Part shown: positions 1-64,000 of the stretch, one piece after another
Position numbering within the stretch: the stretch's first letter is position 1
How the letters are laid out: the number at the start of each line of letters is the position of its first letter
IMG/VR virus record: IMGVR_UViG_3300017963_000271
Span: 4,026 to 68,025 of that record
DNA: 64,000 nucleotides
Source: a virus
Reading direction: 5' to 3' (one strand)
Translations under genes and position numbers: made by a program
The notes under the pieces: model-generated
What the model saw: the letters and a program-made list of their open reading frames with translations, nothing else
Told to the model about the DNA's origin: nothing
Database searches by the model: none

Positions 1-233
1 ACAGAATTAGTGACATAGCAGAGATCCCGGGACAAGCGATTCATCATAAGGAGCTTCTCAAGCTCGGCTCCGGCCCGGGCCTGATACCAGAAGGGGCGCC
101 CCATTTTGTCTTCCCACTCTCCCGGGGCCTCTGCTATCATCATAATTGGAGCGTCCGGTGCTCCCTCCCCCCAAACTATTTTGTTTCGGGTTTTTGAGAG
201 AGGGCACTTTTCGCACGTCTCAGCTAATTGCAT
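1..233 (-). CDS. Family-4 uracil-DNA glycosylase domain, runs off the window edge (possibly the N-terminus of a SPO1-type DNA polymerase)
   Basis: Manual translation MQLAETCEKCPLSKTRNKIVWGEGAPDAPIMMIAEAPGEWEDKMGRPF...YVTNSV shows CxxC, GEG, EAPG, ED..GRPF and YVTN motifs of family-4 UDG. Not in the ORF track. Confidence 0.85.
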   Translation of the reverse strand, partial: MQLAETCEKCPLSKTRNKIVWGEGAPDAPIMMIAEAPGEWEDKMGRPFWYQARAGAELEKLLMMNRLSRDLCYVTNS

Positions 234-385
234 TAGAGGCCTATAATTTCACTCATAAGCTGCATCATAGCGAGATTCCACGCTGACGAGATTACGTAAG
301 CAGTCAGATAACAAAATAACAGCCAGGTGAACAATGAAATAGCCGAAATACTCATGACTGTAAGCATGCGCCGGATAACATTCAT
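233..385 (-). CDS. Small membrane protein (50 aa)
   Basis: Manual translation MNVIRRMLTVMSISAISLFTWLLFCYLTAYVISSAW...; ATGA and TAATG overlaps couple it to both neighbours. Confidence 0.55.
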   Translation of the reverse strand: MNVIRRMLTVMSISAISLFTWLLFCYLTAYVISSAWNLAMMQLMSEIIGL

Positions 386-1116
386 ACTTTTTCTCCTCTC
401 AATTCTCTGTAGATAGATTCAGCCATCTTCGGGCCGATACCATCCACTTGTTTCAGATCTTCAACACTAGCAATAGCGAGTTGCTGCACAGACTGAAACC
501 GTTTGGCCAATTCCCCAGCGCGCTTCCACCCCACAGTCTCAAGCTCTTTTGCCACACGCTCGACGATACCGGGATATTGCAGGCGCACGCGATCTTTCAC
601 AGGCGGTGGGGCAATCTTGTGAAATGCAAGCAGGGCCTGATGCTGATCCCATGGCTTCTGCCACCAGCTATAAAGATGCCGTATCCAATGGCCACTTTCT
701 TTGACGGTCTTGGTCTGCCACATCTTGAGGCCGGCAATCGACTGTAGTGATGCGGCGAAGTTAGAAATCTCATGGTAGAGGTACTTCCTTCGCCCCCACT
801 CCATCCTACGCCAGCCACCCTTCATCTCCATAATTACATAATCATCGTCGGGTTTCCATATGCCCTCGAGAAGCAGCCAAATCTCATGATACTCTTTAAG
901 CAGGCCTATGAGTTGTTTGCCGGCCAGGCGCCCCGAATCCATGGAATCCACGAAATCGCTAATAGTCTTGCGCTCTATAGCGATTCGATATATCTGCCCC
1001 TCGGGACCGAACCCCATGAAGCAGGCATCACCATAGTCGAGGCGCGTGACCTCGCAGGGCATTTGCAGGTGCTTGGCCAGTTCTATGGAGCCTTTTCTGT
1101 CATCGATGTAGATCAT
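382..1116 (-). CDS. ERCC4/XPF-Mus81-type structure-specific nuclease with C-terminal HhH (likely resolvase)
   Basis: IDDR..GD..AIERKTISDF..S..GRL..Q catalytic motif; C-terminal LKQVDGIGPKMAE HhH. Confidence 0.85.
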   Translation of the reverse strand: MIYIDDRKGSIELAKHLQMPCEVTRLDYGDACFMGFGPEGQIYRIAIERKTISDFVDSMDSGRLAGKQLIGLLKEYHEIWLLLEGIWKPDDDYVIMEMKGGWRRMEWGRRKYLYHEISNFAASLQSIAGLKMWQTKTVKESGHWIRHLYSWWQKPWDQHQALLAFHKIAPPPVKDRVRLQYPGIVERVAKELETVGWKRAGELAKRFQSVQQLAIASVEDLKQVDGIGPKMAESIYRELRGEKV

Positions 1117-1334
1117 TCTATACTCTCTTCGATTTCATTTTTTGGGCGAATATATTCAGCCCGTATCGATTGAATGTCATCAACGGGCCAACCAAAAGAT
1201 TTTGGCGATAATGCTTCGGAAGATCCATGTATCCAGAATAGACTTCCGGAGACTTCATAAAATTCTACATCAAGAAAGGTTTCAGCGTGTCCTTCTTTAA
1301 ACTGAATTCGCATCTTAAACATAATCAGCTCCAA
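1113..1334 (-). CDS. Hypothetical protein
   Basis: 73-aa ORF overlapping both neighbours in the operon. Confidence 0.55.
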   Translation of the reverse strand: MELIMFKMRIQFKEGHAETFLDVEFYEVSGSLFWIHGSSEALSPKSFGWPVDDIQSIRAEYIRPKNEIEESIE

Positions 1335-2128
1335 TCATCCGGTGACGTGCCCTCAATGATTTGACATGCCACAAAGGGAAACGTAGCCATAGGACCCTCG
1401 AACACTTCACCTACGACCATAGGGTTATGCCGGCTCTCAAGGATCTCTACGGAAAAAGGCGGCGTGACATCATATCCTTTGGCCTCCATGTCGCGCTTAT
1501 AAATCCTTCGCACACGACACATGCCCTGGACGAGGTATCCCGTGTTGTTAAAGCCGGATCTCTCATAGGTCCCATCCCATACCGAATCAGCCTTGTCTCC
1601 TTTGTTGACATACTTCTTTTTCATCTGATGAAGAAAGATGACATTCTTATCAGACTTGTCAAGCGGCATGCGGATCACGCGGCGGAATTCTGAATTGATG
1701 TGAACATAGTGATGAGGCTTGACCTGGGAGATCTTACCGAAATAAGCCACCCGGGCGAGATCCCAGAGCTCCGTGGCTGTATCCACAACAATTGTTCGCA
1801 CGTCTTTGATACCCAGGATGCGCTCCCACACGTCCACGAACTTGTTCCATTGTTGCTCCGCTTCAGTCTGTGTCGTCTGTGTATTGAGCTGCGGCATTGG
1901 CAGGTTGTAAACCTTTATTTCCTTGTCCGGGAACTTGCTGATTACGCCTTCAAGTCCAACATCCATGTTGAAAAGGAGTACGGGTCCCGGCGCGCCCAAT
2001 GCAAAATGTGTCTTTCCCTGTTTCTCCAGCCCCTCAACGCTCAAGATTATACGCTTGTGTATAGTTGTGTCAGCAGTCTCGAATCCCAAGCCTTGAAGTA
2101 CGGCGGCATTAGCTTGTGAAATTGTCAT
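1325..2128 (-). CDS. Sak4/AAA_24-like P-loop ATPase (recombination)
   Basis: Walker A GLEKQGKT, Walker B IVVDT; adjacent to a PD-(D/E)XK nuclease. Confidence 0.7.
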   Translation of the reverse strand: MTISQANAAVLQGLGFETADTTIHKRIILSVEGLEKQGKTHFALGAPGPVLLFNMDVGLEGVISKFPDKEIKVYNLPMPQLNTQTTQTEAEQQWNKFVDVWERILGIKDVRTIVVDTATELWDLARVAYFGKISQVKPHHYVHINSEFRRVIRMPLDKSDKNVIFLHQMKKKYVNKGDKADSVWDGTYERSGFNNTGYLVQGMCRVRRIYKRDMEAKGYDVTPPFSVEILESRHNPMVVGEVFEGPMATFPFVACQIIEGTSPDDWS

Positions 2129-2758
2129 CTATTTTCCTCCTCTTTTTAGCACGTCATCATAACACCAAATATCCTCAGCCCGCATTTTCTTGGCGTGATT
2201 TAAAATCATTTCCCAGTTCTCATCGATCTCTTGCTGCGTGTATGTAAACAGGTACGGCCCGGGGGCTTGTGGACCTTTGCGCTCTTTCCAGTCCCCAAAG
2301 AGATAAAGTATCCTGAGCAGTGTAGCATCAGTTCCAATCATCTTGCAATATGCTTTGAACTGTGTCATGTAATAGAAGTTATCTTCAAGCGGGTGCCGGA
2401 TTGATTTCCACGTGACTTTGTACTCATGATCACAGCCGCGATTAGGATCGAGTGGGTGCTCACCAAAGCCGTCAGGGGAGCCTATGATGTTGTCAAGTTC
2501 TAGCTCATCCAGGCGTACAGCTTCGGGGATATAGCGCTTGGCGTAGGCGTCTTCAAGAACCTCTTCCCAGCAGAAGCCTATCTCTGCGGCGATGTTAAGT
2601 TCCCAGTCGGCATAAGGCGCGATGTCGAGTAGATACATGATGTAGCGTATGATGTCAGATACGTGAAGCTTGCCGGTCTCCTTAGCCTGGCTGCGCGGGA
2701 GTCCTGAGCCGACAGGGATGAATGGTTGTTGGAGATCTGTGACTATCATGAGGGCCAC
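2129..2758 (-). CDS. PD-(D/E)XK exonuclease (Cas4/RecB-like fold)
   Basis: LHVSD, GSPDG, HEYKVT and QFKAYC motifs. Confidence 0.7.
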   Translation of the reverse strand: MALMIVTDLQQPFIPVGSGLPRSQAKETGKLHVSDIIRYIMYLLDIAPYADWELNIAAEIGFCWEEVLEDAYAKRYIPEAVRLDELELDNIIGSPDGFGEHPLDPNRGCDHEYKVTWKSIRHPLEDNFYYMTQFKAYCKMIGTDATLLRILYLFGDWKERKGPQAPGPYLFTYTQQEIDENWEMILNHAKKMRAEDIWCYDDVLKRGGK

Positions 2759-2925
2759 TTCTTCACTTTCTCCCGGAATAACCGGGCCAGTTCTGTTGCC
2801 ATGCGCTCCAACTCTTTTGCTTCGTGTTGTTTCCAGGCATTAAGGCCGGAGTCTTTACCGTGACAGTAACCCCATGCCGCGCCCACTACAAATGCGAATG
2901 CTATACCTAAGATCCATAAAATCAT
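2746..2925 (-). CDS. Small membrane protein
   Basis: MILWILGIAFAFVVGAAWGY; ATG at 2925 follows GGGAG, formed by the end of the GGY array. The ORF-track start at 2973 lies inside the array. Confidence 0.6.
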   Translation of the reverse strand: MILWILGIAFAFVVGAAWGYCHGKDSGLNAWKQHEAKELERMATELARLFREKVKKWPS

Positions 2926-2934
2926 TTTAATTCT

Positions 2935-3209
2935 CCCTGCCACACCTCGCCAAGCCTCGCCACGCCTTGGCATACCAAATCAAAGTTCCTTACCATACCA
3001 CGACCCACCATACCTCAACCCGCCTAACCTCACCTTATCAATTCCTTGCCTTGCCTTAACACGCCCCAACAAACCTTGCCATCCCATGTCTATAAATCCC
3101 TGCCTTGCCCCGCCAGGCTTCACCCTACCAAAACCAGCCACGCCTGATCGGATAAATCCCTGCCAAACCATAACCTGCCTCACCAAACCGAGCCTAGACA
3201 AGCCACGCC
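2935..3209 (-). ncRNA. Array of five GGY-NN pentamer units, putative guide-RNA array
   Basis: Minus strand: 10, 10, 9, 9 and 8 pentamers in strict 5-nt phase, mostly GG(C/T)NN; each unit ends GG(C/T)A(A/G)-GG and units are separated by AT-rich linkers of 7-11 nt. Confidence 0.8.
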
Positions 3210-3216
3210 GTAATTG

Positions 3217-3813
3217 TCATACCAAAAACTGCGCACTAAAACGTCCGTATTGAGGTCGGTGATCACAGAATCCAACAAAATGCCCACAATTTTCTACCGC
3301 CGAGATCAGCGTGTCTTTACTGATAAAATCCGGATTATAAACATAGGACACTTCACAAGACCAATTATGAAAGATGGGACGCGCCCGCAGGATCTTCCTC
3401 TTTTGTACATTGACCATTGTAATATACACATGTTCCTCAAAAAACTTGTCAAGCTCAGGATTGGGAAATATGTCTGTCGGAGTAAATTCGATCCGTGTAC
3501 CGTCATACTTTAAGGGTACTGCCGAGACAACCTGTGCACCACTCTCAAAAAGAGGACCTGTCCGCGTCTTCCGCGCGCCCATAAGCGTCGCTTTGTATAA
3601 AACCTCAATTGGAAGTACCACTATTCCATTTTCTGTGTAAAGTCCGCCCTCCCATTCGAGTCGTGCAAGGTAATACAGATCTGCTTCGGTCTTGTTTCTC
3701 TTTTTTGCCAAAGGACTTATCACCTTTGCAGGTTTTGCCAACGGATTTGCCAATATTCCGTTGTGCATGATCAAAGAACTGATTCCTTCTAACTTCATTT
3801 TCAATGTTTCCAT
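3217..3813 (-). CDS. Stand-alone Cas7/RAMP-like protein paired with the GGY-NN array
   Basis: LEGISSLIMHN first strand, VVLPIEVLYKAT (like the RAMP P.IPGSSLKG motif), RARPIF..W, and C-terminal G-loop GFCDHRPQYGRF; strong GGAGGAGG RBS. Confidence 0.7.
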   Translation of the reverse strand: METLKMKLEGISSLIMHNGILANPLAKPAKVISPLAKKRNKTEADLYYLARLEWEGGLYTENGIVVLPIEVLYKATLMGARKTRTGPLFESGAQVVSAVPLKYDGTRIEFTPTDIFPNPELDKFFEEHVYITMVNVQKRKILRARPIFHNWSCEVSYVYNPDFISKDTLISAVENCGHFVGFCDHRPQYGRFSAQFLV

Positions 3814-3885
3814 GCCTTGTTTCCTCCTCCGGTTCTTGTATGTGTATAATTCTAACTATGCCTCCGCCCATCAGCGCCCCTCCTA

Positions 3886-4698
3886 CTATCTGCCTTCCTG
3901 GTGTGAATCAAGCTTCCAGATGCGATGCTCCCACGTGTAATGACCGTCAAGAATATCAAAAAAGACTAGGCCTGTTGTCGGATAAAATACCGAAGTCAAT
4001 TCCGTGGCAATGTTCCCTCCCCAGGTTTGAAGACAAGGAGTAATCATGGAGAGATATGTCTCGTCTCCACGATAATGGAATACATGCCTATGTGCCCGCA
4101 AAACAATGTCTGGAATATGCGCTGGAACACCATGTCGCGCATGATTGGCTACTACTACATTGTATTCTTTAGCCAGCACGTTACCAAGTGTGCGCGGATC
4201 GTTGGACCCACCGATCTTATGCTTGAGATGAAACCTGACACCATCGATGTTGTATTCTTCCACGATCTTGTGGAATTCATAGCCATACTTCTCGGCCAGG
4301 CGCTGCTCCACAGGCTTAGCAGTGTCCCCTACGTGCCAGCCGGTGCCCATGACAAAGACGCCCTTCTCAGCACTAATGCGCTGGAGGATAGTCTCGAATG
4401 CCAGGGCCTGGTTATCTATCTCATTGATCAGGATCTCATCATTACGGGCAGCCGTCTTGGATGGTCCGTGCACCGCATCTCCGAGATTGATGAGGTAATC
4501 TATCTTACCCAATCGGCCCACTTCCCGATCAAAGCATTTCCAAAGTTCCTTGCGCCGTGTGTTGTGGTAAGGCGAATCATAACCACAATCAGGAGAGATG
4601 AGCCCTGTTGTCGCTCCGGTATGCGTGTCACTAATGACGAGTGCGCGTTTGCGCTGCTCACTCTCGAGCTGCTTTTTACTGAATCGTTCTAACCACAT
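3886..4698 (-). CDS. Calcineurin-like metallophosphoesterase
   Basis: SDTH, LGDAVHG, GTGWH, H and AHRH metal-binding motifs. Confidence 0.8.
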   Translation of the reverse strand: MWLERFSKKQLESEQRKRALVISDTHTGATTGLISPDCGYDSPYHNTRRKELWKCFDREVGRLGKIDYLINLGDAVHGPSKTAARNDEILINEIDNQALAFETILQRISAEKGVFVMGTGWHVGDTAKPVEQRLAEKYGYEFHKIVEEYNIDGVRFHLKHKIGGSNDPRTLGNVLAKEYNVVVANHARHGVPAHIPDIVLRAHRHVFHYRGDETYLSMITPCLQTWGGNIATELTSVFYPTTGLVFFDILDGHYTWEHRIWKLDSHQEGR

Positions 4699-4711
4699 GG
4701 TAAGGTCTCCT

Positions 4712-4939
4712 TTATTCGATAATTAGTGTGCCGTCGTCCCCCACAGGCAGTACAAAATCGCGTGGTAAGCATGTTACCTTGCGCACAACGCCATCAGGTC
4801 TAAATTGAAGCAAATACCAGCGGGCGCCCGCGCTATCCACAAGTGTAAGGGTGACAACACCTTTGGGATCTTTCACTAATTCTAATTCCACGGTTTCTTT
4901 GTTTCTAAGGATAATTTCTTCTTGAATCGTCAATTGCAT
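4712..4939 (-). CDS. Hypothetical protein
   Basis: 75-aa ORF with AGGAGGAGG RBS. Confidence 0.65.
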   Translation of the reverse strand: MQLTIQEEIILRNKETVELELVKDPKGVVTLTLVDSAGARWYLLQFRPDGVVRKVTCLPRDFVLPVGDDGTLIIE

Positions 4940-5027
4940 GTTGCCTCCTCCTAAGATGTGAGTACCTGGGGGCTGTTACACCCCCAGGCAGAGATTGCTC
5001 AACCTTCAATCGAGCGGTCTTTTCGAG

Positions 5028-5789
5028 CTACTTATCTTTGGCGAAGATGACGCCTTCGACCACGTTGAAATGCTGGCTGACAAACTCATCCTTGAACAGC
5101 ATTTGAAGAATCACGTTTTTGGCGGGATTCTCTTTCAGCATCTCATAGATCTTCGTGGGAAGGTCTTTCTTCTCCAGTTTGCCGTTGGCCGCGAGATACT
5201 TATTCACGACTTCAATGGCTTGGGCCTCGACGTCCGCCGCAGGGGCAGCGTCTTGCTTCGGCGCTTCGGCTTTGGGGCCTTCACCCTGAGCGCCCAGAAT
5301 GGACTGCACGATAAGGACGGTATCCTCATAGGCTTTACCGGTGGCCGGATTGATCTTCTTTTTCTTGTCGAGGCCGGCGCGGGTTGGGGCTGCCACGCGG
5401 ATCATGTGGCACTTCAGGCCGTTCAGGGCCGCGAAGCCCTTGTCACCGTCCAACTGCTCGACAGGATATCCGGCTTCCTTGAGGGACTTGTACAGCAAGA
5501 AGTAGTTGCAGCTCTCGCTGAGCATGTCCTTGGTCCCCACCTTGACGATGTAGGAACCATCCTCGGACGCCATCCAGTCTTCGTGTTTCCCGATGGACCA
5601 ATACTGCCTGGTCACATCGTCCTCACCTTCACCGTAAACGAGCGTGATGCCCAGGGCTGGGTTGGGCGGAATCACGCTGCCATTGTAGTCATACATCTCG
5701 GCGCGGACATCGCTGAACACGACATCGACGTCGTCCAGTAGACCACCCTTGGCGAATTCGGTGAGACTTGCTCTTTTCTGTTCTACCAT
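5028..5789 (-). CDS. Hypothetical replication-module protein (possible ssDNA-binding protein)
   Basis: 253 aa, RBS, beta-rich N-terminus plus Ala/Pro linker; function inferred from position only. Confidence 0.45.
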   Translation of the reverse strand: MVEQKRASLTEFAKGGLLDDVDVVFSDVRAEMYDYNGSVIPPNPALGITLVYGEGEDDVTRQYWSIGKHEDWMASEDGSYIVKVGTKDMLSESCNYFLLYKSLKEAGYPVEQLDGDKGFAALNGLKCHMIRVAAPTRAGLDKKKKINPATGKAYEDTVLIVQSILGAQGEGPKAEAPKQDAAPAADVEAQAIEVVNKYLAANGKLEKKDLPTKIYEMLKENPAKNVILQMLFKDEFVSQHFNVVEGVIFAKDK

Positions 5790-5801
5790 AAGCGTTACCT
5801 C

Positions 5802-6362
5802 CTATTCGGTAATGTTTGTGATCACAGCATCACCGGGCTTTGGGCCTGGAAAATGCTTGGCCAATGTGGGTTCAGGGACCCACTCGTTTCTCGACTCTTC
5901 CTTCACCTCCTTTCGAAAGTGCTCCATGTGATCGGGCACTAGCTGGTCCAGGATAAACGCATAGTCAGCCACGTCTAAATGCCGGCCGCGCAACCCCTCG
6001 CCAGATTCTTGTTTACCACGCTTGGTAAACGTGATCAAGGAAAACACGTGCTTGAGAAAGTAGATCATACAAATAGTGTAGGCTGTGATCGGGGCGCCCT
6101 CCAACAAGTCCGCTATCACCCGGAAGTTGGTATAAGCATCCTCGTCATCCTTGCCGGCTGTGTAGTCATGACCCTTGCCAAGCAGTATCTTCCGTTGTTC
6201 CAAGGCAAACTGTTCAAACGCCTCCATACGTTCTTTGACTGTGGGAACATTCAATTTCCAGGGCGTCTTCTCTGAATTGCCTTTAGGGGAATTCTTGGTG
6301 CACTCATCCAGTTCCCGTACAGCTTTGTTAAACTCATAGGTAACATCTTTTCCTGTACTCAT
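5802..6362 (-). CDS. Nucleotide-modification-associated (Nmad1-like) alpha-helical protein
   Basis: LLGKGHDY...YTNF...LKH...DVADYA pattern typical of this MazG-like phage family. Confidence 0.5.
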   Translation of the reverse strand: MSTGKDVTYEFNKAVRELDECTKNSPKGNSEKTPWKLNVPTVKERMEAFEQFALEQRKILLGKGHDYTAGKDDEDAYTNFRVIADLLEGAPITAYTICMIYFLKHVFSLITFTKRGKQESGEGLRGRHLDVADYAFILDQLVPDHMEHFRKEVKEESRNEWVPEPTLAKHFPGPKPGDAVITNITE

Positions 6363-6374
6363 GTTGTCTCCTCC

Positions 6375-6626
6375 TTACATGGGTCCAAGCCACGGCCTTG
6401 CGGGCGGATCGGGTACAAAACATAATGAGTATTCCCGAGTCCAATCCACTACCCAAGATCCATGTTCTGTGTGACAGTAAATAGGTTGCGCCATGATAAC
6501 TCGATACAACCAACCATCCACAACTTTTAAGCGTTCTGTGTCACTGTTTATTCTTTGCCACTTCGGTTCCGTTGGCGTTGGGTCGAGAGCTTCTTGTCCT
6601 GGCATGTCATTTTGTCCTATGTCCAT
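6375..6626 (-). CDS. Hypothetical protein
   Basis: 83 aa; TERLKVVDGWLYR...FVPDP pattern seen in small phage proteins; strong RBS. Confidence 0.6.
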   Translation of the reverse strand: MDIGQNDMPGQEALDPTPTEPKWQRINSDTERLKVVDGWLYRVIMAQPIYCHTEHGSWVVDWTREYSLCFVPDPPARPWLGPM

Positions 6627-6638
6627 GTCGTCTCCTCC

Positions 6639-8204
6639 TTAGTCTAACGGTGGCGGAGGCGGAGCAGCCATCCTAGAGCTATATGCCTCCATAAACCATT
6701 CAGTAGCGAAAGACTGATACCTTTTTAAGAACCATTGAATGTTGTCGTCGATGATAAAGGTCTCGGCCCAATCGTCTTCAGCCCTGACGCCGCGGCCCAC
6801 TGTCTGCATGAGCTGCTGCATGGCAATGTACGGAGCATAGTCTTTATCAGCTTCCATCCTGGCTTTGATAATCTTGCTGCGTGTGTCCGGGTAAGGGACC
6901 TTGCCCAGGATCTGAAAACGTGTTGTGTCATAGGGGAAGTCCCAACCAGTCGTAACACTCGGGCTCACTAGGATCAGTGGTACATCTGAGTTTTTGAACT
7001 GCTGCACTCGAGACACTGTGTTCTTGGAATCATGCGTCAACATCATGTAGGCGAATTCGGAATTGGCCATGATCAAATCACGGCGGGCGTAGCTTGTGGT
7101 GTGTATGATTCCTTTACGATCCTGTCTGGGCCGAAGTATTTGGTCAATTCTTCTCAGCCAGAGGTTCATGTGCTCCTGGGTTGTGCGGTAATTGATCCGC
7201 GCCGTTGGTAAGTGGATTAACTGCCGGTTCTCTTTTGGAAAGGAGGAGGGAAATTCATACAGGTCCATGTCGTCATCTCTCACCCCGAGCATCTCCAATG
7301 TCTTCTTCCGCACAGAGGCGGACGTCACCATTATGTGTGGGATGTCCATAAATAGCGCGTCCTGGGCGAAGTCATTGGTCCAGATGGGAGAAAACTGCAC
7401 AAAGGAACCGGCAGTCTCCACTACCCAGTTTTCAGTATCCATGTGAGCCAGGCGCTTGATATCTTGCAAAATGCGCGAGACTTTGGCGAGGCGCCGACCA
7501 GCTCTGTTATCACCCCAGCGCACCTTGTCGGCCAAAAGATCGGTTTCTTCCTGGAGTGTCTCAATAGTCTGGTCGGCCCATCTCGCCCACTGATTCATTG
7601 TGTATTCCTGCGGCGCTGACGGGAGTAGTGTGTGAAGAAGGTGATCAGTTTTGTCGAGACTGATTGTGAGAAAATCTGAGATCGCGTTGGGGGCATCATG
7701 GCCCTCGTCACACACGAGATAATCAACTGGTCCTAAACCGTCTGCGTACTTGTTGGAGTAGAGCCAGTATGAATAATTGGTTACGACAAGCTTAGCACGC
7801 CGCGCCTGGTTGACTGCTCGATAGTACTCACACTCGTCCGTATTTTTGAGAGGACATTTTACACCAGCGATGCAGGGGCCGGCGTCGCAGTTCACTTCCC
7901 CTTTGGCCATGGCGCAGGGGTAAGAGTTGCGGCCTCTGATGTCTACCATGCCGATGGGACCGAAGTCACGCATGAGCTGGGTTTGAAGCCCCTTGGTGGA
8001 GGTGAGAAATACCGCCCGTCCGCCCTGCATTATGGCAGACGTAACATATTGAACCGATTTTCCGCTACCTGTGGGACATACTGGCACGACTATGCGCTTC
8101 TCCGTGGATATGGCGCGACTGATGGCCTCGGCTTGATGTACGCGCCAGCTGCAAAACTTCTCCGGTAAACCAAATGCTTGGGGAGGGGGGAAGTCAGTCA
8201 TCAA
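6639..8204 (-). CDS. DinG/XPD-family SF2 helicase with Fe-S cysteines
   Basis: Q motif, PTGSGKS, GRNSYPC...C...C...CEYY, DEGH, SAS, G.DF, K.PYP and QTVGRGVR motifs. Confidence 0.88.
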   Translation of the reverse strand: MMTDFPPPQAFGLPEKFCSWRVHQAEAISRAISTEKRIVVPVCPTGSGKSVQYVTSAIMQGGRAVFLTSTKGLQTQLMRDFGPIGMVDIRGRNSYPCAMAKGEVNCDAGPCIAGVKCPLKNTDECEYYRAVNQARRAKLVVTNYSYWLYSNKYADGLGPVDYLVCDEGHDAPNAISDFLTISLDKTDHLLHTLLPSAPQEYTMNQWARWADQTIETLQEETDLLADKVRWGDNRAGRRLAKVSRILQDIKRLAHMDTENWVVETAGSFVQFSPIWTNDFAQDALFMDIPHIMVTSASVRKKTLEMLGVRDDDMDLYEFPSSFPKENRQLIHLPTARINYRTTQEHMNLWLRRIDQILRPRQDRKGIIHTTSYARRDLIMANSEFAYMMLTHDSKNTVSRVQQFKNSDVPLILVSPSVTTGWDFPYDTTRFQILGKVPYPDTRSKIIKARMEADKDYAPYIAMQQLMQTVGRGVRAEDDWAETFIIDDNIQWFLKRYQSFATEWFMEAYSSRMAAPPPPPLD

Positions 8205-8440
8205 TATTCACCCGCGTCATTCTGGCCATCCTGGTAGCCGCGATCATACCCCTCTTGCCTGCCTTCAGAGTATCCAACGTCTTTACCTGCCTTATAGCCC
8301 TTGTCGTACTCTTCATGAAGACAGTCACGACAAAGCGGAGCGTACACAGCTCCGGACTCCCCGCCCTCAAAATCATCCAAAAAAGCGCCACATTTATCAC
8401 AGTGCAGAAACATCATCTCTTTTCCTCCTTGCCTAAGCAA
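8201..8440 (-). CDS. Small Zn-finger protein with GxxxG repeats
   Basis: CDKC...CRDC and GYKAGKDVGYSEGRQEGYDRG; true start probably MMFLH. Confidence 0.55.
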   Translation of the reverse strand: MLRQGGKEMMFLHCDKCGAFLDDFEGGESGAVYAPLCRDCLHEEYDKGYKAGKDVGYSEGRQEGYDRGYQDGQNDAGEY

Positions 8441-9711
8441 TACAATACCTGTAACGGATTATCCAGATTTTCAAGAATCTTACTTTGTACGTCAGCAGCG
8501 GACACGCCTTCCCGTAACACGTATCCACGTGGAATTTTAAAATCAGGATAAAAGGACTGCATCATATTCTTCAAAACAAATTCATCCACAAAACCTAATT
8601 CTATTTTTAAGTCAAAGCGGCCATTCCGCGTAAGAGCCTCATCTAGTTTCTCAATGTGATTTGTTGTCGCTATAAGCACACGGCCATGGCTGGATATGAT
8701 TCCATCGATGGAATTAAGTACATCGCTGAGGTTTGTCAAGCTAAAATCAAGTAAAATTCCTGGTTCCTGCTCTTCAGCTTCGGGCTTGTCTGAACCTTCC
8801 ATAACAGGCGCTTTTTTAGTAGCTCGTTTTGAGTTCTTGTTCCTGGCACTGACGGCGCGTTCAGCATCTATGTCCTCAATCAACACCATAGAATGATCCG
8901 GCAAATCAAACAAGGCTCTATCAATATATGCAAACTGGGAAACAGGAAAGACATACAGATCCACATTGTAGTGTGATGCTAGTGCCTTTACAAGACTCGT
9001 CTTACCACATCCCGGAGGGCCATATAAAATCATGCCGATATGATATGGAAGCCCTTTTTCAAGGTACCATTGCTCATGATCTCTAAAAGAATCGATAAAT
9101 CTTACAATTTTCTCTTTTACGCCACGCTGCAAAAAGATAGTATCGATGTCACGTTTCTTTTGCGTGGTTGAGCGTGCCCAGTAATCTCCTGTATATTTGT
9201 AAAGTAAGAAATCGTTTGTAGTGGTCTCACTCCGACGAATCTCATCAAAAATTTCATCGAACACTTTTCCACTACGACCTAATAAAGAAATTTCAATGGA
9301 ATCACGCTCTATTTGAGCTCGTGCTGAGTCATCTTTTACAAGACTAATAGAGCCAGGTCGCCAACGGTGCATAAAAAAATGTGTACCATAACCAATAGAC
9401 TTAGTGGCATCAGATGAATCGCCCCATTTACCTGAACTTATCTTGAAGGAGCGCAAGTGTTTGTCATAGCCTTTCGCGTTGTACCAATGAAGAAAGTTGT
9501 GAAATGCATCACTGGTGCTGAAGAGCGTTAGTTTTGTGGTACTTTGTTTACGGACAATGCCCCAAATGCGCTGAGGTATATTGCGGGAGAAATACGACAA
9601 CACACCTAAACCCCACAGACTGAAAGCGCCAGCAACAATAGGGTTTTCTTTGGAATAGGCTGCGAATAGTGCTGTATAATGCGTAATTTGGGACATGATC
9701 GCATCAAGCAT
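8413..9711 (-). CDS. BCS1-like membrane AAA+ ATPase
   Basis: N-terminal TM segment; W Y..KGLPY..G..LYGPPGCGKTS, LIEDID, LSDVLNSIDG, TTNHIEKLDEALTRNGRFD. Confidence 0.85.
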   Translation of the reverse strand: MLDAIMSQITHYTALFAAYSKENPIVAGAFSLWGLGVLSYFSRNIPQRIWGIVRKQSTTKLTLFSTSDAFHNFLHWYNAKGYDKHLRSFKISSGKWGDSSDATKSIGYGTHFFMHRWRPGSISLVKDDSARAQIERDSIEISLLGRSGKVFDEIFDEIRRSETTTNDFLLYKYTGDYWARSTTQKKRDIDTIFLQRGVKEKIVRFIDSFRDHEQWYLEKGLPYHIGMILYGPPGCGKTSLVKALASHYNVDLYVFPVSQFAYIDRALFDLPDHSMVLIEDIDAERAVSARNKNSKRATKKAPVMEGSDKPEAEEQEPGILLDFSLTNLSDVLNSIDGIISSHGRVLIATTNHIEKLDEALTRNGRFDLKIELGFVDEFVLKNMMQSFYPDFKIPRGYVLREGVSAADVQSKILENLDNPLQVLYCLGKEEKR

Positions 9712-9943
9712 TAGTATCGTTTCTCCTTCTTTTGCTTCTGTTGCCCAATACGTGCGTGTGCCACTTGCGTAGCCAGGGCTTTAGGAGGAAGATTGCCGAG
9801 AGGACAATAAAGATTGCGAACGCGAAAAGCGACACCATTAGGACTATAGGCGCGGCAACGGTCTTCCATCCAGTACTTACACCCATATTGAATTGCGAGA
9901 TCACAAACTCCCAAGCTTCCATTATCCACCATCGAACCCTCAT
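9704..9943 (-). CDS. Small membrane protein
   Basis: Single hydrophobic helix, basic tail; overlaps the AAA start. Confidence 0.5.
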   Translation of the reverse strand: MRVRWWIMEAWEFVISQFNMGVSTGWKTVAAPIVLMVSLFAFAIFIVLSAIFLLKPWLRKWHTHVLGNRSKRRRNDTNA

Positions 9944-10185
9944 ATAGTAGTTAAAAAATCGCGGCTAAAAGAAGGAAAAAGGCGGCTATCGTCGTAACAT
10001 AAACACCAAGATAAACCATAAAGGCGCGCCAACTCATTTAATCCTCCAAGTATCTCTCAAGAAAGTTTCCATACCAACGCTCAATTTTCTGGACCAACTC
10101 TTCTTTATCCCAGTTATCTTTTGTAGGGTGGTCGCTAATGCGCGCAATAAGTTCGTCCTTGAACGCTCTTGCTGTGGGCTTCATG

Positions 10186-10728
10186 TTAGTCCTCCTTAAA
10201 GCTTGTGATATTACCTCTAGGCGCGCTTTTTAGCAGTTCCCCATGGTCCCTATGAATTCTGTCGAGATATTTCTTTTTCCAGAAGGTATTGGGCATCCTT
10301 TGGATATGATTGACACACTCAAGCAGCAACCGCCTGGCCTCGTCAATATCCCCATTGCCCCTATGCATATTGACCCGGGCCATAAGCGTATCCATCACCT
10401 GGTTGTAATCAGCGAAGAACTCGTCGTCCCGGAGGATGGTAAGCACAGTATCAACCACGCCCGTCACACTGGGGATCGGGCCGCCAATAGCATACAGCCA
10501 GCGAAAATGCCGCACTAGAGCGTGTCTGATGATGTCGCCCTTAGTACGGTATGGATAAGCCTTGGATTGATGAATGGCGTCGAGCTCAGCGGCGTGTGCG
10601 GGCTGACAATTGAACCACATGCGCTGCGTGTGGCCCTTGGTATCCCGCGCCTGTACACGGAAGGATGAGGGATCAACCTCGTTTTTCTCAACCACCTTGG
10701 GCTGGGGGCGTTCTTTATCGTCGGACAT
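10186..10728 (-). CDS. Putative ribbon-helix-helix DNA-binding protein
   Basis: QRMWFNC (beta) - HAAELDAIHQS - YRTKGDIIRHAL is RHH-like; ATG 10728 with GGAGGAG RBS just downstream of promoter P1. Confidence 0.55.
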   Translation of the reverse strand: MSDDKERPQPKVVEKNEVDPSSFRVQARDTKGHTQRMWFNCQPAHAAELDAIHQSKAYPYRTKGDIIRHALVRHFRWLYAIGGPIPSVTGVVDTVLTILRDDEFFADYNQVMDTLMARVNMHRGNGDIDEARRLLLECVNHIQRMPNTFWKKKYLDRIHRDHGELLKSAPRGNITSFKED

Positions 10729-10753
10729 ATTCTCCTCCTCTTGTGCTTCTTTA

Positions 10754-10782
10754 AGTATACTGCGACTACTGTTCAATGTCAA
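10754..10782 (-). promoter_or_regulatory. Sigma70-type promoter P1
   Basis: TTGACA-ttgaacagtagtcgcag (17 nt)-TATACT. Confidence 0.85.
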
Positions 10783-11176
10783 GTGTTTTTTGTAAACGCT
10801 TGATAATACGCTTCATTTCTATGAAATTGCCAGAGCGTTCTCGTTCCTCAGCATCCAAGCCGCGAGAAATAAAGCCGATTAAACGCTCTTTGGTTGTTGG
10901 ATTGTAGATTTTTCTCAGAAGTTCTTCGCGGCGGGCGTTTGCCCATTTCCGCTCTGAAGGAGAGAGATAACCACTGTCAGCAAGCCTATCAATGGCGTGG
11001 AGCTCTTGTTTCGGGGATGGAAATCGCCCTTCTGCGCGGTGCTGAAGATGTCGTGCAATAACGGGTGATCTCGTAGGGCGAGGGTTTTTCGGAACTGTAG
11101 CTGTCTTCTCACGGGTAATGTTGGGTTGGGCATGGGGTCTTTTTGCATGTACCTCCTCCAATAGTAAAGAAGTCAT
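10766..11176 (-). CDS. Hypothetical protein (start and frame uncertain)
   Basis: ATG 11176 after AAGGAG; competing frame 10915-11148 also has a strong RBS. Confidence 0.35.
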   Translation of the reverse strand: MTSLLLEEVHAKRPHAQPNITREKTATVPKNPRPTRSPVIARHLQHRAEGRFPSPKQELHAIDRLADSGYLSPSERKWANARREELLRKIYNPTTKERLIGFISRGLDAEERERSGNFIEMKRIIKRLQKTLDIEQ

Positions 11177-11235
11177 GTAAGTCTCCTTCCTCCTCATAAA
11201 TGAATCGTGATCCATTTTAGAGAAAGAAAATACTG

Positions 11236-11387
11236 CCGTGGCTAAGGAACCGCCGGAATGCAGCCCCTTAACCACGGGGGCATAGTTCAGGACGTCAAGG
11301 GGAGGAGCCCGCCCTTCTAATAGGGAAGTCTCTGCGCCTGATCTCGCTCCCACAACGAGTCTCCACAAGGCGCTGCATGCCGTCCTG
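11236..11387 (-). ncRNA. Putative structured RNA 3' of tRNA-His
   Basis: Nested stems CAGGACG/CGTCCTG, GCGCCT/AGGCGC, CTCG/CGAG, then a long hairpin CCGTGGTTAAGG...CCTTAGCCACGG. Confidence 0.4.
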
Positions 11388-11401
11388 TTTGTGGACTGTC
11401 T

Positions 11402-11476
11402 TGGGGTGGCAGGAGGAAGTCGAATCCTCTAAAACCTGGGCCACAACCAGGTCCCGCACCGTTTGGGTTCTGCCAC
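11402..11476 (-). tRNA. tRNA-His (GTG), atypical
   Basis: Acceptor GTGGCAG/CTGCCAC + C73 + encoded CCA; anticodon arm CCTGG-TTGTGGC-CCAGG; T arm GAGGA-TTCGACT-TCCTC. Confidence 0.85.
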
Positions 11477-11489
11477 ACCCGTATTAAAC

Positions 11490-11578
11490 ACTATATATAC
11501 GTATTCCGAGAGGTCTGTGTCTATGTGCTGGTGTGTTCAAGTGCTGGTGTGCAGGTGTGCACATGTGCACAAGTGCTA
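11490..11578 (-). repeat. 89-bp octamer-array element, copy A
   Basis: 8 x NNNCACNN + ACCTCTCGGAATACGTATATATAGT. Confidence 0.85.
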
Positions 11579-11682
11579 GATATATGTACTAAGTATACCC
11601 ATTAAAAAGGCAATGGCCACGACACACATGATGAACCAGAAAGGCCGGGTATCATCATCTTTAGGATATTTGCCCAAGGGTC

Positions 11683-12195
11683 TCATATCACACCACGCAC
11701 TTTAAGAAGCTTTTCGATACTGATACCAGACACGTAAAATAAAGGCACGCCTACAATAGCAGCGACCAGCAAGGAGATAAGCCATATGGAAGATCCGCTT
11801 AGCGTACCTTTGGAAAGCGCCACAATCACATCGTCAGTCAAGACTATATTGACAATGCGGTATGTCTGCCACATGGCAAAGCCAGTGATAACCCACCGGA
11901 TGCTGGCGCGCCCCAACAGAATAATCCGGCCTATGATAAAGTCCTTGAGATCCAGGGCAGTACCAAACTGCTGATGGGCATAGTCGCGTTGGGCTTGAGA
12001 TTCTCGAAAGGCGGCTTCGATCTTGGCCAGTTCGCCGTCTTGTTCCATTTTGGCAACGGTCAGTTTCACCTGCGCCACGAACTGCGCCTTGTCGAATTCA
12101 AGCTTCTCTTTCTCGCTCTTGTCCATCCATATCTTATCGGCCACTTTCATGCCGGCTTCAATGATGGTATCAACTAAAGGAATACCGAGACTCAT
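11683..12195 (-). CDS. Holin-like membrane protein
   Basis: IIEAGMKVADKIW.DK.EKEK N-terminus typical of 3TM holins; TM helices; lysis cluster. Confidence 0.6.
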   Translation of the reverse strand: MSLGIPLVDTIIEAGMKVADKIWMDKSEKEKLEFDKAQFVAQVKLTVAKMEQDGELAKIEAAFRESQAQRDYAHQQFGTALDLKDFIIGRIILLGRASIRWVITGFAMWQTYRIVNIVLTDDVIVALSKGTLSGSSIWLISLLVAAIVGVPLFYVSGISIEKLLKVRGVI

Positions 12196-12204
12196 AGAAA
12201 CCCC

Positions 12205-13080
12205 CTAATAAAGAAGCTGTGAATAGCGCTTGATGTCTTTATCCACGTAAGCAAAATAGAAATGAAAGGTATAGCCATGTGGATCTGCTGGAGCATAGGC
12301 CCTAGCCACACCAATCAGAACAGGCACACCATTCACATAGCCAAATACCGGTGAGCCGGAATCCCCGGGAATAATGACTGCATCAGTGGTGATATCCCAT
12401 GGAGACAGATAAGAAATCACAAACTTATTGTCGTGATGTGGGCCGTTATACGTAATATGGCCTCTTACCAATTGTAGATCACAATCAAGTTCCCCGTTTG
12501 GCAAGCGCTTATGAACGACTATAGTAATGGCATCGCCCTCGAACAGCCAGTTGCGATCCGGCACCCAGTCATACTGTATAGGCACTAGCTGCTTAGGCTT
12601 AGGCACAAAACGGATGAGCACTACGTCTCTAGCGGTATCTATCCAGTGCACGTAACCAAGTGTCGGCTCATCCTTGTAATCAAATATTAAGATTTGCCTG
12701 TAGATAAGATTAATGGCCGGAGATTGATACACACTGACACCAGACTCAGGCGTTGACACATCGCCCGGCACAACTACGTGTGCAGCGGTTAAGATCATCT
12801 GATCATTCACCACCGTGCCGCTGCCACACTGTTCGAACCAGACAGGGCGTGAATCCCAGATCCACTCATTTTTCTCGATGTCAAAGTCTTTCCGGTAAAT
12901 ACCCTCAGCCACACCCACGGCAACCACTTTCACGTAGGTGTAGTAGGACTGCGCTTGGAGTTGGATGTCTGGTATTGGATGGTTTTTGTCTAATGCCAAT
13001 GCGCCATTGATGCCACCGCCAAGAACTAAGCCAATGGCCAATGCGCTTGCCACTAAAAGTTTTTTGATTGTTCCTACCAT
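12205..13080 (-). CDS. Secreted trypsin-like serine protease
   Basis: Signal peptide; GSG, TAAH, RDV and GDSGSP catalytic triad motifs. Confidence 0.85.
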   Translation of the reverse strand: MVGTIKKLLVASALAIGLVLGGGINGALALDKNHPIPDIQLQAQSYYTYVKVVAVGVAEGIYRKDFDIEKNEWIWDSRPVWFEQCGSGTVVNDQMILTAAHVVVPGDVSTPESGVSVYQSPAINLIYRQILIFDYKDEPTLGYVHWIDTARDVVLIRFVPKPKQLVPIQYDWVPDRNWLFEGDAITIVVHKRLPNGELDCDLQLVRGHITYNGPHHDNKFVISYLSPWDITTDAVIIPGDSGSPVFGYVNGVPVLIGVARAYAPADPHGYTFHFYFAYVDKDIKRYSQLLY

Positions 13081-13091
13081 TGGGTTTCCTC

Positions 13092-13523
13092 CTAGTTATT
13101 TAACAACATCCTGAAACGATTCATATCCCATTTCGTTCCAGGACAAGTCTTATAATCTGCAAACTCCCGGTGCCCAAAGACATTGGATGCCGGGATGTTG
13201 TAGATTTGCATGATATATCTACAAAGCATTAAGCACTTCATCCACTGCTCGTACACAGGAGGCGTGTCATCAAAGTTGCCGACACAGCAGATGCCTATGC
13301 TTTGCGTGTTCATGTTGTGTTGTTTACAGTGAGCGCCATGTTGATCTGGCATGCGGCCCATAAGTATCTCATATTCCTCACCAATTTGCTCAATGCCGAA
13401 ATGGTAGCCAATGTCCGCCCATCCCAGCTCTTTGGTGTGGTAGCGCCGAATAGCACCCCATGAGACTGTTTCACTGTCTTTAGTGAGACTATGATGAATG
13501 ATGATGTACCGCGGATTATTCAT
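13092..13523 (-). CDS. N-acetylmuramoyl-L-alanine amidase endolysin (T7 lysozyme-like)
   Basis: IIIHHS, GWADIGYH, GAHC, SIGIC..GNF, GHRE, KTCPG. Confidence 0.92.
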   Translation of the reverse strand: MNNPRYIIIHHSLTKDSETVSWGAIRRYHTKELGWADIGYHFGIEQIGEEYEILMGRMPDQHGAHCKQHNMNTQSIGICCVGNFDDTPPVYEQWMKCLMLCRYIMQIYNIPASNVFGHREFADYKTCPGTKWDMNRFRMLLNN

Positions 13524-13573
13524 CTTTCCTCCTTATGTGTCTATTGGATCCATCGGCGGTCCTGGCCACGGTT

Positions 13574-13777
13574 TCATAAGGACCTCCATTTCCACCAACA
13601 GGCTATCCTCTCAAGGATCCCCGGGTTGATATTGATTGCTCGTTCCATGCGCTGAAGCTGCAACACACACTGTACATACTCTTGGTCCTCAAGGGCGCGT
13701 TTCTTGGCCAGGCGAATGAAGTAGAACAAGTTCAATATAGCGTCGCGCAATTCTATACATTGCATGAATTTGAACAT
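13574..13777 (-). CDS. Hypothetical protein
   Basis: 67-aa ORF in operon. Confidence 0.45.
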   Translation of the reverse strand: MFKFMQCIELRDAILNLFYFIRLAKKRALEDQEYVQCVLQLQRMERAININPGILERIACWWKWRSL

Positions 13778-13779
13778 GA

Positions 13780-14109
13780 CTAATCTCCATTCTTGATATC
13801 GTCTTGGATATCCTCAATTAAATCTTTGAGCTCCTCTATCAATTCTTTGAGATGTTTGTACCGTTCGGCGTTGATTGCTGCTTCCTTTTCAATGACCGCG
13901 ACCTTCTCCTTTGAAGCATATACCTCATGGATACCAGAAACAGTCGCATACATGTACAAAAGGCCCGCAGCAATAGGTAGACCGACAGTAACAACAGCCC
14001 AGCCCAAAGCAGAACGAGAAACTTTTTTACTGATCTTGTCGCCCATGCTATTAAGCTCGGTTTCATGGTTTTGCACCATTTGGTGACAGGTTTCATCTCC
14101 ACATGACAT
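13780..14109 (-). CDS. TM plus coiled-coil protein (lysis accessory)
   Basis: One TM helix followed by a heptad coiled coil; upstream of endolysin. Confidence 0.55.
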   Translation of the reverse strand: MSCGDETCHQMVQNHETELNSMGDKISKKVSRSALGWAVVTVGLPIAAGLLYMYATVSGIHEVYASKEKVAVIEKEAAINAERYKHLKELIEELKDLIEDIQDDIKNGD

Positions 14110-14230
14110 AGTTACACGCCTCCTTAGTTAGTAGGCGCCTAGTCGTAAGGCCATACGTCGGGCGGCACGATAATAACAAGAATCGCCGCCAGTATACCAA
14201 ACCACAAGCATGTTGCCCAGGCTATAGCCA

Positions 14231-14791
14231 TTATTTCACTCTCTTCAATCCGGGGTCTTTGTCGTCGTCATCCGTATCCTTTATAAAAGGCATCAGGACG
14301 TTGAATTCCATTTGGGCCAGCTCCTTATCCGGGATAGTGTCAAGATCAATGAGCCGCACCTCAACCTCTTCCTCCTCCTGGAGCATTTCCTGAACGCTTT
14401 CAGCATGCTTCTTGAATGCATCTACCACCTCAGGATAATTTTTCTCGAGGTCCTCCAGGGCCTGCTGGAATTCTCCCTGCTTGGCAATAGGCACAACCCG
14501 TTGTGCTGACCCGTCAGGATTTGTCCGCATATTGGGTTTGCCGTCATCCGTGGTGGAGAATTTCTTCTGGATCTCTTCGCGCTCTTTCTGGAAAGTGGCG
14601 TACTTTTCTTTGATGCTCTCCTCCTGAGGATCGAATTTCTGGGCCTCATTCAGCGCCTCTGCGATGGGCTTCAGCAGGTTGCGATTCTTGGCCAAGGCAT
14701 ACTGAAACTTGACCGAGCCTTTTGTGTTGAGCTGAGATAACAGATTGAAAGTGCTGATGATTTCGATGTTTCTCATACGAATTTTTGCCAT
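14231..14791 (-). CDS. Helical protein, DUF1617-like (possible tail-fibre chaperone)
   Basis: KFQYALAKNRNLLKP...LQEEEEVEV pattern common after tail fibre genes. Confidence 0.5.
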   Translation of the reverse strand: MAKIRMRNIEIISTFNLLSQLNTKGSVKFQYALAKNRNLLKPIAEALNEAQKFDPQEESIKEKYATFQKEREEIQKKFSTTDDGKPNMRTNPDGSAQRVVPIAKQGEFQQALEDLEKNYPEVVDAFKKHAESVQEMLQEEEEVEVRLIDLDTIPDKELAQMEFNVLMPFIKDTDDDDKDPGLKRVK

Positions 14792-14849
14792 AGACTGCCT
14801 CCTCTTTTTAGGGTTTAGTGTTTCTTATCCGTTCTTCTTGCTTATTCTT

Positions 14850-14878
14850 AGTATAGCGAGATCACTGTTCAATGTCAA
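14850..14878 (-). promoter_or_regulatory. Sigma70-type promoter P2
   Basis: TTGACA-ttgaacagtgatctcgc (17 nt)-TATACT. Confidence 0.85.
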
Positions 14879-14890
14879 GAGATTTCTTCG

Positions 14891-15154
14891 TCAAGAAATT
14901 TCTTTGTCAAGCGTTTTTTCAGGAGCCTCGGCCGGCATGACTTTTTTGAGCTCCTCTAAGTCAGCGATCTGTTGCTGCCGCATAGCAATATAGTAATCGA
15001 TCTGCTCCCGCGTCATGTCTTCGGTCTGAGGGGTTTCCTCGTCACCAGTGTTAGGATTATACCTCTTGCGTGTTACCTTTACGGAATCATTCGTGTCCTC
15101 ATAGGACACATCGACGTGACCCGCTGCTATCAACTCTTTTAATGTCTTTGCCAT
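14891..15154 (-). CDS. Tail-fibre-associated small protein
   Basis: 87 aa directly after the fibre gene; RBS. Confidence 0.55.
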   Translation of the reverse strand: MAKTLKELIAAGHVDVSYEDTNDSVKVTRKRYNPNTGDEETPQTEDMTREQIDYYIAMRQQQIADLEELKKVMPAEAPEKTLDKEIS

Positions 15155-15163
15155 TTCTTCCTC

Positions 15164-18100
15164 CTATTCACAAATCATAACTTTACGATCATTCCCGGCC
15201 TCATCTTTTATGGTGATATAGCCAGCAAATGCTTCTGAAACCTTGGCTGCATAAGTACCAAAACAGACTACGCCAGCCCCTCCATCTATTTTAAACAGGT
15301 CGGTATTGTTACTGGGACCTATAGTAAGATCATCCTCAACAATGGTAAAGCGATAGTTGTCAATGGTTGTATCATGGTCGGCAGAAGTATACATCCAGAT
15401 AATCCCACCATTCGTCTCTCCGCCTTCATCACCATAAATGTACAACTGTCCTCGTTGACTGTCATTTATGCCGAGTGACATTGAACCATTTCCGAATAAC
15501 GCAACCCCGTTAGCACCGGCAGATTGTACGTATAAATCCCCATCAGTTAAATAAAGGTCTTTGTTGCTGTCCAGCTTCAGGGCATCCGTGTCCGTGTTTG
15601 GGCCAATGAGGAGATCATCCTCGACTATCTGTATACCGTAATACGAAATAGTAGCATCATCGTCTGCGCCCAAATGGAGCTTGATAACTCCGCCATCTGC
15701 GCCTGTCCCCCCACCGTACAGGGTGAGAGTGCCCACAGTAGTATCGTCCGCACCTACGTAAAGAAGCCCTGTACCTGAGATGGAAAGATCCTGCGTGAGA
15801 ACCACATCTCCATCGGCCTCAATTTGAATAGCATTCGGATCGCTTATTGTGCCTATGTATCCAGCATCTGGGAGTATCAGGTTCCCGCCAAGGGTAACAT
15901 CTCCTGTGAAATAGGCATCGAAAGGAGAGAGGTATAGAGATACTGAATCTACTCCTGCGCCGAGTTCCAGAGGTTTATAGACCTCGAAGGTGTAGGAGGA
16001 GCCATTGTAATTAAATCCGTCCTCTATATCCGCCCAACTCTGCGTTGCGCTCCCCTTGGCCTGGACTATGCGTATGCCGTCTGTGGCGCAGTCGGTGACT
16101 TCTTTGACTGAGATGTTATCAAAATATATCGTTCCACCAGATTCGGCTTCTGCGTACGATGCGATCCTAAGATCAACTCCTGCATCCCATACCACAATGT
16201 AAATGCTATGAGATACCCATTCATCAGTTGCCGGGTCAGGAGCAGAGGTTGGGATAGCAGCACCACCCGCTCTAAAATAAACCTTATAATCTGACTCTGT
16301 TCCAGCTTTAACGAAATAAGTGATTTTGTATAATTTACCCACTTCCAATGTAAGTGCTTTCCTGAAATAAGCTGGATAACCACTGCCAGTCGTTAACTCT
16401 AAACAATATCCTGTTTCCCCTCCTGCTACACTTGCTATTGAGCCATTTATGACTACCCATCCTGTCGTATTGTCTTGGTCATCATCAGGATCGGTACAGC
16501 ATGAAGTAGGCGCTAATTGGCTCCCCAGCGTCTCCCCGCCGCCTGCAACGTCCATGTAGCCCTTGGCGATCTTGCCTGCTGAGTCGTGGACTTCGATGAA
16601 ATAGGCATTGTCGGCATCGGCATAAGGAGAAAGGTCAACTCCTTCGACGCGGAAGAATGCTTGGTTATCAGCAAGACTTAGGCCATGATATACTGGCCCC
16701 CAGGAAGCACCAGTTTCATCTTCCTGCTCTTCATAAGCAAAAACATTGCCGGAAGACAATCCAGTAAAAGTAGGAGATGCAGAAGTCCTAATATCTTGTA
16801 TCGTATCAAGCGTAGTTGTCGTTATTGCAATACTATTCCCCACACCCAACCACTTCGATACGGTTTCAGAATCATCCCAGAAGAGGATTTTATCCGCTCC
16901 AGGGTCAGTGAGAGATTCTAATCCAAGGTGTGATAGTGATACAGCATCTGCGCTTACTGTAATTCCAGTACCAGCACCGACTGCGAAGGTCCTATTTGCA
17001 GAGATATCTCCGCCACCAGTTAGGCCATCCCCAGCGGTTAGGGTTACACTAGTATGATCTATGTGCTCGTTGGCAACGAAGTCACTGAAACCATCATGCT
17101 CTGCACCACCGGATACGGCATAATACGATCCGTGCTGACCATCCAGTAAATCAGCATTGAGATTTGTGACTACTGTTGTAGAGGTAATCGTCATTGGAGC
17201 AGTACCAATGGCTTGAGACAAGGTAAGGGCGACGAAAGTAGGACTTGCTCCCGTATGAATATCTTGAGGTGCCGAGAGTGTAATCGTGCCATCACCATCG
17301 TTGGCCACGGTTATGCGATTAGAGGTACCAGCAACCCAGGAGGCGAGATCAGCAACAGACTCCAATGCACTTCCTGCACCTGTCGCCACAAGCCTAGAGG
17401 CTGTAAGCCCGGACAACGTGAGTCCCGTAAATGTTGGAGAGGATCCGGTAGCTATGTCTTGTTCCAAGGATATGGTAGCTGTGCCGTCTCCATCGTCCCC
17501 AACGCTTACTTGATTAGCCGTGCCTGCAAGCCACGTTGTCAAGTCGGCAACCGACTCCAACCCCTTGCTGGCATCCGCTGCCACGAGCCGCGACGCCGTG
17601 AGCCCAGAAATGGCTGTGATGTTGCCGGTAACTGAGATGCCTGTGTTGGCGACAGTAAGGTAGGCTGTACCGCCTATCTCCAGGGTAAGAGAACCTGATG
17701 CGCGGTTAACACTCCCAGCAGTCAGTTCTCCAGTACCAAGAGACAGCGCTGAGAAGGAGGGAGAATTGGTCGTGGCCACGCCCTGATCCATGGCGCCCAC
17801 ATATCCCCACTGTGTATTGGTGATCGTCACTGCATTTATATTCTGTAGCTGGGATAATTCCGAGGAGGTAAGAATATCGTCAAGCGTCTCGAGGGCTGCC
17901 TGTACGGTAGTATCCGCAGCAGAGAGGAAATTGTTGAAGTTGGTGACATCCACATTGATACTACCTGCGATGCTGGCCCCCTGTTCTTCCATGGAGGCCA
18001 CAAAGTCTTCGCGGTAGTAAGTTACTTCATCATTGGAGGAGAGTTCATACCAGTACCACACATAGAACGTGACTTCATTTCTTGGGGCGTAGTCAAGCGT

Positions 18101-18373
18101 CACCAATCCCGAGGCGTCAATAGAGGACACAGCTACTCTATTGCGCGTGATCAGGTTGGTTGAGTCGTATGTAGGTTGCTTATCCGTACCCGTTATGTGG
18201 GCAGGATAAGCCGTGGCTATCTGATCGGCGGACCATGAACCTTTATTGAACGTACAATTTCCAACCGAGGAGGTTAGCTGGAAAGTCTTATCCGATCCAT
18301 CACCCGTGAAGGTCTGGCGCAATATGATGTATACGGTTCGCGGCGCACCACCAAATATTGATACACTAGGCAT
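15164..18373 (-). CDS. Tail fibre / receptor-binding protein
   Basis: G/T/S/D-rich, NADLLDGQHGSYY fibre motif, internal duplications, a CBM-like segment. Confidence 0.8.
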   Translation of the reverse strand: MPSVSIFGGAPRTVYIILRQTFTGDGSDKTFQLTSSVGNCTFNKGSWSADQIATAYPAHITGTDKQPTYDSTNLITRNRVAVSSIDASGLVTLDYAPRNEVTFYVWYWYELSSNDEVTYYREDFVASMEEQGASIAGSINVDVTNFNNFLSAADTTVQAALETLDDILTSSELSQLQNINAVTITNTQWGYVGAMDQGVATTNSPSFSALSLGTGELTAGSVNRASGSLTLEIGGTAYLTVANTGISVTGNITAISGLTASRLVAADASKGLESVADLTTWLAGTANQVSVGDDGDGTATISLEQDIATGSSPTFTGLTLSGLTASRLVATGAGSALESVADLASWVAGTSNRITVANDGDGTITLSAPQDIHTGASPTFVALTLSQAIGTAPMTITSTTVVTNLNADLLDGQHGSYYAVSGGAEHDGFSDFVANEHIDHTSVTLTAGDGLTGGGDISANRTFAVGAGTGITVSADAVSLSHLGLESLTDPGADKILFWDDSETVSKWLGVGNSIAITTTTLDTIQDIRTSASPTFTGLSSGNVFAYEEQEDETGASWGPVYHGLSLADNQAFFRVEGVDLSPYADADNAYFIEVHDSAGKIAKGYMDVAGGGETLGSQLAPTSCCTDPDDDQDNTTGWVVINGSIASVAGGETGYCLELTTGSGYPAYFRKALTLEVGKLYKITYFVKAGTESDYKVYFRAGGAAIPTSAPDPATDEWVSHSIYIVVWDAGVDLRIASYAEAESGGTIYFDNISVKEVTDCATDGIRIVQAKGSATQSWADIEDGFNYNGSSYTFEVYKPLELGAGVDSVSLYLSPFDAYFTGDVTLGGNLILPDAGYIGTISDPNAIQIEADGDVVLTQDLSISGTGLLYVGADDTTVGTLTLYGGGTGADGGVIKLHLGADDDATISYYGIQIVEDDLLIGPNTDTDALKLDSNKDLYLTDGDLYVQSAGANGVALFGNGSMSLGINDSQRGQLYIYGDEGGETNGGIIWMYTSADHDTTIDNYRFTIVEDDLTIGPSNNTDLFKIDGGAGVVCFGTYAAKVSEAFAGYITIKDEAGNDRKVMICE

Positions 18374-18397
18374 TAATCTCTCCTGTGAGGATTGCCA

Positions 18398-18425
18398 TTC
18401 TATGTAGTATATATACTACATAGAA
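18398..18425. repeat. Perfect 28-bp palindrome
   Basis: TTCTATGTAGTATATATACTACATAGAA is its own reverse complement. Confidence 0.85.
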
Positions 18426-18430
18426 CCGCA

Positions 18431-18673
18431 TTATTGTCTTTTGTACTTCTTGCCCACAAGTATGGCATACTTGTCCTTGCGAAAAAGGCGATACCACTTT
18501 CGTTTCTGAAGCTCCTTTAAGCGCTTCACGGCCTCATCCTTATTATAGAACCGCCACGCCTGCGTGATAGCCGTGCAGAACAGTGCCTCATCATTAAGGA
18601 TGCCGGCGTAGTACATTCCGTCCTTGCGCCGGCGAATAAAGAAGAATGTCTTTGTTCGAGGTAGTCTAGGCAT
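18431..18673 (-). CDS. Basic hypothetical protein
   Basis: 80-aa ORF, GAGGTG RBS. Confidence 0.5.
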   Translation of the reverse strand: MPRLPRTKTFFFIRRRKDGMYYAGILNDEALFCTAITQAWRFYNKDEAVKRLKELQKRKWYRLFRKDKYAILVGKKYKRQ

Positions 18674-18683
18674 GATATCACCT

Positions 18684-19100
18684 CTAATAAAGTGTGAAGA
18701 TCTTTCTCATAAGATTCCAGAGTTGTCGATTAGTCAAAGCCTCATAGATCAGGTTCTCGTGCATAACGACCTGCTCTTCGTTCCAGTCGGGCTCTATGTG
18801 ATGCAGTAGCTCATGTATGAACACTTTCGGCAGGCTGCCATATCGGCGCCTGGATGGATTGATTTTGATTATAAATGCGATGGGCTTTCCATTCTCTGGA
18901 TCAAAATGCACTTGGTGCATTCCAGAGATGTTGCCCTTCACGCCATACTTTACCCATGTGATGTCGCCGTCCGGATCCACGAGATCTTTCTCAAACTGCA
19001 TCAACAATTTGTCACGATGATGTTCCAGCGCGTAGTAAAACCTTCGCAGATATAAAGAGGCTTCACTGTAGCACATCTTCTTGCTGCGAAAAGTGTTCAT
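18684..19100 (-). CDS. HEXXH zincin-like protein
   Basis: FIHELLHH...EEQV. Confidence 0.6.
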   Translation of the reverse strand: MNTFRSKKMCYSEASLYLRRFYYALEHHRDKLLMQFEKDLVDPDGDITWVKYGVKGNISGMHQVHFDPENGKPIAFIIKINPSRRRYGSLPKVFIHELLHHIEPDWNEEQVVMHENLIYEALTNRQLWNLMRKIFTLY

Positions 19101-19108
19101 GATATCTC

Positions 19109-19474
19109 CTATGCTGGAGTATCAAATGCAATACTGTCCGGATTGCCCACAACCTTTAAGTAATTGGTCGCTGCGGCAAAGGCGAATATACACTCTCCAA
19201 CTGCGTCCAGAGTAGCCCGTGGGTTTGTGCCGTCCCACGTCCAGCCAGAAGAAAGCTGCACTGTTACAGCATTATCCACGTTAGACGCATAGATGATGTA
19301 TAGCTTCCCCACGGTTGGGGTCCAATTGGTGATCGCCACGGTGTTGTCATCGCCATCCAGGATCACAAACTCTGAGGGGAAGTCCGCGTCAGAGAGGTTA
19401 GTGTCGCTTGTGTAGGTCGTGGCGACTTCAGTTTCTGTCTCGGCGTCAATGCCGAATCTTGACGTTCCAGTCAT
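19109..19474 (-). CDS. Putative virion (fibre-tip-like) protein
   Basis: Beta-rich T/D composition; structural cluster. Confidence 0.5.
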   Translation of the reverse strand: MTGTSRFGIDAETETEVATTYTSDTNLSDADFPSEFVILDGDDNTVAITNWTPTVGKLYIIYASNVDNAVTVQLSSGWTWDGTNPRATLDAVGECIFAFAAATNYLKVVGNPDSIAFDTPA

Positions 19475-19483
19475 GTCTCCCTC

Positions 19484-19867
19484 CTAAGTTGTAGTCCAAA
19501 CGCCATTCGCGCCGATGATCTGCCAATGCGTGGCTGATACCAATCTAATGGCAATACTGGCGATAGTATTATCGTCACTGTAGATAGTACCTCCCGCGTT
19601 GGAGTCATCTATCGTGTCGCTGTCAGCCGCGTCAATGGTGAGCTTGCCCGTGTTGATGTTGATGAACGTGAATTCCGTGCCTATATCCGCCGCCGCCACA
19701 GAGGGCAGTGTGAACGTCTTGTTAGACGAGGAATTCATAATCAACGTCTTGCCGGACTGATCCAATGTGACAGTGTGGTTGTCGGTGTACGTCACATCAC
19801 CCCACTGCACACGCGGATCTTTTATGTAGGGTCCCACCACGACCTCTACTCCATTAATGATAAGCAT
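19484..19867 (-). CDS. Putative virion protein (tail-fibre-like beta domain)
   Basis: TFTLPSVAAADIGTEFTFIN...W motif common in fibre domains; ATG 19867 after GGAGG. Confidence 0.55.
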   Translation of the reverse strand: MLIINGVEVVVGPYIKDPRVQWGDVTYTDNHTVTLDQSGKTLIMNSSSNKTFTLPSVAAADIGTEFTFININTGKLTIDAADSDTIDDSNAGGTIYSDDNTIASIAIRLVSATHWQIIGANGVWTTT

Positions 19868-20008
19868 GCTGTGTCCTCCAATTGTCAATCTATTGTCAAC
19901 GTCGCGTTGTTCACGATTGTCAACTTGTGATTGTCGAGTATAGATTATAGATTATTTACTTACTTACAGTAAGTAAATACAAAGCAAATCGAACCAGGGC
20001 GAATCGAA

Positions 20009-20593
20009 CTATGCCTGCATCCTGGCTGCCCAGACTTCCAAGCCCCACGTTTTCGTGTTCGTATTGGCCCACGTGAATTTCACGATGTCCTCTGCTGCCA
20101 TGGGAATAGCCGGCTCGTAGATCTGGATGATGTCCTGCACGTTGAGCATGCTGTCATCGTAGATTTTGACGTCAAACTGCGATCCCTTGTCGGCATCAAC
20201 CAGGCACTCAAGATCTTCATCCGTAGAGGATGCGGCATCCAGGTGAAGTTTGAATCCCAAGAACAACCAATCGGTGTCATACTTCACGCCGGGAAACCAT
20301 AGATCTGAACTGGCGACTGTTTCATCCGCGCTCGGATATCCGTCACCGGTCACGTCGATGTTGATGACGTTGGTGTCCACAGAATGGATCCTGCGCATGC
20401 CGTCAAAGTTCGTTGTGCCTTGGATGTAGATCAGGCTGCCGGCAAGCAAACCGTGACCGGTAATGTCGAGTTCTGCCAGGACCAGATCCACACCGCCTGC
20501 CTGATCAGTCTTACTCCCGTCATTCAGCGTGCCGTTCATAGCAGCAGCACCCTTGAAGAAAAATTTGTCCCAAAGTCTATTACCGTAGTACAT
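20009..20593 (-). CDS. Putative virion protein
   Basis: GHGLLAGSLIYIQGTTNFDG beta-barrel motif; ATG just after the giant gene's stop. Confidence 0.5.
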   Translation of the reverse strand: MYYGNRLWDKFFFKGAAAMNGTLNDGSKTDQAGGVDLVLAELDITGHGLLAGSLIYIQGTTNFDGMRRIHSVDTNVINIDVTGDGYPSADETVASSDLWFPGVKYDTDWLFLGFKLHLDAASSTDEDLECLVDADKGSQFDVKIYDDSMLNVQDIIQIYEPAIPMAAEDIVKFTWANTNTKTWGLEVWAARMQA

Positions 20594-20594
20594 C

Positions 20595-23500
20595 TTACTC
20601 CTCCTCTTCAAACCTGAAATAGGTTGATGGTATCTCCCCGCTTTCCGGGGGTTGCTCTCTTATTGGTCCGTAGGTCGTAGCGGGAATTACCGAGTCGGCA
20701 ATCATCTTCGACAACACGTACCATTTTTCCTGTTTGGATCTCGCGGCCATGTATTCCTCGTAGTACATCCATCCGTATCTACGAGACAGGGCCACAAGCA
20801 TATTGCGATCCACGGCATCCGGCTTGAGGGCCATAGCCACGAAATGCTTCTGCTCCAGCGGTTCTTCATTGACGAGTTTGGCCACGCCCTCCTTGGCATC
20901 AAGCAGCGTGCGGGCGTTCTCGCGTTGGATCTCTTTCTTGCCGCGCCGGATCTCCTCACGTTTGCCATAATCACTGACCTTGAGAAACCGGCCGATGATA
21001 TTACTAGCGCCGGGCTCGTCTGGCAGCTTGATCATCCAGTCGGCAACCTTGCTATTGATCGGGAAGCCCAGGACAGTCTCGAGCTCCTCAGCTACCTTCT
21101 CTACCTCATCATAGCGAAAGCGATAGACAATCGACGCGCCCATCTTGTTGAGAAGGTACATACCGAATTGCTTATGCGACCTGGCATCTCGCGCCAGGAA
21201 CACTTGCTCGTCAACAGCGTGGCGGCCGTAAAAATTATCATAGGGATTATTCCCCCCAGCGTATTCCACAATAGCAGCAACCACATCAATAGCAGGGTTC
21301 CACGTAGGAGCCTGACCGGCCATGTAGTCGCCGAGTTTGAGCGCCGCATCCGCGAAGCCGAAGTCCTTGCCCCGGAGAAGCAGCGAGAATACGCCGCCCA
21401 GGAAGCGTGAAGTCTCATCAGTAGGAATACGGAGATACACAGACTTCCCAGATTTAGTAAGTCCCAGAGGGATACAGATATAGTTGAGAAAATCATAAGT
21501 AGACACGCCTCGCATCACACGACTAAGTTTTGATTCTTCATCGTCCCCATCCAAGAAACCCCAGAGTATAGCGGCCATAAGCAGCTTAGGCACGAATATG
21601 AAGGCCATCTTCTTCATCCACCACGCCTTAGGATCCTCCTTCATCGCCACAACATCGCCGCGATAGCCTTCCTTCATGGCATTGGAGAAAAGCAGCAGAT
21701 TGTTGTAAATGGAGTGTGCGCGGCCGGAGCGTAAAAAATCTGGAGATCCACCCCGCGTCCGTACGATATGAGCAATGGCGTCCTGTGGCATATCCGGGAA
21801 TTTATCCTTCATATACGTGTAAGACGCGACTTTGGTTGTACGCTCCAAGGCCCTTCCCACGCCGGCGAAGTAATATTCCCCGACCTTAGCGATATTGCTG
21901 ACGTAATTGAACAGGTGCCCAAATGGTCTCAGGATCTTGGTATCGTAAGCCTTCCCAGGCATCATATGGTGCATCTTTAACAGGCGCTCAATCTGCTTAT
22001 CTTCGGGTAACAGTCCACGCACGTCTGCGATAGAGATCAACATGTTGCCGTCTTGCATCTCCTTGATGACATCATCCGGTATGCCGAAGACGCTGCGAAA
22101 TGCCGGTTTGATACCCTTCAGGTAGTTCTTCGTGAAGGATAAGACGCCAGCTTTAGGCAACGACATATAGGCGCGCTGCAAGTCTCGGAAGAATGCATTG
22201 AATACCCAGAACCCATAGTTGATCTCTGTAAACACCATCCTGAACGGCTTGGCCAGCACACTTAGCCCCTTAGCAATTGCTGAGGAGTGATAGGGATTCT
22301 GTGTGAACATGTCGGCCAGCTCACGATTGATGTAATAGCCACAAGCCTTGCCTTTATCCAAGTAGACCAATAGGCCTTGATCCTTGCGCGTTGGTTCCTG
22401 GATAGCTTGGAAGCGGCCATTCCACTTCTTTTTGGCGGGTTCTATTTTGACATCCGGTAATGCTTCCTGATGCTCCAAGTAAAACTTCACGATAGACTTG
22501 ATCGCAATGTTCCTGTTTACAGAATGAATAAACGATATATCCTTCAAGATCGTGGCTGTAGCCGGGTTGAATATCTTCTTGAACGTACCGATCTGCTGGA
22601 AGACGCGCATGCCGGCAGCCGTACCATAGCGATCCATGAAGTAGTCCTTCGCACTAAAAGATACGTACTGCTCACGCTCCCGGAACAGTTTGACAAGCTC
22701 CGTGTCATACACCTGGGCAGCCTCTGCCTTGTCGAGAAAGTACTGTTTGTGTATGGCCCGGAAGTTATCCAGTGCCTCTCGCAATTTGCCCCATTGATAT
22801 TCTGTGAGCTCTTCGTCTTTCATGGCATTGATTTTCTCGAGAGCAGTCTCTGCGTCCCACCCCTCGGGATTGGCCATGGCATAGCGTTCAAACACGATGC
22901 GCTCGAGAAATGCCAACAGACCAAACTCACGATCCCATTCCAAGTTGGCTTCTTTCAGAGGCTTGAGGACATTATTCATAACCATGGTCAGCATGCCCTC
23001 GATCTCAGAGCCGGAATAAACCATGTTTTCGACTTTGTAGCGCGGGTTGTCCTCGGGCGAGATTTGTCCTTCTCCTACGCGCTTGATGTCTTTCAATAAG
23101 TAGTGGTAGGCGTCAAAGGTATCGCGCTTCAGGTTATCCCAGAAATTACTGCGGTCCCAGTCCTTCTTCATCAGCTCATAGTATTTGTCATTGCCGTCAT
23201 CAAACATCCGATAAATGGACATGGTCCGCTCACGATCAATCTCCCCGCTGCGGATGAGGTATTGAATCTCGTTGTACTCATCCCGGAATTCGGGCTTGGT
23301 ATCCAACCAGGAGAAGAAGGCCTCGTAGAATTTGGGGGCCATACGCCGGAGCATTTGAGGACTATTCAGCAGCACAGAAAGCGCATCAGCGTAAAGTTCA
23401 TTTGAGCTGTAACGATAGGCCGTGTACTTGGGATCTGCGGCCGCATCAAAGGGCTTCCACAGATGCGTGAGCCGGATAAGCTCCTCGCGGATTTCCGTAG

Positions 23501-26500
23501 CAACCCACAATTGCCGGCGCCGTATCTCCTCTTCGACCAGCCTGGCGTACTTCTCCGCGATGGTCTTTTCGGGCAGCTCCTCCGGGACTTCGATCTTACG
23601 GCCGGTGGGTTCCTGAATCTTCTTAGCGAAACGCTGGACTTCACTGGGGACCCGGCCCTTCAGAGCCGCTTTGACCAGGAGCTTCTTGGCGGCTGTATTG
23701 AGCGTGGCGATATACGCGTAGAGCTTAGGGCTCAGCAGTTTAGCCTTCTCAATGGCGTTCCAGATCGCCAGAACGTCATCCGGCGTAATCGGGAGCTCCT
23801 TGGTAATCATTTCGTCGATCAGTTTGGTTCGGCCCTTCCCAGCCTCCAATAGACGCTTAGCTTCGAGCCTGAGCCGCCTCCTGTCCTCCTCAGTAAGCTC
23901 TCCGGGGGCACCGGGATGGTGAGGTAGGGTCCGCTTGAGATATCGCCTCAGCGTGGCGATACGGCCCAAAATATTGCCTCTGCCCATTTCCTTTGAGGGC
24001 AGCCAATCAATAAGGTGGCCGATTTCGTGGGCCAGGACCAGCTTTGCCTGCGCCGGATCCTTGAAAAGATCTGCCCGGATCTTCATCATCTCTGGGTGTC
24101 CCGGGATGAACATACCACGGGTAGTGGCCTTTCGGAATTTGAGCACAACCTGTGGTAGTTGGCCTTGCATTAATTTCTCGGCTAAACGCACTAGTTCTGG
24201 CAGGCGCAGCAAATTCAGATTGTCGCGCTTCCAGTCCGGATCATTCTCAGGGTCCGGCTGTTGGAATTCCTCGTCAAATTGGTCCCCGCGGTCCTTGAGG
24301 ACTTTCTTATCATCGACTTTGAGCCGGTCCTCGGAATACGGGTCCTGGAGATCTACTGTTTCACCAGCGGGTGCCTCTTCGGAATATCTAATAGTAGTGC
24401 TGTACAGGAGTTCTCCTTCATCGGGACCGATTTTGATCCCGCTTTCTCTAGCCACTTCATTATAGAAGTCAGGTAATCGGGCTTCCCACTCGGCTCCCGC
24501 AATTTCTCCTTCGGCATAGATTTTCTCTCCTTTTGTCTTTCCATGGAATTTGAGTATATGTTTCTTGTAGTCAGCCTTGGCTGTGTCAAAGTCGGCCTCT
24601 ACATCGCCCAGGAATTCGGCGTGCACTATGGAGTGCTCAAGCGTGCCTTCCTTGCCGGCGCTTTTGTAGAGTGTATCCAGCCGGTCCTTGAGAGCTTCTT
24701 CCTCCATGGCGTTGCTGGGCACGAAGTAATCAAAATGATAATTGGCGCCGTCATGCCGCAGCACGTAATCCGGCAGCTGGGCCTTTCGTAATGATCGGCC
24801 TATTTTTCCGAGATCCTTTTCCTTGAATTGAAATCGGACGCGTACCCCATTAGGCGCATACTCTGAATGCATCAAAATGACGTTGCGCTGTCCCCGCCGC
24901 ACGCCTACCGTATCGCTCAAAGCTGCGCGTATGGCAGACAGATTACCCTTGACATCTGCCATCAGGCCATACTCCACATTGTTGGCGGTGGCAGCTCCTG
25001 CTTTGGCCAGCGTAGGATAATACTTGGAGATAGTGATAGGGTAATCCTTTATGGCGCCCTGGAGATACTGATGGAAATTAGACGCCAGCCGAGGAACAAC
25101 AGCCTTCACCTCGTCGAGGTCAGTCGGCAATTCAATAGCCGTATTGACCATATCCGACACGCCAAGAGTAGCTTCAACAGGGTGCTCCTCCACGGGCACT
25201 TCATCGAACGTGTATATAACATCCGTGTGTTCTCCGATTTTGCCGCGGAACCCCTTGAAGTCGCCCGTCTCATAAATGACATTGGCCAGTGCGTTGGGAT
25301 AGATCTGCTGCACTGTACGTTTGCCAGCTTTTACTTCCGGGTCTGTCTTGGCGCGCTCTAGTGCTACGATTCGGTAGTCAAGCTTGTCGTCTACCAGATC
25401 ATAGATCTCATCCTGGTAGATGGTAGTAAGATGTGGCTCAGCATCCCAGAAAAAAGATTCCCGTCGCGTGGCCCCAGGATACCAGTGACCAAGCGGGATA
25501 TACGGATTTTGCTCAGTATGAGCATCCATGTGTGCTTGAACCGAATTCCTGGACCAGGGCCTGGGTTGATCGCCTTCCTTTTTGTGCGTCAATTCCTCCA
25601 AGCGGCGTTCCTGACCATCATCGAGAGGCCTGCCAAATAAATCCATAGTTTCTGTGCGTTGTTGCAGAGCATTCAATTCTTTATTTTCAGCAGCCGTAAG
25701 TTTGGCCGGACGGTCCGCACCGCGAATCATATAATAGAGACCCTTACCAAAATGGACCATTTGCTGCGGCTCCGCGGTTAGCGCCGTGAACATGGCTCGA
25801 CCTAGACTCTTTTTAGGAGCCGCTTGTATAGCCTCCTCGAAATGCGTGGCGGTCCCAGTATATCCAGCGCCTGTAGCGAACCACAAAGCTGCCTGGATCC
25901 CAGCGGGCGGGATGTCCATCTGCTTGGATACTTCCAAAACGTCATCCACTATCTGCCGGCGCAGTGCCTTAGATACGCGGAAGCCACCCCACATGATGTT
26001 GTAACCCCAGAGGCGAGGCATATGCCGATCAATAACTACATTCTCATCCTGGGCGCGCGGGTACAGCATGGAATAAACCATGGCACCGATCTTGTCGCCA
26101 TAGAATTGTTGATAATCGGCCAGTTCTTTAAACTTTCCTTTATCTTGACCCTTCCACACAAAGTTGATTTTCTTGGCGTCATCCTTGCTTATACCAAGAC
26201 CGTTACCGCCACGAACGACGCCCTTTTTCTCTAGCCGCTTGACAACAGCGCCAGTAATGGTCTGCGCACCTTGAGGCGATGCAGCCTTAGAGACTATGGC
26301 CTGGATCTTTTTAACGCGCTCGATCTCGTTCTTGGGGATCACGCCTTCCCAATGGCCCATGAACTGGTTCCAGTTTTCGTACCAGGGAGCCTCATGTTTG
26401 TACTGTTCTACCAATTCAGTAAGCTTCTGAATGCGGAGTTTCTTAGTCTTGGGCAGAATGGGCCGATCCATGACCAGATACTTAATACCGTCTACTGTCC

Positions 26501-29500
26501 GAAAGTGCTCAGTGACAGTCCGCATACCATAAAGCCGTTTGACCGTGCGCTTCCTGGCAGTATCAGATTTGCGGGCCGGACCATAGATAGTGCCAGTTGT
26601 CTTTCCAACAGATACTAAAAAGGGCTTGGCAAAAGGGCCACGACCAACGCCGACACCACTCTTCTCGAGAGCTTTGAGGTGTTCAGTAAGCCTCTCACCT
26701 TCGAGCGGCGCTTTTTCAGTAGGAACCAGTTTGGCTTTGGGCGCACGCTTCTTTTTGAAGAGGCCTATCTGCTCTTTCTTCTCTTCAAACAAGACGCGCT
26801 TGGCGCTGACACGCTCACCCATTTCCAAGCCGCGCGCCATTTCCTCACTCTTGGCAGTGATGCCGACCATCTGAGCTGTGCTGCGGGCGATATAACGCTC
26901 ATCCGCCTGTATAGCATCATAGATGACGCGATCCTTCACAAGCTTTTCGAGTGTAGTACGGCCTTTCATACTCAGCGTGTTGGCTACCTGCGGGCTAATA
27001 TACGCAACCACACGACTGGAGCCGAATGTCGCAGCCTGCTCACGCAGCACATCGGCGACTTCATTGGCATAGAAATCTTCCAGTGTCGTGTAAGGCGTCA
27101 CTTGTAAGGCGCGCACAGTTCCTTGAGAAGTAGTATAGAAAAAGGCCACGGTATTAGGCGGCTCGAATAGGCTCAGCCCCAAAGCGACTACTTGCTTCCG
27201 CGCCTCTTTGCCAGCTATCTTTTCACCAAGCAACGGGTGCGGGCGCGAGGGTTTTAGAAGCTTGTCTTCCCATCCGCGCTGTTCCGCCTCAGGTAATCGG
27301 AATGTGCGAATACGCAGGCTTCCAGGTTCGGTAGGACTCTTCTCGATAGTAGAGTACGTGCCAGAATTAATGATGACATGACCTTTGAACTCTTTCACGA
27401 AACGGAATGCGCGCGAAGTAGCTACAATATCTTCGTCAGATGGTTTAGTAACGCCGCTTGGATGATTATGTAAGAGGTATACTGAATCTGCACCAGTCTT
27501 TTTGATTATCTCTTTCGCGCGGATTCCAAAAGAAGGCCAATCCTCATCAATAAAAGCTTCGGTGATCCCGGCCTTACGAGCAGAAACTGCCTCATGCGAT
27601 ACGACTTTACCAGCTTTCACGTAGATAACATGGGATACTTCGTACAAGGGGTTGCGTGCAATCTGGGCCATCTGGGCAATCCGCAATGTACTCCCGGCCT
27701 CTTTGCCCTTGAACGTGTAGACCGGCTCGGTCCATTCTTCATTGATGCCGACACCTAGAGTTTTGAATTGCTCCTTGACATAATCAGTCACGCTCTTGGG
27801 CTTCAGCTTGGGAAGTTCTTCCTGCTGCTGCTTTTCCGTGATAGCGCGAATTTCTGCATTGGCAGTCTCAGCAACCGGTATGCGCGCGGGAATCTCTTTA
27901 TCGAGCTGTGCCTTAGCGAAATCCAAAACGTCTCGGTAGAACTTCTCATGTATCTCCGGGTTGGTCAGGTACGAACGAACGACAAGGTTTTCATCTAGGT
28001 CGCGTTCGTCAGCCGACTCGATCTGACTAGCCAGCTCTGTACCTTCATACAACGCGAGGTTGTATACATTAACGTGGGAGATAATATCGTCGTTTTTCTT
28101 CAGGAAGTCTAGCGTGCGCCCGTAGGTCTGCGGCGTTTCGGACCAGAACTTGCCACTCTTCTCCTTGCCCGCAAGCCCAACAAGGACATTGGGTACGAAT
28201 CCCATTCCGAGATCACGTATCTTTTGGACAGCAGCGTCCAACTGCTTCGTTCGATGTGGCTTATTAATACGAGCGAGTATGTCATCGTTGTAGCTCTCCA
28301 TTCCCAGCTCTACAAAGCGGACACCGACTTGCTTCAGGAAGTCCGGATCCAGTTTCAGGAAGGCGGGGGCTGTCGTTTGGATAATGAATCCCTGGAAGTC
28401 AGGATTAAATTTCCGGATCCGGTCTGCAATAGATGCAAGATAATTTGCGTTAGGTGCCTGGCCGAAGGTCTTGTCGTCCAGATAGACAAGTTTGAACTTC
28501 ATGCCCTTGAACTGCTCAACCTGTTCGTCAATACTGGCCTGCGGCATAGCCTCGACTTTCTTAGGCACCACACAGAACGCGCACTTGTGAGCGCAACCTG
28601 TAGACATGCAGAGTCTAGGAATAGTACGTGTGCCCTGGAAATGGCGCTGGTCATACCCGAACTTGTACTCATAGCCAAGAGCCTTAGCAGCCGACTCGAG
28701 AGACTCGTGGAATTCGATGTTCGACACGCCCTTGAAGTACGCCGGGTCCACATAGCCGCCAACGATAACGCGGCCTTTAAAGTTCTGAGCGATGCGCTTG
28801 ATGACTTCCTTGTTGACATCCATGGCACTAAATAGGATGGTGTCAAAGCCGCGCGCATTCATTTGTTCCGCAGCGGTTTCGGGGTTACGCACTACCACAG
28901 CGGCGGCATCATCAAAGGTGTTAGCGGCGACGACTAACCATTCAGGAACTTCCCAGAAATCAACCGGGCGCCAATAACCACCGCGCTTAGCGTAAAGCTT
29001 GTTGAAATAGTCTTCGGCCACATAGGTCTCACCTTCACGCCTAGTGGCTATGGTGGCTATCTGAACAAGCGCTGTTTTGGTACGTCCTTTCTTAGGATCA
29101 ATGAATAAGTTGGTATTCTGCGCTGATCCTTGAAGCGCTTCGTTGTAATCACGACCAATAGAATATTCAGGACCTTCTTTTGGAAGAAGGCTCTCGGCAC
29201 CTTCCCGCAGAAGAGTCTCTTCAATAGTTGCTGCGTTCTCGTCGAAGATGACATAGTTGTAAGCCTTTTCTCCCGGCTTACCTTTTTTGCGCCGCGTAAG
29301 AGTCTCAGTAGGATAGCGAATACCATCTACGCCAGCGCGGAGCAGGAACATAGATACCTCTTGACGCGGGTTTGCCACCGCGGGTATCTCTTCCCAGCGC
29401 ATTCCTTTATCCTTAACAAGAGAATCCCTGTATGTATCCGTCAGCCATTCATAAAGGAATCGCCCAGTAGGAGACATGTCCGGCGTAAGCACGCGCGCCA

Positions 29501-31910
29501 CTTCTTTGGCAAAGGAGCCGCCTTCCTTCTTTGCCTGCTTGCGAACCTTTTCCAGGGTATCCTGGAACACAGGTTCATACCAATCAAGATACTCGTAATC
29601 TTCAGGCTTCTTGCCTTTGTGCAGCGTGACTTTGTAGACACGCCCTCCACCTTCAAGCACAACATTTCCACCGGTTTCCTGTATTTGTTGGTAAACTTTC
29701 TTAATGCGTTCGAGTTGCGCCTGCATGTATTGTATGTTCGCATTATCTAGTGGTGTACCGGCCGCGAGACGTGTCTCTATAGTATCTTCCCATACAGCGA
29801 TCTCTTCTTCAAAGTCAGCGCGCAAATCATGCGGAACTTCTTTCGTCTCGGATTTTGCCAGCTCTTCTAACCAGAAAGATACCCGTTCAGGATAGGATCC
29901 ATCAACGTCATCCTGATCAAGCGTAAGATTCCCTACTTTGTACTGTCCAGGATAACGCCCTTGTTCCGCATAATGTCGTGCAATTTCTTGAACATCTGTG
30001 AAGTACAAACCCCAGCCAAAAGCCTGTGCGCCTTCTCCTGTACCTATGGCTTGAGTCTTGAATGTCTCAAACTCACGCGGACTGCCGTGCCAGACAGTAT
30101 GCTCACGCAATGTCTTGTCTAGCCGCTCAGGCTCTTCAGCAGCATCAATGGCCTCCTTGAGGATTAAGGACTGGCGAATCTCTTCCATGGCCGCTTGGGT
30201 TTGCCCAGCCTCTTGCAATATCTTGGCGCGTTCCAGACGGTCTTCTCTATCAAGCCGGACCTGCTCTATCTCTTCAGGGGCCGCGGTAACACCCCAAGCA
30301 GCAGCTTCAGCCTTAGTAGCAAACGGGGCTCTGGGCGCACCTTCGTATTCTTCGTATTCAACTTCCGGCTCACCTTCAGGAGGGGCTTCTTCAAGCTCTT
30401 CTGCCGGAGGTACAAGCTTTGCACCCATCTCCTCAGGCACTGCTTCTTCAGGCTTGCCGGCAGGGGGCGCACCAGCTTCTTTTTTAGCAACTTCCCGTTC
30501 AACACCCATACGCTTGGCGGCCACACGTTCAGTTACAAGTTCGCCCATACCAAACATGGGACCGAGAATAGCGCCTATACTGGCAGCAGTACCGACCTCT
30601 TTCCAATTGACAGGACGGCCTTCGGCGACGGCGGAGATGATTTCCTGACCACCTTCCTGACTACCTTCCATCAAACTGCTGACTATGGCCTTGCGTGTAA
30701 AACGTCCAGTCTCGCCGAAGATGCCAAGCCTATTTGTGAAACCTATGAGAGCAGTATTAAGTAAGAAGGAAAGACGCGCACCCTTCTCAGCTTTCTCTTT
30801 ACTCTTTGTAGCCTCAAGAATCTGCCGATATGAATGGCCAGCCTCAGTCATGGACTCGAGAACGGTACTGGTAGAAAGGCCTAACCACCTGGCCATGGTG
30901 GCCGCTGCTTTACTTCCTTGACCTAAGCGCATAGTGGCCGACATGACTCCAAAGCCGGGAATAAAGAACGTGGCCATACTGCCTGCGCCCATGGCAAGCT
31001 GGTCAATGTAGTTGGGATCTTCGGGAGCGAGATTCTTTTGCAATTCTCCACCAAGATCGGCGATTTCCTTGGCGATCTCACTGTTGAGCAGCCATTCCAT
31101 ACTGCCGACGAAACCTTCACCTACGCCAAGCGCACCACTGATAATGTCATCACCAAGACGTTCAATGTAGCGAAGGCGCCGGTCTACTGGTTCGAGCTCC
31201 ATGAGATCCATAACTGCCTGAGCACGATCTTCAGGTGTAAGCTGCGACGCTTTCTCACGCATCTCGCGGACCTGCTGCGCCACCCAGCCTTTTGGTTTCG
31301 CTTCGATAGGGGCTTGCGCGATTTGTGGTCCTTCTTGCTGCCGACGCGCCATTTCGGTTACATAGTCTATGGCACCCTTGACATCCTCATGTGTGATAAC
31401 GCGCTTGGCAGGACCCTCAAATATGCCGGTACTTAGCGCTTCTGCTTGAGCAGGAGAAGGCTCACCAGTGATGGTGTCGTGCCCACCGACATAACGATCA
31501 GGGTGTCCGCTGAGTTTAAATTCCGAAGGCCAATGATACGTTCCCTTTTCATCGGGCACGGGAAAAGCGTCAGCGCGGAATGCGCCTCGGTAATCATAGA
31601 AATGCTGAGGGTCATCGGGATCAGCGTTTATGCCAGTCTCTTCAGCCCAAGAGCCATACCAATCCTTGAATTCTTCTTCCTCTTCCTGGGTCCAGTCTTG
31701 TGGGCGCAATGGTCCACGATCTGTGTCGCCGGCAAATTCTCGCATGGGCTCTAGCGGTTCAGCCCCAGAGAAGGCTTCAGCAATTCGATCTCTAAAAGAC
31801 GGATCAGGATAGTATTCTCTCTGGATGAATGCGTTGATATCATCAATGGGCATGTCATCCGGAAAGTCTATACTCAAATTTTTATCTGGGAGATCAACCG
31901 TGATCGGCAT
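20595..31910 (-). CDS. Giant polyvalent (likely DNA-ejection) protein, 3771 aa
   Basis: ART-PolyVal-like WHGS..GEGAQAFGWGLYF; radical SAM CAHKCAFC; JAB HNHPSG..PS.ED; VIDRH glycosylase-like; HEIGH metallopeptidase; LPD38-like C-terminus (YLRIP). Confidence 0.85.
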   Translation of the reverse strand: MPITVDLPDKNLSIDFPDDMPIDDINAFIQREYYPDPSFRDRIAEAFSGAEPLEPMREFAGDTDRGPLRPQDWTQEEEEEFKDWYGSWAEETGINADPDDPQHFYDYRGAFRADAFPVPDEKGTYHWPSEFKLSGHPDRYVGGHDTITGEPSPAQAEALSTGIFEGPAKRVITHEDVKGAIDYVTEMARRQQEGPQIAQAPIEAKPKGWVAQQVREMREKASQLTPEDRAQAVMDLMELEPVDRRLRYIERLGDDIISGALGVGEGFVGSMEWLLNSEIAKEIADLGGELQKNLAPEDPNYIDQLAMGAGSMATFFIPGFGVMSATMRLGQGSKAAATMARWLGLSTSTVLESMTEAGHSYRQILEATKSKEKAEKGARLSFLLNTALIGFTNRLGIFGETGRFTRKAIVSSLMEGSQEGGQEIISAVAEGRPVNWKEVGTAASIGAILGPMFGMGELVTERVAAKRMGVEREVAKKEAGAPPAGKPEEAVPEEMGAKLVPPAEELEEAPPEGEPEVEYEEYEGAPRAPFATKAEAAAWGVTAAPEEIEQVRLDREDRLERAKILQEAGQTQAAMEEIRQSLILKEAIDAAEEPERLDKTLREHTVWHGSPREFETFKTQAIGTGEGAQAFGWGLYFTDVQEIARHYAEQGRYPGQYKVGNLTLDQDDVDGSYPERVSFWLEELAKSETKEVPHDLRADFEEEIAVWEDTIETRLAAGTPLDNANIQYMQAQLERIKKVYQQIQETGGNVVLEGGGRVYKVTLHKGKKPEDYEYLDWYEPVFQDTLEKVRKQAKKEGGSFAKEVARVLTPDMSPTGRFLYEWLTDTYRDSLVKDKGMRWEEIPAVANPRQEVSMFLLRAGVDGIRYPTETLTRRKKGKPGEKAYNYVIFDENAATIEETLLREGAESLLPKEGPEYSIGRDYNEALQGSAQNTNLFIDPKKGRTKTALVQIATIATRREGETYVAEDYFNKLYAKRGGYWRPVDFWEVPEWLVVAANTFDDAAAVVVRNPETAAEQMNARGFDTILFSAMDVNKEVIKRIAQNFKGRVIVGGYVDPAYFKGVSNIEFHESLESAAKALGYEYKFGYDQRHFQGTRTIPRLCMSTGCAHKCAFCVVPKKVEAMPQASIDEQVEQFKGMKFKLVYLDDKTFGQAPNANYLASIADRIRKFNPDFQGFIIQTTAPAFLKLDPDFLKQVGVRFVELGMESYNDDILARINKPHRTKQLDAAVQKIRDLGMGFVPNVLVGLAGKEKSGKFWSETPQTYGRTLDFLKKNDDIISHVNVYNLALYEGTELASQIESADERDLDENLVVRSYLTNPEIHEKFYRDVLDFAKAQLDKEIPARIPVAETANAEIRAITEKQQQEELPKLKPKSVTDYVKEQFKTLGVGINEEWTEPVYTFKGKEAGSTLRIAQMAQIARNPLYEVSHVIYVKAGKVVSHEAVSARKAGITEAFIDEDWPSFGIRAKEIIKKTGADSVYLLHNHPSGVTKPSDEDIVATSRAFRFVKEFKGHVIINSGTYSTIEKSPTEPGSLRIRTFRLPEAEQRGWEDKLLKPSRPHPLLGEKIAGKEARKQVVALGLSLFEPPNTVAFFYTTSQGTVRALQVTPYTTLEDFYANEVADVLREQAATFGSSRVVAYISPQVANTLSMKGRTTLEKLVKDRVIYDAIQADERYIARSTAQMVGITAKSEEMARGLEMGERVSAKRVLFEEKKEQIGLFKKKRAPKAKLVPTEKAPLEGERLTEHLKALEKSGVGVGRGPFAKPFLVSVGKTTGTIYGPARKSDTARKRTVKRLYGMRTVTEHFRTVDGIKYLVMDRPILPKTKKLRIQKLTELVEQYKHEAPWYENWNQFMGHWEGVIPKNEIERVKKIQAIVSKAASPQGAQTITGAVVKRLEKKGVVRGGNGLGISKDDAKKINFVWKGQDKGKFKELADYQQFYGDKIGAMVYSMLYPRAQDENVVIDRHMPRLWGYNIMWGGFRVSKALRRQIVDDVLEVSKQMDIPPAGIQAALWFATGAGYTGTATHFEEAIQAAPKKSLGRAMFTALTAEPQQMVHFGKGLYYMIRGADRPAKLTAAENKELNALQQRTETMDLFGRPLDDGQERRLEELTHKKEGDQPRPWSRNSVQAHMDAHTEQNPYIPLGHWYPGATRRESFFWDAEPHLTTIYQDEIYDLVDDKLDYRIVALERAKTDPEVKAGKRTVQQIYPNALANVIYETGDFKGFRGKIGEHTDVIYTFDEVPVEEHPVEATLGVSDMVNTAIELPTDLDEVKAVVPRLASNFHQYLQGAIKDYPITISKYYPTLAKAGAATANNVEYGLMADVKGNLSAIRAALSDTVGVRRGQRNVILMHSEYAPNGVRVRFQFKEKDLGKIGRSLRKAQLPDYVLRHDGANYHFDYFVPSNAMEEEALKDRLDTLYKSAGKEGTLEHSIVHAEFLGDVEADFDTAKADYKKHILKFHGKTKGEKIYAEGEIAGAEWEARLPDFYNEVARESGIKIGPDEGELLYSTTIRYSEEAPAGETVDLQDPYSEDRLKVDDKKVLKDRGDQFDEEFQQPDPENDPDWKRDNLNLLRLPELVRLAEKLMQGQLPQVVLKFRKATTRGMFIPGHPEMMKIRADLFKDPAQAKLVLAHEIGHLIDWLPSKEMGRGNILGRIATLRRYLKRTLPHHPGAPGELTEEDRRRLRLEAKRLLEAGKGRTKLIDEMITKELPITPDDVLAIWNAIEKAKLLSPKLYAYIATLNTAAKKLLVKAALKGRVPSEVQRFAKKIQEPTGRKIEVPEELPEKTIAEKYARLVEEEIRRRQLWVATEIREELIRLTHLWKPFDAAADPKYTAYRYSSNELYADALSVLLNSPQMLRRMAPKFYEAFFSWLDTKPEFRDEYNEIQYLIRSGEIDRERTMSIYRMFDDGNDKYYELMKKDWDRSNFWDNLKRDTFDAYHYLLKDIKRVGEGQISPEDNPRYKVENMVYSGSEIEGMLTMVMNNVLKPLKEANLEWDREFGLLAFLERIVFERYAMANPEGWDAETALEKINAMKDEELTEYQWGKLREALDNFRAIHKQYFLDKAEAAQVYDTELVKLFREREQYVSFSAKDYFMDRYGTAAGMRVFQQIGTFKKIFNPATATILKDISFIHSVNRNIAIKSIVKFYLEHQEALPDVKIEPAKKKWNGRFQAIQEPTRKDQGLLVYLDKGKACGYYINRELADMFTQNPYHSSAIAKGLSVLAKPFRMVFTEINYGFWVFNAFFRDLQRAYMSLPKAGVLSFTKNYLKGIKPAFRSVFGIPDDVIKEMQDGNMLISIADVRGLLPEDKQIERLLKMHHMMPGKAYDTKILRPFGHLFNYVSNIAKVGEYYFAGVGRALERTTKVASYTYMKDKFPDMPQDAIAHIVRTRGGSPDFLRSGRAHSIYNNLLLFSNAMKEGYRGDVVAMKEDPKAWWMKKMAFIFVPKLLMAAILWGFLDGDDEESKLSRVMRGVSTYDFLNYICIPLGLTKSGKSVYLRIPTDETSRFLGGVFSLLLRGKDFGFADAALKLGDYMAGQAPTWNPAIDVVAAIVEYAGGNNPYDNFYGRHAVDEQVFLARDARSHKQFGMYLLNKMGASIVYRFRYDEVEKVAEELETVLGFPINSKVADWMIKLPDEPGASNIIGRFLKVSDYGKREEIRRGKKEIQRENARTLLDAKEGVAKLVNEEPLEQKHFVAMALKPDAVDRNMLVALSRRYGWMYYEEYMAARSKQEKWYVLSKMIADSVIPATTYGPIREQPPESGEIPSTYFRFEEEE

Positions 31911-33181
31911 TATTGCTCCTTAACTACAACACCTTTTCCTGGAATATATGTTCCGTGCCGCTTGGTAGTCGTTTCGCCGGCGCCTTCTTTGCCACCTTTT
32001 TCTTCATAGGTACCGCCACGCTCTTTTGCAAAATTCTTGAAATATTCGTCCATGCGTATGCCGATGGCCTGTAGCAGCGCCTTGGCACGATCCTCCATAC
32101 CTGGCATTACGCTTTGGGTCAACACGCCCTGAAGCGCCTCGCGTGCAGGATCATCTTCCTTCATACCCTTCATCGCCATGGTAAGAGCCCACACCATCAT
32201 GGGGTCTTGCTTCGGCGCGATTTGTTTATAGACGGTGAACATCTGCCGCAGATCAGCCGGCAAACCCTCGTCTTCCTGGATGGAGGTAGCTATCTGCCCG
32301 GTATCTACCCATTTCCCATTACGGTACTCTTGCCAATGAAGAAGGCCGTCAGCACCTCTGGCCTTACGCTGTTCCGGCGCTTTCTCAGCTTTTTCTTGCT
32401 CGGCGCGGCGTTGAGCAAGAATAGAATTCTGGGTCTTATGATAATAATCAAAGCGATTCATAGCCATGTTGTACTGATCAATAGCAGTCTGCCGCTTACT
32501 CTTGGCAGTATCGTACACATGCGCACGAAACTGTTTCTTTAACTCATTCCAAGCCTCACGCTGTTCCTTGTTAAGTTTGCCCCGATCAGCCCAGGCAACC
32601 TTACCACCAAAAGCCCGCTCAAACAATTGTGGAAGCAGTTTGGTAGAAGCGTTCATCTCGGCCACAGGATCCATGGCAAAAGGATTTCCACCAATAGCTT
32701 TGAAGACACTCTCCTCGAACTTATCCCGATCAAATATAGTCGGCATGTCCTCAGCGCCCTGCATGCGAGGATCCTTTCGCACTTCTTTGAGTGTGTTTTG
32801 GGCGCGCTCCCACTCTTCTTGCTTGATAACACGCTCGTCCACCATACCGGGAAATGTACGCTTGACAGCTTCATAATCCCAGGTGCCTTGCGGGCGGGCG
32901 CCAAGCTCGGGAGTTTCTTCCCAGCCACGCGCAAACTCCATTCCAATACTGGGAGCGCCTACGTCTTCAGTACCACGAATCTTGCGCTTTTCCTCAGTAG
33001 TCAATTCTCTCGGCTTATCGAAGTCTGAAAGATAGGTCCATCCCGCGCCTTTTCCTGGAATGTTCGTAAATCTCCTTGAAGGAGGCGTGTCATCAGGGCG
33101 AAGATTACCTGCGGACGAAGCGCTACGCAATGTCCTTTTGGGCGCTTTCTTTACTTGAGAAGGGTCTTGGGGTGTTGGCAT
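31910..33181 (-). CDS. Putative internal virion/ejection protein
   Basis: Helical, charged; position before the giant gene as in podoviruses. Confidence 0.5.
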   Translation of the reverse strand: MPTPQDPSQVKKAPKRTLRSASSAGNLRPDDTPPSRRFTNIPGKGAGWTYLSDFDKPRELTTEEKRKIRGTEDVGAPSIGMEFARGWEETPELGARPQGTWDYEAVKRTFPGMVDERVIKQEEWERAQNTLKEVRKDPRMQGAEDMPTIFDRDKFEESVFKAIGGNPFAMDPVAEMNASTKLLPQLFERAFGGKVAWADRGKLNKEQREAWNELKKQFRAHVYDTAKSKRQTAIDQYNMAMNRFDYYHKTQNSILAQRRAEQEKAEKAPEQRKARGADGLLHWQEYRNGKWVDTGQIATSIQEDEGLPADLRQMFTVYKQIAPKQDPMMVWALTMAMKGMKEDDPAREALQGVLTQSVMPGMEDRAKALLQAIGIRMDEYFKNFAKERGGTYEEKGGKEGAGETTTKRHGTYIPGKGVVVKEQ

Positions 33182-33190
33182 TTTCTACTC

Positions 33191-33943
33191 CTATACCTCG
33201 GTTCTTCGGCCGCCTACTGCAACTCCAGATATAGCCGACGCCGATTCAAGTCCTGCTAAATATGTATCAAGGTCTTCCTGTGTATAAAACTTCTCGGTAC
33301 TTTGGACCTGTGTAAGATCTTGTTGATAATTGGTCATGGCTGCCTTCCACGTATCCAATGCAGACTGATACTTGCGGGCGTACTCTGCACCGTACTCCTG
33401 GGTGGCAGCCGCCTCAGCAGCCGACATGGCGCGAGACAGAGCTTCACCATAGCCGGCCAATGCACCACGTTGGATCTCCTTAGCCACGGCAGGATTCTCA
33501 TAGAAGGCCTTGGTAAGAGCGGATCGCAATTCTCTGGATAATGCCCGGCGATAAGGAGCAACCTTCCGCTGTGCCCGCTTGGAGATCTGTGATTCATCAT
33601 ATGTGGGCGCGGTAAACGTGGGGGCTTTTCCCCCACCAACGGTTTTCTGGGTAGTTACTTGGGCGATAGGGGACGCTGCACCACCACCACCACCAGTTCC
33701 GCCTAACGGAGATCCAATAAACTTTATGCCGCCACGTTCATGTGTGGAGACAGGTGCTCCAGTAGAAGACAAATCTGGTACGTCAAATCCACTAAAGGCA
33801 TCACCTATCGTAGATGTACCATAGCCAGGTACTGTAGCGAGTGCTGGTGTATAATATATGGGTGTTTGCCCACCACCGAATTCATCCTCTGACAATGGGA
33901 TGTCATATTGTGACGCTTTGGAAGCCTGTCTAATTGTAGGCAT
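33191..33943 (-). CDS. Putative internal virion/ejection protein
   Basis: Gly/Ala-rich, helical C-terminal half; synteny. Confidence 0.5.
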   Translation of the reverse strand: MPTIRQASKASQYDIPLSEDEFGGGQTPIYYTPALATVPGYGTSTIGDAFSGFDVPDLSSTGAPVSTHERGGIKFIGSPLGGTGGGGGAASPIAQVTTQKTVGGGKAPTFTAPTYDESQISKRAQRKVAPYRRALSRELRSALTKAFYENPAVAKEIQRGALAGYGEALSRAMSAAEAAATQEYGAEYARKYQSALDTWKAAMTNYQQDLTQVQSTEKFYTQEDLDTYLAGLESASAISGVAVGGRRTEV

Positions 33944-34311
33944 TACTTTTTCCTCCTACTGCGTTTTTTGCGATCTTTATTTTGCTGTGCTCTCAGGTGC
34001 TTCTTTTCCTCACGGGTCAATTCTACAAGGCCTTCTCGAAATTTCTGTGCCTGATCTGCTGAAAATGTGTGACCGCGTTGTCGTTGTTCAAGACGCTGTA
34101 CGCGACCTAAAAGGGTGGCCACATCCGCCATTGTTGCACCAAGGCGCTCAACGTGTAAAAATAGTTGAACCGCTGTTTCAACCTCCCGACGCCGGAAGGC
34201 TTCAAGATTCTTGACAGTAAGCTTGCCGGCCTTCGGGATAAAAGGACGCAGCGCCTGGTCAATGAATTTCTTGCGAAAAGCTTGAATTATCGAAGAACTT
34301 CCCACGGCCAT
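33943..34311 (-). CDS. Hypothetical basic protein
   Basis: 122-aa ORF overlapping neighbours. Confidence 0.5.
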   Translation of the reverse strand: MAVGSSSIIQAFRKKFIDQALRPFIPKAGKLTVKNLEAFRRREVETAVQLFLHVERLGATMADVATLLGRVQRLEQRQRGHTFSADQAQKFREGLVELTREEKKHLRAQQNKDRKKRSRRKK

Positions 34312-34694
34312 TGCTCCCGTTCACATTTTATGCACCGGCGTCTTCCATACTTGGGTTGCGCTAATACACGCTTGCGTTCTAGGCGATAAGTATCAATAAG
34401 CTCTTCCGGGGTTAAATCTCCATTCTTCAGAGCGCGTATTGTGGGTTGTAAGGCTTTCATCACATCGTAGGGCAGATTTTCATAAGGGGGTCTACTACCC
34501 ACAGTAAACAAGTTTATGTGATTTTTTCGTTTTGCATTGCGAATGTAGTCTATGTTCTCACGAAGATCCTCAAAGGTGAAATCGTTGTAAACAAGCCATA
34601 CGTAGATGTTTAGTGCCACCTCTAAGTCCCTCATGGAAAACGGCATTGTTACATGCTCTAAAGAATGTAAAAATTCTCTTTTTTCGGGCTTCAT
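34287..34694 (-). CDS. Hypothetical protein
   Basis: 135-aa ORF abutting the previous gene. Confidence 0.5.
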   Translation of the reverse strand: MKPEKREFLHSLEHVTMPFSMRDLEVALNIYVWLVYNDFTFEDLRENIDYIRNAKRKNHINLFTVGSRPPYENLPYDVMKALQPTIRALKNGDLTPEELIDTYRLERKRVLAQPKYGRRRCIKCEREQWPWEVLR

Positions 34695-35936
34695 CTAACA
34701 CTCCCATGTTTTATAATATATTTCACCATTCCACCAACAAGCGCTATCGCATAATGAATCATCACAAATTGATACAGGTGAAATACACTGCTCGGATCCA
34801 AGCGCCACTGCTAAACCACCATCATTACACCAAGTACCGCCACTACTCCCGCAATCCGGAGAATTATCGTATGGAAGACAACAATCCGCACAGGCGCTTC
34901 CCCCCGTCTTGCTTATCTTTTGATACTGGTATACATCATCTACAATATGCTCACAAATGTAATACCATGGCGCGCCTTGATTCGGGCATGACGGATCAGG
35001 TACTCCTTGCATAGTAGCGTGGCAGCCATTTGTCTGTGAGCTCCACTGGCCACCCGTGCTACGAATCTTCCCAGTAACAACCGTGCCACAATCATCTGTT
35101 ACAGTAAATGTGCAATATGCATCGTAGTCTGTTCCGCATGTTCCGCTTGCCGATGTGAGCGTGTCTTGTGGATTACCTGTCGTACCAGCCGTGAAGGAAT
35201 ATCCTGTGCTGCTTGTGGCGAAGGTGTATGGACCGCAACCACCCGTTACGTGTACTGTAATACTGCCCCCGGGAGCTATTGTATCTGCCGTGTTATCATC
35301 ATCAAAAGCAAAGCTATAGCCCGCTTCGTCACAACATTTAGTAGCATCTCGACAAAAGATCTTGAGCGTGGTGTCACATTCACTCTCTTCAAGATCCTTG
35401 AGCGTGACTTTGATAATGTCCATTGCATTATCCGGCCAAACAGACCAACCACCATCGGGAGGATGAATTTTCAAAGGACGAACGGCGAATTTGTCAACCT
35501 CCCAATCATCATGTGGAGCACAGGGTCCGCCACTAGGGCAGTATTGAACACCCCATTCAAGCATCTCCACCGCATTGAAGTAGCCTATACCCTGTGGATA
35601 ACGGAACACATTCGGGTGGCATTCGACGTCATCATCGCAGTAGAGCGGCGCGAAGCACGTCACGATACAGGGGGCGCCCCCTAAACTGGTCACATCATAA
35701 TACTCAGCAGGGCGCGGTTCAAAGAACTCCGGACCAGTCGGGAAGAAGTGCTCGGCCGTGGGATAGTCCCAATCACTAAGATAGGGCTTAACAAGTTCGG
35801 ACATCTTCTGGAGCTTGGCTTGAAGAGCCTGGAACCACGTTGGCTTTTGACTACGCTCTACGTAGCTCAGCCTGGTCTTCTTACTCCGATTGTCCATGTA
35901 CGGCCTTATGCCGTAATCCCTGTCTACTTTGGGCAT
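34695..35936 (-). CDS. Cys-rich protein with Ig-like segment (putative virion)
   Basis: VTGGCGPYTF...FTVTDDCG Ig/SprB-like pattern; about 27 Cys. Confidence 0.6.
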   Translation of the reverse strand: MPKVDRDYGIRPYMDNRSKKTRLSYVERSQKPTWFQALQAKLQKMSELVKPYLSDWDYPTAEHFFPTGPEFFEPRPAEYYDVTSLGGAPCIVTCFAPLYCDDDVECHPNVFRYPQGIGYFNAVEMLEWGVQYCPSGGPCAPHDDWEVDKFAVRPLKIHPPDGGWSVWPDNAMDIIKVTLKDLEESECDTTLKIFCRDATKCCDEAGYSFAFDDDNTADTIAPGGSITVHVTGGCGPYTFATSSTGYSFTAGTTGNPQDTLTSASGTCGTDYDAYCTFTVTDDCGTVVTGKIRSTGGQWSSQTNGCHATMQGVPDPSCPNQGAPWYYICEHIVDDVYQYQKISKTGGSACADCCLPYDNSPDCGSSGGTWCNDGGLAVALGSEQCISPVSICDDSLCDSACWWNGEIYYKTWEC

Positions 35937-36089
35937 CCTCTATTGCTCTCTGCAAAGTGTTTGGCTGCGTTTTGATTACTATCATTTGATCCGGCTGACG
36001 ATCAGGATCCAAGTTGCGCCGGATGACATTTCTCAAATGGGGCTTGGTTAAGTCGCCTCTTAACGGTTTGCTACGCGAAGCGGAGCTGT

Positions 36090-38531
36090 TTAGCGATTTT
36101 CCCATACACGCACCTCCATACCGAGGACTTCTAAGTACATGGTGCCTGAAGTAGTAGCATCCTGGAATTTGAGAGATATAAGGGGATCCTTCACGTTTAG
36201 ACTAAGCAGGTGCCGACGTACGAGTTGGTTTGTGATCTCTGCGTCTGTGGCCAATGTGATAGAATCCTTTTGGATACCATTCTCATAAGTAGTGAGTGTG
36301 AATTCACCGCTTGCCTGTGTGCGCGCCTGGATCATGAGCCACAAGAGATCGAGCCAATGTCCGCCGCCTGTGAGCTCTACCTGGAGATAAGAAGTGATGT
36401 CTGTTGAGACATCTACCGTGCCGTAGTTGAGTTGATAGACGTAACCATCAGCCGTACCACCGCCTACTTGTACCACAGGGACATTACCACTGGCGGCATC
36501 GACGTTTTCCATGAAGGCTAGTGCCTGGGCTGGAGAATCGAAGTACCAACACTTATCAATCAAGTCATATAACAGAAAGACATTGGGTACAGTAGCACTG
36601 GATCCGGACACTATACCTATGCGAATCATTCTATAAAGGGGATCGTACTTGAGCCAGTGTTGATCCTCATAACCACGCCGAATACATTCGCTCTCCCGCG
36701 GGTCGAAATAGTTCTGAATATCGTCCGAAACAATAGCGATAGAAGCGCCGTCCGTCATGCAGACTCCATACCTCGACAAGAAAAAGGCTAAGGTCTTCAC
36801 TGTCTCGTCCGTCGCTGTGGCCACATACACGTTCTCCACAATGTCCGCCGACTTCGCATTGAAGGTCCCCAACTTCGTCGATAAGACTAACTTCCCAAAC
36901 GTCGCCGGATTGTAGCCTTGAATAATCGTTATACATCCGCCTTCCGTTCCTTTCTCTTCTTGCCATACCATCAAGTCGTTATAGAACTTCCGCATAGCCG
37001 TGACCTTATGCGGCCGGCCGTCACCCACTTCTATGATTGCGAATTCATCCCCGTTGAGTACCTGCGGAGCATTAGGTGCCGTGATATAAACATACTCCTG
37101 GAACTTGTCAGCAAAGGTGTAGACAGCCCTCTCTTTCCACACGCAACTGCATTGGCCATAATATCCTAGATCATGGATGTCGAAATAAGGCATCACATCA
37201 ATGGATACTTGCATATCGGCGGAAAGTTGTGTATCAAATGCGAGTTTATACCAGTAGGCGAAATAGGCGGTGGACTCGAACTGCTTGGGCATGACGGCCG
37301 CTTGTCTACCAAACCGCATCCACCCGGAATTGGAGAGGCCGCTCGTGCCATCATCCGTGGTGCCCACAGAGACCCAACTATCGCCATCCCAGTAGTAAAC
37401 AACAGAATTCTCGAGAGCTGTTCCGGTAGCATTGGGGTATTGGCCCACATCCCAATAGATGCCTTCAATAGGATCCGTCGAGGCTATATAGATGTCTTTG
37501 CCAGATGCAAGCTCATCGAGATTGACAGCGTCGGATGAATATGTGTCAAATTGTGACGTCCCTTCAACCATGACTTCGATTGCGGCTCGAGGGACACCGT
37601 CCCATAAATTCTCAATTTCATCAAAGCTCGAATCAAACGTAACACTGGAAATCTCCACTTCAGAGTCTAATTGTGTGTCAACGACGAACATGTACCAATA
37701 GCCGACAGCCCCGTAGTTGAGCGTGGCTTGAATATCTGTTGGTTCAGTAAAGCTCAGCGTGCCGGACACTGCCATGGTTTTACTATCATCAGAGGTGCCA
37801 TCACTTTCACCTGAGAGAGCAGACCAGGTATTATCGCTTTTCCAATAGTAACCTGCTATTGCAGAAGCGGTTCCATTTGCCTTAGACACTGTGAAGGTGA
37901 AGGACTTCGCTGGAATAGGCGTACATATGAGGATACAATCACCGTTGGCAGCAGTGTCAAGTGAATCAAGGACAGCAACAGTAGAAGATTGGCCATCAGT
38001 CACCTTTTTCGTGTAATCAAAGCCAAGCTCGAATACGTTATCGACGCCTGTGGGATTAGAACCATAATTCATCACGACGATGAATTTCTGCACATAGCTG
38101 CCGGTGCCCGCCCAAAGCTGATGCTGATCAGAGGCGTGGGAGTATACCAACATGTCGTTGAGGTTGCCCCAGGAGGCCGGCTTCATATTGGTGGAGGTCA
38201 GGCTGACTTTCTCAGAGCCGAATGCGCCGGTAGTGACAGTGGGGGGATTGTTCGTGGCAATGTGGATGTCGCCGTCCGACCACTGAATCATGAAATGGTT
38301 TTCAGACACGCGGGTCTTTTTGAACTGGTAGCCTGTGACTGCCTGGTTAGTGCTGTCAGCTTCGGAGTGTAGTCTGCGGCAGCCTTTCCGTTTCTCAAAG
38401 CCAGGATGGACAGGGCGCAGATTCTGGACCATAGAGAATTGGCCGGGCTGGAGTAAAGCCTTCTCTCGAACGGTGACAGCTCCCCCGCGGAGAGGCGCCC
38501 CGGTCACTTTGAATAATTCGCGCAGTGCCAT
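36090..38531 (-). CDS. Tail nozzle / tubular protein B-like
   Basis: 813 aa, beta-propeller-like; QNL...GFEKRKG N-terminus; follows the adaptor gene. Confidence 0.65.
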   Translation of the reverse strand: MALRELFKVTGAPLRGGAVTVREKALLQPGQFSMVQNLRPVHPGFEKRKGCRRLHSEADSTNQAVTGYQFKKTRVSENHFMIQWSDGDIHIATNNPPTVTTGAFGSEKVSLTSTNMKPASWGNLNDMLVYSHASDQHQLWAGTGSYVQKFIVVMNYGSNPTGVDNVFELGFDYTKKVTDGQSSTVAVLDSLDTAANGDCILICTPIPAKSFTFTVSKANGTASAIAGYYWKSDNTWSALSGESDGTSDDSKTMAVSGTLSFTEPTDIQATLNYGAVGYWYMFVVDTQLDSEVEISSVTFDSSFDEIENLWDGVPRAAIEVMVEGTSQFDTYSSDAVNLDELASGKDIYIASTDPIEGIYWDVGQYPNATGTALENSVVYYWDGDSWVSVGTTDDGTSGLSNSGWMRFGRQAAVMPKQFESTAYFAYWYKLAFDTQLSADMQVSIDVMPYFDIHDLGYYGQCSCVWKERAVYTFADKFQEYVYITAPNAPQVLNGDEFAIIEVGDGRPHKVTAMRKFYNDLMVWQEEKGTEGGCITIIQGYNPATFGKLVLSTKLGTFNAKSADIVENVYVATATDETVKTLAFFLSRYGVCMTDGASIAIVSDDIQNYFDPRESECIRRGYEDQHWLKYDPLYRMIRIGIVSGSSATVPNVFLLYDLIDKCWYFDSPAQALAFMENVDAASGNVPVVQVGGGTADGYVYQLNYGTVDVSTDITSYLQVELTGGGHWLDLLWLMIQARTQASGEFTLTTYENGIQKDSITLATDAEITNQLVRRHLLSLNVKDPLISLKFQDATTSGTMYLEVLGMEVRVWENR

Positions 38532-38540
38532 GAGGGCCTC

Positions 38541-39446
38541 CTAATCCCAGATAGTATAATCTAATTCACCAATGTTGACAGGAATGCCGAACGTACCGCC
38601 ATAATCAGAAAAGAGATCCATGCTGGGGATGTCTTCCGGCGTGCCTATGAATCCGGACAGCGCTTCGGCCATCTGGAGATTCCACATATCGATTTCACGC
38701 TTGGTGGGCTTCTCCTGGGAGGCTGGGTGCTCCTTGACAAGAATAGCGGCAAACGGGGCAATAAGGTTGTGGAATTCATCGGGCATATCGGGGACAGTGC
38801 CGTAATAATCATTTGCCTCTCCAGTCATGCCGGATATGGTAGCTGCGCGCGAGGAAGCGGTGTAATCAGAAATGGTGCCCGAAGATGCGTCGGTGTAGTT
38901 GTCAAGCGTCAGCCCATTATAGTAGTCGTCTATACGAATGGTATAGACAGCATCCTCAAGATTTATGGATCCAGAAGCGCCACCAGACGCTTTTCCACAA
39001 GTGAGGTCCCGAGGCTTTTTATAATACTTGAGACGATAGGTGGCGCCCTCAGTGGAGTCCATAACCACAAAGGTACGCCCTAATCGATAATAGACGTTAT
39101 CAGAACCGTCCGCATTCTTGACGGGAGTTTGTTTAAAACTAGAAGGGAAGACTTTGTTGTAGTTTTCATCCTCGAATTGAATGACGCGTCCATAATCCCA
39201 CGGAAGACTAAACACGCCACTCGAACCTGTAATAGTCGTGGATGTGGCAAAGATCTCCCGAGCGGAGGTTTTCATGATGATAGAGTAGATATGCTTTTGG
39301 GCGTCATTAATTTTCTTGAGTAGCCAGGCGTTGGTGTACTTGCCGGAGGTATCCGTGCCTAACCATAGGCCGGACGTGTATTCATTGATGTCATTCCGAA
39401 GATCATAAAGAATCTTGAACGCGCTTTCATAACTGTGTGCAGCCAT
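38541..39446 (-). CDS. Head-tail adaptor protein
   Basis: WLLKKINDAQ...FSLPWDY...YYKKP...MPDEFHNLI adaptor pattern. Confidence 0.65.
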   Translation of the reverse strand: MAAHSYESAFKILYDLRNDINEYTSGLWLGTDTSGKYTNAWLLKKINDAQKHIYSIIMKTSAREIFATSTTITGSSGVFSLPWDYGRVIQFEDENYNKVFPSSFKQTPVKNADGSDNVYYRLGRTFVVMDSTEGATYRLKYYKKPRDLTCGKASGGASGSINLEDAVYTIRIDDYYNGLTLDNYTDASSGTISDYTASSRAATISGMTGEANDYYGTVPDMPDEFHNLIAPFAAILVKEHPASQEKPTKREIDMWNLQMAEALSGFIGTPEDIPSMDLFSDYGGTFGIPVNIGELDYTIWD

Positions 39447-39462
39447 GGGATCTCCTTGATGT

Positions 39463-39516
39463 AAAGAAAAGGGGAATTACTTGACATGACGCGACGGTAT
39501 ATGTAAGAAATTCCCC
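39463..39516 (-). terminator. Possible intrinsic terminator
   Basis: GGGGAATT...AATTCCCC stem followed by TTTTCTTT on the minus strand. Confidence 0.4.
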
Positions 39517-39538
39517 TGTATCGCTACATAACGTCAAG

Positions 39539-40318
39539 TTATTCAGGAAAAGGCCATGGGGCGTCAGAAAGAATCTTGTTCCATTTGGCCTTGATTTCTG
39601 TTACAAGCGCTTGGCCATTCTCTGTTTTGGGCCACTCGACCTGAATGTCTTCCGGATGTTCCATTACCCACTGGCCGAGCTGCATACCATTCATGTATTT
39701 AAGGCGATGCTTGAGCTCTGCGAATTCGTCCTGGCTGGCGATATCTTCTTCAGCGATCTGCTGAATTTCTGCTTCGGCTTCTGAATCCTCAAGCTTGCCC
39801 TCAAGAGCAACTTGCTGGCCAGGAGTATCAAGCTCTTTGAACCTATCTGCACCACTACTCTTGAGTAGCGCGATAAGCTCGGCGTTCTGGGCCAACGTAG
39901 CATTGAGATCCTGCTGTAACTTGGCGACAGTGGTGCGCATTTCAGCAAGCTCGATGCTCTCAGTAGGCTTGTTGGTCCACGGGCCGAGAAGATCTTGTCC
40001 AAGCGCCTTGGCCTTGTCTGCCAATTGCTTGGTAGGAGCGACGTAGGATCTGTGCTCCATGCGCCGGCCTTCGTTGTCCTGATTGAACCGCGTGATCTGA
40101 CGCATCCAGAATTCGTCGTGGATCTCCATGGCCTTCCGCTTCTTCTCTTTTGGATCATCACCAAACTGAAGAATCAATAGGCCGCGGGGACCAAATTGGC
40201 TCAGGATATGCTTGGCCCTTGCCTCATCGAATTCCTTGATGTCCCCGGGTTTGAGTGTACCATCCTGCCCGAGGTGCATCCACTTAAACTCATCGGGTGT
40301 AAAATTTGCAATTACCAT
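39539..40318 (-). CDS. Hypothetical head-module protein with coiled coil
   Basis: 259 aa; AAGGAG RBS. Confidence 0.6.
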   Translation of the reverse strand: MVIANFTPDEFKWMHLGQDGTLKPGDIKEFDEARAKHILSQFGPRGLLILQFGDDPKEKKRKAMEIHDEFWMRQITRFNQDNEGRRMEHRSYVAPTKQLADKAKALGQDLLGPWTNKPTESIELAEMRTTVAKLQQDLNATLAQNAELIALLKSSGADRFKELDTPGQQVALEGKLEDSEAEAEIQQIAEEDIASQDEFAELKHRLKYMNGMQLGQWVMEHPEDIQVEWPKTENGQALVTEIKAKWNKILSDAPWPFPE

Positions 40319-40405
40319 GTTTGACTCCTTTCGTCAGTTTCACTAATTAATCAAGTTTGTTAATTTAGTGAACTTTAGAGTGTTTTGAGAGTATTGGTTT
40401 TTGTG

Positions 40406-40948
40406 CTACTGCACCTTTTCACTGCCGGCCCAAGGATCCTTACCCTGAGCGCGGGCCTTTTGTATCTCATCGAGTGTCAATCCCTTACGATCAAGATCCA
40501 CTCGTCGAAATTCTGCGTTCGCCTTGCCTTCATTTAACACTTCTCGGCGATACATTCTGCGAAGTTGGATGCGGTCATCAATACTGGCTTCCCGGAAAGT
40601 ATCTTTGGCTTCCTTTTCCTCTTTGGCCATGTTCTCAAGTATCTTGGCTTCAGAAGAAAGGATGAAGTCCTTCAACCTGCCTTTGCGCCAGAGGTCCGCA
40701 GCATGTAATATTGCGATATCCCGCTGATCCGGCTGCCTGAATTCCCCCTTCACACCTGTTACGACAAGAATCTTGTAAGGCGTACCTGTGGGCATCTTAC
40801 GATAGATAGCAAAGCGATGCGTGTCTCTGTCGAATGCCACATAGAGTTTTGGGTCAAAATTCTTGAGACGCTCCTTGAAGCCAGGATCCACTTCGGGAGC
40901 GATGCCTTGGTACGTTTTTTGTTGCTCAACTATGTTCAGTTCGGGCAT
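40406..40948 (-). CDS. Hypothetical protein
   Basis: 180-aa ORF in the structural operon. Confidence 0.6.
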   Translation of the reverse strand: MPELNIVEQQKTYQGIAPEVDPGFKERLKNFDPKLYVAFDRDTHRFAIYRKMPTGTPYKILVVTGVKGEFRQPDQRDIAILHAADLWRKGRLKDFILSSEAKILENMAKEEKEAKDTFREASIDDRIQLRRMYRREVLNEGKANAEFRRVDLDRKGLTLDEIQKARAQGKDPWAGSEKVQ

Positions 40949-41762
40949 TGGCTTCCTCCTGTTCTTTCTTCTCTACCTCTTTGAGGCTCTCATACTCTCC
41001 GGTTTCGGGATTCTTCACCATGATAACCTCATCACCATCCTCGTCCAACACGCTGCCAAGCTGTATCCTGTCTAAGTAGTCATCCGGATTAAAGGTGACG
41101 AGCTTATTATCAGGCCGATCTGTTTTGAGTAATTTCCTACGGGCGCCGGCATCGACAGCCTCGACCATCTTGTCAAGGTCGAGGTCAGCTTCCAGAAAAT
41201 CCACAATCCTCATCGCCGTGGTGCGTGGATATTGCACCATCTCTTTGTACTGTACAAAAAGTATGGGGATATTTTGGTCACGAAGGATAAGCTGGGCGTT
41301 CTGAAGCGCTTCGTCAATGTCATACTCCCAGACAGTGCGGGCCGCGAGAAGAGAACTGATGATCTCTGTTCGATCACGCAGCACGAAGATTGCTTTGTAA
41401 TCGGCATCTATGATAAAAGGAAAACGTTCCACATAAGGACAGACAACTTTGATAGCCCGCCCCAACACAGAGGCGCGCATCTCGGGGTCCTCATGGAGAA
41501 CGCGCATATCGTGCATCTCATAGGTGCCGTATGGATTGAGAAGCAGGCCTTCTTCAGGCTCGACCATATCCTTGTCTGCTACTACTTCAAGCCCGCCAAA
41601 AGCAAGCATTCGCATCATAGTGCTAGTGCCGCTTCTCGGGAATCCGGTCACTATTATCCCGGTTTTCCCTACTAAGCTTTTGTTTGGACTCTCTGATATT
41701 GAGTCGGGCATTGCCATCTCCAAAGATTTTTTGGTAGTTTTCCCGGTAGTCATTTGTGACAC
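40926..41762 (-). CDS. Sulfotransferase-family protein
   Basis: 5'-PSB loop IIVTGFPRSGTSTMMRML, NPYG.YE, 3'-PB IFVLRD...SS, VQYKEMV..P. Confidence 0.8.
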   Translation of the reverse strand: MSQMTTGKTTKKSLEMAMPDSISESPNKSLVGKTGIIVTGFPRSGTSTMMRMLAFGGLEVVADKDMVEPEEGLLLNPYGTYEMHDMRVLHEDPEMRASVLGRAIKVVCPYVERFPFIIDADYKAIFVLRDRTEIISSLLAARTVWEYDIDEALQNAQLILRDQNIPILFVQYKEMVQYPRTTAMRIVDFLEADLDLDKMVEAVDAGARRKLLKTDRPDNKLVTFNPDDYLDRIQLGSVLDEDGDEVIMVKNPETGEYESLKEVEKKEQEEANARTEHS

Positions 41763-41798
41763 GACCGGGGAACCAATCAGTGGTATGAGACATGATAT

Positions 41799-41924
41799 TT
41801 ACTCCTCGTCTTCAGGTTCTACTTCCGGTTCTACTGCGACGGGAGCTTCCGCAGCGGCGATACAGTGAGGACACTCATCGCCAATAAACTTCCCGCCACA
41901 AACTTCACAGCGTTTTGCTTCCAT
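41799..41924 (-). CDS. Tiny Zn-ribbon protein
   Basis: MEAKRCEVCGG...CPHC with AGGAG RBS. Confidence 0.5.
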   Translation of the reverse strand: MEAKRCEVCGGKFIGDECPHCIAAAEAPVAVEPEVEPEDEE

Positions 41925-41925
41925 A

Positions 41926-42120
41926 CTATTTCTCCTTTTTGCCAAAGATTCGATCCCATCCTTCACGGTAGGCGTCATTATTGTAGGAAGGTCCTTCGTA
42001 TGACCAGATTGGGCCGCCTTCCTTGGCGATTTTCTGGATGGTGTCGGCAGAGAATTTGCCAGCCCCTTCAGGACCAGCGGCACGGATACGCTCGTTCCAA
42101 CGGAGTTGGGAGTCTTTCAT
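41926..42120 (-). CDS. Hypothetical protein
   Basis: 64 aa ending YREGWDRIFGKK, a common small phage motif. Confidence 0.55.
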   Translation of the reverse strand: MKDSQLRWNERIRAAGPEGAGKFSADTIQKIAKEGGPIWSYEGPSYNNDAYREGWDRIFGKKEK

Positions 42121-42395
42121 TACATATCCTTGACTTTGTTCCAGATAGCTTGGACACCGGTTTTGATCAACTCAATGTCGTCCTGAAGGTCCTGGAACTT
42201 GTTGTTCATTTGAGCCGCTGTGGGTATGGCATCAATAGCCTCGGTCAAGTCTGTAGAGATTGCATGTAGCATCTTACCGGTACCATCACAACCAGGACAG
42301 GTACTAACTTCTATACCCCCACCGGAAATATTCCTGACGCGCTCTCCTGTACCATTACATCCCTGACAACCGATAGTAAATTCTATAGTATCCAT
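42120..42395 (-). CDS. DnaJ-type Zn-finger plus coiled-coil protein
   Basis: CQGCNGTG and CPGCDGTG. Confidence 0.65.
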   Translation of the reverse strand: MDTIEFTIGCQGCNGTGERVRNISGGGIEVSTCPGCDGTGKMLHAISTDLTEAIDAIPTAAQMNNKFQDLQDDIELIKTGVQAIWNKVKDM

Positions 42396-42406
42396 TTTTG
42401 GACCTT

Positions 42407-42436
42407 AAAAGAGGAGGGGAAAACCCCTCCCCTTTT
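42407..42436. terminator. Intrinsic terminator (possibly bidirectional)
   Basis: AAAAGAGGAGGGG-AAAA-CCCCTCCCCTTTT after the capsid operon genes. Confidence 0.7.
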
Positions 42437-42460
42437 GTTAAACATTTTGGTAAAAACGGA

Positions 42461-43492
42461 TTATGATCCACCAGCGACGGTTTGGTCGAGGTTAATTCCT
42501 AACCCACCACCATCATCCGCGACAGGCATGGTTCCTACGATATTGTAGTTACTGGATTCATCCGTCCAACGATCATACCCGAAGGCAGAACATTGATGTA
42601 GAAGTTGCGGCCATGCACCAGCAGCGTCATGCAGCATAAACACTTCATTGACGTTGGTGCCTGTGCCCGTTCGTGCATCGAAGTTTGTAAAAACCACGTT
42701 ATCCCATAACCAGCCACGACCAATATGTGTCGAACCGGCGGCGGCTTTGTAGACGGTCACTGCGGCGCACGTAGCTGTTTCAGACTGAGATCGTACAAAG
42801 CATCTCCTAAACAATCCACCGTTAGGCTGTGACCCGATAAAGGAAATCTGTCCACTGTAAGCAGCGCTTCTCTTGCCCCAGCAATCTTCGCCGATGTCAC
42901 AGTTGATCCACTTGCAGTTATGGGCGTTTGTCCCAATGTGCAAGGATGCACAATCATCATCCGCGAGTTGCTGAGAGGTCATATTGCCGATAAGCCCGAC
43001 ATTCTCAAACCAGTTGCCGTAGCCATCCACATACAGAGGACTGAAGTTTCCCGCATTCGCACCAGCATTGTTAATGCCGATGTTCTTGAAGATACAGTGA
43101 TCCCCAGTGAGGTGGATAGTGTAATCCACGGCCGCTGTGTCGGTATAGACCACGACGTTTTTCTCACTGTAGTCAGAGCGGGTATTAGGCCCACCAAGAC
43201 CCAGAAGATGCGTGTTATCCTTGGCCCAGTCAATGGAAGCCGTTTCGTCGTATGCACCAGGCATAACGAGCATGACATCGTTCCTATGATTCACAAGCTG
43301 AGCATACCCAGCGGTGAGCGTGGAATAAATCTTGGTGCCGATACCGAGGTTGGTTTCTAGTTCCGACCTGAACTGCGAACTGGATGAGACAGACGGTGCC
43401 ACCCATACCAACTCACCGATACCAGGCCCCAGACCCGTAACGGTCATAATCCACTGGATCAAACTCGAATCCAAATTTCTTTTCTTAATCAT
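42461..43492 (-). CDS. Beta-helix (pectin-lyase-like) capsid-associated protein
   Basis: DVMLVMPGAYDE and repeated beta-helix strands; directly after the major capsid gene. Confidence 0.6.
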   Translation of the reverse strand: MIKKRNLDSSLIQWIMTVTGLGPGIGELVWVAPSVSSSSQFRSELETNLGIGTKIYSTLTAGYAQLVNHRNDVMLVMPGAYDETASIDWAKDNTHLLGLGGPNTRSDYSEKNVVVYTDTAAVDYTIHLTGDHCIFKNIGINNAGANAGNFSPLYVDGYGNWFENVGLIGNMTSQQLADDDCASLHIGTNAHNCKWINCDIGEDCWGKRSAAYSGQISFIGSQPNGGLFRRCFVRSQSETATCAAVTVYKAAAGSTHIGRGWLWDNVVFTNFDARTGTGTNVNEVFMLHDAAGAWPQLLHQCSAFGYDRWTDESSNYNIVGTMPVADDGGGLGINLDQTVAGGS

Positions 43493-43583
43493 TTCGTTTT
43501 CCTTTCATAGTTGACCCCTCTCCCCCAATTAAGGAGGAGAGGATACTAAGTTGAATGAAGGTTGATACTATTTACACCCTTGA

Positions 43584-44906
43584 TTAGAAGGGCATGCTTG
43601 ACGGTTCGGTAAGATCCTCGATGACGGTGAGCGCGTTTCTCTGCTCGACACCAAGGTTGGTGTACACGCGGAGGAACATATAAGCCTCATCATAACCTTC
43701 TCTCCAATGCATCTTCTGGTTGTCCATGCCACCCCATCCAATAGGAGTAAGTTCATACTTCTTGATGGTGTCGCGGGGCTCCATGAAGATCCTGTTAGGT
43801 TGCGTGTGAGGATCCACGATAATCTGGACTCTACCGTTTTGGGCAAAGTCGAGGGTCTCGTAACCACCGAGGAATTTCCCCGGAGCGTACCGGACGTCAT
43901 TGGCCAAAAGGCCAAAGTATTTCCGGCGTTGACCAAGACCCATACGGATAATGTCAACCATCTCGCCGGAGCGGGCGGCCGTCATATCCATACCAGCCAA
44001 CATCAGGTCGATGCTGAGTTCGCGGTTCACGCTGGAATTGGTCAGCCTATTTGCCTTGAATTCCGGATAAGACGAAATAGTCTGGCCCTGGAAGGAGCTC
44101 AGCGCGGTTCCGTCATCATAAAGACCAAGGAGGCCCATCATTTCGTAAGTCGTGGCGGCTGAGTGCGTAGAGGCTCGTGCACCATACCTTACAACGTAGG
44201 TCCCGGAAGCCAGTGTATCCGTGGCTGCCGTAATGGTCCCTGTCGGATGATAACTCTTATAGGAATAGTTACCATTAGCACTTACCGTGATCACCTGGGT
44301 GTTCGGGTTAATGGCCGTCACAACGGCTGCGGACGAGCCGGTTGCCAGAGCGGCACTTTCATAAAAGTCAACACACATGCCTTTCTTGAAGTACCTGACG
44401 CCACGGTCATTCGCCAGCGCGACGGTGTAGCCGGTTCCTGTCGTGGACGCGATGGTCAGCGTGCCGGTCAAAGTACCCAGGAGGCCGGTCCCATTGCCGT
44501 GACATTGCCGGTTAAGGTCATTCACGAGGGATTTGTAGACATTGGAAATCGCATCGCCCTGGACATTCGCAAACGCCATGACGTTGCTTTTACCTGCCTC
44601 AACTGCGAGGCCCGCAAGCTTCAGGACGCCGTAGATCAGTTTCGGCGAAACCACGAACTGAACACCGGCCGGATCCCCGGGATGCGGCAGCTTATGGCCT
44701 TGGCCACGAGCGCCCACGGACTCGATGTCGCCCTGACGAGCGGCAAAGTAGTAGCCTTCACCCCCAGGCTTGTAGGAAGCCTTGCGGTTGGATTTGTTGA
44801 AAAGGTTATAGGTCATCGTGTGACGAGCAAAGAGATCCGTGATCTTATCGCCGTACACTTTCTTGAGTTGATAGCCTATGGCTGTGGTGTCAATAACGTG
44901 AGACAT
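43584..44906 (-). CDS. Major capsid protein
   Basis: 440 aa after scaffold; LKKVYG, NDLNRQ.HG.GTG, EMMGL.G, IIVDP, C-terminal NLGV..RNA..IEDL. Confidence 0.8.
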   Translation of the reverse strand: MSHVIDTTAIGYQLKKVYGDKITDLFARHTMTYNLFNKSNRKASYKPGGEGYYFAARQGDIESVGARGQGHKLPHPGDPAGVQFVVSPKLIYGVLKLAGLAVEAGKSNVMAFANVQGDAISNVYKSLVNDLNRQCHGNGTGLLGTLTGTLTIASTTGTGYTVALANDRGVRYFKKGMCVDFYESAALATGSSAAVVTAINPNTQVITVSANGNYSYKSYHPTGTITAATDTLASGTYVVRYGARASTHSAATTYEMMGLLGLYDDGTALSSFQGQTISSYPEFKANRLTNSSVNRELSIDLMLAGMDMTAARSGEMVDIIRMGLGQRRKYFGLLANDVRYAPGKFLGGYETLDFAQNGRVQIIVDPHTQPNRIFMEPRDTIKKYELTPIGWGGMDNQKMHWREGYDEAYMFLRVYTNLGVEQRNALTVIEDLTEPSSMPF

Positions 44907-44930
44907 TAGATTTTACTCCCTTTCGGATTA

Positions 44931-45977
44931 TTAGTGAGCCGCCTCTAATCCTTTCAGGAGAACTTCTGCAAATTCTTCTTGGGCCTCCCCGAATACATCG
45001 TCGATAGAGGCGTTAGGATCAGCGGCTTTTGATGGTTTCTTCTGTCCACCGCCCACGTCGCCAGCGTCTGCTGCTCGACTGGTAGTGGTCAATTTCGACT
45101 TCCCTTGAGTGTATTCGTCAATCGCGGCCTGCTTGACGCCCTGAATGAAACGAGAAAACGTACCCGCGGCGCTCTTGGCCATCTTGCGAACGGCCATGCG
45201 ATCTTCGATGTCAATCATGTTAGCCGGGTTGTCAACGCCCATGAGCAATCTGGCCATGGCACGTTCGTTATCCGAAAAGGGGTCCTCCAAAGAATCCAAA
45301 ACGCGGTCTACCTCATTTCCGTAATTCTCAATGGCCTCTTGAGAATCCATCAATTCTTGGTGCTGCGTTTTGACCCGTGACAGCTCTGCTTGGAGGTCAG
45401 AATTGGCTTTTTCCAATCGAGTAACGCGCTCGTCCGGGGTCTCATTCTCATACCGCTTATTATCCTGCTCTCGCGTGTAACGGGACTGTGCGTCGCGGAA
45501 TTTGTCAGCGGCTTCCAGAATCTCATCAACGTCCCGGCCTTTGAGCTTCTGGGCAAGACCTTTTCCCGTCTCAAGTTCCTCGACAAGTTCGTCCAGGCTT
45601 AGGTAGCCCTTCTCTTCGAGGAGCTCGTTGAGGCGTTTCTCTGCTGCTCGGGCACTTTTCCACTTGGGATGCTGGTCAAATGGGAGAGGTTTGCCATCCT
45701 CATCATAACCCTCTTTTCCAGCGTTGCCCTTTTCGTCGCCTGTATCTTTCTTTCCGGTATCGTCTGCGGCGGAGGAGTCCGCGTCTTTGCCTCCTTCTTT
45801 GCCGGTCTGGGAATCCCCGGCTTGCCCAGATTTATCACCTGCGGCGGCGGCTTGGGAACCTTCGTCGCCCTGCCCAATTTGTCCCGTGGTCTCGCCATCT
45901 ACCTCAACACTACCGTCAGTGTTGATGGTCATGTCAGGGAAGGATACATCCGCAAAAAGGTCGTCAAAATCACTCAT
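44931..45977 (-). CDS. Capsid scaffolding protein
   Basis: Acidic, disordered N-terminus, PFDQHPKWK, coiled coil; between portal and capsid. Confidence 0.7.
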   Translation of the reverse strand: MSDFDDLFADVSFPDMTINTDGSVEVDGETTGQIGQGDEGSQAAAAGDKSGQAGDSQTGKEGGKDADSSAADDTGKKDTGDEKGNAGKEGYDEDGKPLPFDQHPKWKSARAAEKRLNELLEEKGYLSLDELVEELETGKGLAQKLKGRDVDEILEAADKFRDAQSRYTREQDNKRYENETPDERVTRLEKANSDLQAELSRVKTQHQELMDSQEAIENYGNEVDRVLDSLEDPFSDNERAMARLLMGVDNPANMIDIEDRMAVRKMAKSAAGTFSRFIQGVKQAAIDEYTQGKSKLTTTSRAADAGDVGGGQKKPSKAADPNASIDDVFGEAQEEFAEVLLKGLEAAH

Positions 45978-46101
45978 GTTAATCTCCTTTAGGTTTTATT
46001 TGGATATCCATATTATATGGTGTATCCAATAAATGGTAATGTACATTAGAGTGTTTACATGTACATTATCGGTTCGCCTGTAGTATTTGTCCACTTTATA
46101 T

Positions 46102-46190
46102 GTGCACTTGTGCACTAGAACACACCGACACGACGACACACGCGCACACGGACACTTGAACACAGACCCCTCGGCACACGTATATATAGT
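46102..46190 (+). repeat. 89-bp octamer-array element, copy B
   Basis: 8 x NNNCACNN + ACCCCTCGGCACACGTATATATAGT; five more octamers at 46243-46282. Confidence 0.85.
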
Positions 46191-46282
46191 ATTTTATATG
46201 TGCACAAAGGCCTAATTTTGCAAAATTGATGCCAAAATATACGTGCACACGGACACATGTGCACGCGCGCACACGGACACGG

Positions 46283-46483
46283 CTATCTCCAATGGGATTT
46301 CTTGACAGACTTGTTTCGGCCCAAGATTTTCATGGCCGTGGCATAAGCCTGATCCATTGTATATTCTGGATTGCCTTGCTTGACTTCAATGGCTCTTTTG
46401 TGGAAAGCTGCCGTGTGAACACCTTTGCCATCTGGGGCCTTTATTCCGGCCTTTCTGTACATTTCTCTAATCTTTTTAGACAT
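46283..46483 (-). CDS. Small basic protein
   Basis: 66 aa abutting the portal stop. Confidence 0.55.
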   Translation of the reverse strand: MSKKIREMYRKAGIKAPDGKGVHTAAFHKRAIEVKQGNPEYTMDQAYATAMKILGRNKSVKKSHWR

Positions 46484-48598
46484 TTATATACCTCCACCCT
46501 CCTCGGGTGACATTGATCCCTGTCCCATTAGCCCTCTTGGACTTGCGCCGACAGGTCTAGCTACGGGGCCTCCACCCTGTTCCTGGATACCAAGCTGAGC
46601 TTCTTCAGCCAGCATTTCGGTCTGTTTTTGCTGTAAAAGCTCTAGCATGCCCTCGTGCAGATCTCTGTGGCCGATAGCCTTTGCTTGCTGCTCGATGGGC
46701 AACTCCCTGAATTCACGGGACAATATAAACGCGTCATGCTCTTCCAGGTGAATCGCGTGGTTGTCGAGGCGGAATGTGATGTCCTTTGTGGGGTCCATAA
46801 GCCACTGACCCTCGATAGGTTCGCCGGATTCCGGATCCACCATGGGTATGCCGGGAGTCTCTATCCTATTTAAAGACTCCTCGTGATTCGTGGCGAATGC
46901 GGCGTTTTCCCAGCAGGCCTTGTCCCGGTGCGTATTCTCCTCATCAGGAATGCTGCCGAGGCCCATCCGCTGGATAAGATCGCGCTGGAGACGCGGTTTC
47001 AGGGTGATGTCGCCGAACAAGCCGCCTTGAATCAACCGGGTCAAGAGCTCGTTCCGGCCGGTGTTCGTGGAAGCCAAGCCACTGTCTAATTCTAGGCGGA
47101 CGTCAGTATTTCCGCGTAAATCCGCACCCTTAAAGGCCTTGACTTTGATACTGCTGCCCGGGCCTTTGATCTTGATCATGCGGGTTTCAGTGTAGAATTC
47201 CTGAGCTACGGTGAGACGCTTTCTCTGGATTTTGCCCCATCCTCTATAAAAGCGGGCCACATCAGGAGCGTGTCCTTGCTCAGCCGTCTCCCGGAGTATG
47301 TCCACCATGATGCCGGAAGCGCCGGAATGCGGGGATTGACCCCTGAGGACGTTTTTCGGGTCCCCACCGGCCTCCTGGGCCACCTCACGATGGATTTTGC
47401 GCTCTTCCAGGATCTGCTGAGGATATGTCGCGCCTTGGCTAATTGCGGGCTTGGCGCCGGCTGCCGACCTGCCGTCATATTCCAAGTGCAAGAAACCAGC
47501 TCCCCGGGCGGACTTGCGTTTCATGATTAGCTGGCCGGGTGTCAGAATGATGGGCTGTCCCACACTCTTGCGGTTCATGGCCAGGGCCTGATCTACCTCA
47601 TTGATTGTGTTTTGGGGAGAAATCAGATCATCCACGCCCGAGGAAGCCCAGAAGCCACCAGAGGCGTTATAAGGGAAGTGGACAAGGGAATACTCCCAGG
47701 AGCCGTCCTTTCGCATGGGAATAGGCAAACTGGGTCTATCCTCTACTACTGTGTCATTGGCCATGACCACGTAGCGGCCTTTTGGGTACTCCTTACAGGG
47801 GGCGAACTCGATCTCCTTGAGGATGCAAAGCTCATCCATATTCTCAGAGAAGGACATGTCCTCGAATCCCCTGCCTTTCCAGGGAGATACGTTAGCGACC
47901 ATGGTAAGGAGCTGCTTATCAAACTCGATCTCCATGGGATTGACGTCGCCATCGATCTTCTTTTTGTAGGTGTCTTCCACCCACTCCTTGAGGCGCAGGG
48001 ACTTGATACCGATCTCGGCCTTGTCCTCCAGGCGTCGGCCTACAGAGCCTACAAAGACATTGAATGGGACTAGGGAGTCAACGATGACATCGCCCTTTTT
48101 GATCCGGTTGCCGCCCTTATCGAATAAGAAGACTCTACCTTCGGCGTCAGCCACGACTCGGCCGAAGCCGTTACCCGTAAGTTGCCGCCAAAACTCTATA
48201 TCTTCTTTGATGTCCTCGATTTCGTAATCATTTAAGCTATCTAGCCAACGCAGCAAGCCTTCACCCAGATCGGCGGCCTCTTTATCCTTGAATTCCTCGG
48301 AGTTAGGCCACACGCGAAGAACATATCGCTTGTTGAGTGTAAGTGCCTTCATTGAGCGAATATGGTCTTTAATTATGTTACTTACGGGCGTGGGAATGCG
48401 GGACCCGAGGGGATAGCGAAAAGCAAAGGAAGCCGTCTTCCCCATCCAGTCCAGCCACTGCTCACCGGAATAGTATAAAAGGTTACGAAACCACGTCATC
48501 TCGAGCATGTGCCGCATGGGATCCCGGACGGGATCACGGAACACATCCGTGAATTTCTGGTCCAGCCAGCCCCTGGTTGTCTTGTCAGGTCGATCCAT
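46484..48598 (-). CDS. Portal protein
   Basis: 704 aa; YYSGEQW, NIIK, DLISPQ..IN, SGI..IL.E; position after TerL. Confidence 0.8.
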   Translation of the reverse strand: MDRPDKTTRGWLDQKFTDVFRDPVRDPMRHMLEMTWFRNLLYYSGEQWLDWMGKTASFAFRYPLGSRIPTPVSNIIKDHIRSMKALTLNKRYVLRVWPNSEEFKDKEAADLGEGLLRWLDSLNDYEIEDIKEDIEFWRQLTGNGFGRVVADAEGRVFLFDKGGNRIKKGDVIVDSLVPFNVFVGSVGRRLEDKAEIGIKSLRLKEWVEDTYKKKIDGDVNPMEIEFDKQLLTMVANVSPWKGRGFEDMSFSENMDELCILKEIEFAPCKEYPKGRYVVMANDTVVEDRPSLPIPMRKDGSWEYSLVHFPYNASGGFWASSGVDDLISPQNTINEVDQALAMNRKSVGQPIILTPGQLIMKRKSARGAGFLHLEYDGRSAAGAKPAISQGATYPQQILEERKIHREVAQEAGGDPKNVLRGQSPHSGASGIMVDILRETAEQGHAPDVARFYRGWGKIQRKRLTVAQEFYTETRMIKIKGPGSSIKVKAFKGADLRGNTDVRLELDSGLASTNTGRNELLTRLIQGGLFGDITLKPRLQRDLIQRMGLGSIPDEENTHRDKACWENAAFATNHEESLNRIETPGIPMVDPESGEPIEGQWLMDPTKDITFRLDNHAIHLEEHDAFILSREFRELPIEQQAKAIGHRDLHEGMLELLQQKQTEMLAEEAQLGIQEQGGGPVARPVGASPRGLMGQGSMSPEEGGGI

Positions 48599-48609
48599 TG
48601 GTTACTCCT

Positions 48610-48876
48610 TTAACTTACTGGAAATCCGCCTTTTTCGCTCAGTTCTGCGGCCCGGATAGCCAGGTCGTTTTCGAGCTCCATTTCCTTGATTTTGTCGCCG
48701 GGCTGTCTGCGCAACGCTTCTATAGCGGACGTGTATTCCGGCGTGTCTTTGGCCAGAACGGCCGCGAGAAGCTCTTGTTCCCTAGATATGGCGTTCCCGC
48801 GTTCCCACCGGATTCGGTACTCTTGGAACGCTACGAGGGCTGCGAGTAAGCCCATGGTAATGTAGTACATAATCAT
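48610..48876 (-). CDS. Small membrane-anchored protein
   Basis: N-terminal hydrophobic helix. Confidence 0.55.
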   Translation of the reverse strand: MIMYYITMGLLAALVAFQEYRIRWERGNAISREQELLAAVLAKDTPEYTSAIEALRRQPGDKIKEMELENDLAIRAAELSEKGGFPVS

Positions 48877-48893
48877 GATTATTACCCCCTTTT

Positions 48894-49373
48894 TTAGGAT
48901 AAAGCTTCTTTTAATTGGCTCAATGCTTCGTGTTTTAACTGATCCACACGAGACTTAGATAAATCTACAATGCCGGCTATTTCCCGCGTAGTCTTGTCCT
49001 CAAAGTAATACAGCCAAATGATCAGCCGCGTTGTCGGATCCGTAATGCACTGCTCAATGGCTCGGGATATGGCAAGCTTGGCCTCTACTGTTTCAGTCGG
49101 ATCTTCACCAACACCTGCGCCGGCTTCATCCTCTGTATAGGGCAGTGGTAGCGGGCGGGCCTCCCCTTTTCGGAATTCCTGGCCGAATCTACTGCGCAGT
49201 GAGTCCATTATGGCATGCCCCATATTTTGGCCCTCTAACCATCCAAGCATGGCATCTTGTACCATGTCCTCGATGTCCATTTGGACAACGGGATTGTTTT
49301 TGGCAACTTTCTCAGCTACGCGCCGGGCCAGGACGTAAGCTTGATCTATTTCCGCCTTGTTGTACTCCTTCAT
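48894..49373 (-). CDS. Sigma70-family (regions 2 and 4) sigma factor
   Basis: DIEDMVQDAMLG (region 2); LYYFEDKTTREIAGIVDLSKSRVDQLKHEAL (region 4 HTH). Confidence 0.8.
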   Translation of the reverse strand: MKEYNKAEIDQAYVLARRVAEKVAKNNPVVQMDIEDMVQDAMLGWLEGQNMGHAIMDSLRSRFGQEFRKGEARPLPLPYTEDEAGAGVGEDPTETVEAKLAISRAIEQCITDPTTRLIIWLYYFEDKTTREIAGIVDLSKSRVDQLKHEALSQLKEALS

Positions 49374-49385
49374 TTCTATTCTCCT

Positions 49386-49589
49386 TTAGCATGCATTTTC
49401 GTCTAACTTGTGATCGCCGCACCAATCAGTGTCAAATGTCACTGGGAATCCGCCCAACATAGGAGCATGTCGCCGGCACCTTCCGGGCCAAGGCTGATCT
49501 TCCCGCATGGGCTCTATGCGGGCCTTACGCATCCACCACATACATGTTTCGCAGCGCATTTTGACGCTTCGATGTCTCCAATTATCCAT
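49386..49589 (-). CDS. Small Cys-rich protein
   Basis: CETC..W...GRCRRHAP...P......WCGDH family pattern. Confidence 0.6.
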   Translation of the reverse strand: MDNWRHRSVKMRCETCMWWMRKARIEPMREDQPWPGRCRRHAPMLGGFPVTFDTDWCGDHKLDENAC

Positions 49590-49591
49590 CT

Positions 49592-49912
49592 CTATTCTCC
49601 TTCTCTACGAAATTCCTGCATGGTCCTTATATACTTGGCCCCTCGACTGGCCTGAAGTTTTTGTCGCGTCTGTAGTCCGGATCTGAGTTGTCTGTAACGG
49701 TTCCGTAGCATCCCCCACACGCCGCCGATGCCTCTCTCCCGGGCTCCGGCAGAGGTGGTAGTCCCTTGTGCGGTTCCGGTATCGTATCCCGAACGCTCCA
49801 TACGGTTGACGGTCTCCTGCATTCCTTGCAATTTTCGCTGTCTTTCGCCGATTCCTCCGCCGTACACCCGCTTGTACTGGTAGCCGGCTCCTGTGGTTTC
49901 TCCATTTGCCAT
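49592..49912 (-). CDS. Hypothetical Gly/Arg-rich protein
   Basis: ATG 49912 after AGGAGG; overlaps the C-terminal extension of the kinase ORF. Confidence 0.5.
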   Translation of the reverse strand: MANGETTGAGYQYKRVYGGGIGERQRKLQGMQETVNRMERSGYDTGTAQGTTTSAGARERGIGGVWGMLRNRYRQLRSGLQTRQKLQASRGAKYIRTMQEFRREGE

Positions 49913-50262
49913 GTCCTGTCCTCCTTTAAAGGTTCTTCTTCGTATTCCGTCCCCTTCCACAATTCACCGAAGGGGAGTTGGATTTCAATGCACTCACGAA
50001 AATTCGCTTGTAAACTTTTGCGCAAAGCTCGGCGGGGAGACACGCAGGCCACAATGGCTACAATGCCCTGGTCCTCCACCAGGCGGGCTATCCGCGCCAG
50101 ATTTCTTTGATTTTCTTCACGGCCCTCGTCTGTGAAATCGTTGGCAAAGACCTCCCGCACCTTGTCGCCGTCAATGATGATGCTGCACGGGATTTGCTTT
50201 TGTATTCGCCGGGCAAGCGTTGTCTTTCCTGAGTTCTTTCGCCCTGTTATCCAATAGACCAT
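49627..50262 (-). CDS. cysC: Adenylyl-sulfate (APS) kinase-like protein
   Basis: YWITGRKNSGKTT, IDGDKVR, F..EGREEN, IVACVSP, YEEEP; lid region looks shortened. Confidence 0.7.
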   Translation of the reverse strand: MVYWITGRKNSGKTTLARRIQKQIPCSIIIDGDKVREVFANDFTDEGREENQRNLARIARLVEDQGIVAIVACVSPRRALRKSLQANFRECIEIQLPFGELWKGTEYEEEPLKEDRTWQMEKPQEPATSTSGCTAEESAKDSENCKECRRPSTVWSVRDTIPEPHKGLPPLPEPGREASAACGGCYGTVTDNSDPDYRRDKNFRPVEGPSI

Positions 50263-50309
50263 ATCTCTTCTCCTTTCAACTGTTGGACTTCAACATTTGC
50301 TGAAACTGC

Positions 50310-52004
50310 CTAAAATAATGATTCCCCAAACAGATCCCAGTCCTCATCTTCGTCATCGGCTGGCAATCCGTATACTTCCGGGTCAAGCATGGGATCGTTC
50401 TTTTCAAAGTCCTGTATTTCTTCGTTATCCAGCAAGTCTCGGCGGGCGCGGAAGAACTCTTGGGCCGCCACTTTCGAGACACTGTCCAACTTGTCGATTT
50501 CCTTTTTGGCCTTCTCTTTGGCCATTTCACGCCCCAATTCCGCGAGATCAGCTCCTACCGGCCGGGCCATGCAGATATGACAGGCTTCATCGTAGATGTG
50601 GTCTTCTTGCTTGTCCTCGAGATCCTCGGGGTTATTCTCATCCAAGCACAGGGATGGAATTGTACGGATGAAGTGCTCACATTGGCTGTAGACCATCAGC
50701 ATGGGCATTTCGCTGGGATTGTCCGGGATGTCCAGCCTGTTCCGGAATTGGCGGATTTTCAGTTCCCGGTTGGCGTCTCCTGGATGCATGGTCAGATCGA
50801 TCTTGCCAAATTCCCGAATGACGTCCGGATCCTTGGCCGCGGTGATGAATTCGTCGATTGTGGAGGGTCCTTGACCGCCTCCCATGTAATTGGGCTTTCT
50901 GTTCTTACACGTGGGGTCGCACAAGCGGGTGATTTTCCGGCCGAGTATGCCGAGCTGCTTCTCTTTGGCCAGGATTCCCTTGGCTATCATGGGGTCTGTG
51001 ATCCGCATGCCCACGTTAGGGGTGACGCCGTTCCAGCCGTACCACTCAGCGAAGCGATAAACGCGATTGTCGGAATCTACCCACCACCAGCCTACGGAAA
51101 AGGGCGCGCCATACCCCCAGTCAAAGGTCATGTAGAGCGGGGCGTAGTCGGGAATGGGCCAGATCTGCTGTTCTGGCTGTAGGACGTGGCGGTCCTCGGA
51201 GAATTTGAAGGCCTGGCCAATGTAGACGTCCCAGCGGCCTTCAAGCCACGCGGCGCGTAAATTTGGGTCCTTAATGGAACGCAATCGCGCAACGTATTTG
51301 GGGTCATTTTCGCACAATATTCGATTGTCAGAGAGCGTGGAACGGATAAATGCCTGTGTTATATAGGTGACTTCATCCGTCACAGGGTCCGCTATTTCGA
51401 CTTTTCGGACCTTGCCGGTGCCGTCCGGGTCCGGATCAATAAACATCAGCTTGACGACTGATGCCCCAGGACCGCCCGGGTTGCCCGTAAGGAACATGTG
51501 GCAAGGCACCCCATGGGGAGACCGCAAAGACCCTCTCAGCTTGTCTATCAGGAGGGCCAGGAACGGAAATGTGGGCGCTTCATCGACTGTGATCTCTGTG
51601 AACTGGTGGCCTATCCAGTCGTCTGCCTGCTCTAGCTGTTTTATGGCGGCCAACGTGATTTTAGCGCCTTTGGACGGCCCAGAGAGAAATGTGACGTAGT
51701 TGACCTGTTGAGGACCCCCAGTGCGCTCCGCGGGCATTCCCATAAGGATAAGCTCATCGAAACGCCGGCGCAATTCACCGAGATCCTTGTATTTCCGGCG
51801 CAGCATCAGGCCATTCCAACCGGTTCCGTACTTGACAGCGCCTCTAACCTGCCGGCCGATAGCACAGTCGGATTTGCCGCCCCCACGCGTCCCCCCGAAG
51901 AATAGCTCATCTATCGGGGCTGTGGCCGCGGCCATTTGGGGGCCTGGCTGGGGTCCCCAGTACGTGGGTAATTTCTTTTTCTTCTTAGCTACATTTTGTG
52001 TCAC
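50310..52004 (-). CDS. Terminase large subunit
   Basis: PQPGPQ, GGTRGGGKS, VDEA, TGNPGG, DNRIL, nuclease DWG...DHIYD. Confidence 0.92.
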   Translation of the reverse strand: MTQNVAKKKKKLPTYWGPQPGPQMAAATAPIDELFFGGTRGGGKSDCAIGRQVRGAVKYGTGWNGLMLRRKYKDLGELRRRFDELILMGMPAERTGGPQQVNYVTFLSGPSKGAKITLAAIKQLEQADDWIGHQFTEITVDEAPTFPFLALLIDKLRGSLRSPHGVPCHMFLTGNPGGPGASVVKLMFIDPDPDGTGKVRKVEIADPVTDEVTYITQAFIRSTLSDNRILCENDPKYVARLRSIKDPNLRAAWLEGRWDVYIGQAFKFSEDRHVLQPEQQIWPIPDYAPLYMTFDWGYGAPFSVGWWWVDSDNRVYRFAEWYGWNGVTPNVGMRITDPMIAKGILAKEKQLGILGRKITRLCDPTCKNRKPNYMGGGQGPSTIDEFITAAKDPDVIREFGKIDLTMHPGDANRELKIRQFRNRLDIPDNPSEMPMLMVYSQCEHFIRTIPSLCLDENNPEDLEDKQEDHIYDEACHICMARPVGADLAELGREMAKEKAKKEIDKLDSVSKVAAQEFFRARRDLLDNEEIQDFEKNDPMLDPEVYGLPADDEDEDWDLFGESLF

Positions 52005-52080
52005 TTTGTACTCCTGGGTACAATATATTGTATGCCATGGTACAAATTCGTCGGCAAATATCTATAAATGCCGGTGTTTT

Positions 52081-52356
52081 TTACCGCTTTTTTAACTGCC
52101 ACAGGTTCCAAATTACTACGCCGGCCATAGCGGCATCAATAATTCCTAGCCCGATAGTTGTCTTTAGATACACAAAAAACGCAGTCACGGCCGCGCTGAA
52201 GGCGAATTTCACAGGGATCCACTTATTACCCAGAGCCCTTAATAAAGGATTCAGTTCTCGGCCGCCCCTCGCGAGAATCTCGGTGGTGAGAAGAGAATCG
52301 ATAATCTGGAGAGACATTTGGACGCTGGCCAATGTCCATAGCAGCAAATTAGTCAT
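52081..52356 (-). CDS. DUF5658-like small membrane protein
   Basis: D.LLT..IL..GG.ELNPL motif; start reassigned to MTNLLL. Confidence 0.6.
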   Translation of the reverse strand: MTNLLLWTLASVQMSLQIIDSLLTTEILARGGRELNPLLRALGNKWIPVKFAFSAAVTAFFVYLKTTIGLGIIDAAMAGVVIWNLWQLKKR

Positions 52357-52771
52357 CTTTTTTAGCCCCCATCTGCTCGTCCCGGAGCTTTTCCCAGTCC
52401 TCCGTGGTTTCGGGCTCGTCCGGATACTCAAGGCCCCTGAAAGCCTGGCCATTATTGATCTGGACGTTGATTTTCTCGTTGTAGCCGCCCTTGTGCTTGA
52501 GAACGAATTGAGCTGCTTGTCTATCCCTGCGCAACACTACATGCTCACGAATAACGTCTTGGGACTCGTCAACCAGCTCCTCTACCTTCTGGATCTTCAT
52601 GGCCTGGACCTTGGCGTCAAAGTCCTCGTCGAGCTGGAGCCAGTTATAATAGGTCTGCCTAACAATGCCGACAGCCTGGCAAGCGTGCGTAATATTGCCG
52701 TTTTTGGCTTCCAGGGCGATCAGGAAGATTTCTTTCATCTCAGATTGTGTAAGGCCGGCTGATGTAGCCAT
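52349..52771 (-). CDS. Terminase small subunit
   Basis: HTH GNITHACQAVGIVRQTYYNW...AAQFVLK; upstream of TerL. Confidence 0.8.
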   Translation of the reverse strand: MATSAGLTQSEMKEIFLIALEAKNGNITHACQAVGIVRQTYYNWLQLDEDFDAKVQAMKIQKVEELVDESQDVIREHVVLRRDRQAAQFVLKHKGGYNEKINVQINNGQAFRGLEYPDEPETTEDWEKLRDEQMGAKKDD

Positions 52772-53392
52772 AAATCCTAACTCCTACTATTATAGTGGGA
52801 CTCTAAAAATTCCCCTGGTGAAATTTGAAACTGGGACTCTAAAAACTATCGAGGGGCCTATTATATACTGTCTAATCGCTGCTACAGGGGTTATTCAAAT
52901 ATGCTGGAGGGACTCTTTACGCGACACGTGCCCCCTCTTGCCTTCCACCCCTACCCTACCCCCCCCCTTCCGCTTCACGGAAGTGAAGAGCACCCCTAGT
53001 ATAGATAGATAATTATTTACACACATGTAGTAAGTACTTACACAGTGCTCAGTGCTTGGGCGTCTATACTATACTACAGTACTTGGTGTGTCAATCACAA
53101 CACACTGGACGCTAACATGCTGGTATCCCTAAATAAAATGGGAGGCCAGTAGTTGCACCGACCTCCCAGCCCGGAGAAAAGAGAAGACAACAAGGCGTCT
53201 CTATTGTGATTATCGGTTCTACTGTCCATTTTGTCCACCAGTATATGTGGTATATATCGCAGCGATATAGCACTAGATGTTGTATGTGTGATCTCCACAA
53301 GTTACATCCTCGCGTTATTCCGGTACTCAACTGGGTAATTATTACCCACCATTGCATTTCTGCAATACTAGACATTGCATTTTTGCATGGAG

Positions 53393-53440
53393 TTACATTG
53401 ATACATGGTTACATGGTTACATTGTTATGGAGTTACATTG
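53393..53440. repeat. Six phased octamers, consensus TTACAT(T/G)G
   Basis: ttacattg atacatgg ttacatgg ttacattg ttatggag ttacattg. Confidence 0.7.
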
Positions 53441-53448
53441 CTAGTTCT

Positions 53449-53477
53449 AGTATAGCAAGAGTACTGTTCAATGTCAA
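53449..53477 (-). promoter_or_regulatory. Sigma70-type promoter P3
   Basis: TTGACA-ttgaacagtactcttgc (17 nt)-TATACT. Confidence 0.85.
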
Positions 53478-53520
53478 GTCTTTTGTCAATAGTGTTGTTA
53501 GACAGTATCTCCTTATACAC

Positions 53521-53609
53521 GTGCACACGTGCACAGCGACACACCAGCACGAGGACACACGGACACATGAGCACACCAACACAGACCTATCGGCACACGT
53601 ATATATAGT
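53521..53609 (+). repeat. 89-bp octamer-array element, copy C
   Basis: 8 x NNNCACNN + ACCTATCGGCACACGTATATATAGT. Confidence 0.85.
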
Positions 53610-53662
53610 GTTTATAAAGGGAGGATCGGGAAATGGACACTAAATAATGGACAGTAGTGGAT

Positions 53663-53753
53663 GAGCACACGGACACACGTGCAATCGTGCACACGTGCAC
53701 ATGAACACATGAACACATGAACACACGTGCACACGAACACAGGCTCCTCGGCA
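53663..53753 (+). repeat. Octamer array, partial copy D
   Basis: 10 phased octamers (9 with CAC) followed by GCTCCTCGGCA, a truncated tail. Confidence 0.75.
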
Positions 53754-53995
53754 TTCCGCAAGAACTGTGCCGGAATCTTGTCAAGAGGTTGAGCTCATTT
53801 TTTTTTGTGCTGCAAATGTCTGGAATCATTGGACTTGAAAAAATAATTTAAAAATGAATGGCCATTCAGATTTTGGGGCTGCGGTTCATGTGTCTGAAAT
53901 CACTGCGGAAGCGCGAAATCGATACTTTTTGAGAAAACGCATAGGGTAGAGACCAAAAATCTTTTGCACCAAAAAATTTTGAGAGGAGGGCAGCA

Positions 53996-54223
53996 ATGAA
54001 AATACTGAAGAATGGAGCATGGGTGATCCACTCCACTGAAGTGGATCATGACTGCGAAGTTACGTTGGGCTATTGGCATAAAAACTGGCCGGGATCGGAC
54101 AGCAAGGAGTATGTGACCTGGCTCACAGACAAGAATGGCAATGCGTATCTGGGGCATTATTTTAGGGACTTCTTCGCTGCCGTGAATGACTACAAAGAGC
54201 GTATAAGGCGGGAAAAGGGATAA
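53996..54223 (+). CDS. Hypothetical early protein
   Basis: EYVTW...YLGHYF motif; GGAGG RBS. Confidence 0.65.
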   Translation: MKILKNGAWVIHSTEVDHDCEVTLGYWHKNWPGSDSKEYVTWLTDKNGNAYLGHYFRDFFAAVNDYKERIRREKG

Positions 54224-54311
54224 AACCGCAGGGGGCCTTGGTCCCCTCCAAGCTCTCAACAAATGAGGGTTTGGAGGGCACCAAAGCTCAAATAAACTGA
54301 AGGAGGACACA

Positions 54312-54536
54312 ATGAAGAAATCGTATCCGTTCAATGAGATGGGAGACAGGCGCTGTGTAGTATGCGGCAGGCCGATCAAGAGGCGCCTCGTGGAGGAAAA
54401 GCCCACAGCCACAAAATGCTTCCAGTGCTTCAGGGCTGAGCAAGAGGCTAGAGGCAATTCCATGTCAACAGCGCGAGAGGTCCGCACGGGCCAAAGACCG
54501 CACCGAAAGCCGAGAATTCCCAAGGAGGACCGCTAA
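54312..54536 (+). CDS. DksA/TraR-type C4 Zn-finger protein
   Basis: CVVCGRPIKRRL....PTATKCFQC. Confidence 0.6.
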   Translation: MKKSYPFNEMGDRRCVVCGRPIKRRLVEEKPTATKCFQCFRAEQEARGNSMSTAREVRTGQRPHRKPRIPKEDR

Positions 54537-54839
54537 CATGCCAGAAGTCAATGGACGATTAACTTGTTGCGTATGCGGCGCTGACCTGGGAGACGCCTCA
54601 GATCCTTATCGTGATCCTGATTGTTGGGAGTGTCTCATGAGGGAATATGAAAATGAAGAAGAGGAGGACCAATAAGGAAAGATAAGACAGCCAGAAGGAT
54701 ACTGAAGAAATACCACACAGCCTATGCCAAACACAGGCTAGGGATCAAGAAAATGGCCGCCTCCACGTTGAGGCTGTACAAAACGGCCGGGACCGTGGCG
54801 GCCAGGGCTGAGTTTTCTAAGCTTTGAGGGGGACTAGGC

Positions 54840-55157
54840 ATGCAAGACAAACACAGACGTGTCAGGTTTTATTGTGGGCTCACTGATAAGTACGGTGAAT
54901 GTGTGGACCCTGTGACCTACGAACAGACTATGGAGGAGTTCTACCATAGCTTCACGGTTTACAGGACCACTGGCAATTGGAAAGGCATGGCCGAAGAGAG
55001 CGTAGTCCTGGAAGTAATTGAACTGTGGCCGTTGAATACACTGCGGCAAACACACCTTGAATCCAGGGCGTATGCGGTGGCTAAATTGCTCAAGGTCAAT
55101 GGGCAGCAGCATTGTGTAATGTTTACCACTGACTTTGTGGATGCAATCTTTATGTAG
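54840..55157 (+). CDS. DUF3574 / SAM-lyase-like protein
   Basis: RFYCG...FTV....GNWKG..EES....LK....QQ.CV pattern. Confidence 0.45.
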   Translation: MQDKHRRVRFYCGLTDKYGECVDPVTYEQTMEEFYHSFTVYRTTGNWKGMAEESVVLEVIELWPLNTLRQTHLESRAYAVAKLLKVNGQQHCVMFTTDFVDAIFM

Positions 55158-55184
55158 AAAACTTTAGGTAGAAAGGAGGACCAA

Positions 55185-55469
55185 ATGACCGGCGAAATGT
55201 GTTGGATCAACCAGGAAGGCGTAGACTCAAATGGGGATCGCTATTGGCTCCATGCAGCAGCAGCAAAAGCTGTGAGTGGAGTGCTGAAGCCGTTTGACGT
55301 ATACCAGGGACCTTATATCCTCTTGCCAGATCTGTGCGTGAATAGCAAGGTATGGCTGTGCGATGAAGGTGAGAGGCTTTACTGGTATAGAGAAGATACG
55401 AACAAACGGAGCGAGGCCTTTTTCCCCAATGAGGAATTTGCAATTCAAGCAATCAAAACTTTAATGTAG
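55185..55469 (+). CDS. Hypothetical protein
   Basis: PFDVYQGPY motif; RBS. Confidence 0.6.
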   Translation: MTGEMCWINQEGVDSNGDRYWLHAAAAKAVSGVLKPFDVYQGPYILLPDLCVNSKVWLCDEGERLYWYREDTNKRSEAFFPNEEFAIQAIKTLM

Positions 55470-55478
55470 GAGGGATTC

Positions 55479-55667
55479 ATGAGCAAAGAGAAAGAAACCA
55501 AAGAACTGGTAATAAATAAAGCGTTAGAGGCTGTCATTGTCACCGTGTCTAATCTCGTGGAGGACCTGGAATCTATCGGCTTCGGAACCGATGATCCAGT
55601 GTGTGGCAGTGGCGCGGTTGATGTGATTAACCGGCATTGGGATAACCTTAAACTGATTGCGAATTAA
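55479..55667 (+). CDS. Hypothetical protein
   Basis: AGGAGG RBS; compact ORF. Confidence 0.55.
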   Translation: MSKEKETKELVINKALEAVIVTVSNLVEDLESIGFGTDDPVCGSGAVDVINRHWDNLKLIAN

Positions 55668-55779
55668 GGAGGGCTTCATGAGCAACAAATTACGTGGTTA
55701 TGTTTTGTTCGCATGGGCCATGATAGGCTTTGTAGTGGTCAGTGGCCTATTGACTTTAATCTATGGCTAGGAGGGATTC

Positions 55780-55962
55780 ATGAGCAAATCAAGATTCGCT
55801 AAAGGATGGTTTTGTGCCCGGTGCCACTGGATGCACTATCATGATGTAGATCAGTGCCAGGCATGTGGGGACCGGGAGATTGAGCCTGGGATGCTGCCTC
55901 TGATGATGGTGGCTCCGGGGAAGGCTGACATGCTGGATAAAAAACAGAGAAGGAGGCGTTAA
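55780..55962 (+). CDS. Zn-ribbon protein
   Basis: CARC...CQACG. Confidence 0.55.
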   Translation: MSKSRFAKGWFCARCHWMHYHDVDQCQACGDREIEPGMLPLMMVAPGKADMLDKKQRRRR

Positions 55963-55964
55963 GC

Positions 55965-56525
55965 ATGAAACTATACAAGTTAACGGACAAGAATGACCAG
56001 ACTTACGGCGGCTGTCAATGGGGAGAAAACGTCACCGTAGAAACGAGTGGCATAGGCAACTTATGTGGAGACGGATTTACTCATTGGTATACTCACCCAT
56101 TGCTGGCTGTTTTGCTAAATCCCATTCAGGGTAATTTTGACTTGGAAACCGCACACTTGTGGGAAGGTAAAGGAGAAGTGGTAAAGGATGATCGTGGATT
56201 GAAGGTGGGTTGTGTTAAGGCGCTTACCATTAAGCGCATACCTTTGCCTGAAGTCACACTGGCACAAAAAGTTGCATTCGGGATTTTGTGTGTATTAGAG
56301 GTATATGAAGAGAAGTCATTTAAAGTATGGGCAGAAAATTGGTTGTCTGGAAAAGATCGTTCAAAAAAGAGTGCTGCTGCTGCTGCTCATGCTGCTCATG
56401 CTGCTGCTGCTGCTGCTGCTTATGCTGCTGCTGCTTATACTGCTGCTGATGCTCATGCTGCTGATGCTTATGCTGCACCACTGAATTTCATTGTCATTGC
56501 TAAGAAAGCTATGAAAATTAAATAA
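55965..56525 (+). CDS. Hypothetical protein with poly-Ala (GCT) tract
   Basis: LYKLTD...QWG...LC..G..H.Y motif; GCT-rich tract 56372-56476. Confidence 0.7.
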   Translation: MKLYKLTDKNDQTYGGCQWGENVTVETSGIGNLCGDGFTHWYTHPLLAVLLNPIQGNFDLETAHLWEGKGEVVKDDRGLKVGCVKALTIKRIPLPEVTLAQKVAFGILCVLEVYEEKSFKVWAENWLSGKDRSKKSAAAAAHAAHAAAAAAAYAAAAYTAADAHAADAYAAPLNFIVIAKKAMKIK

Positions 56526-56533
56526 GGGAGGAA

Positions 56534-56761
56534 ATGATTATGAAGTGCCCAAAATGTGGGAAAGAAGAATGGTTCGTCACAGGTAATACTCATGACACTG
56601 TGGAATACTACGTTGACCTCCAGGAAGATGGGACCTTTGACATCACAGACGTAAAAGATGAGTTTGTGGGTGAGACTGATTGGTGGTCCTATGTTGAATG
56701 TGAAGAATGCGGATTTAAATTGGACCACCACACTATGGAGGCTTTCGAAGGAGATGATTAA
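56534..56761 (+). CDS. Zn-ribbon protein
   Basis: CPKCG...CEECG. Confidence 0.65.
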   Translation: MIMKCPKCGKEEWFVTGNTHDTVEYYVDLQEDGTFDITDVKDEFVGETDWWSYVECEECGFKLDHHTMEAFEGDD

Positions 56762-56990
56762 AGCCGGTATCATAGCCTGCTTATCGGGGGCAGTCCTCCT
56801 GGCCACTGGATTCTTTGCTCTCAGCTACCACGAGCTACAATGCCAGGTCAATTCCAACACGGCCCTTATTCAAGAATTGCGTCTTAAGGACCGCCCCCTC
56901 GTGGTGGTGAGTGGCAAGTATCCTGAGATCATAGCTACTCATGAGGATCTTGTAATAATGGAGGAGGACAAAGACAATGAAAGAGATTAG
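56754..56990 (+). CDS. Membrane-anchored protein
   Basis: MIKAGIIACLSGAVLLATGFFAL; AAGGAG RBS. Confidence 0.5.
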   Translation: MIKAGIIACLSGAVLLATGFFALSYHELQCQVNSNTALIQELRLKDRPLVVVSGKYPEIIATHEDLVIMEEDKDNERD

Positions 56991-57228
56991 ATTCGAGAGA
57001 ACGGTGGAGGCTTTTGGCCGAAACGGCTTCACCAAGAATATTGGATTATTCCTATCGGCTTATGATGATAGTCTCATTGCTTTGAGATATCTCAACAGCC
57101 GGGGAAACGTGGGCCGTGCCATGATCGAAGTCCCCATGGAAAACGTGCCGGAGCTCATTGAGGCGCTTGAGGAGCTCGTTGAGGAAGAAAGGCCGGATTT
57201 GTACGCAAAATATCTTGCAGGGTTTTAA
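56977..57228 (+). CDS. Hypothetical protein
   Basis: 83 aa; GGAGG RBS. Confidence 0.6.
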   Translation: MKEIRFERTVEAFGRNGFTKNIGLFLSAYDDSLIALRYLNSRGNVGRAMIEVPMENVPELIEALEELVEEERPDLYAKYLAGF

Positions 57229-57270
57229 GGATTCATGCGCAAGTTTTTTTTAGCTGCATGCACTTTTTTC

Positions 57271-57299
57271 TTGACATTGAACACTTCTCGCGCTATACT
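57271..57299 (+). promoter_or_regulatory. Sigma70-type promoter P4
   Basis: TTGACA-ttgaacacttctcgcgc (17 nt)-TATACT. Confidence 0.85.
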
Positions 57300-57324
57300 G
57301 ATTAATAGCAGGAGGGTATAAATC

Positions 57325-57504
57325 ATGGATACAGATCGAACCACTACAAGTCGAATCACCAATGCAGAGTTTTCCAAGAAAGATCCGGCATTCAAAGAGG
57401 CCTGTGAAAAGGCTCGTGTTGAGCGGACGCCTCGGCAGGCTTCCAAGTACCGCAACCAGAAGGGAAGCGCCTGGAAGGCACGCAAACCAAAAGACGGCGC
57501 CTAA
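57325..57504 (+). CDS. Small basic protein (59 aa), first gene after P4
   Basis: Manual translation MDTDRTTTSRITNAEFSKKDPAFKEACEKARVERTPRQASKYRNQKGSAWK...; AGGAGG RBS; below the ORF-track size. Confidence 0.7.
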   Translation: MDTDRTTTSRITNAEFSKKDPAFKEACEKARVERTPRQASKYRNQKGSAWKARKPKDGA

Positions 57505-57517
57505 AGGAGGACAATTA

Positions 57518-58992
57518 ATGTGGATCAAAAGACTTTTATCATTCAAGTTAGAAACAGGCACACGCTTTTATATGGATGTGGGCTTTGATTTCAAGGATGA
57601 GGCTGACTACTACCGTTTCCGAGGTTTTGTTGTAGCATTCGCCCCGGATGTAGTGCGTGAGTGGAGAGAGGATCATGTAGAGCTTGAAGCACGGCTGAGT
57701 ATCTACCTATGCTGTTTCTTTGTACGCTTCAGGTGGGATGCTGGAAGCATATCTTGTATCCCGCATGCAATAGTTCCAAGTAGGAGGGATTCATGAGCAC
57801 TTCAGAATACACGCAAGATGACAAAATATTAATGACTGAGTACCTGCGGTTTAGCTCTCCACATGAAGCAATTGACACTCAATACGGCACGATCCCTTAT
57901 GAGTTATACCTCATGCTTGAACAGAAGCGCATTCAAATGCTTGAAGCTAGAAGGGCTGTTATAGTCCGCCGCGACAAGCAGGTAGCATTGTTCGTGAATC
58001 GCGTGGCCGGGGAGCCCGAAGAGGGAGACGTGTGGATGAGCTGGATGGATACTGTCAAGGGGGAAATGTAGTGCAAGAGCGCTGGACCATCCACGCCTGT
58101 TCTGATGAGTGCAAATACTGGAAGGTGGTCAACACCATCCGGCGCGGGGAATTCTCCGAGTTGTGCGATCACCCGGACAACCCCACGGGCATTTGTACTA
58201 TTGAGAACTGTCCGCGTGCAATCAACAAGGAGGGCTTCACGTGCTGCAAAGGCTCTGGTTCATAGACTTAACTTATCAAGCTCCTACAATACCGTGTAGT
58301 GGTTACACACAATACATGATCCTGGAGCTTCCAAAACCTTCTATAAGGATTTGTTACCAATGGCACCAAGAATGGGTTCCCAAACGCATTCAACGTACAA
58401 AATAGTGGCGTATGTGCATGCTCACGAAATGGGTCCGCGTGTGACTAAGGAGTACATGGAAATGTTACAGAATGCTGTAAAGACAGCGCTGAAAGAAATG
58501 CCTGATGTCACCGGGATACAAGGTGTCGAGGTGTTGAAACAAGTAAGGAGGAAAACTTGATGAAAGATAGTCCTTGGATGAAAGACTGGCAGCGGGGCAC
58601 CCGCGCAGATTTTGCTTGTGTCGGTGGGCCGTATCGCACAGATCACATGTTCAAAAAACATGGCAAGCTTCCTAAAATGTATAAGCCTGGGGAGCAGCCT
58701 ATTTATTATCAAGCAAGAATTTTGAAACTTACATAGGAGGTGTTGTATGAAAGACAATTGGACCATTAAGGTCACAAACAAGGAAGGAGAGACATACACT
58801 GTCAACAAAGGTGATCACATTTGTGATTTCAAAGGGCGGTGTGGGTATGTTCTCAGCGTTAATGAACTCCCAGGAATAACAGATCCAGAAAGTGCTGTGT
58901 ATCACTCCTTCACTGTGGACCCTGGATTTGGTGTGATGATAGAAATTTTATTTAATGAGTTGGCTTACGTCACGCCCAAAGAGGAGGTATAA
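57518..58992 (+). other. Run of small hypothetical genes (57518-57796, 57793-58071, ~58071-58265, 58351-58560, 58747-58992)
   Basis: Closely packed ORFs, most with GGAGG-type RBS; no recognisable domains. Confidence 0.5.
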
Positions 58993-58995
58993 ACC

Positions 58996-59433
58996 ATGAA
59001 AGCCTGTAATCGCAAGCGAATCTATCTCGCCTGCCCTTACTCGTCTATGCTTGACAATGACAAATGGTGGGAAGATTTGAGATTCAATCTGGTCAACATG
59101 GCCGCAGCTTATCTTATGCTGGAAGGGTACATTGTTTATTCACCAATCTCACACACACACCCTATTGCACGGGCTGCTGGTAAATATCTCCCGCGCACCT
59201 GGGCGTTCTGGTCCGAGCAGGATTACCCATGGCTGGACATTTGTGATGAGATGTGTATCCTGGACCTTGCTGGTTGTGGGGAGAGTGTGGGTTTGCGGGA
59301 TGAGTATAACCGGGCCAGCAAGATGATGAAGAAAATCTGGTTTCTATCATGGAGGGATGTCTATGTCGGGCTCAAGAAGCACTGGAAAGAAGAAAAAGAG
59401 AGGCAACACAAAACAGGCCCCCATCTCTGGTAG
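58996..59433 (+). CDS. DUF1937 / nucleoside 2-deoxyribosyltransferase-like protein
   Basis: IYLACPYS, VYSPISHTH, W...D..WL..CD, ESVG...E. Confidence 0.75.
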   Translation: MKACNRKRIYLACPYSSMLDNDKWWEDLRFNLVNMAAAYLMLEGYIVYSPISHTHPIARAAGKYLPRTWAFWSEQDYPWLDICDEMCILDLAGCGESVGLRDEYNRASKMMKKIWFLSWRDVYVGLKKHWKEEKERQHKTGPHLW

Positions 59434-59652
59434 TTTTAATTCTATACCAGATCCGCCTAAAGATGTTATGGGGGCATGGGTGTTAAAGGTAGACAAGAGC
59501 GGGGAGTCCTTTGAGGGTGATACCCAGGAGTATCTTGACATGTTGCGTGAGAAGCTGGCCGCCCAAGGAAAGACCTTCACATTGACAGCTTCAAGTGACA
59601 GGCGCAAGATCACCAAGGACGGCGTTTCTATTTACGAGATATAGGAGGAGCC

Positions 59653-60006
59653 ATGGACTTCGATATTCCATTGTATAGGTGTGAAAAGCTTCACGCTAGA
59701 TTGTCAGCAGGCGCCTGCAAGAATATGCAATACCGTGCTATGAAGACATATTTTAAACATTTCTACGAGGGCCTGGACCTGGAAGACCTCGACATAAATG
59801 ACGTGGCTGTGATGAGTGCTTGTGCCGAGTGTCCGCGCAGTGTGTACAGGATTCCTGTGGATGAAGTGTTGGAAGCGTGTGCGGCGGACCTCAGGCAGCG
59901 CATTGATGCCGAGTATTGGGATCTGGAAGAACCAGAGATTGGTGGTGTGTCTCACGGTACTGCTAAGAGTTTGACAAACAATACCTGGGGCCACAGTGTA
60001 CTATAA
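59653..60006 (+). CDS. Hypothetical Cys-containing protein
   Basis: CEKL.ARLS..AC...CAEC; AGGAGGAG RBS. Confidence 0.55.
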   Translation: MDFDIPLYRCEKLHARLSAGACKNMQYRAMKTYFKHFYEGLDLEDLDINDVAVMSACAECPRSVYRIPVDEVLEACAADLRQRIDAEYWDLEEPEIGGVSHGTAKSLTNNTWGHSVL

Positions 60007-60137
60007 ACGGCTCACAGAGTGGCAAAAGGAACAGGCCTGGAAGCTTTACAAAGCAGGCGTGAAAATGCACCGCATTGCGGAGAGGATAGGAACCAGCAGG
60101 CCTACAATATGGCGTGTCATTAATGAGAGGAGAAAAG

Positions 60138-61043
60138 ATGATGGGCATACCCAAGTATCCTAAAGTCCTGGCCATAGGGCACCGGACCATTGCCAAGCTC
60201 TTTGATGGTCCGGTAGAAGTAACTGAGAAGATCGACGGGTCCCAATTCTCATTCGGCAAGCCTGCCGGGGAGCTAGTGTGCAGGACCCGCCGTACTAACC
60301 TCGTGGTGGACCTGCCGGATTCCATGTTTCGCCCCGCCGTGGAGCATGTGAAGACTGTAGAGCATCTTCTTGACCCGGACTTCGCATACTTTGGAGAGAC
60401 CCTAGCCAAACCAAAGCACAATGTCTTGGCTTATGACCGCGTGCCAAAAGGACACGTGGCGTTGTTTGGTGTTATGGATATTCGATCTAAAGAGATGCTG
60501 CCTTATAAGCTCATAGAGTGGTGGGCTGACACATTAGGCATGGATGTTGTGGCGCTTCTGGATGAAGGTGTGATCGAGCCCCATGCGGTGAGGGACTACC
60601 TGACAATAGACTCTATGCTTGGCGGTACCACCATCGAAGGAGTGGTCATAAAGAATTATGCCCATGATGCCATGATAGGAGATGCTGTTTATTATCCTTA
60701 TCTCGTGGGGAAATACGTTTCTGAGCGGTTCAAAGAGAGGGCGGGGAACAAGGCCTATGGCAGCAAGTCCCACAAGCAGACCCTGGATGAGTATTTCGCG
60801 TCTTTCCGTACTGAGGCGCGTTGGCGCAAAGCCATACAACATTTGAAGGAGGACGGCACATTCCTGGGAGAGCCCAAAGACATTGGCCCGCTTATCAAAG
60901 AGATCCAGTTGGATTTTATTGCGGAAGAGCTGGATAATGTCAAGGCGCGTTTGTGGAAGGAGTACCAGAAACACATTATGTCCTCTTTAACCAAGGGCTT
61001 TCCCGAATGGTTCAAGGAGCAATTGTTGGAGGGCAAACTATGA
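60138..61043 (+). CDS. RNA ligase (Rnl2-like nucleotidyltransferase)
   Basis: Motif I TEKIDGSQ, YFGE, LFGV, motif IV EGVVIK, motif V KYVSERFKE. Confidence 0.8.
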   Translation: MMGIPKYPKVLAIGHRTIAKLFDGPVEVTEKIDGSQFSFGKPAGELVCRTRRTNLVVDLPDSMFRPAVEHVKTVEHLLDPDFAYFGETLAKPKHNVLAYDRVPKGHVALFGVMDIRSKEMLPYKLIEWWADTLGMDVVALLDEGVIEPHAVRDYLTIDSMLGGTTIEGVVIKNYAHDAMIGDAVYYPYLVGKYVSERFKERAGNKAYGSKSHKQTLDEYFASFRTEARWRKAIQHLKEDGTFLGEPKDIGPLIKEIQLDFIAEELDNVKARLWKEYQKHIMSSLTKGFPEWFKEQLLEGKL

Positions 61044-62616
61044 AGCTGTACACAAGTGACATCGATACCAAGTCTGCCTTTTACAAGAACTGTAAACGAC
61101 AGCGCGCGCGGGAGGCCAAGATATGTCAGGACTGTCCATTTCGCAAACCACTAAAGAAAATGGAGGCACAACTCAATGCGTGGAATACAAGCAAAAAGGA
61201 TTCGTAAGCAAGTCTACGGGGACCACTCTATCCAGGATAGGAAGTATGAGACTGTTACTCATCCGCAACGGGTGCTTGCTGTGGTGGGGACGGATATCCT
61301 GGAACAAAAAATTTATTTTGCGACGACACTTCGAGCGCTAGGTAAAAGGAGGGAATACCAAGATGCCAAAAAAGAATACAAAAGAACAGGAACTATTTGA
61401 AGCATTACAAGATCTGTGGGATGCTTTTGGCAATCTGGTGGATGAAGTAGAGGATGAGTTTGATGGAGAAGCAGGCGCTACGTTGGATACACCGGAGACA
61501 AAAGCTTTGCGACGCCGTCTGCTGTTGTTAGGTATTAAAAATATCGATGACGCTGACGAGCTTCTGAAGGAGGACTAAATGCCAAAAAGCAATATAGAGG
61601 AGGTTTGTAGCACTTACCGTGTGATGACTGTGCGCTTCACAGATGGGCGAGAAATCATAGTATCTGTGCGCGGAGATTTAGTAACAGACGAAGAGGTGCA
61701 GAGTGGCGGTCTAGGCGTGTATGAAGTAGCCTTTACTGAAGCCTATCCGCTGCCTGAAGGTTATTACTTTGACTCCTGGCACCCGAAAGCCGCAATGGCT
61801 GTGCCGGGTAGTGAAACCAAACAATAATAGGAGGAGACAACATGATTGACATTATTCTCGATGAAAGCATCACGACTAATGAGGTCCTTACACCATGGAA
61901 GGACCAAATCATTGAATGCACAAAACTGCGTGTCGCTGCCAATGAACTAAAGGAGCAGGCCGCACAGCTAGAGGAGCAGGCTAACACAATTCTTTCAGCA
62001 ATCGCACAGTCCACTGGCGTGAAGGAATTCCCGTCCAATGCCGGCCAGCTTGCGTTTATCCCGGCGAATCCCGAGGGCTCCACGTCATTCAAGAAGGATA
62101 TACTCAAGAAGTTCCTTTTGAGTAAAGGCGTGGCTGCGGACATCATAGCGGATGGGTTCAAAGAAGCGACAAAAAAGAGCAACAAAAAAGAGCAGGTCAG
62201 GTGGACGCCGAGAAAGGAGGAAAAGTAATGCAAGCTGAGATAAATGTGTGGTGTGGCGATAAATATGGTGGAACTCCAATAGGCCGTATAAGGGTTGAAA
62301 AAGATGCCGTCCATGTTTATGGAGAGGCTGGGGTCCGTGAGATCTCCTTTTATTTCAATGACGAATCCGGTGTAATTGACTTCAAAAACAAGGTCCTAGC
62401 AGCATATGAAAAATATAGGAGAATCTTATGAAGCGTTATTTACTCTTTGCGGGATGGGAATATTATCCTCTTGGGGGCTGGGACGACTTGTACACCACCT
62501 TCGACAACAAAGATAACGCATTACAGAAATCCTTGAACCTTCTGGATGAAGGGCAGGGGGATTGGGTACAAGTTGTGGATAGCGTAACAGGAGAGGTACT
62601 TTTTAAGGCACCTTAA
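61040..62616 (+). other. Run of small hypothetical genes (61040-61207, 61176-61400, 61363-61578, 61579-61827, 61842-62228, 62228-62431, 62428-62616)
   Basis: Overlapping or abutting ORFs with RBS; the last has the common phage motif MKRYLLFAG..YYP.GGW.D. Confidence 0.6.
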
Positions 62617-62627
62617 AGGAGGGATTC

Positions 62628-63077
62628 ATGGACAAATTTTGGAAACACACAAGCGCATTGAAGTGGCTCATCGCTTCCACTCTGTTGCTATGGGGCGTCA
62701 TCACGGTCAACGAAGCGTTTGGGTATGAGATCACGCTTCGTAATGACTCCCAGTATGCCATGGTGGGGACCATCTTCTGGGTCAATCCAACCTCGGAATG
62801 GTCTCCAAACGGCGCGCCTGTCGCGGTGATGATGGCTGATCTGGAGCCGGGCCAGTCTCACGCACTCACTGCCTGGGATGATGTCAGTCGCCAGTTTATT
62901 GTGCGGTGGTTGCTGTCTCACACGAATCAGTTTGGAAATCGCTGCCCGGACAAAGTTCTTTTTGAAACGTATCAACATTTGATTCGAGTGCCACAGCTTA
63001 GCAAGAACGCTTCTATAACCATAAGTCAGATACACGTGGAAGACAATATCCCCTGGGTGCCGCAAAAGGAGGACTAA
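62628..63077 (+). CDS. Secreted or membrane-anchored protein
   Basis: Signal-like N-terminus, beta-rich body. Confidence 0.55.
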   Translation: MDKFWKHTSALKWLIASTLLLWGVITVNEAFGYEITLRNDSQYAMVGTIFWVNPTSEWSPNGAPVAVMMADLEPGQSHALTAWDDVSRQFIVRWLLSHTNQFGNRCPDKVLFETYQHLIRVPQLSKNASITISQIHVEDNIPWVPQKED

Positions 63078-63199
63078 TGTGGACATAGGACCAGGACTTC
63101 TACTTGCGATTATAGTTGTGTCTATGTGTGGTGTTATAGCTGTTGGCATAATTTGTGACACCATAACCGAAAAACGAAAAACAAAAAAGGAGGACTAAC

Positions 63200-63610
63200 A
63201 TGCCTTACATTGATCCTAAAGACAGGCCAAAGTTTCGTGATGTACTTAACAAGATGCCGATTATGAAAACAAAAGGTGAGCTTGAATACTGCATCTTTGT
63301 GCTCATGCGGCAGTACATGAGCGAGTTGCCTATCAAGTACAGCAATCTTCACGACACCGTATATGCAGCCCAGCACTGTGCGGATGAGTTTAGGCGCAGG
63401 TTTCTGGACGACAGGGAAGATGCTGCGCGGGCCAGCAATGGAGATATTTATTCATTCGAGGATGAGTGCAACCTGGAGATTATGTTGCAAGCAGCGGATA
63501 CGTCTGGATGGCTCTGTAAAAAGTGTGGAACTTGGTGGCCTGTCACATGGGCTATCTGTCATAAATGTGGCCGGTCACGGAAAAGTCAGGAGGGACCCAA
63601 CTCATGGTAG
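63200..63610 (+). CDS. DUF6899-like protein with C-terminal Zn finger
   Basis: MPYI...R...GELEY.I...EFRRR; WLCKKCG....AICHKCG. Confidence 0.65.
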   Translation: MPYIDPKDRPKFRDVLNKMPIMKTKGELEYCIFVLMRQYMSELPIKYSNLHDTVYAAQHCADEFRRRFLDDREDAARASNGDIYSFEDECNLEIMLQAADTSGWLCKKCGTWWPVTWAICHKCGRSRKSQEGPNSW

Positions 63611-63966
63611 ACAGGCGCGTGAAAGATAGCAGGAGAAGTTTTTCTTGGATTGCGGCGGCTTTTCTTGGCACCGTTCTTTTATGTTTTTGTATAGCCGGCG
63701 TAAAAGGCTGTAGTGACAAAGCGCGCGCAGGATACAGAGTCATGGCCATGGCAGACGGTTCCTATGTAGTCCAGGAATATGTCCATTGGGCGGTGGGATG
63801 GCAGCGTTGTATAGGACCCGGGAAGTCTATTTTTGAAGATAAGGACGCTGCTTGTTATGTGGCACAAAAGTTGATTGAAGCGCGCCGGGCAGAAAGGTTG
63901 GCGAATACAGAAGTGGGTGTGTTGCAGTGTCCTGTGTTTGGACCTGATTATGATTTCTCAGACTAG
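63604..63966 (+). CDS. Membrane-anchored hypothetical protein
   Basis: TM helix near the N-terminus; probable start MVDRR. Confidence 0.5.
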   Translation: MVDRRVKDSRRSFSWIAAAFLGTVLLCFCIAGVKGCSDKARAGYRVMAMADGSYVVQEYVHWAVGWQRCIGPGKSIFEDKDAACYVAQKLIEARRAERLANTEVGVLQCPVFGPDYDFSD

Positions 63967-64000
63967 CCGAATTTCTTGATCAAGAAAATCACGCCAAAAT

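What the first reader, a model, noticed from the sequence alone, without database searches (positions are those of the whole stretch)
2935..3813. Solo Cas7/RAMP-like gene followed by a GGY-NN pentamer array: candidate phage RNA-guided system
Seen: 7 nt after the stop of the 198-aa gene, the minus strand switches to strict 5-nt periodicity. U1 3209-3160 GGCGT GGCTT GTCTA GGCTC GGTTT GGTGA GGCAG GTTAT GGTTT GGCAG; U2 3149-3100 GATCA GGCGT GGCTG GTTTT GGTAG GGTGA AGCCT GGCGG GGCAA GGCAG; U3 3090-3046; U4 3034-2990; U5 2976-2937. Each unit is closed by GG plus an AT-rich linker. Positions 1-3 are conserved (GGY), positions 4-5 vary. Knowledge: Cas7/RAMP proteins polymerise along RNA with a fixed nucleotide step, and this protein has RAMP-like first strand, P-x-x-x-L-x-K segment and terminal G-loop. 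No cas1/2/3, nuclease partner or classical repeat-spacer array is present. Inference: one protomer binds each GGY and displays NN, so each unit is a separate guide. From memory this matches the recently reported phage 'VIPR' architecture; that attribution needs a literature check.
Basis: partly seen in the sequence, partly recalled or inferred. Interest (0 to 1): 0.96.

Follow-up and report, generated by a model that had tools for sequence, protein, structure and literature searches.

The report
Phage VIPR locus, five guide RNAs

Summary
A 198-aa gene (3217-3813, minus) is followed 7 nt later by five tracts of 9-11 YNNGG pentamers, separated by 6-10-nt A/T-rich linkers. Of 49 pentamers, 39 are strict YNNGG.

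VIPR is published in three 2026 bioRxiv preprints.
- A profile of the protein's family matches PDB chain 36pp_D, "SUSP1 Vipr protein", at E 2e-49 over its full length.
- Its AlphaFold model (pLDDT 96.5) matches Csm3/Cmr4/Cas7 RAMPs (Z up to 10.4).
- Five published GGY-contacting residues map to identical residues.
- 77 of 79 homologous viral loci carry same-strand pentamer tracts: 250 tracts against 6 on the opposite strand.

What is particular here:
- The Vipr sits in a well-supported clade of 16 rows. All 15 others carry a vap1-like accessory gene, and this 68-kb genome has none.
- The array is unusually compact and has no long 3' tail.

Natural targets were not established. The best lead is a 1.7-kb metagenome contig where two guides match 14 nt apart at the start of one gene (family-wise p about 0.05). 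No expression data exist.

This scan has already found VIPR loci on other DNA (23 earlier notes).

Verdict: a real feature and a new member of a known kind, of modest interest.

The parts
3217..3813 (-). vipr gene: a 198-aa single-RRM RAMP protein (Vipr)
   Evidence: ORF. PHROG 4652 at E 3e-38, function unknown. No Pfam or NCBIfam hit. Matches SUSP1 Vipr at E 1.5e-19 and 3.3e-21. The family profile matches PDB 36pp_D 'SUSP1 Vipr protein' at E 2e-49. AF2 pLDDT 96.5. Csm3/Cmr4/Cas7 are the top fold matches. H17, E70, R145, D184 and R186 align with the published GGY-contact residues.
3158..3212 (-). vrRNA unit 1: 11 YNNGG repeats, two of them degenerate (GT in place of GG), ending in CAGGG
3148..3157 (-). 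linker 1, 10 nt, A/T-rich, in phase with units 1 and 2
3098..3147 (-). vrRNA unit 2: 10 repeats, ending in CAGGG
3089..3097 (-). linker 2, 9 nt, A/T-rich, breaks the pentamer phase
3044..3088 (-). vrRNA unit 3: 9 repeats, ending in CAAGG
3038..3043 (-). linker 3, 6 nt, breaks the phase
2988..3037 (-). vrRNA unit 4: 10 repeats, ending in TAAGG
2980..2987 (-). linker 4, 8 nt, breaks the phase
2935..2979 (-). vrRNA unit 5: 9 repeats, ending in CAGGG. Its 3' end overlaps the GGAG ribosome-binding site of the next gene.
2746..2925 (-). Context only: a 59-aa hydrophobic small protein that starts 9 nt after the array. It is not a VIPR accessory gene.
   Evidence: ORF. No family hit. No homologue in the other 79 VIPR loci.

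Best explanation
This is a VIPR system of a tailed phage: one vipr gene plus an array of five guide RNAs (vrRNAs).

Most likely mechanism:
1. vipr and the array are transcribed together on the minus strand, as part of the phage's replication/recombination gene block. This is inferred from the 7-nt gap and the absence of a predicted terminator.
2. Vipr protomers bind the transcript one per YNNGG repeat. They hold G1, G2 and Y3 and expose the two N bases. This is shown for SUSP1 Vipr and inferred here from homology and conserved contact residues.
3. Each tract therefore forms a filament of 9-11 protomers. The bare 6-10-nt A/U-rich linkers are cut, probably by a host RNase, leaving five guides of about 45-55 nt. 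This is inferred.
4. Each ribonucleoprotein reads double-stranded DNA by the published code NN-x-NN-x. It forms a gapped R-loop and blocks transcription of a competing mobile element. This is shown for SUSP1 and inferred here.

The guides are 31% G+C at the NN positions and almost free of C, while the phage is about 49% G+C. The intended target is therefore probably an A/T-rich foreign element.

This locus has no vap accessory gene and no long structured 3' tail. The last repeat (CARGG, usually followed by A) may act as the 3' end mark.
For: Published system. Vipr, YNNGG vrRNAs, the 1-nt skip rule, dsDNA binding and transcriptional repression are described in 10.64898/2026.04.26.720920. One protomer per repeat, and the contact residues, are described in 10.64898/2026.04.26.720927.

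Protein membership:
- tblastn against the SUSP1 record gives E 1.5e-19 over residues 1-196. The reverse search gives E 3.3e-21.
- That SUSP1 ORF (28474-29061) has the published locus layout, with a small gene directly downstream and intergenic regions of 450 and 530 nt on either side of the two genes.
- A profile of 41 homologues matches PDB 36pp_D 'SUSP1 Vipr protein' at E 2e-49 over profile positions 1-188 of 189.

Fold:
- The AF2 model has pLDDT 96.5 and pTM 0.89.
- The top-ranked Foldseek matches in the PDB are Csm3 and type VII Cas7 chains. 41 matches have E <= 0.001.
- VIA-align gives Z 10.4 to 8.0 for Csm, Cmr, gRAMP and type IV/VII RAMPs over residues 1-198.

Contact residues. SUSP1 H17, E71, R138, D177 and R179 align with window H17, E70, R145, D184 and R186, all identical. 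W178 aligns with H185 and M72 with V71.

Array. Five tracts of 9-11 repeats lie within the published range of 9-16, and 39 of 49 repeats are strict YNNGG.

Family-wide association. Locus L004 was left out because it is the same phage. 77 of the remaining 79 IMG/VR loci encoding a homologue have at least one same-strand tract of 6 or more in-phase repeats. That is 250 tracts, against 6 tracts in 5 loci on the opposite strand.

Phage context:
- The record is a 68,025-bp virus record rated 100% complete.
- Major head, portal and large terminase genes are present.
- No Cas1 and no CRISPR-like array were found.
- No terminator-like site lies between vipr and the array.
Against: - There is no expression or binding evidence for this locus.
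- No vap gene was found. An HMM built from vap1-like genes finds 19 of the 80 other records searched (18 IMG/VR loci plus SUSP1) and nothing in this genome, even at E <= 10. Published VIPR loci 'typically' have a vap gene.
- No structured tail is present. Linkers are 6-10 nt. The 301-nt stretch folds only slightly better than shuffles (z -2.24), and the predicted pairs are long-range G-U/G-C pairs, not a repeated hairpin.
- 10 of 49 repeats are degenerate.
- SUSP1 K33, which is needed for silencing, aligns with S33 here, although the alignment is loose in that region. W178 is H here.
- No convincing natural target was found.
Confidence: 0.9

Rival explanations
1. The array is real VIPR RNA, but it is not five separate guides. 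It acts as one or two long vrRNAs. Units 1 and 2 are in phase, giving 23 pentamer slots. Alternatively it is cut at places other than the linkers.
For: The start-to-start distance between units 1 and 2 is 65 nt, a multiple of 5. Relatives in the same clade have uninterrupted tracts of up to 29 repeats. The preprint describes 'staggered' arrays in which the end of one vrRNA is the start of the next (fig. S18 legend).
Against: The other three junctions break the phase, with spacings of 59, 51 and 58 nt. Every unit ends in the CARGG motif that marks tract ends across the family: AA or AG is the last NN in 51% of 210 unique tracts, against 14.5% at internal repeats. Each unit has 9-11 repeats, inside the published range of 9-16.
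Confidence: 0.15
2. The locus is a decaying or idle remnant. It lost vap1, its guides have drifted, and it no longer silences anything.
For: It is the only vap1-less member of a clade of 16 rows, and it sits on a long branch of 1.46. 10 of 49 repeats are degenerate. No clear target was found.
Against: The ORF is intact. Five of the seven aligned GGY-contact residues are identical. The identical locus is present in contigs of two metagenome runs from two different studies, although either run may be the source of this record. In the preprint, vipr plus vrRNA alone repressed GFP, and vap1 only enhanced phage protection. The paper describes internal degeneracy of vrRNAs as frequent.
Confidence: 0.1
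3. The pentamer tracts are unrelated to the neighbouring gene. They would be a coding repeat (the 73-aa ORF at 2980-3201) or a DNA-level element such as G-quadruplex DNA or iterons.
For: An open frame of 73 aa spans units 1-4. GG every 5 nt could in principle form two-tetrad quadruplexes.
Against: A 5-nt period moves through all three frames, so no residue repeat is conserved. Tracts lie on the same strand as vipr and next to it in 77 of 79 loci (250 tracts against 6). The published system shows that such tracts are RNA bound by Vipr.
Confidence: 0.02

Closest known systems
Type II VIPR of Escherichia phage SUSP1 (Vipr YP_009199429.1, Vap1, four vrRNAs; bioRxiv 10.64898/2026.04.26.720920 and 10.64898/2026.04.26.720927; PDB 36pp)
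   Same: Homologous Vipr of about 200 aa. Same GGY-contact residues. YNNGG repeats on the same strand beside the gene. Phage-borne. The window's nearest relatives carry a gene homologous to SUSP1 vap1.
   Different: Only 25-27% protein identity. No vap1. All five guides lie directly downstream, with none upstream. Guides are 9-11 repeats long, separated by 6-10-nt linkers. In SUSP1 the transcripts are about 100 nt, with a conserved tail of about 40 nt that forms a pseudoknot.
VIPR loci with 'staggered' or otherwise compact arrays (fig. S18 legend of 10.64898/2026.04.26.720920), and the compact arrays seen here in L047, L083, L042 and L046
   Same: Guides follow one another with almost no spacer. 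In those four loci the gaps run from -3 to 14 nt.
   Different: The figure itself could not be seen. The legend describes 1-nt overlaps, whereas this array has distinct 6-10-nt A/T-rich linkers. The compact arrays found here lie in other Vipr clades.
Class 1 CRISPR backbone RAMPs (Csm3, Cmr4, Cas7)
   Same: An RRM core with a glycine-rich loop and a thumb hairpin. Best fold matches reach Z 10.4. The protein oligomerises along a guide RNA with a fixed step (for Vipr).
   Different: No Cas1 or CRISPR array, and other cas genes were not searched for. The step is 5 nt instead of 6. The guide is noncontiguous. The target is dsDNA, bound without cleavage. Guides are genome-encoded and not acquired.

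Membership tests
VIPR (Vipr + vrRNA) | The protein is a homologue of experimentally characterised Vipr | tested here: met
   SUSP1 Vipr matched at E 1.5e-19 and 3.3e-21. Family profile against PDB 36pp_D 'SUSP1 Vipr protein': E 2e-49, full length.
VIPR (Vipr + vrRNA) | Single-RRM RAMP fold with a G-loop and a thumb | tested here: met
   AF2 pLDDT 96.5. Csm3/Cmr4/Cas7 are the top matches by Foldseek and VIA-align, Z up to 10.4. The beta-hairpin at 129-148 carries R145, which aligns with the SUSP1 thumb residue R138. The C-terminal loop carries D184-H185-R186, which aligns with the SUSP1 G-loop residues D177-W178-R179.
VIPR (Vipr + vrRNA) | Residues that hold G1, G2 and Y3 of each repeat | tested here: met
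   Five of the seven aligned contact residues are identical (H17, E70, R145, D184, R186). W178 aligns with H and M72 with V. The backbone contact K33 aligns with S33 (residue list).
VIPR (Vipr + vrRNA) | Tandem YNNGG repeats beside vipr, with GGY conserved and NN variable. The paper screens for at least 4 repeats, and characterised vrRNAs have 9-16. | tested here: met
   Five tracts of 9-11 repeats starting 7 nt after the stop codon. 39 of 49 are strict. Information is 0.88, 1.86 and 1.27 bits at Y, G and G, against 0.27 and 0.29 bits at the two N positions.
VIPR (Vipr + vrRNA) | The array accompanies the gene across homologues | tested here: met
   77 of 79 loci. 250 same-strand tracts against 6 opposite-strand tracts.
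VIPR (Vipr + vrRNA) | vrRNAs are expressed, processed and bound by Vipr | not testable with these tools
   The step is described under Tried and rejected.
VIPR (Vipr + vrRNA) | Guides match natural targets by the 1-nt skip rule | tested here: inconclusive
   Exact-match scans gave hit numbers close to a rough chance expectation. One contig (L100) is matched by two guides 14 nt apart. In a permutation control, 18 of 400 replicates gave an equally close match (at most 1 mismatch) by any guide anywhere in the 19 loci.
Type II VIPR (SUSP1-like) | vap1 accessory gene next to vipr | tested here: not met
   The vap1 HMM finds 18 IMG/VR loci plus SUSP1 and nothing in the 68-kb genome at E <= 10. tblastn E values are above 0.4. 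The window's flanking genes have no homologues in the other VIPR loci. The Vipr nevertheless sits inside a vap1-bearing clade with support 99/97, so the most likely history is loss of vap1.
Type II VIPR (SUSP1-like) | Conserved 3' tail of about 40 nt with a hairpin and pseudoknot | tested here: not met
   Linkers are 6-10 nt. No repeated hairpin appears in the fold. The paper states that array architecture varies between types, so this feature does not define VIPR as a whole.
CRISPR-Cas class 1 | CRISPR repeat-spacer array and cas1/cas2 adaptation genes | tested here: not met
   No Cas1 (PF01867) in the genome, while the control genomes gave hits. No repeat-spacer array. cas2 and cas3 were not searched for separately.

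The most novel reading that the evidence does not exclude
This may be a naturally minimal VIPR. Within a clade that otherwise always carries vap1, this phage would have dropped the accessory gene and the long tails and packed five short guides head to tail, separated only by 6-10-nt A/U-rich linkers. If that is right, three things follow:
- Vipr plus RNA is sufficient in nature.
- Guide length is set by where the repeat phase breaks, together with a conserved CARGG end repeat.
- Maturation relies on host RNases cutting the unprotected linkers.

The guides, at 31% G+C and nearly free of C, would be aimed at an A/T-rich rival element. Two of them bracket the ribosome-binding site and codons 7-16 of one gene on contig L100.
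Probability: 0.3. Interest if true: 0.45.

Novelty: new member of a known kind. Interest (0 to 1): 0.3.

Why it matters
VIPR is a very recent discovery and is proposed to be the viral ancestor of CRISPR RAMP effectors. Each well-characterised natural variant helps to define what is essential.

This locus is a candidate for the smallest natural form: one 198-aa protein and five guides in under 900 bp, with no accessory gene and no structured RNA tail. That makes it a convenient test case for two questions: how guides are measured and matured, and whether vap1 is dispensable.

It adds no new kind of system. This scan has already met VIPR loci on other genomes.

Tried and rejected
Self-targeting. 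Scanning the 68-kb genome with all five guides under skip rules 0-3 gave at best 16 of 22 and 16 of 20 matching bases for skip 1. Only the array itself matched under skip 3.

Targets in other VIPR loci. 79 loci (539,288 bases) were scanned. There was no excess for skip 1 over skips 0, 2 and 3: 12 positions with at most 3 mismatches, against 13, 11 and 7.

Exact 1-nt-skip scans of public collections.
- Viral contigs, guides 1 (the 10 repeats after the first), 2 and 4 at full length: 0 hits each.
- Viral contigs, guide 5: 2 unrelated hits.
- Guide 1, 10-repeat form (first repeat left out), in genome contigs: 4 hits in four unrelated taxa, with no second guide nearby.
- Guide 4, full length, in metagenome contigs: 0 hits.
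- Viral contigs, with the conserved last repeat dropped (for guide 1 also the first repeat): guide 1 gave 5 hits in two families. One is a single-ORF contig of about 3.4 kb whose product carries a GDD motif; I take it to be an RNA-virus polymerase, which makes it an implausible target. The other is a 64-aa ORF (lysis-cassette reading is my guess from the sequences, untested), where the skip base falls on codon position 1.
- Viral contigs, trimmed guide 2: 0 hits.
- Viral contigs, trimmed guide 4: 3 hits in small ORFs of 37 and 48 aa. The skip base is on the wobble position, but the shared peptide is largely forced by the pattern itself. tblastn of the 48-aa ORF against phages found nothing.
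- Metagenome contigs, trimmed guide 2: 5 hits with G+C from 0.34 to 0.75, most of them apparently chance.
- By my own rough estimate, with database sizes assumed and not measured, 18 specified bases should give a few chance hits per collection. I therefore treat all single hits as chance.

The L100 lead. Guide 2 matches 18 of 20 bases and guide 5 matches 15 of 18, on the same strand and 14 nt apart. The sites lie over the start of a 208-aa ORF. Guides with permuted NN order gave an equally close match (at most 1 mismatch) somewhere in the 19 hit loci in 18 of 400 replicates. Within L100 alone they did so in 2 of 20,000 trials. The skip base of guide 2 falls on codon position 1, not on the wobble position. 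The ORF has no PHROG family, no phage tblastn or blastn match, and only one homologue. A second near-match in L090 (guide 4, 16 of 18 bases) lies 4.6 kb from the guide 1 hit and is not significant: at least two pairs with 2 or fewer mismatches occurred in 39 of 300 permutations.

Expression. No RNA holder is listed for this stretch. Laid contigs of two DNA runs are identical over 2000-5000, and either may be the source of the record.

Rfam. Only two sub-threshold chance matches were found, and no hammerhead ribozyme between guides.

Neighbouring genes as new accessory genes. The 59-aa, 209-aa and 270-aa neighbours have no Pfam or PHROG hit. Of the 209-aa and 270-aa ones, only the 270-aa protein has an NCBIfam match, and that is far below cut-off (14.9 bits against 445). 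None has a homologue in the other 79 VIPR loci. The 209-aa protein is unrelated to the 197-aa ORF of L005 that I had guessed might be a nuclease.

The G-rich tract near 52,930-52,990 as a solo vrRNA. Rejected by eye, because the third position of its pentamers is not a pyrimidine.

VIPR type. The assignment to type II is therefore by inference only.

Complex prediction was not run. A Vipr filament is a case the tool text advises against, and oligomerisation is already shown for the homologue.

The second structure job, the protein atlas and the representatives search were not used.
Full report
OBSERVATION

On the minus strand, a 198-aa ORF (3813-3217) ends in TGA. After 7 nt the sequence becomes 5-periodic.

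In the published YNNGG register there are five tracts:
- 3212-3158: 11 repeats
- 3147-3098: 10 repeats
- 3088-3044: 9 repeats
- 3037-2988: 10 repeats
- 2979-2935: 9 repeats

The tracts are separated by A/T-rich linkers of 10, 9, 6 and 8 nt. Nine more bases lead to the ATG of a 59-aa gene at 2925.

Of the 49 pentamers, 39 are strict YNNGG. Positions Y, G and G carry 0.88, 1.86 and 1.27 bits, and the two N positions carry 0.27 and 0.29 bits. Lag-5 self-identity is 0.47, and none of 10,000 shuffles reached it.

Nowhere else in the window is there a comparable tract. The one exception is a G-rich stretch near 52,930-52,990 that lacks the pyrimidine at the third position.

LITERATURE

A full-text search found three bioRxiv preprints from one laboratory.

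- 10.64898/2026.04.26.720920. I read the abstract, the whole Results, the Discussion, three Methods subsections and the supplementary figure legends. It defines VIPR as follows. Vipr is a RAMP of about 20 kDa. vrRNAs consist of 9-16 YNNGG repeats followed by a 3' tail. dsDNA is recognised by the NN dinucleotides with one skipped base between them. The outcome is transcriptional repression of competing phages and satellites. There are seven types and six accessory genes (vap1-6), and array architecture is variable.
- 10.64898/2026.04.26.720927. I read the abstract and two Results sections. It shows one protomer per repeat and names the residues that hold G1, G2 and Y3.
- 10.64898/2026.10.15.759431. 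I saw only the abstract and outline. It covers competition between SUSP1 and a satellite.

Supplementary tables were not available.

THE PROTEIN IS A VIPR

- Pfam and NCBIfam give nothing. PHROG 4652, of unknown function, matches at E 3e-38.
- 42 homologues were found in the large protein collection, none of them named.
- 130 GenBank phage records match by tblastn, most of them Escherichia, Salmonella and Shigella phages.
- In the SUSP1 record the match (E 1.5e-19, residues 1-196) falls on ORF 28474-29061. That ORF has a small gene directly downstream and long intergenic regions on both sides of the two genes, which is the layout the preprint describes. The reverse search gives E 3.3e-21.
- I aligned 41 of the 42 homologues. 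P0031, which covers only 74% of the query, was left out. A profile of this alignment hits one PDB sequence only: 36pp_D, 'SUSP1 Vipr protein', at E 2e-49.
- The AlphaFold model has pLDDT 96.5. Its best structural matches are Csm3, Csm5, Cmr4, gRAMP and the Cas7 proteins of types IV and VII, with Z from 10.4 to 8.0 over the whole chain.
- In a global alignment, SUSP1 H17, E71, R138, D177 and R179 correspond to identical residues here. W178 becomes H185, M72 becomes V71 and K33 becomes S33.

THE ARRAY BELONGS TO THE GENE

A scan of IMG/VR found 273 candidate stretches, of which 260 encode a relative. The best 80 were kept. L004 is the same phage, identical over 3,714 bases, and was dropped.

Of the other 79 loci, 77 have same-strand tracts of at least 6 in-phase repeats. 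In total there are 250 same-strand tracts, against 6 tracts in 5 loci on the opposite strand. The median tract is 14 repeats. The two loci without tracts are L067 and L068, and L068 has only about 215 nt of sequence after the gene.

The last repeat of a tract is biased. Its NN is AA or AG in 51% of 210 unique tracts, against 14.5% at internal repeats, and in 5 of 5 units here. The last repeat may therefore be an end mark and not guide.

CONTEXT

- The genome is a 68,025-bp virus record rated 100% complete. It carries major head, portal and large terminase genes.
- It has no tRNA genes.
- A 7.9-kb sample of it has no nucleotide similarity to GenBank phages.
- The locus sits among replication and recombination genes. 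These include an ERCC4-HhH nuclease, an AAA_24/Sak4-like protein, a DEAD/Rad3-like helicase and a BCS1-like AAA ATPase.
- There is no Cas1 and no CRISPR-like array.
- No terminator-like site separates vipr from the array.

WHAT IS PARTICULAR

First, there is no vap gene.
- A gene homologous to SUSP1 vap1 follows vipr in the window's nearest relatives.
- An HMM built from these genes finds 18 of the 79 IMG/VR loci plus SUSP1, and nothing in this genome even at E <= 10.
- I built a tree of 66 rows: the window, SUSP1 and 64 distinct proteins from the loci. L004, the truncated L063 and 14 identical copies were left out. The window falls in a clade of 16 with support 99/97, and all 15 other members carry vap1. 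Its branch is long (1.46), so the exact sister group is unsure.
- The window's own flanking genes have no homologues in the other VIPR loci.
- Loss of vap1 is the simplest reading.

Second, the array is compact.
- In the clade, tracts of 6-29 repeats lie on both sides of vipr. 11 of the 15 loci listed have an upstream tract. Gaps between adjacent tracts are 24-40 nt and one of 143 nt, or a vap1-sized gap of about 530-830 nt.
- Here, five tracts follow one another with gaps of 6-10 nt and none lies upstream.
- Equally tight arrays occur in other clades (L047, L083, L042, L046), so this layout is not unique.
- No repeated hairpin or tail is predicted, and no ribozyme is found.

Third, the NN positions are 31% G+C. 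C occurs in only 2 of 49 repeats at each N position. The phage itself is about 47-53% G+C.

MECHANISM

Steps 2 and 4 of the mechanism given under Best explanation rest on published experiments with a homologue that is 25-27% identical. Steps 1 and 3 are my inference.

From recall only: all five linkers contain a match to the RNase E preference R-N-cut-W-U-U. That motif is short, and a match is unsurprising in A/U-rich sequence. I offer it as a test and not as evidence.

TARGETS

There is no self-target and no excess of matches in other VIPR loci. Exact-match scans of the three collections gave numbers of hits that I judge compatible with chance. Details are in Tried and rejected.

One lead stands out. 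On the 1,718-nt contig L100 (G+C 0.34), guide 2 matches 18 of 20 bases and guide 5 matches 15 of 18. The two sites are on the same strand, 14 nt apart. They cover the region just upstream of and across the start codon, and codons 7-16, of a 208-aa ORF of unknown function.

Guides with permuted NN order produced an equally close match (at most 1 mismatch) anywhere in the 19 hit loci in 18 of 400 replicates. Restricting to within about 150 nt of the first hit would lower this roughly twenty-fold, but that figure is my estimate and was not computed.

This is suggestive and not established. The skip base of guide 2 is not on the wobble position, and the contig could not be extended.

EARLIER NOTES OF THIS SCAN

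23 earlier findings name VIPR on other genomes. They led me to PDB 36pp and to the structural preprint. I checked both myself.

VERDICT

It is a new member of a known, recently published kind. It has a minimal layout (no vap1, no long tail, five tightly packed guides) that may be useful experimentally. No expression data exist, and its targets are unknown.

Noticed in passing
window 52930-52990 (minus strand): A G-rich tract lies after a short hairpin, in the intergenic region of about 320 nt where the GC skew changes sign. It scores in the in-phase GG scan, but the third base of its pentamers is not a pyrimidine, so it is not a typical vrRNA. It may be a regulatory or quadruplex-prone element.
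   Followed up: partly
window 53665-53741, with related copies at 46140-46163 and 46241-46264: About 4.8 tandem copies of a 16-nt unit (consensus GCACATGAACACACGT), with similar 24-nt copies 7.4 kb away. These could be operator or promoter repeats.
   Followed up: no
window 20595-31910 (minus strand): A single ORF of 3,771 aa, about a sixth of the genome. It was not searched against any family.
   Followed up: no
window 56372-56476: A TGC-rich tandem repeat of period 9/15/33, apparently inside a coding region.
   Followed up: no
L005-L083 (IMG/VR loci) and window units 1-5: Across the Vipr family the last repeat of a tract is biased to C-A-R-G-G. Its NN is AA or AG in 51% of 210 unique tracts, against 14.5% at internal repeats, and in 5 of 5 units here. 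That suggests a conserved 3' end mark, and it matters for target prediction.
   Followed up: partly
window 2935-3212: The NN positions almost lack C (2 of 49 repeats at each position) and are 31% G+C, in a phage of about 49% G+C. The first N is 73% purine. This composition would fit codon positions 1-2 of the sense strand of an A/T-rich target.
   Followed up: partly
L100:52-120: A 1.7-kb metagenome contig where guides 2 and 5 of the window match by the 1-nt skip rule, 14 nt apart, at the start of a 208-aa ORF of unknown function. It is a candidate natural target.
   Followed up: partly
window 3236 (run X3): A low-depth 151-nt contig from a third metagenome matches the 3' part of vipr (3236-3339) with 3 differences. 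It then diverges completely towards the array, so a related phage may have a different gene end or array.
   Followed up: no
L047:2798-3215: Another phage's VIPR array has tracts of 12-18 repeats separated by short purine-rich linkers of about 8-10 nt. Two of its units are near-identical duplicates.
   Followed up: no
L093:1-3258: An IMG/VR contig of about 3.4 kb with one 1,085-aa ORF carrying a GDD motif, which looks like an RNA-virus polymerase. It came up as a chance exact match to guide 1, with the skip base on the wobble position. This shows that wobble alignment alone is weak evidence.
   Followed up: partly
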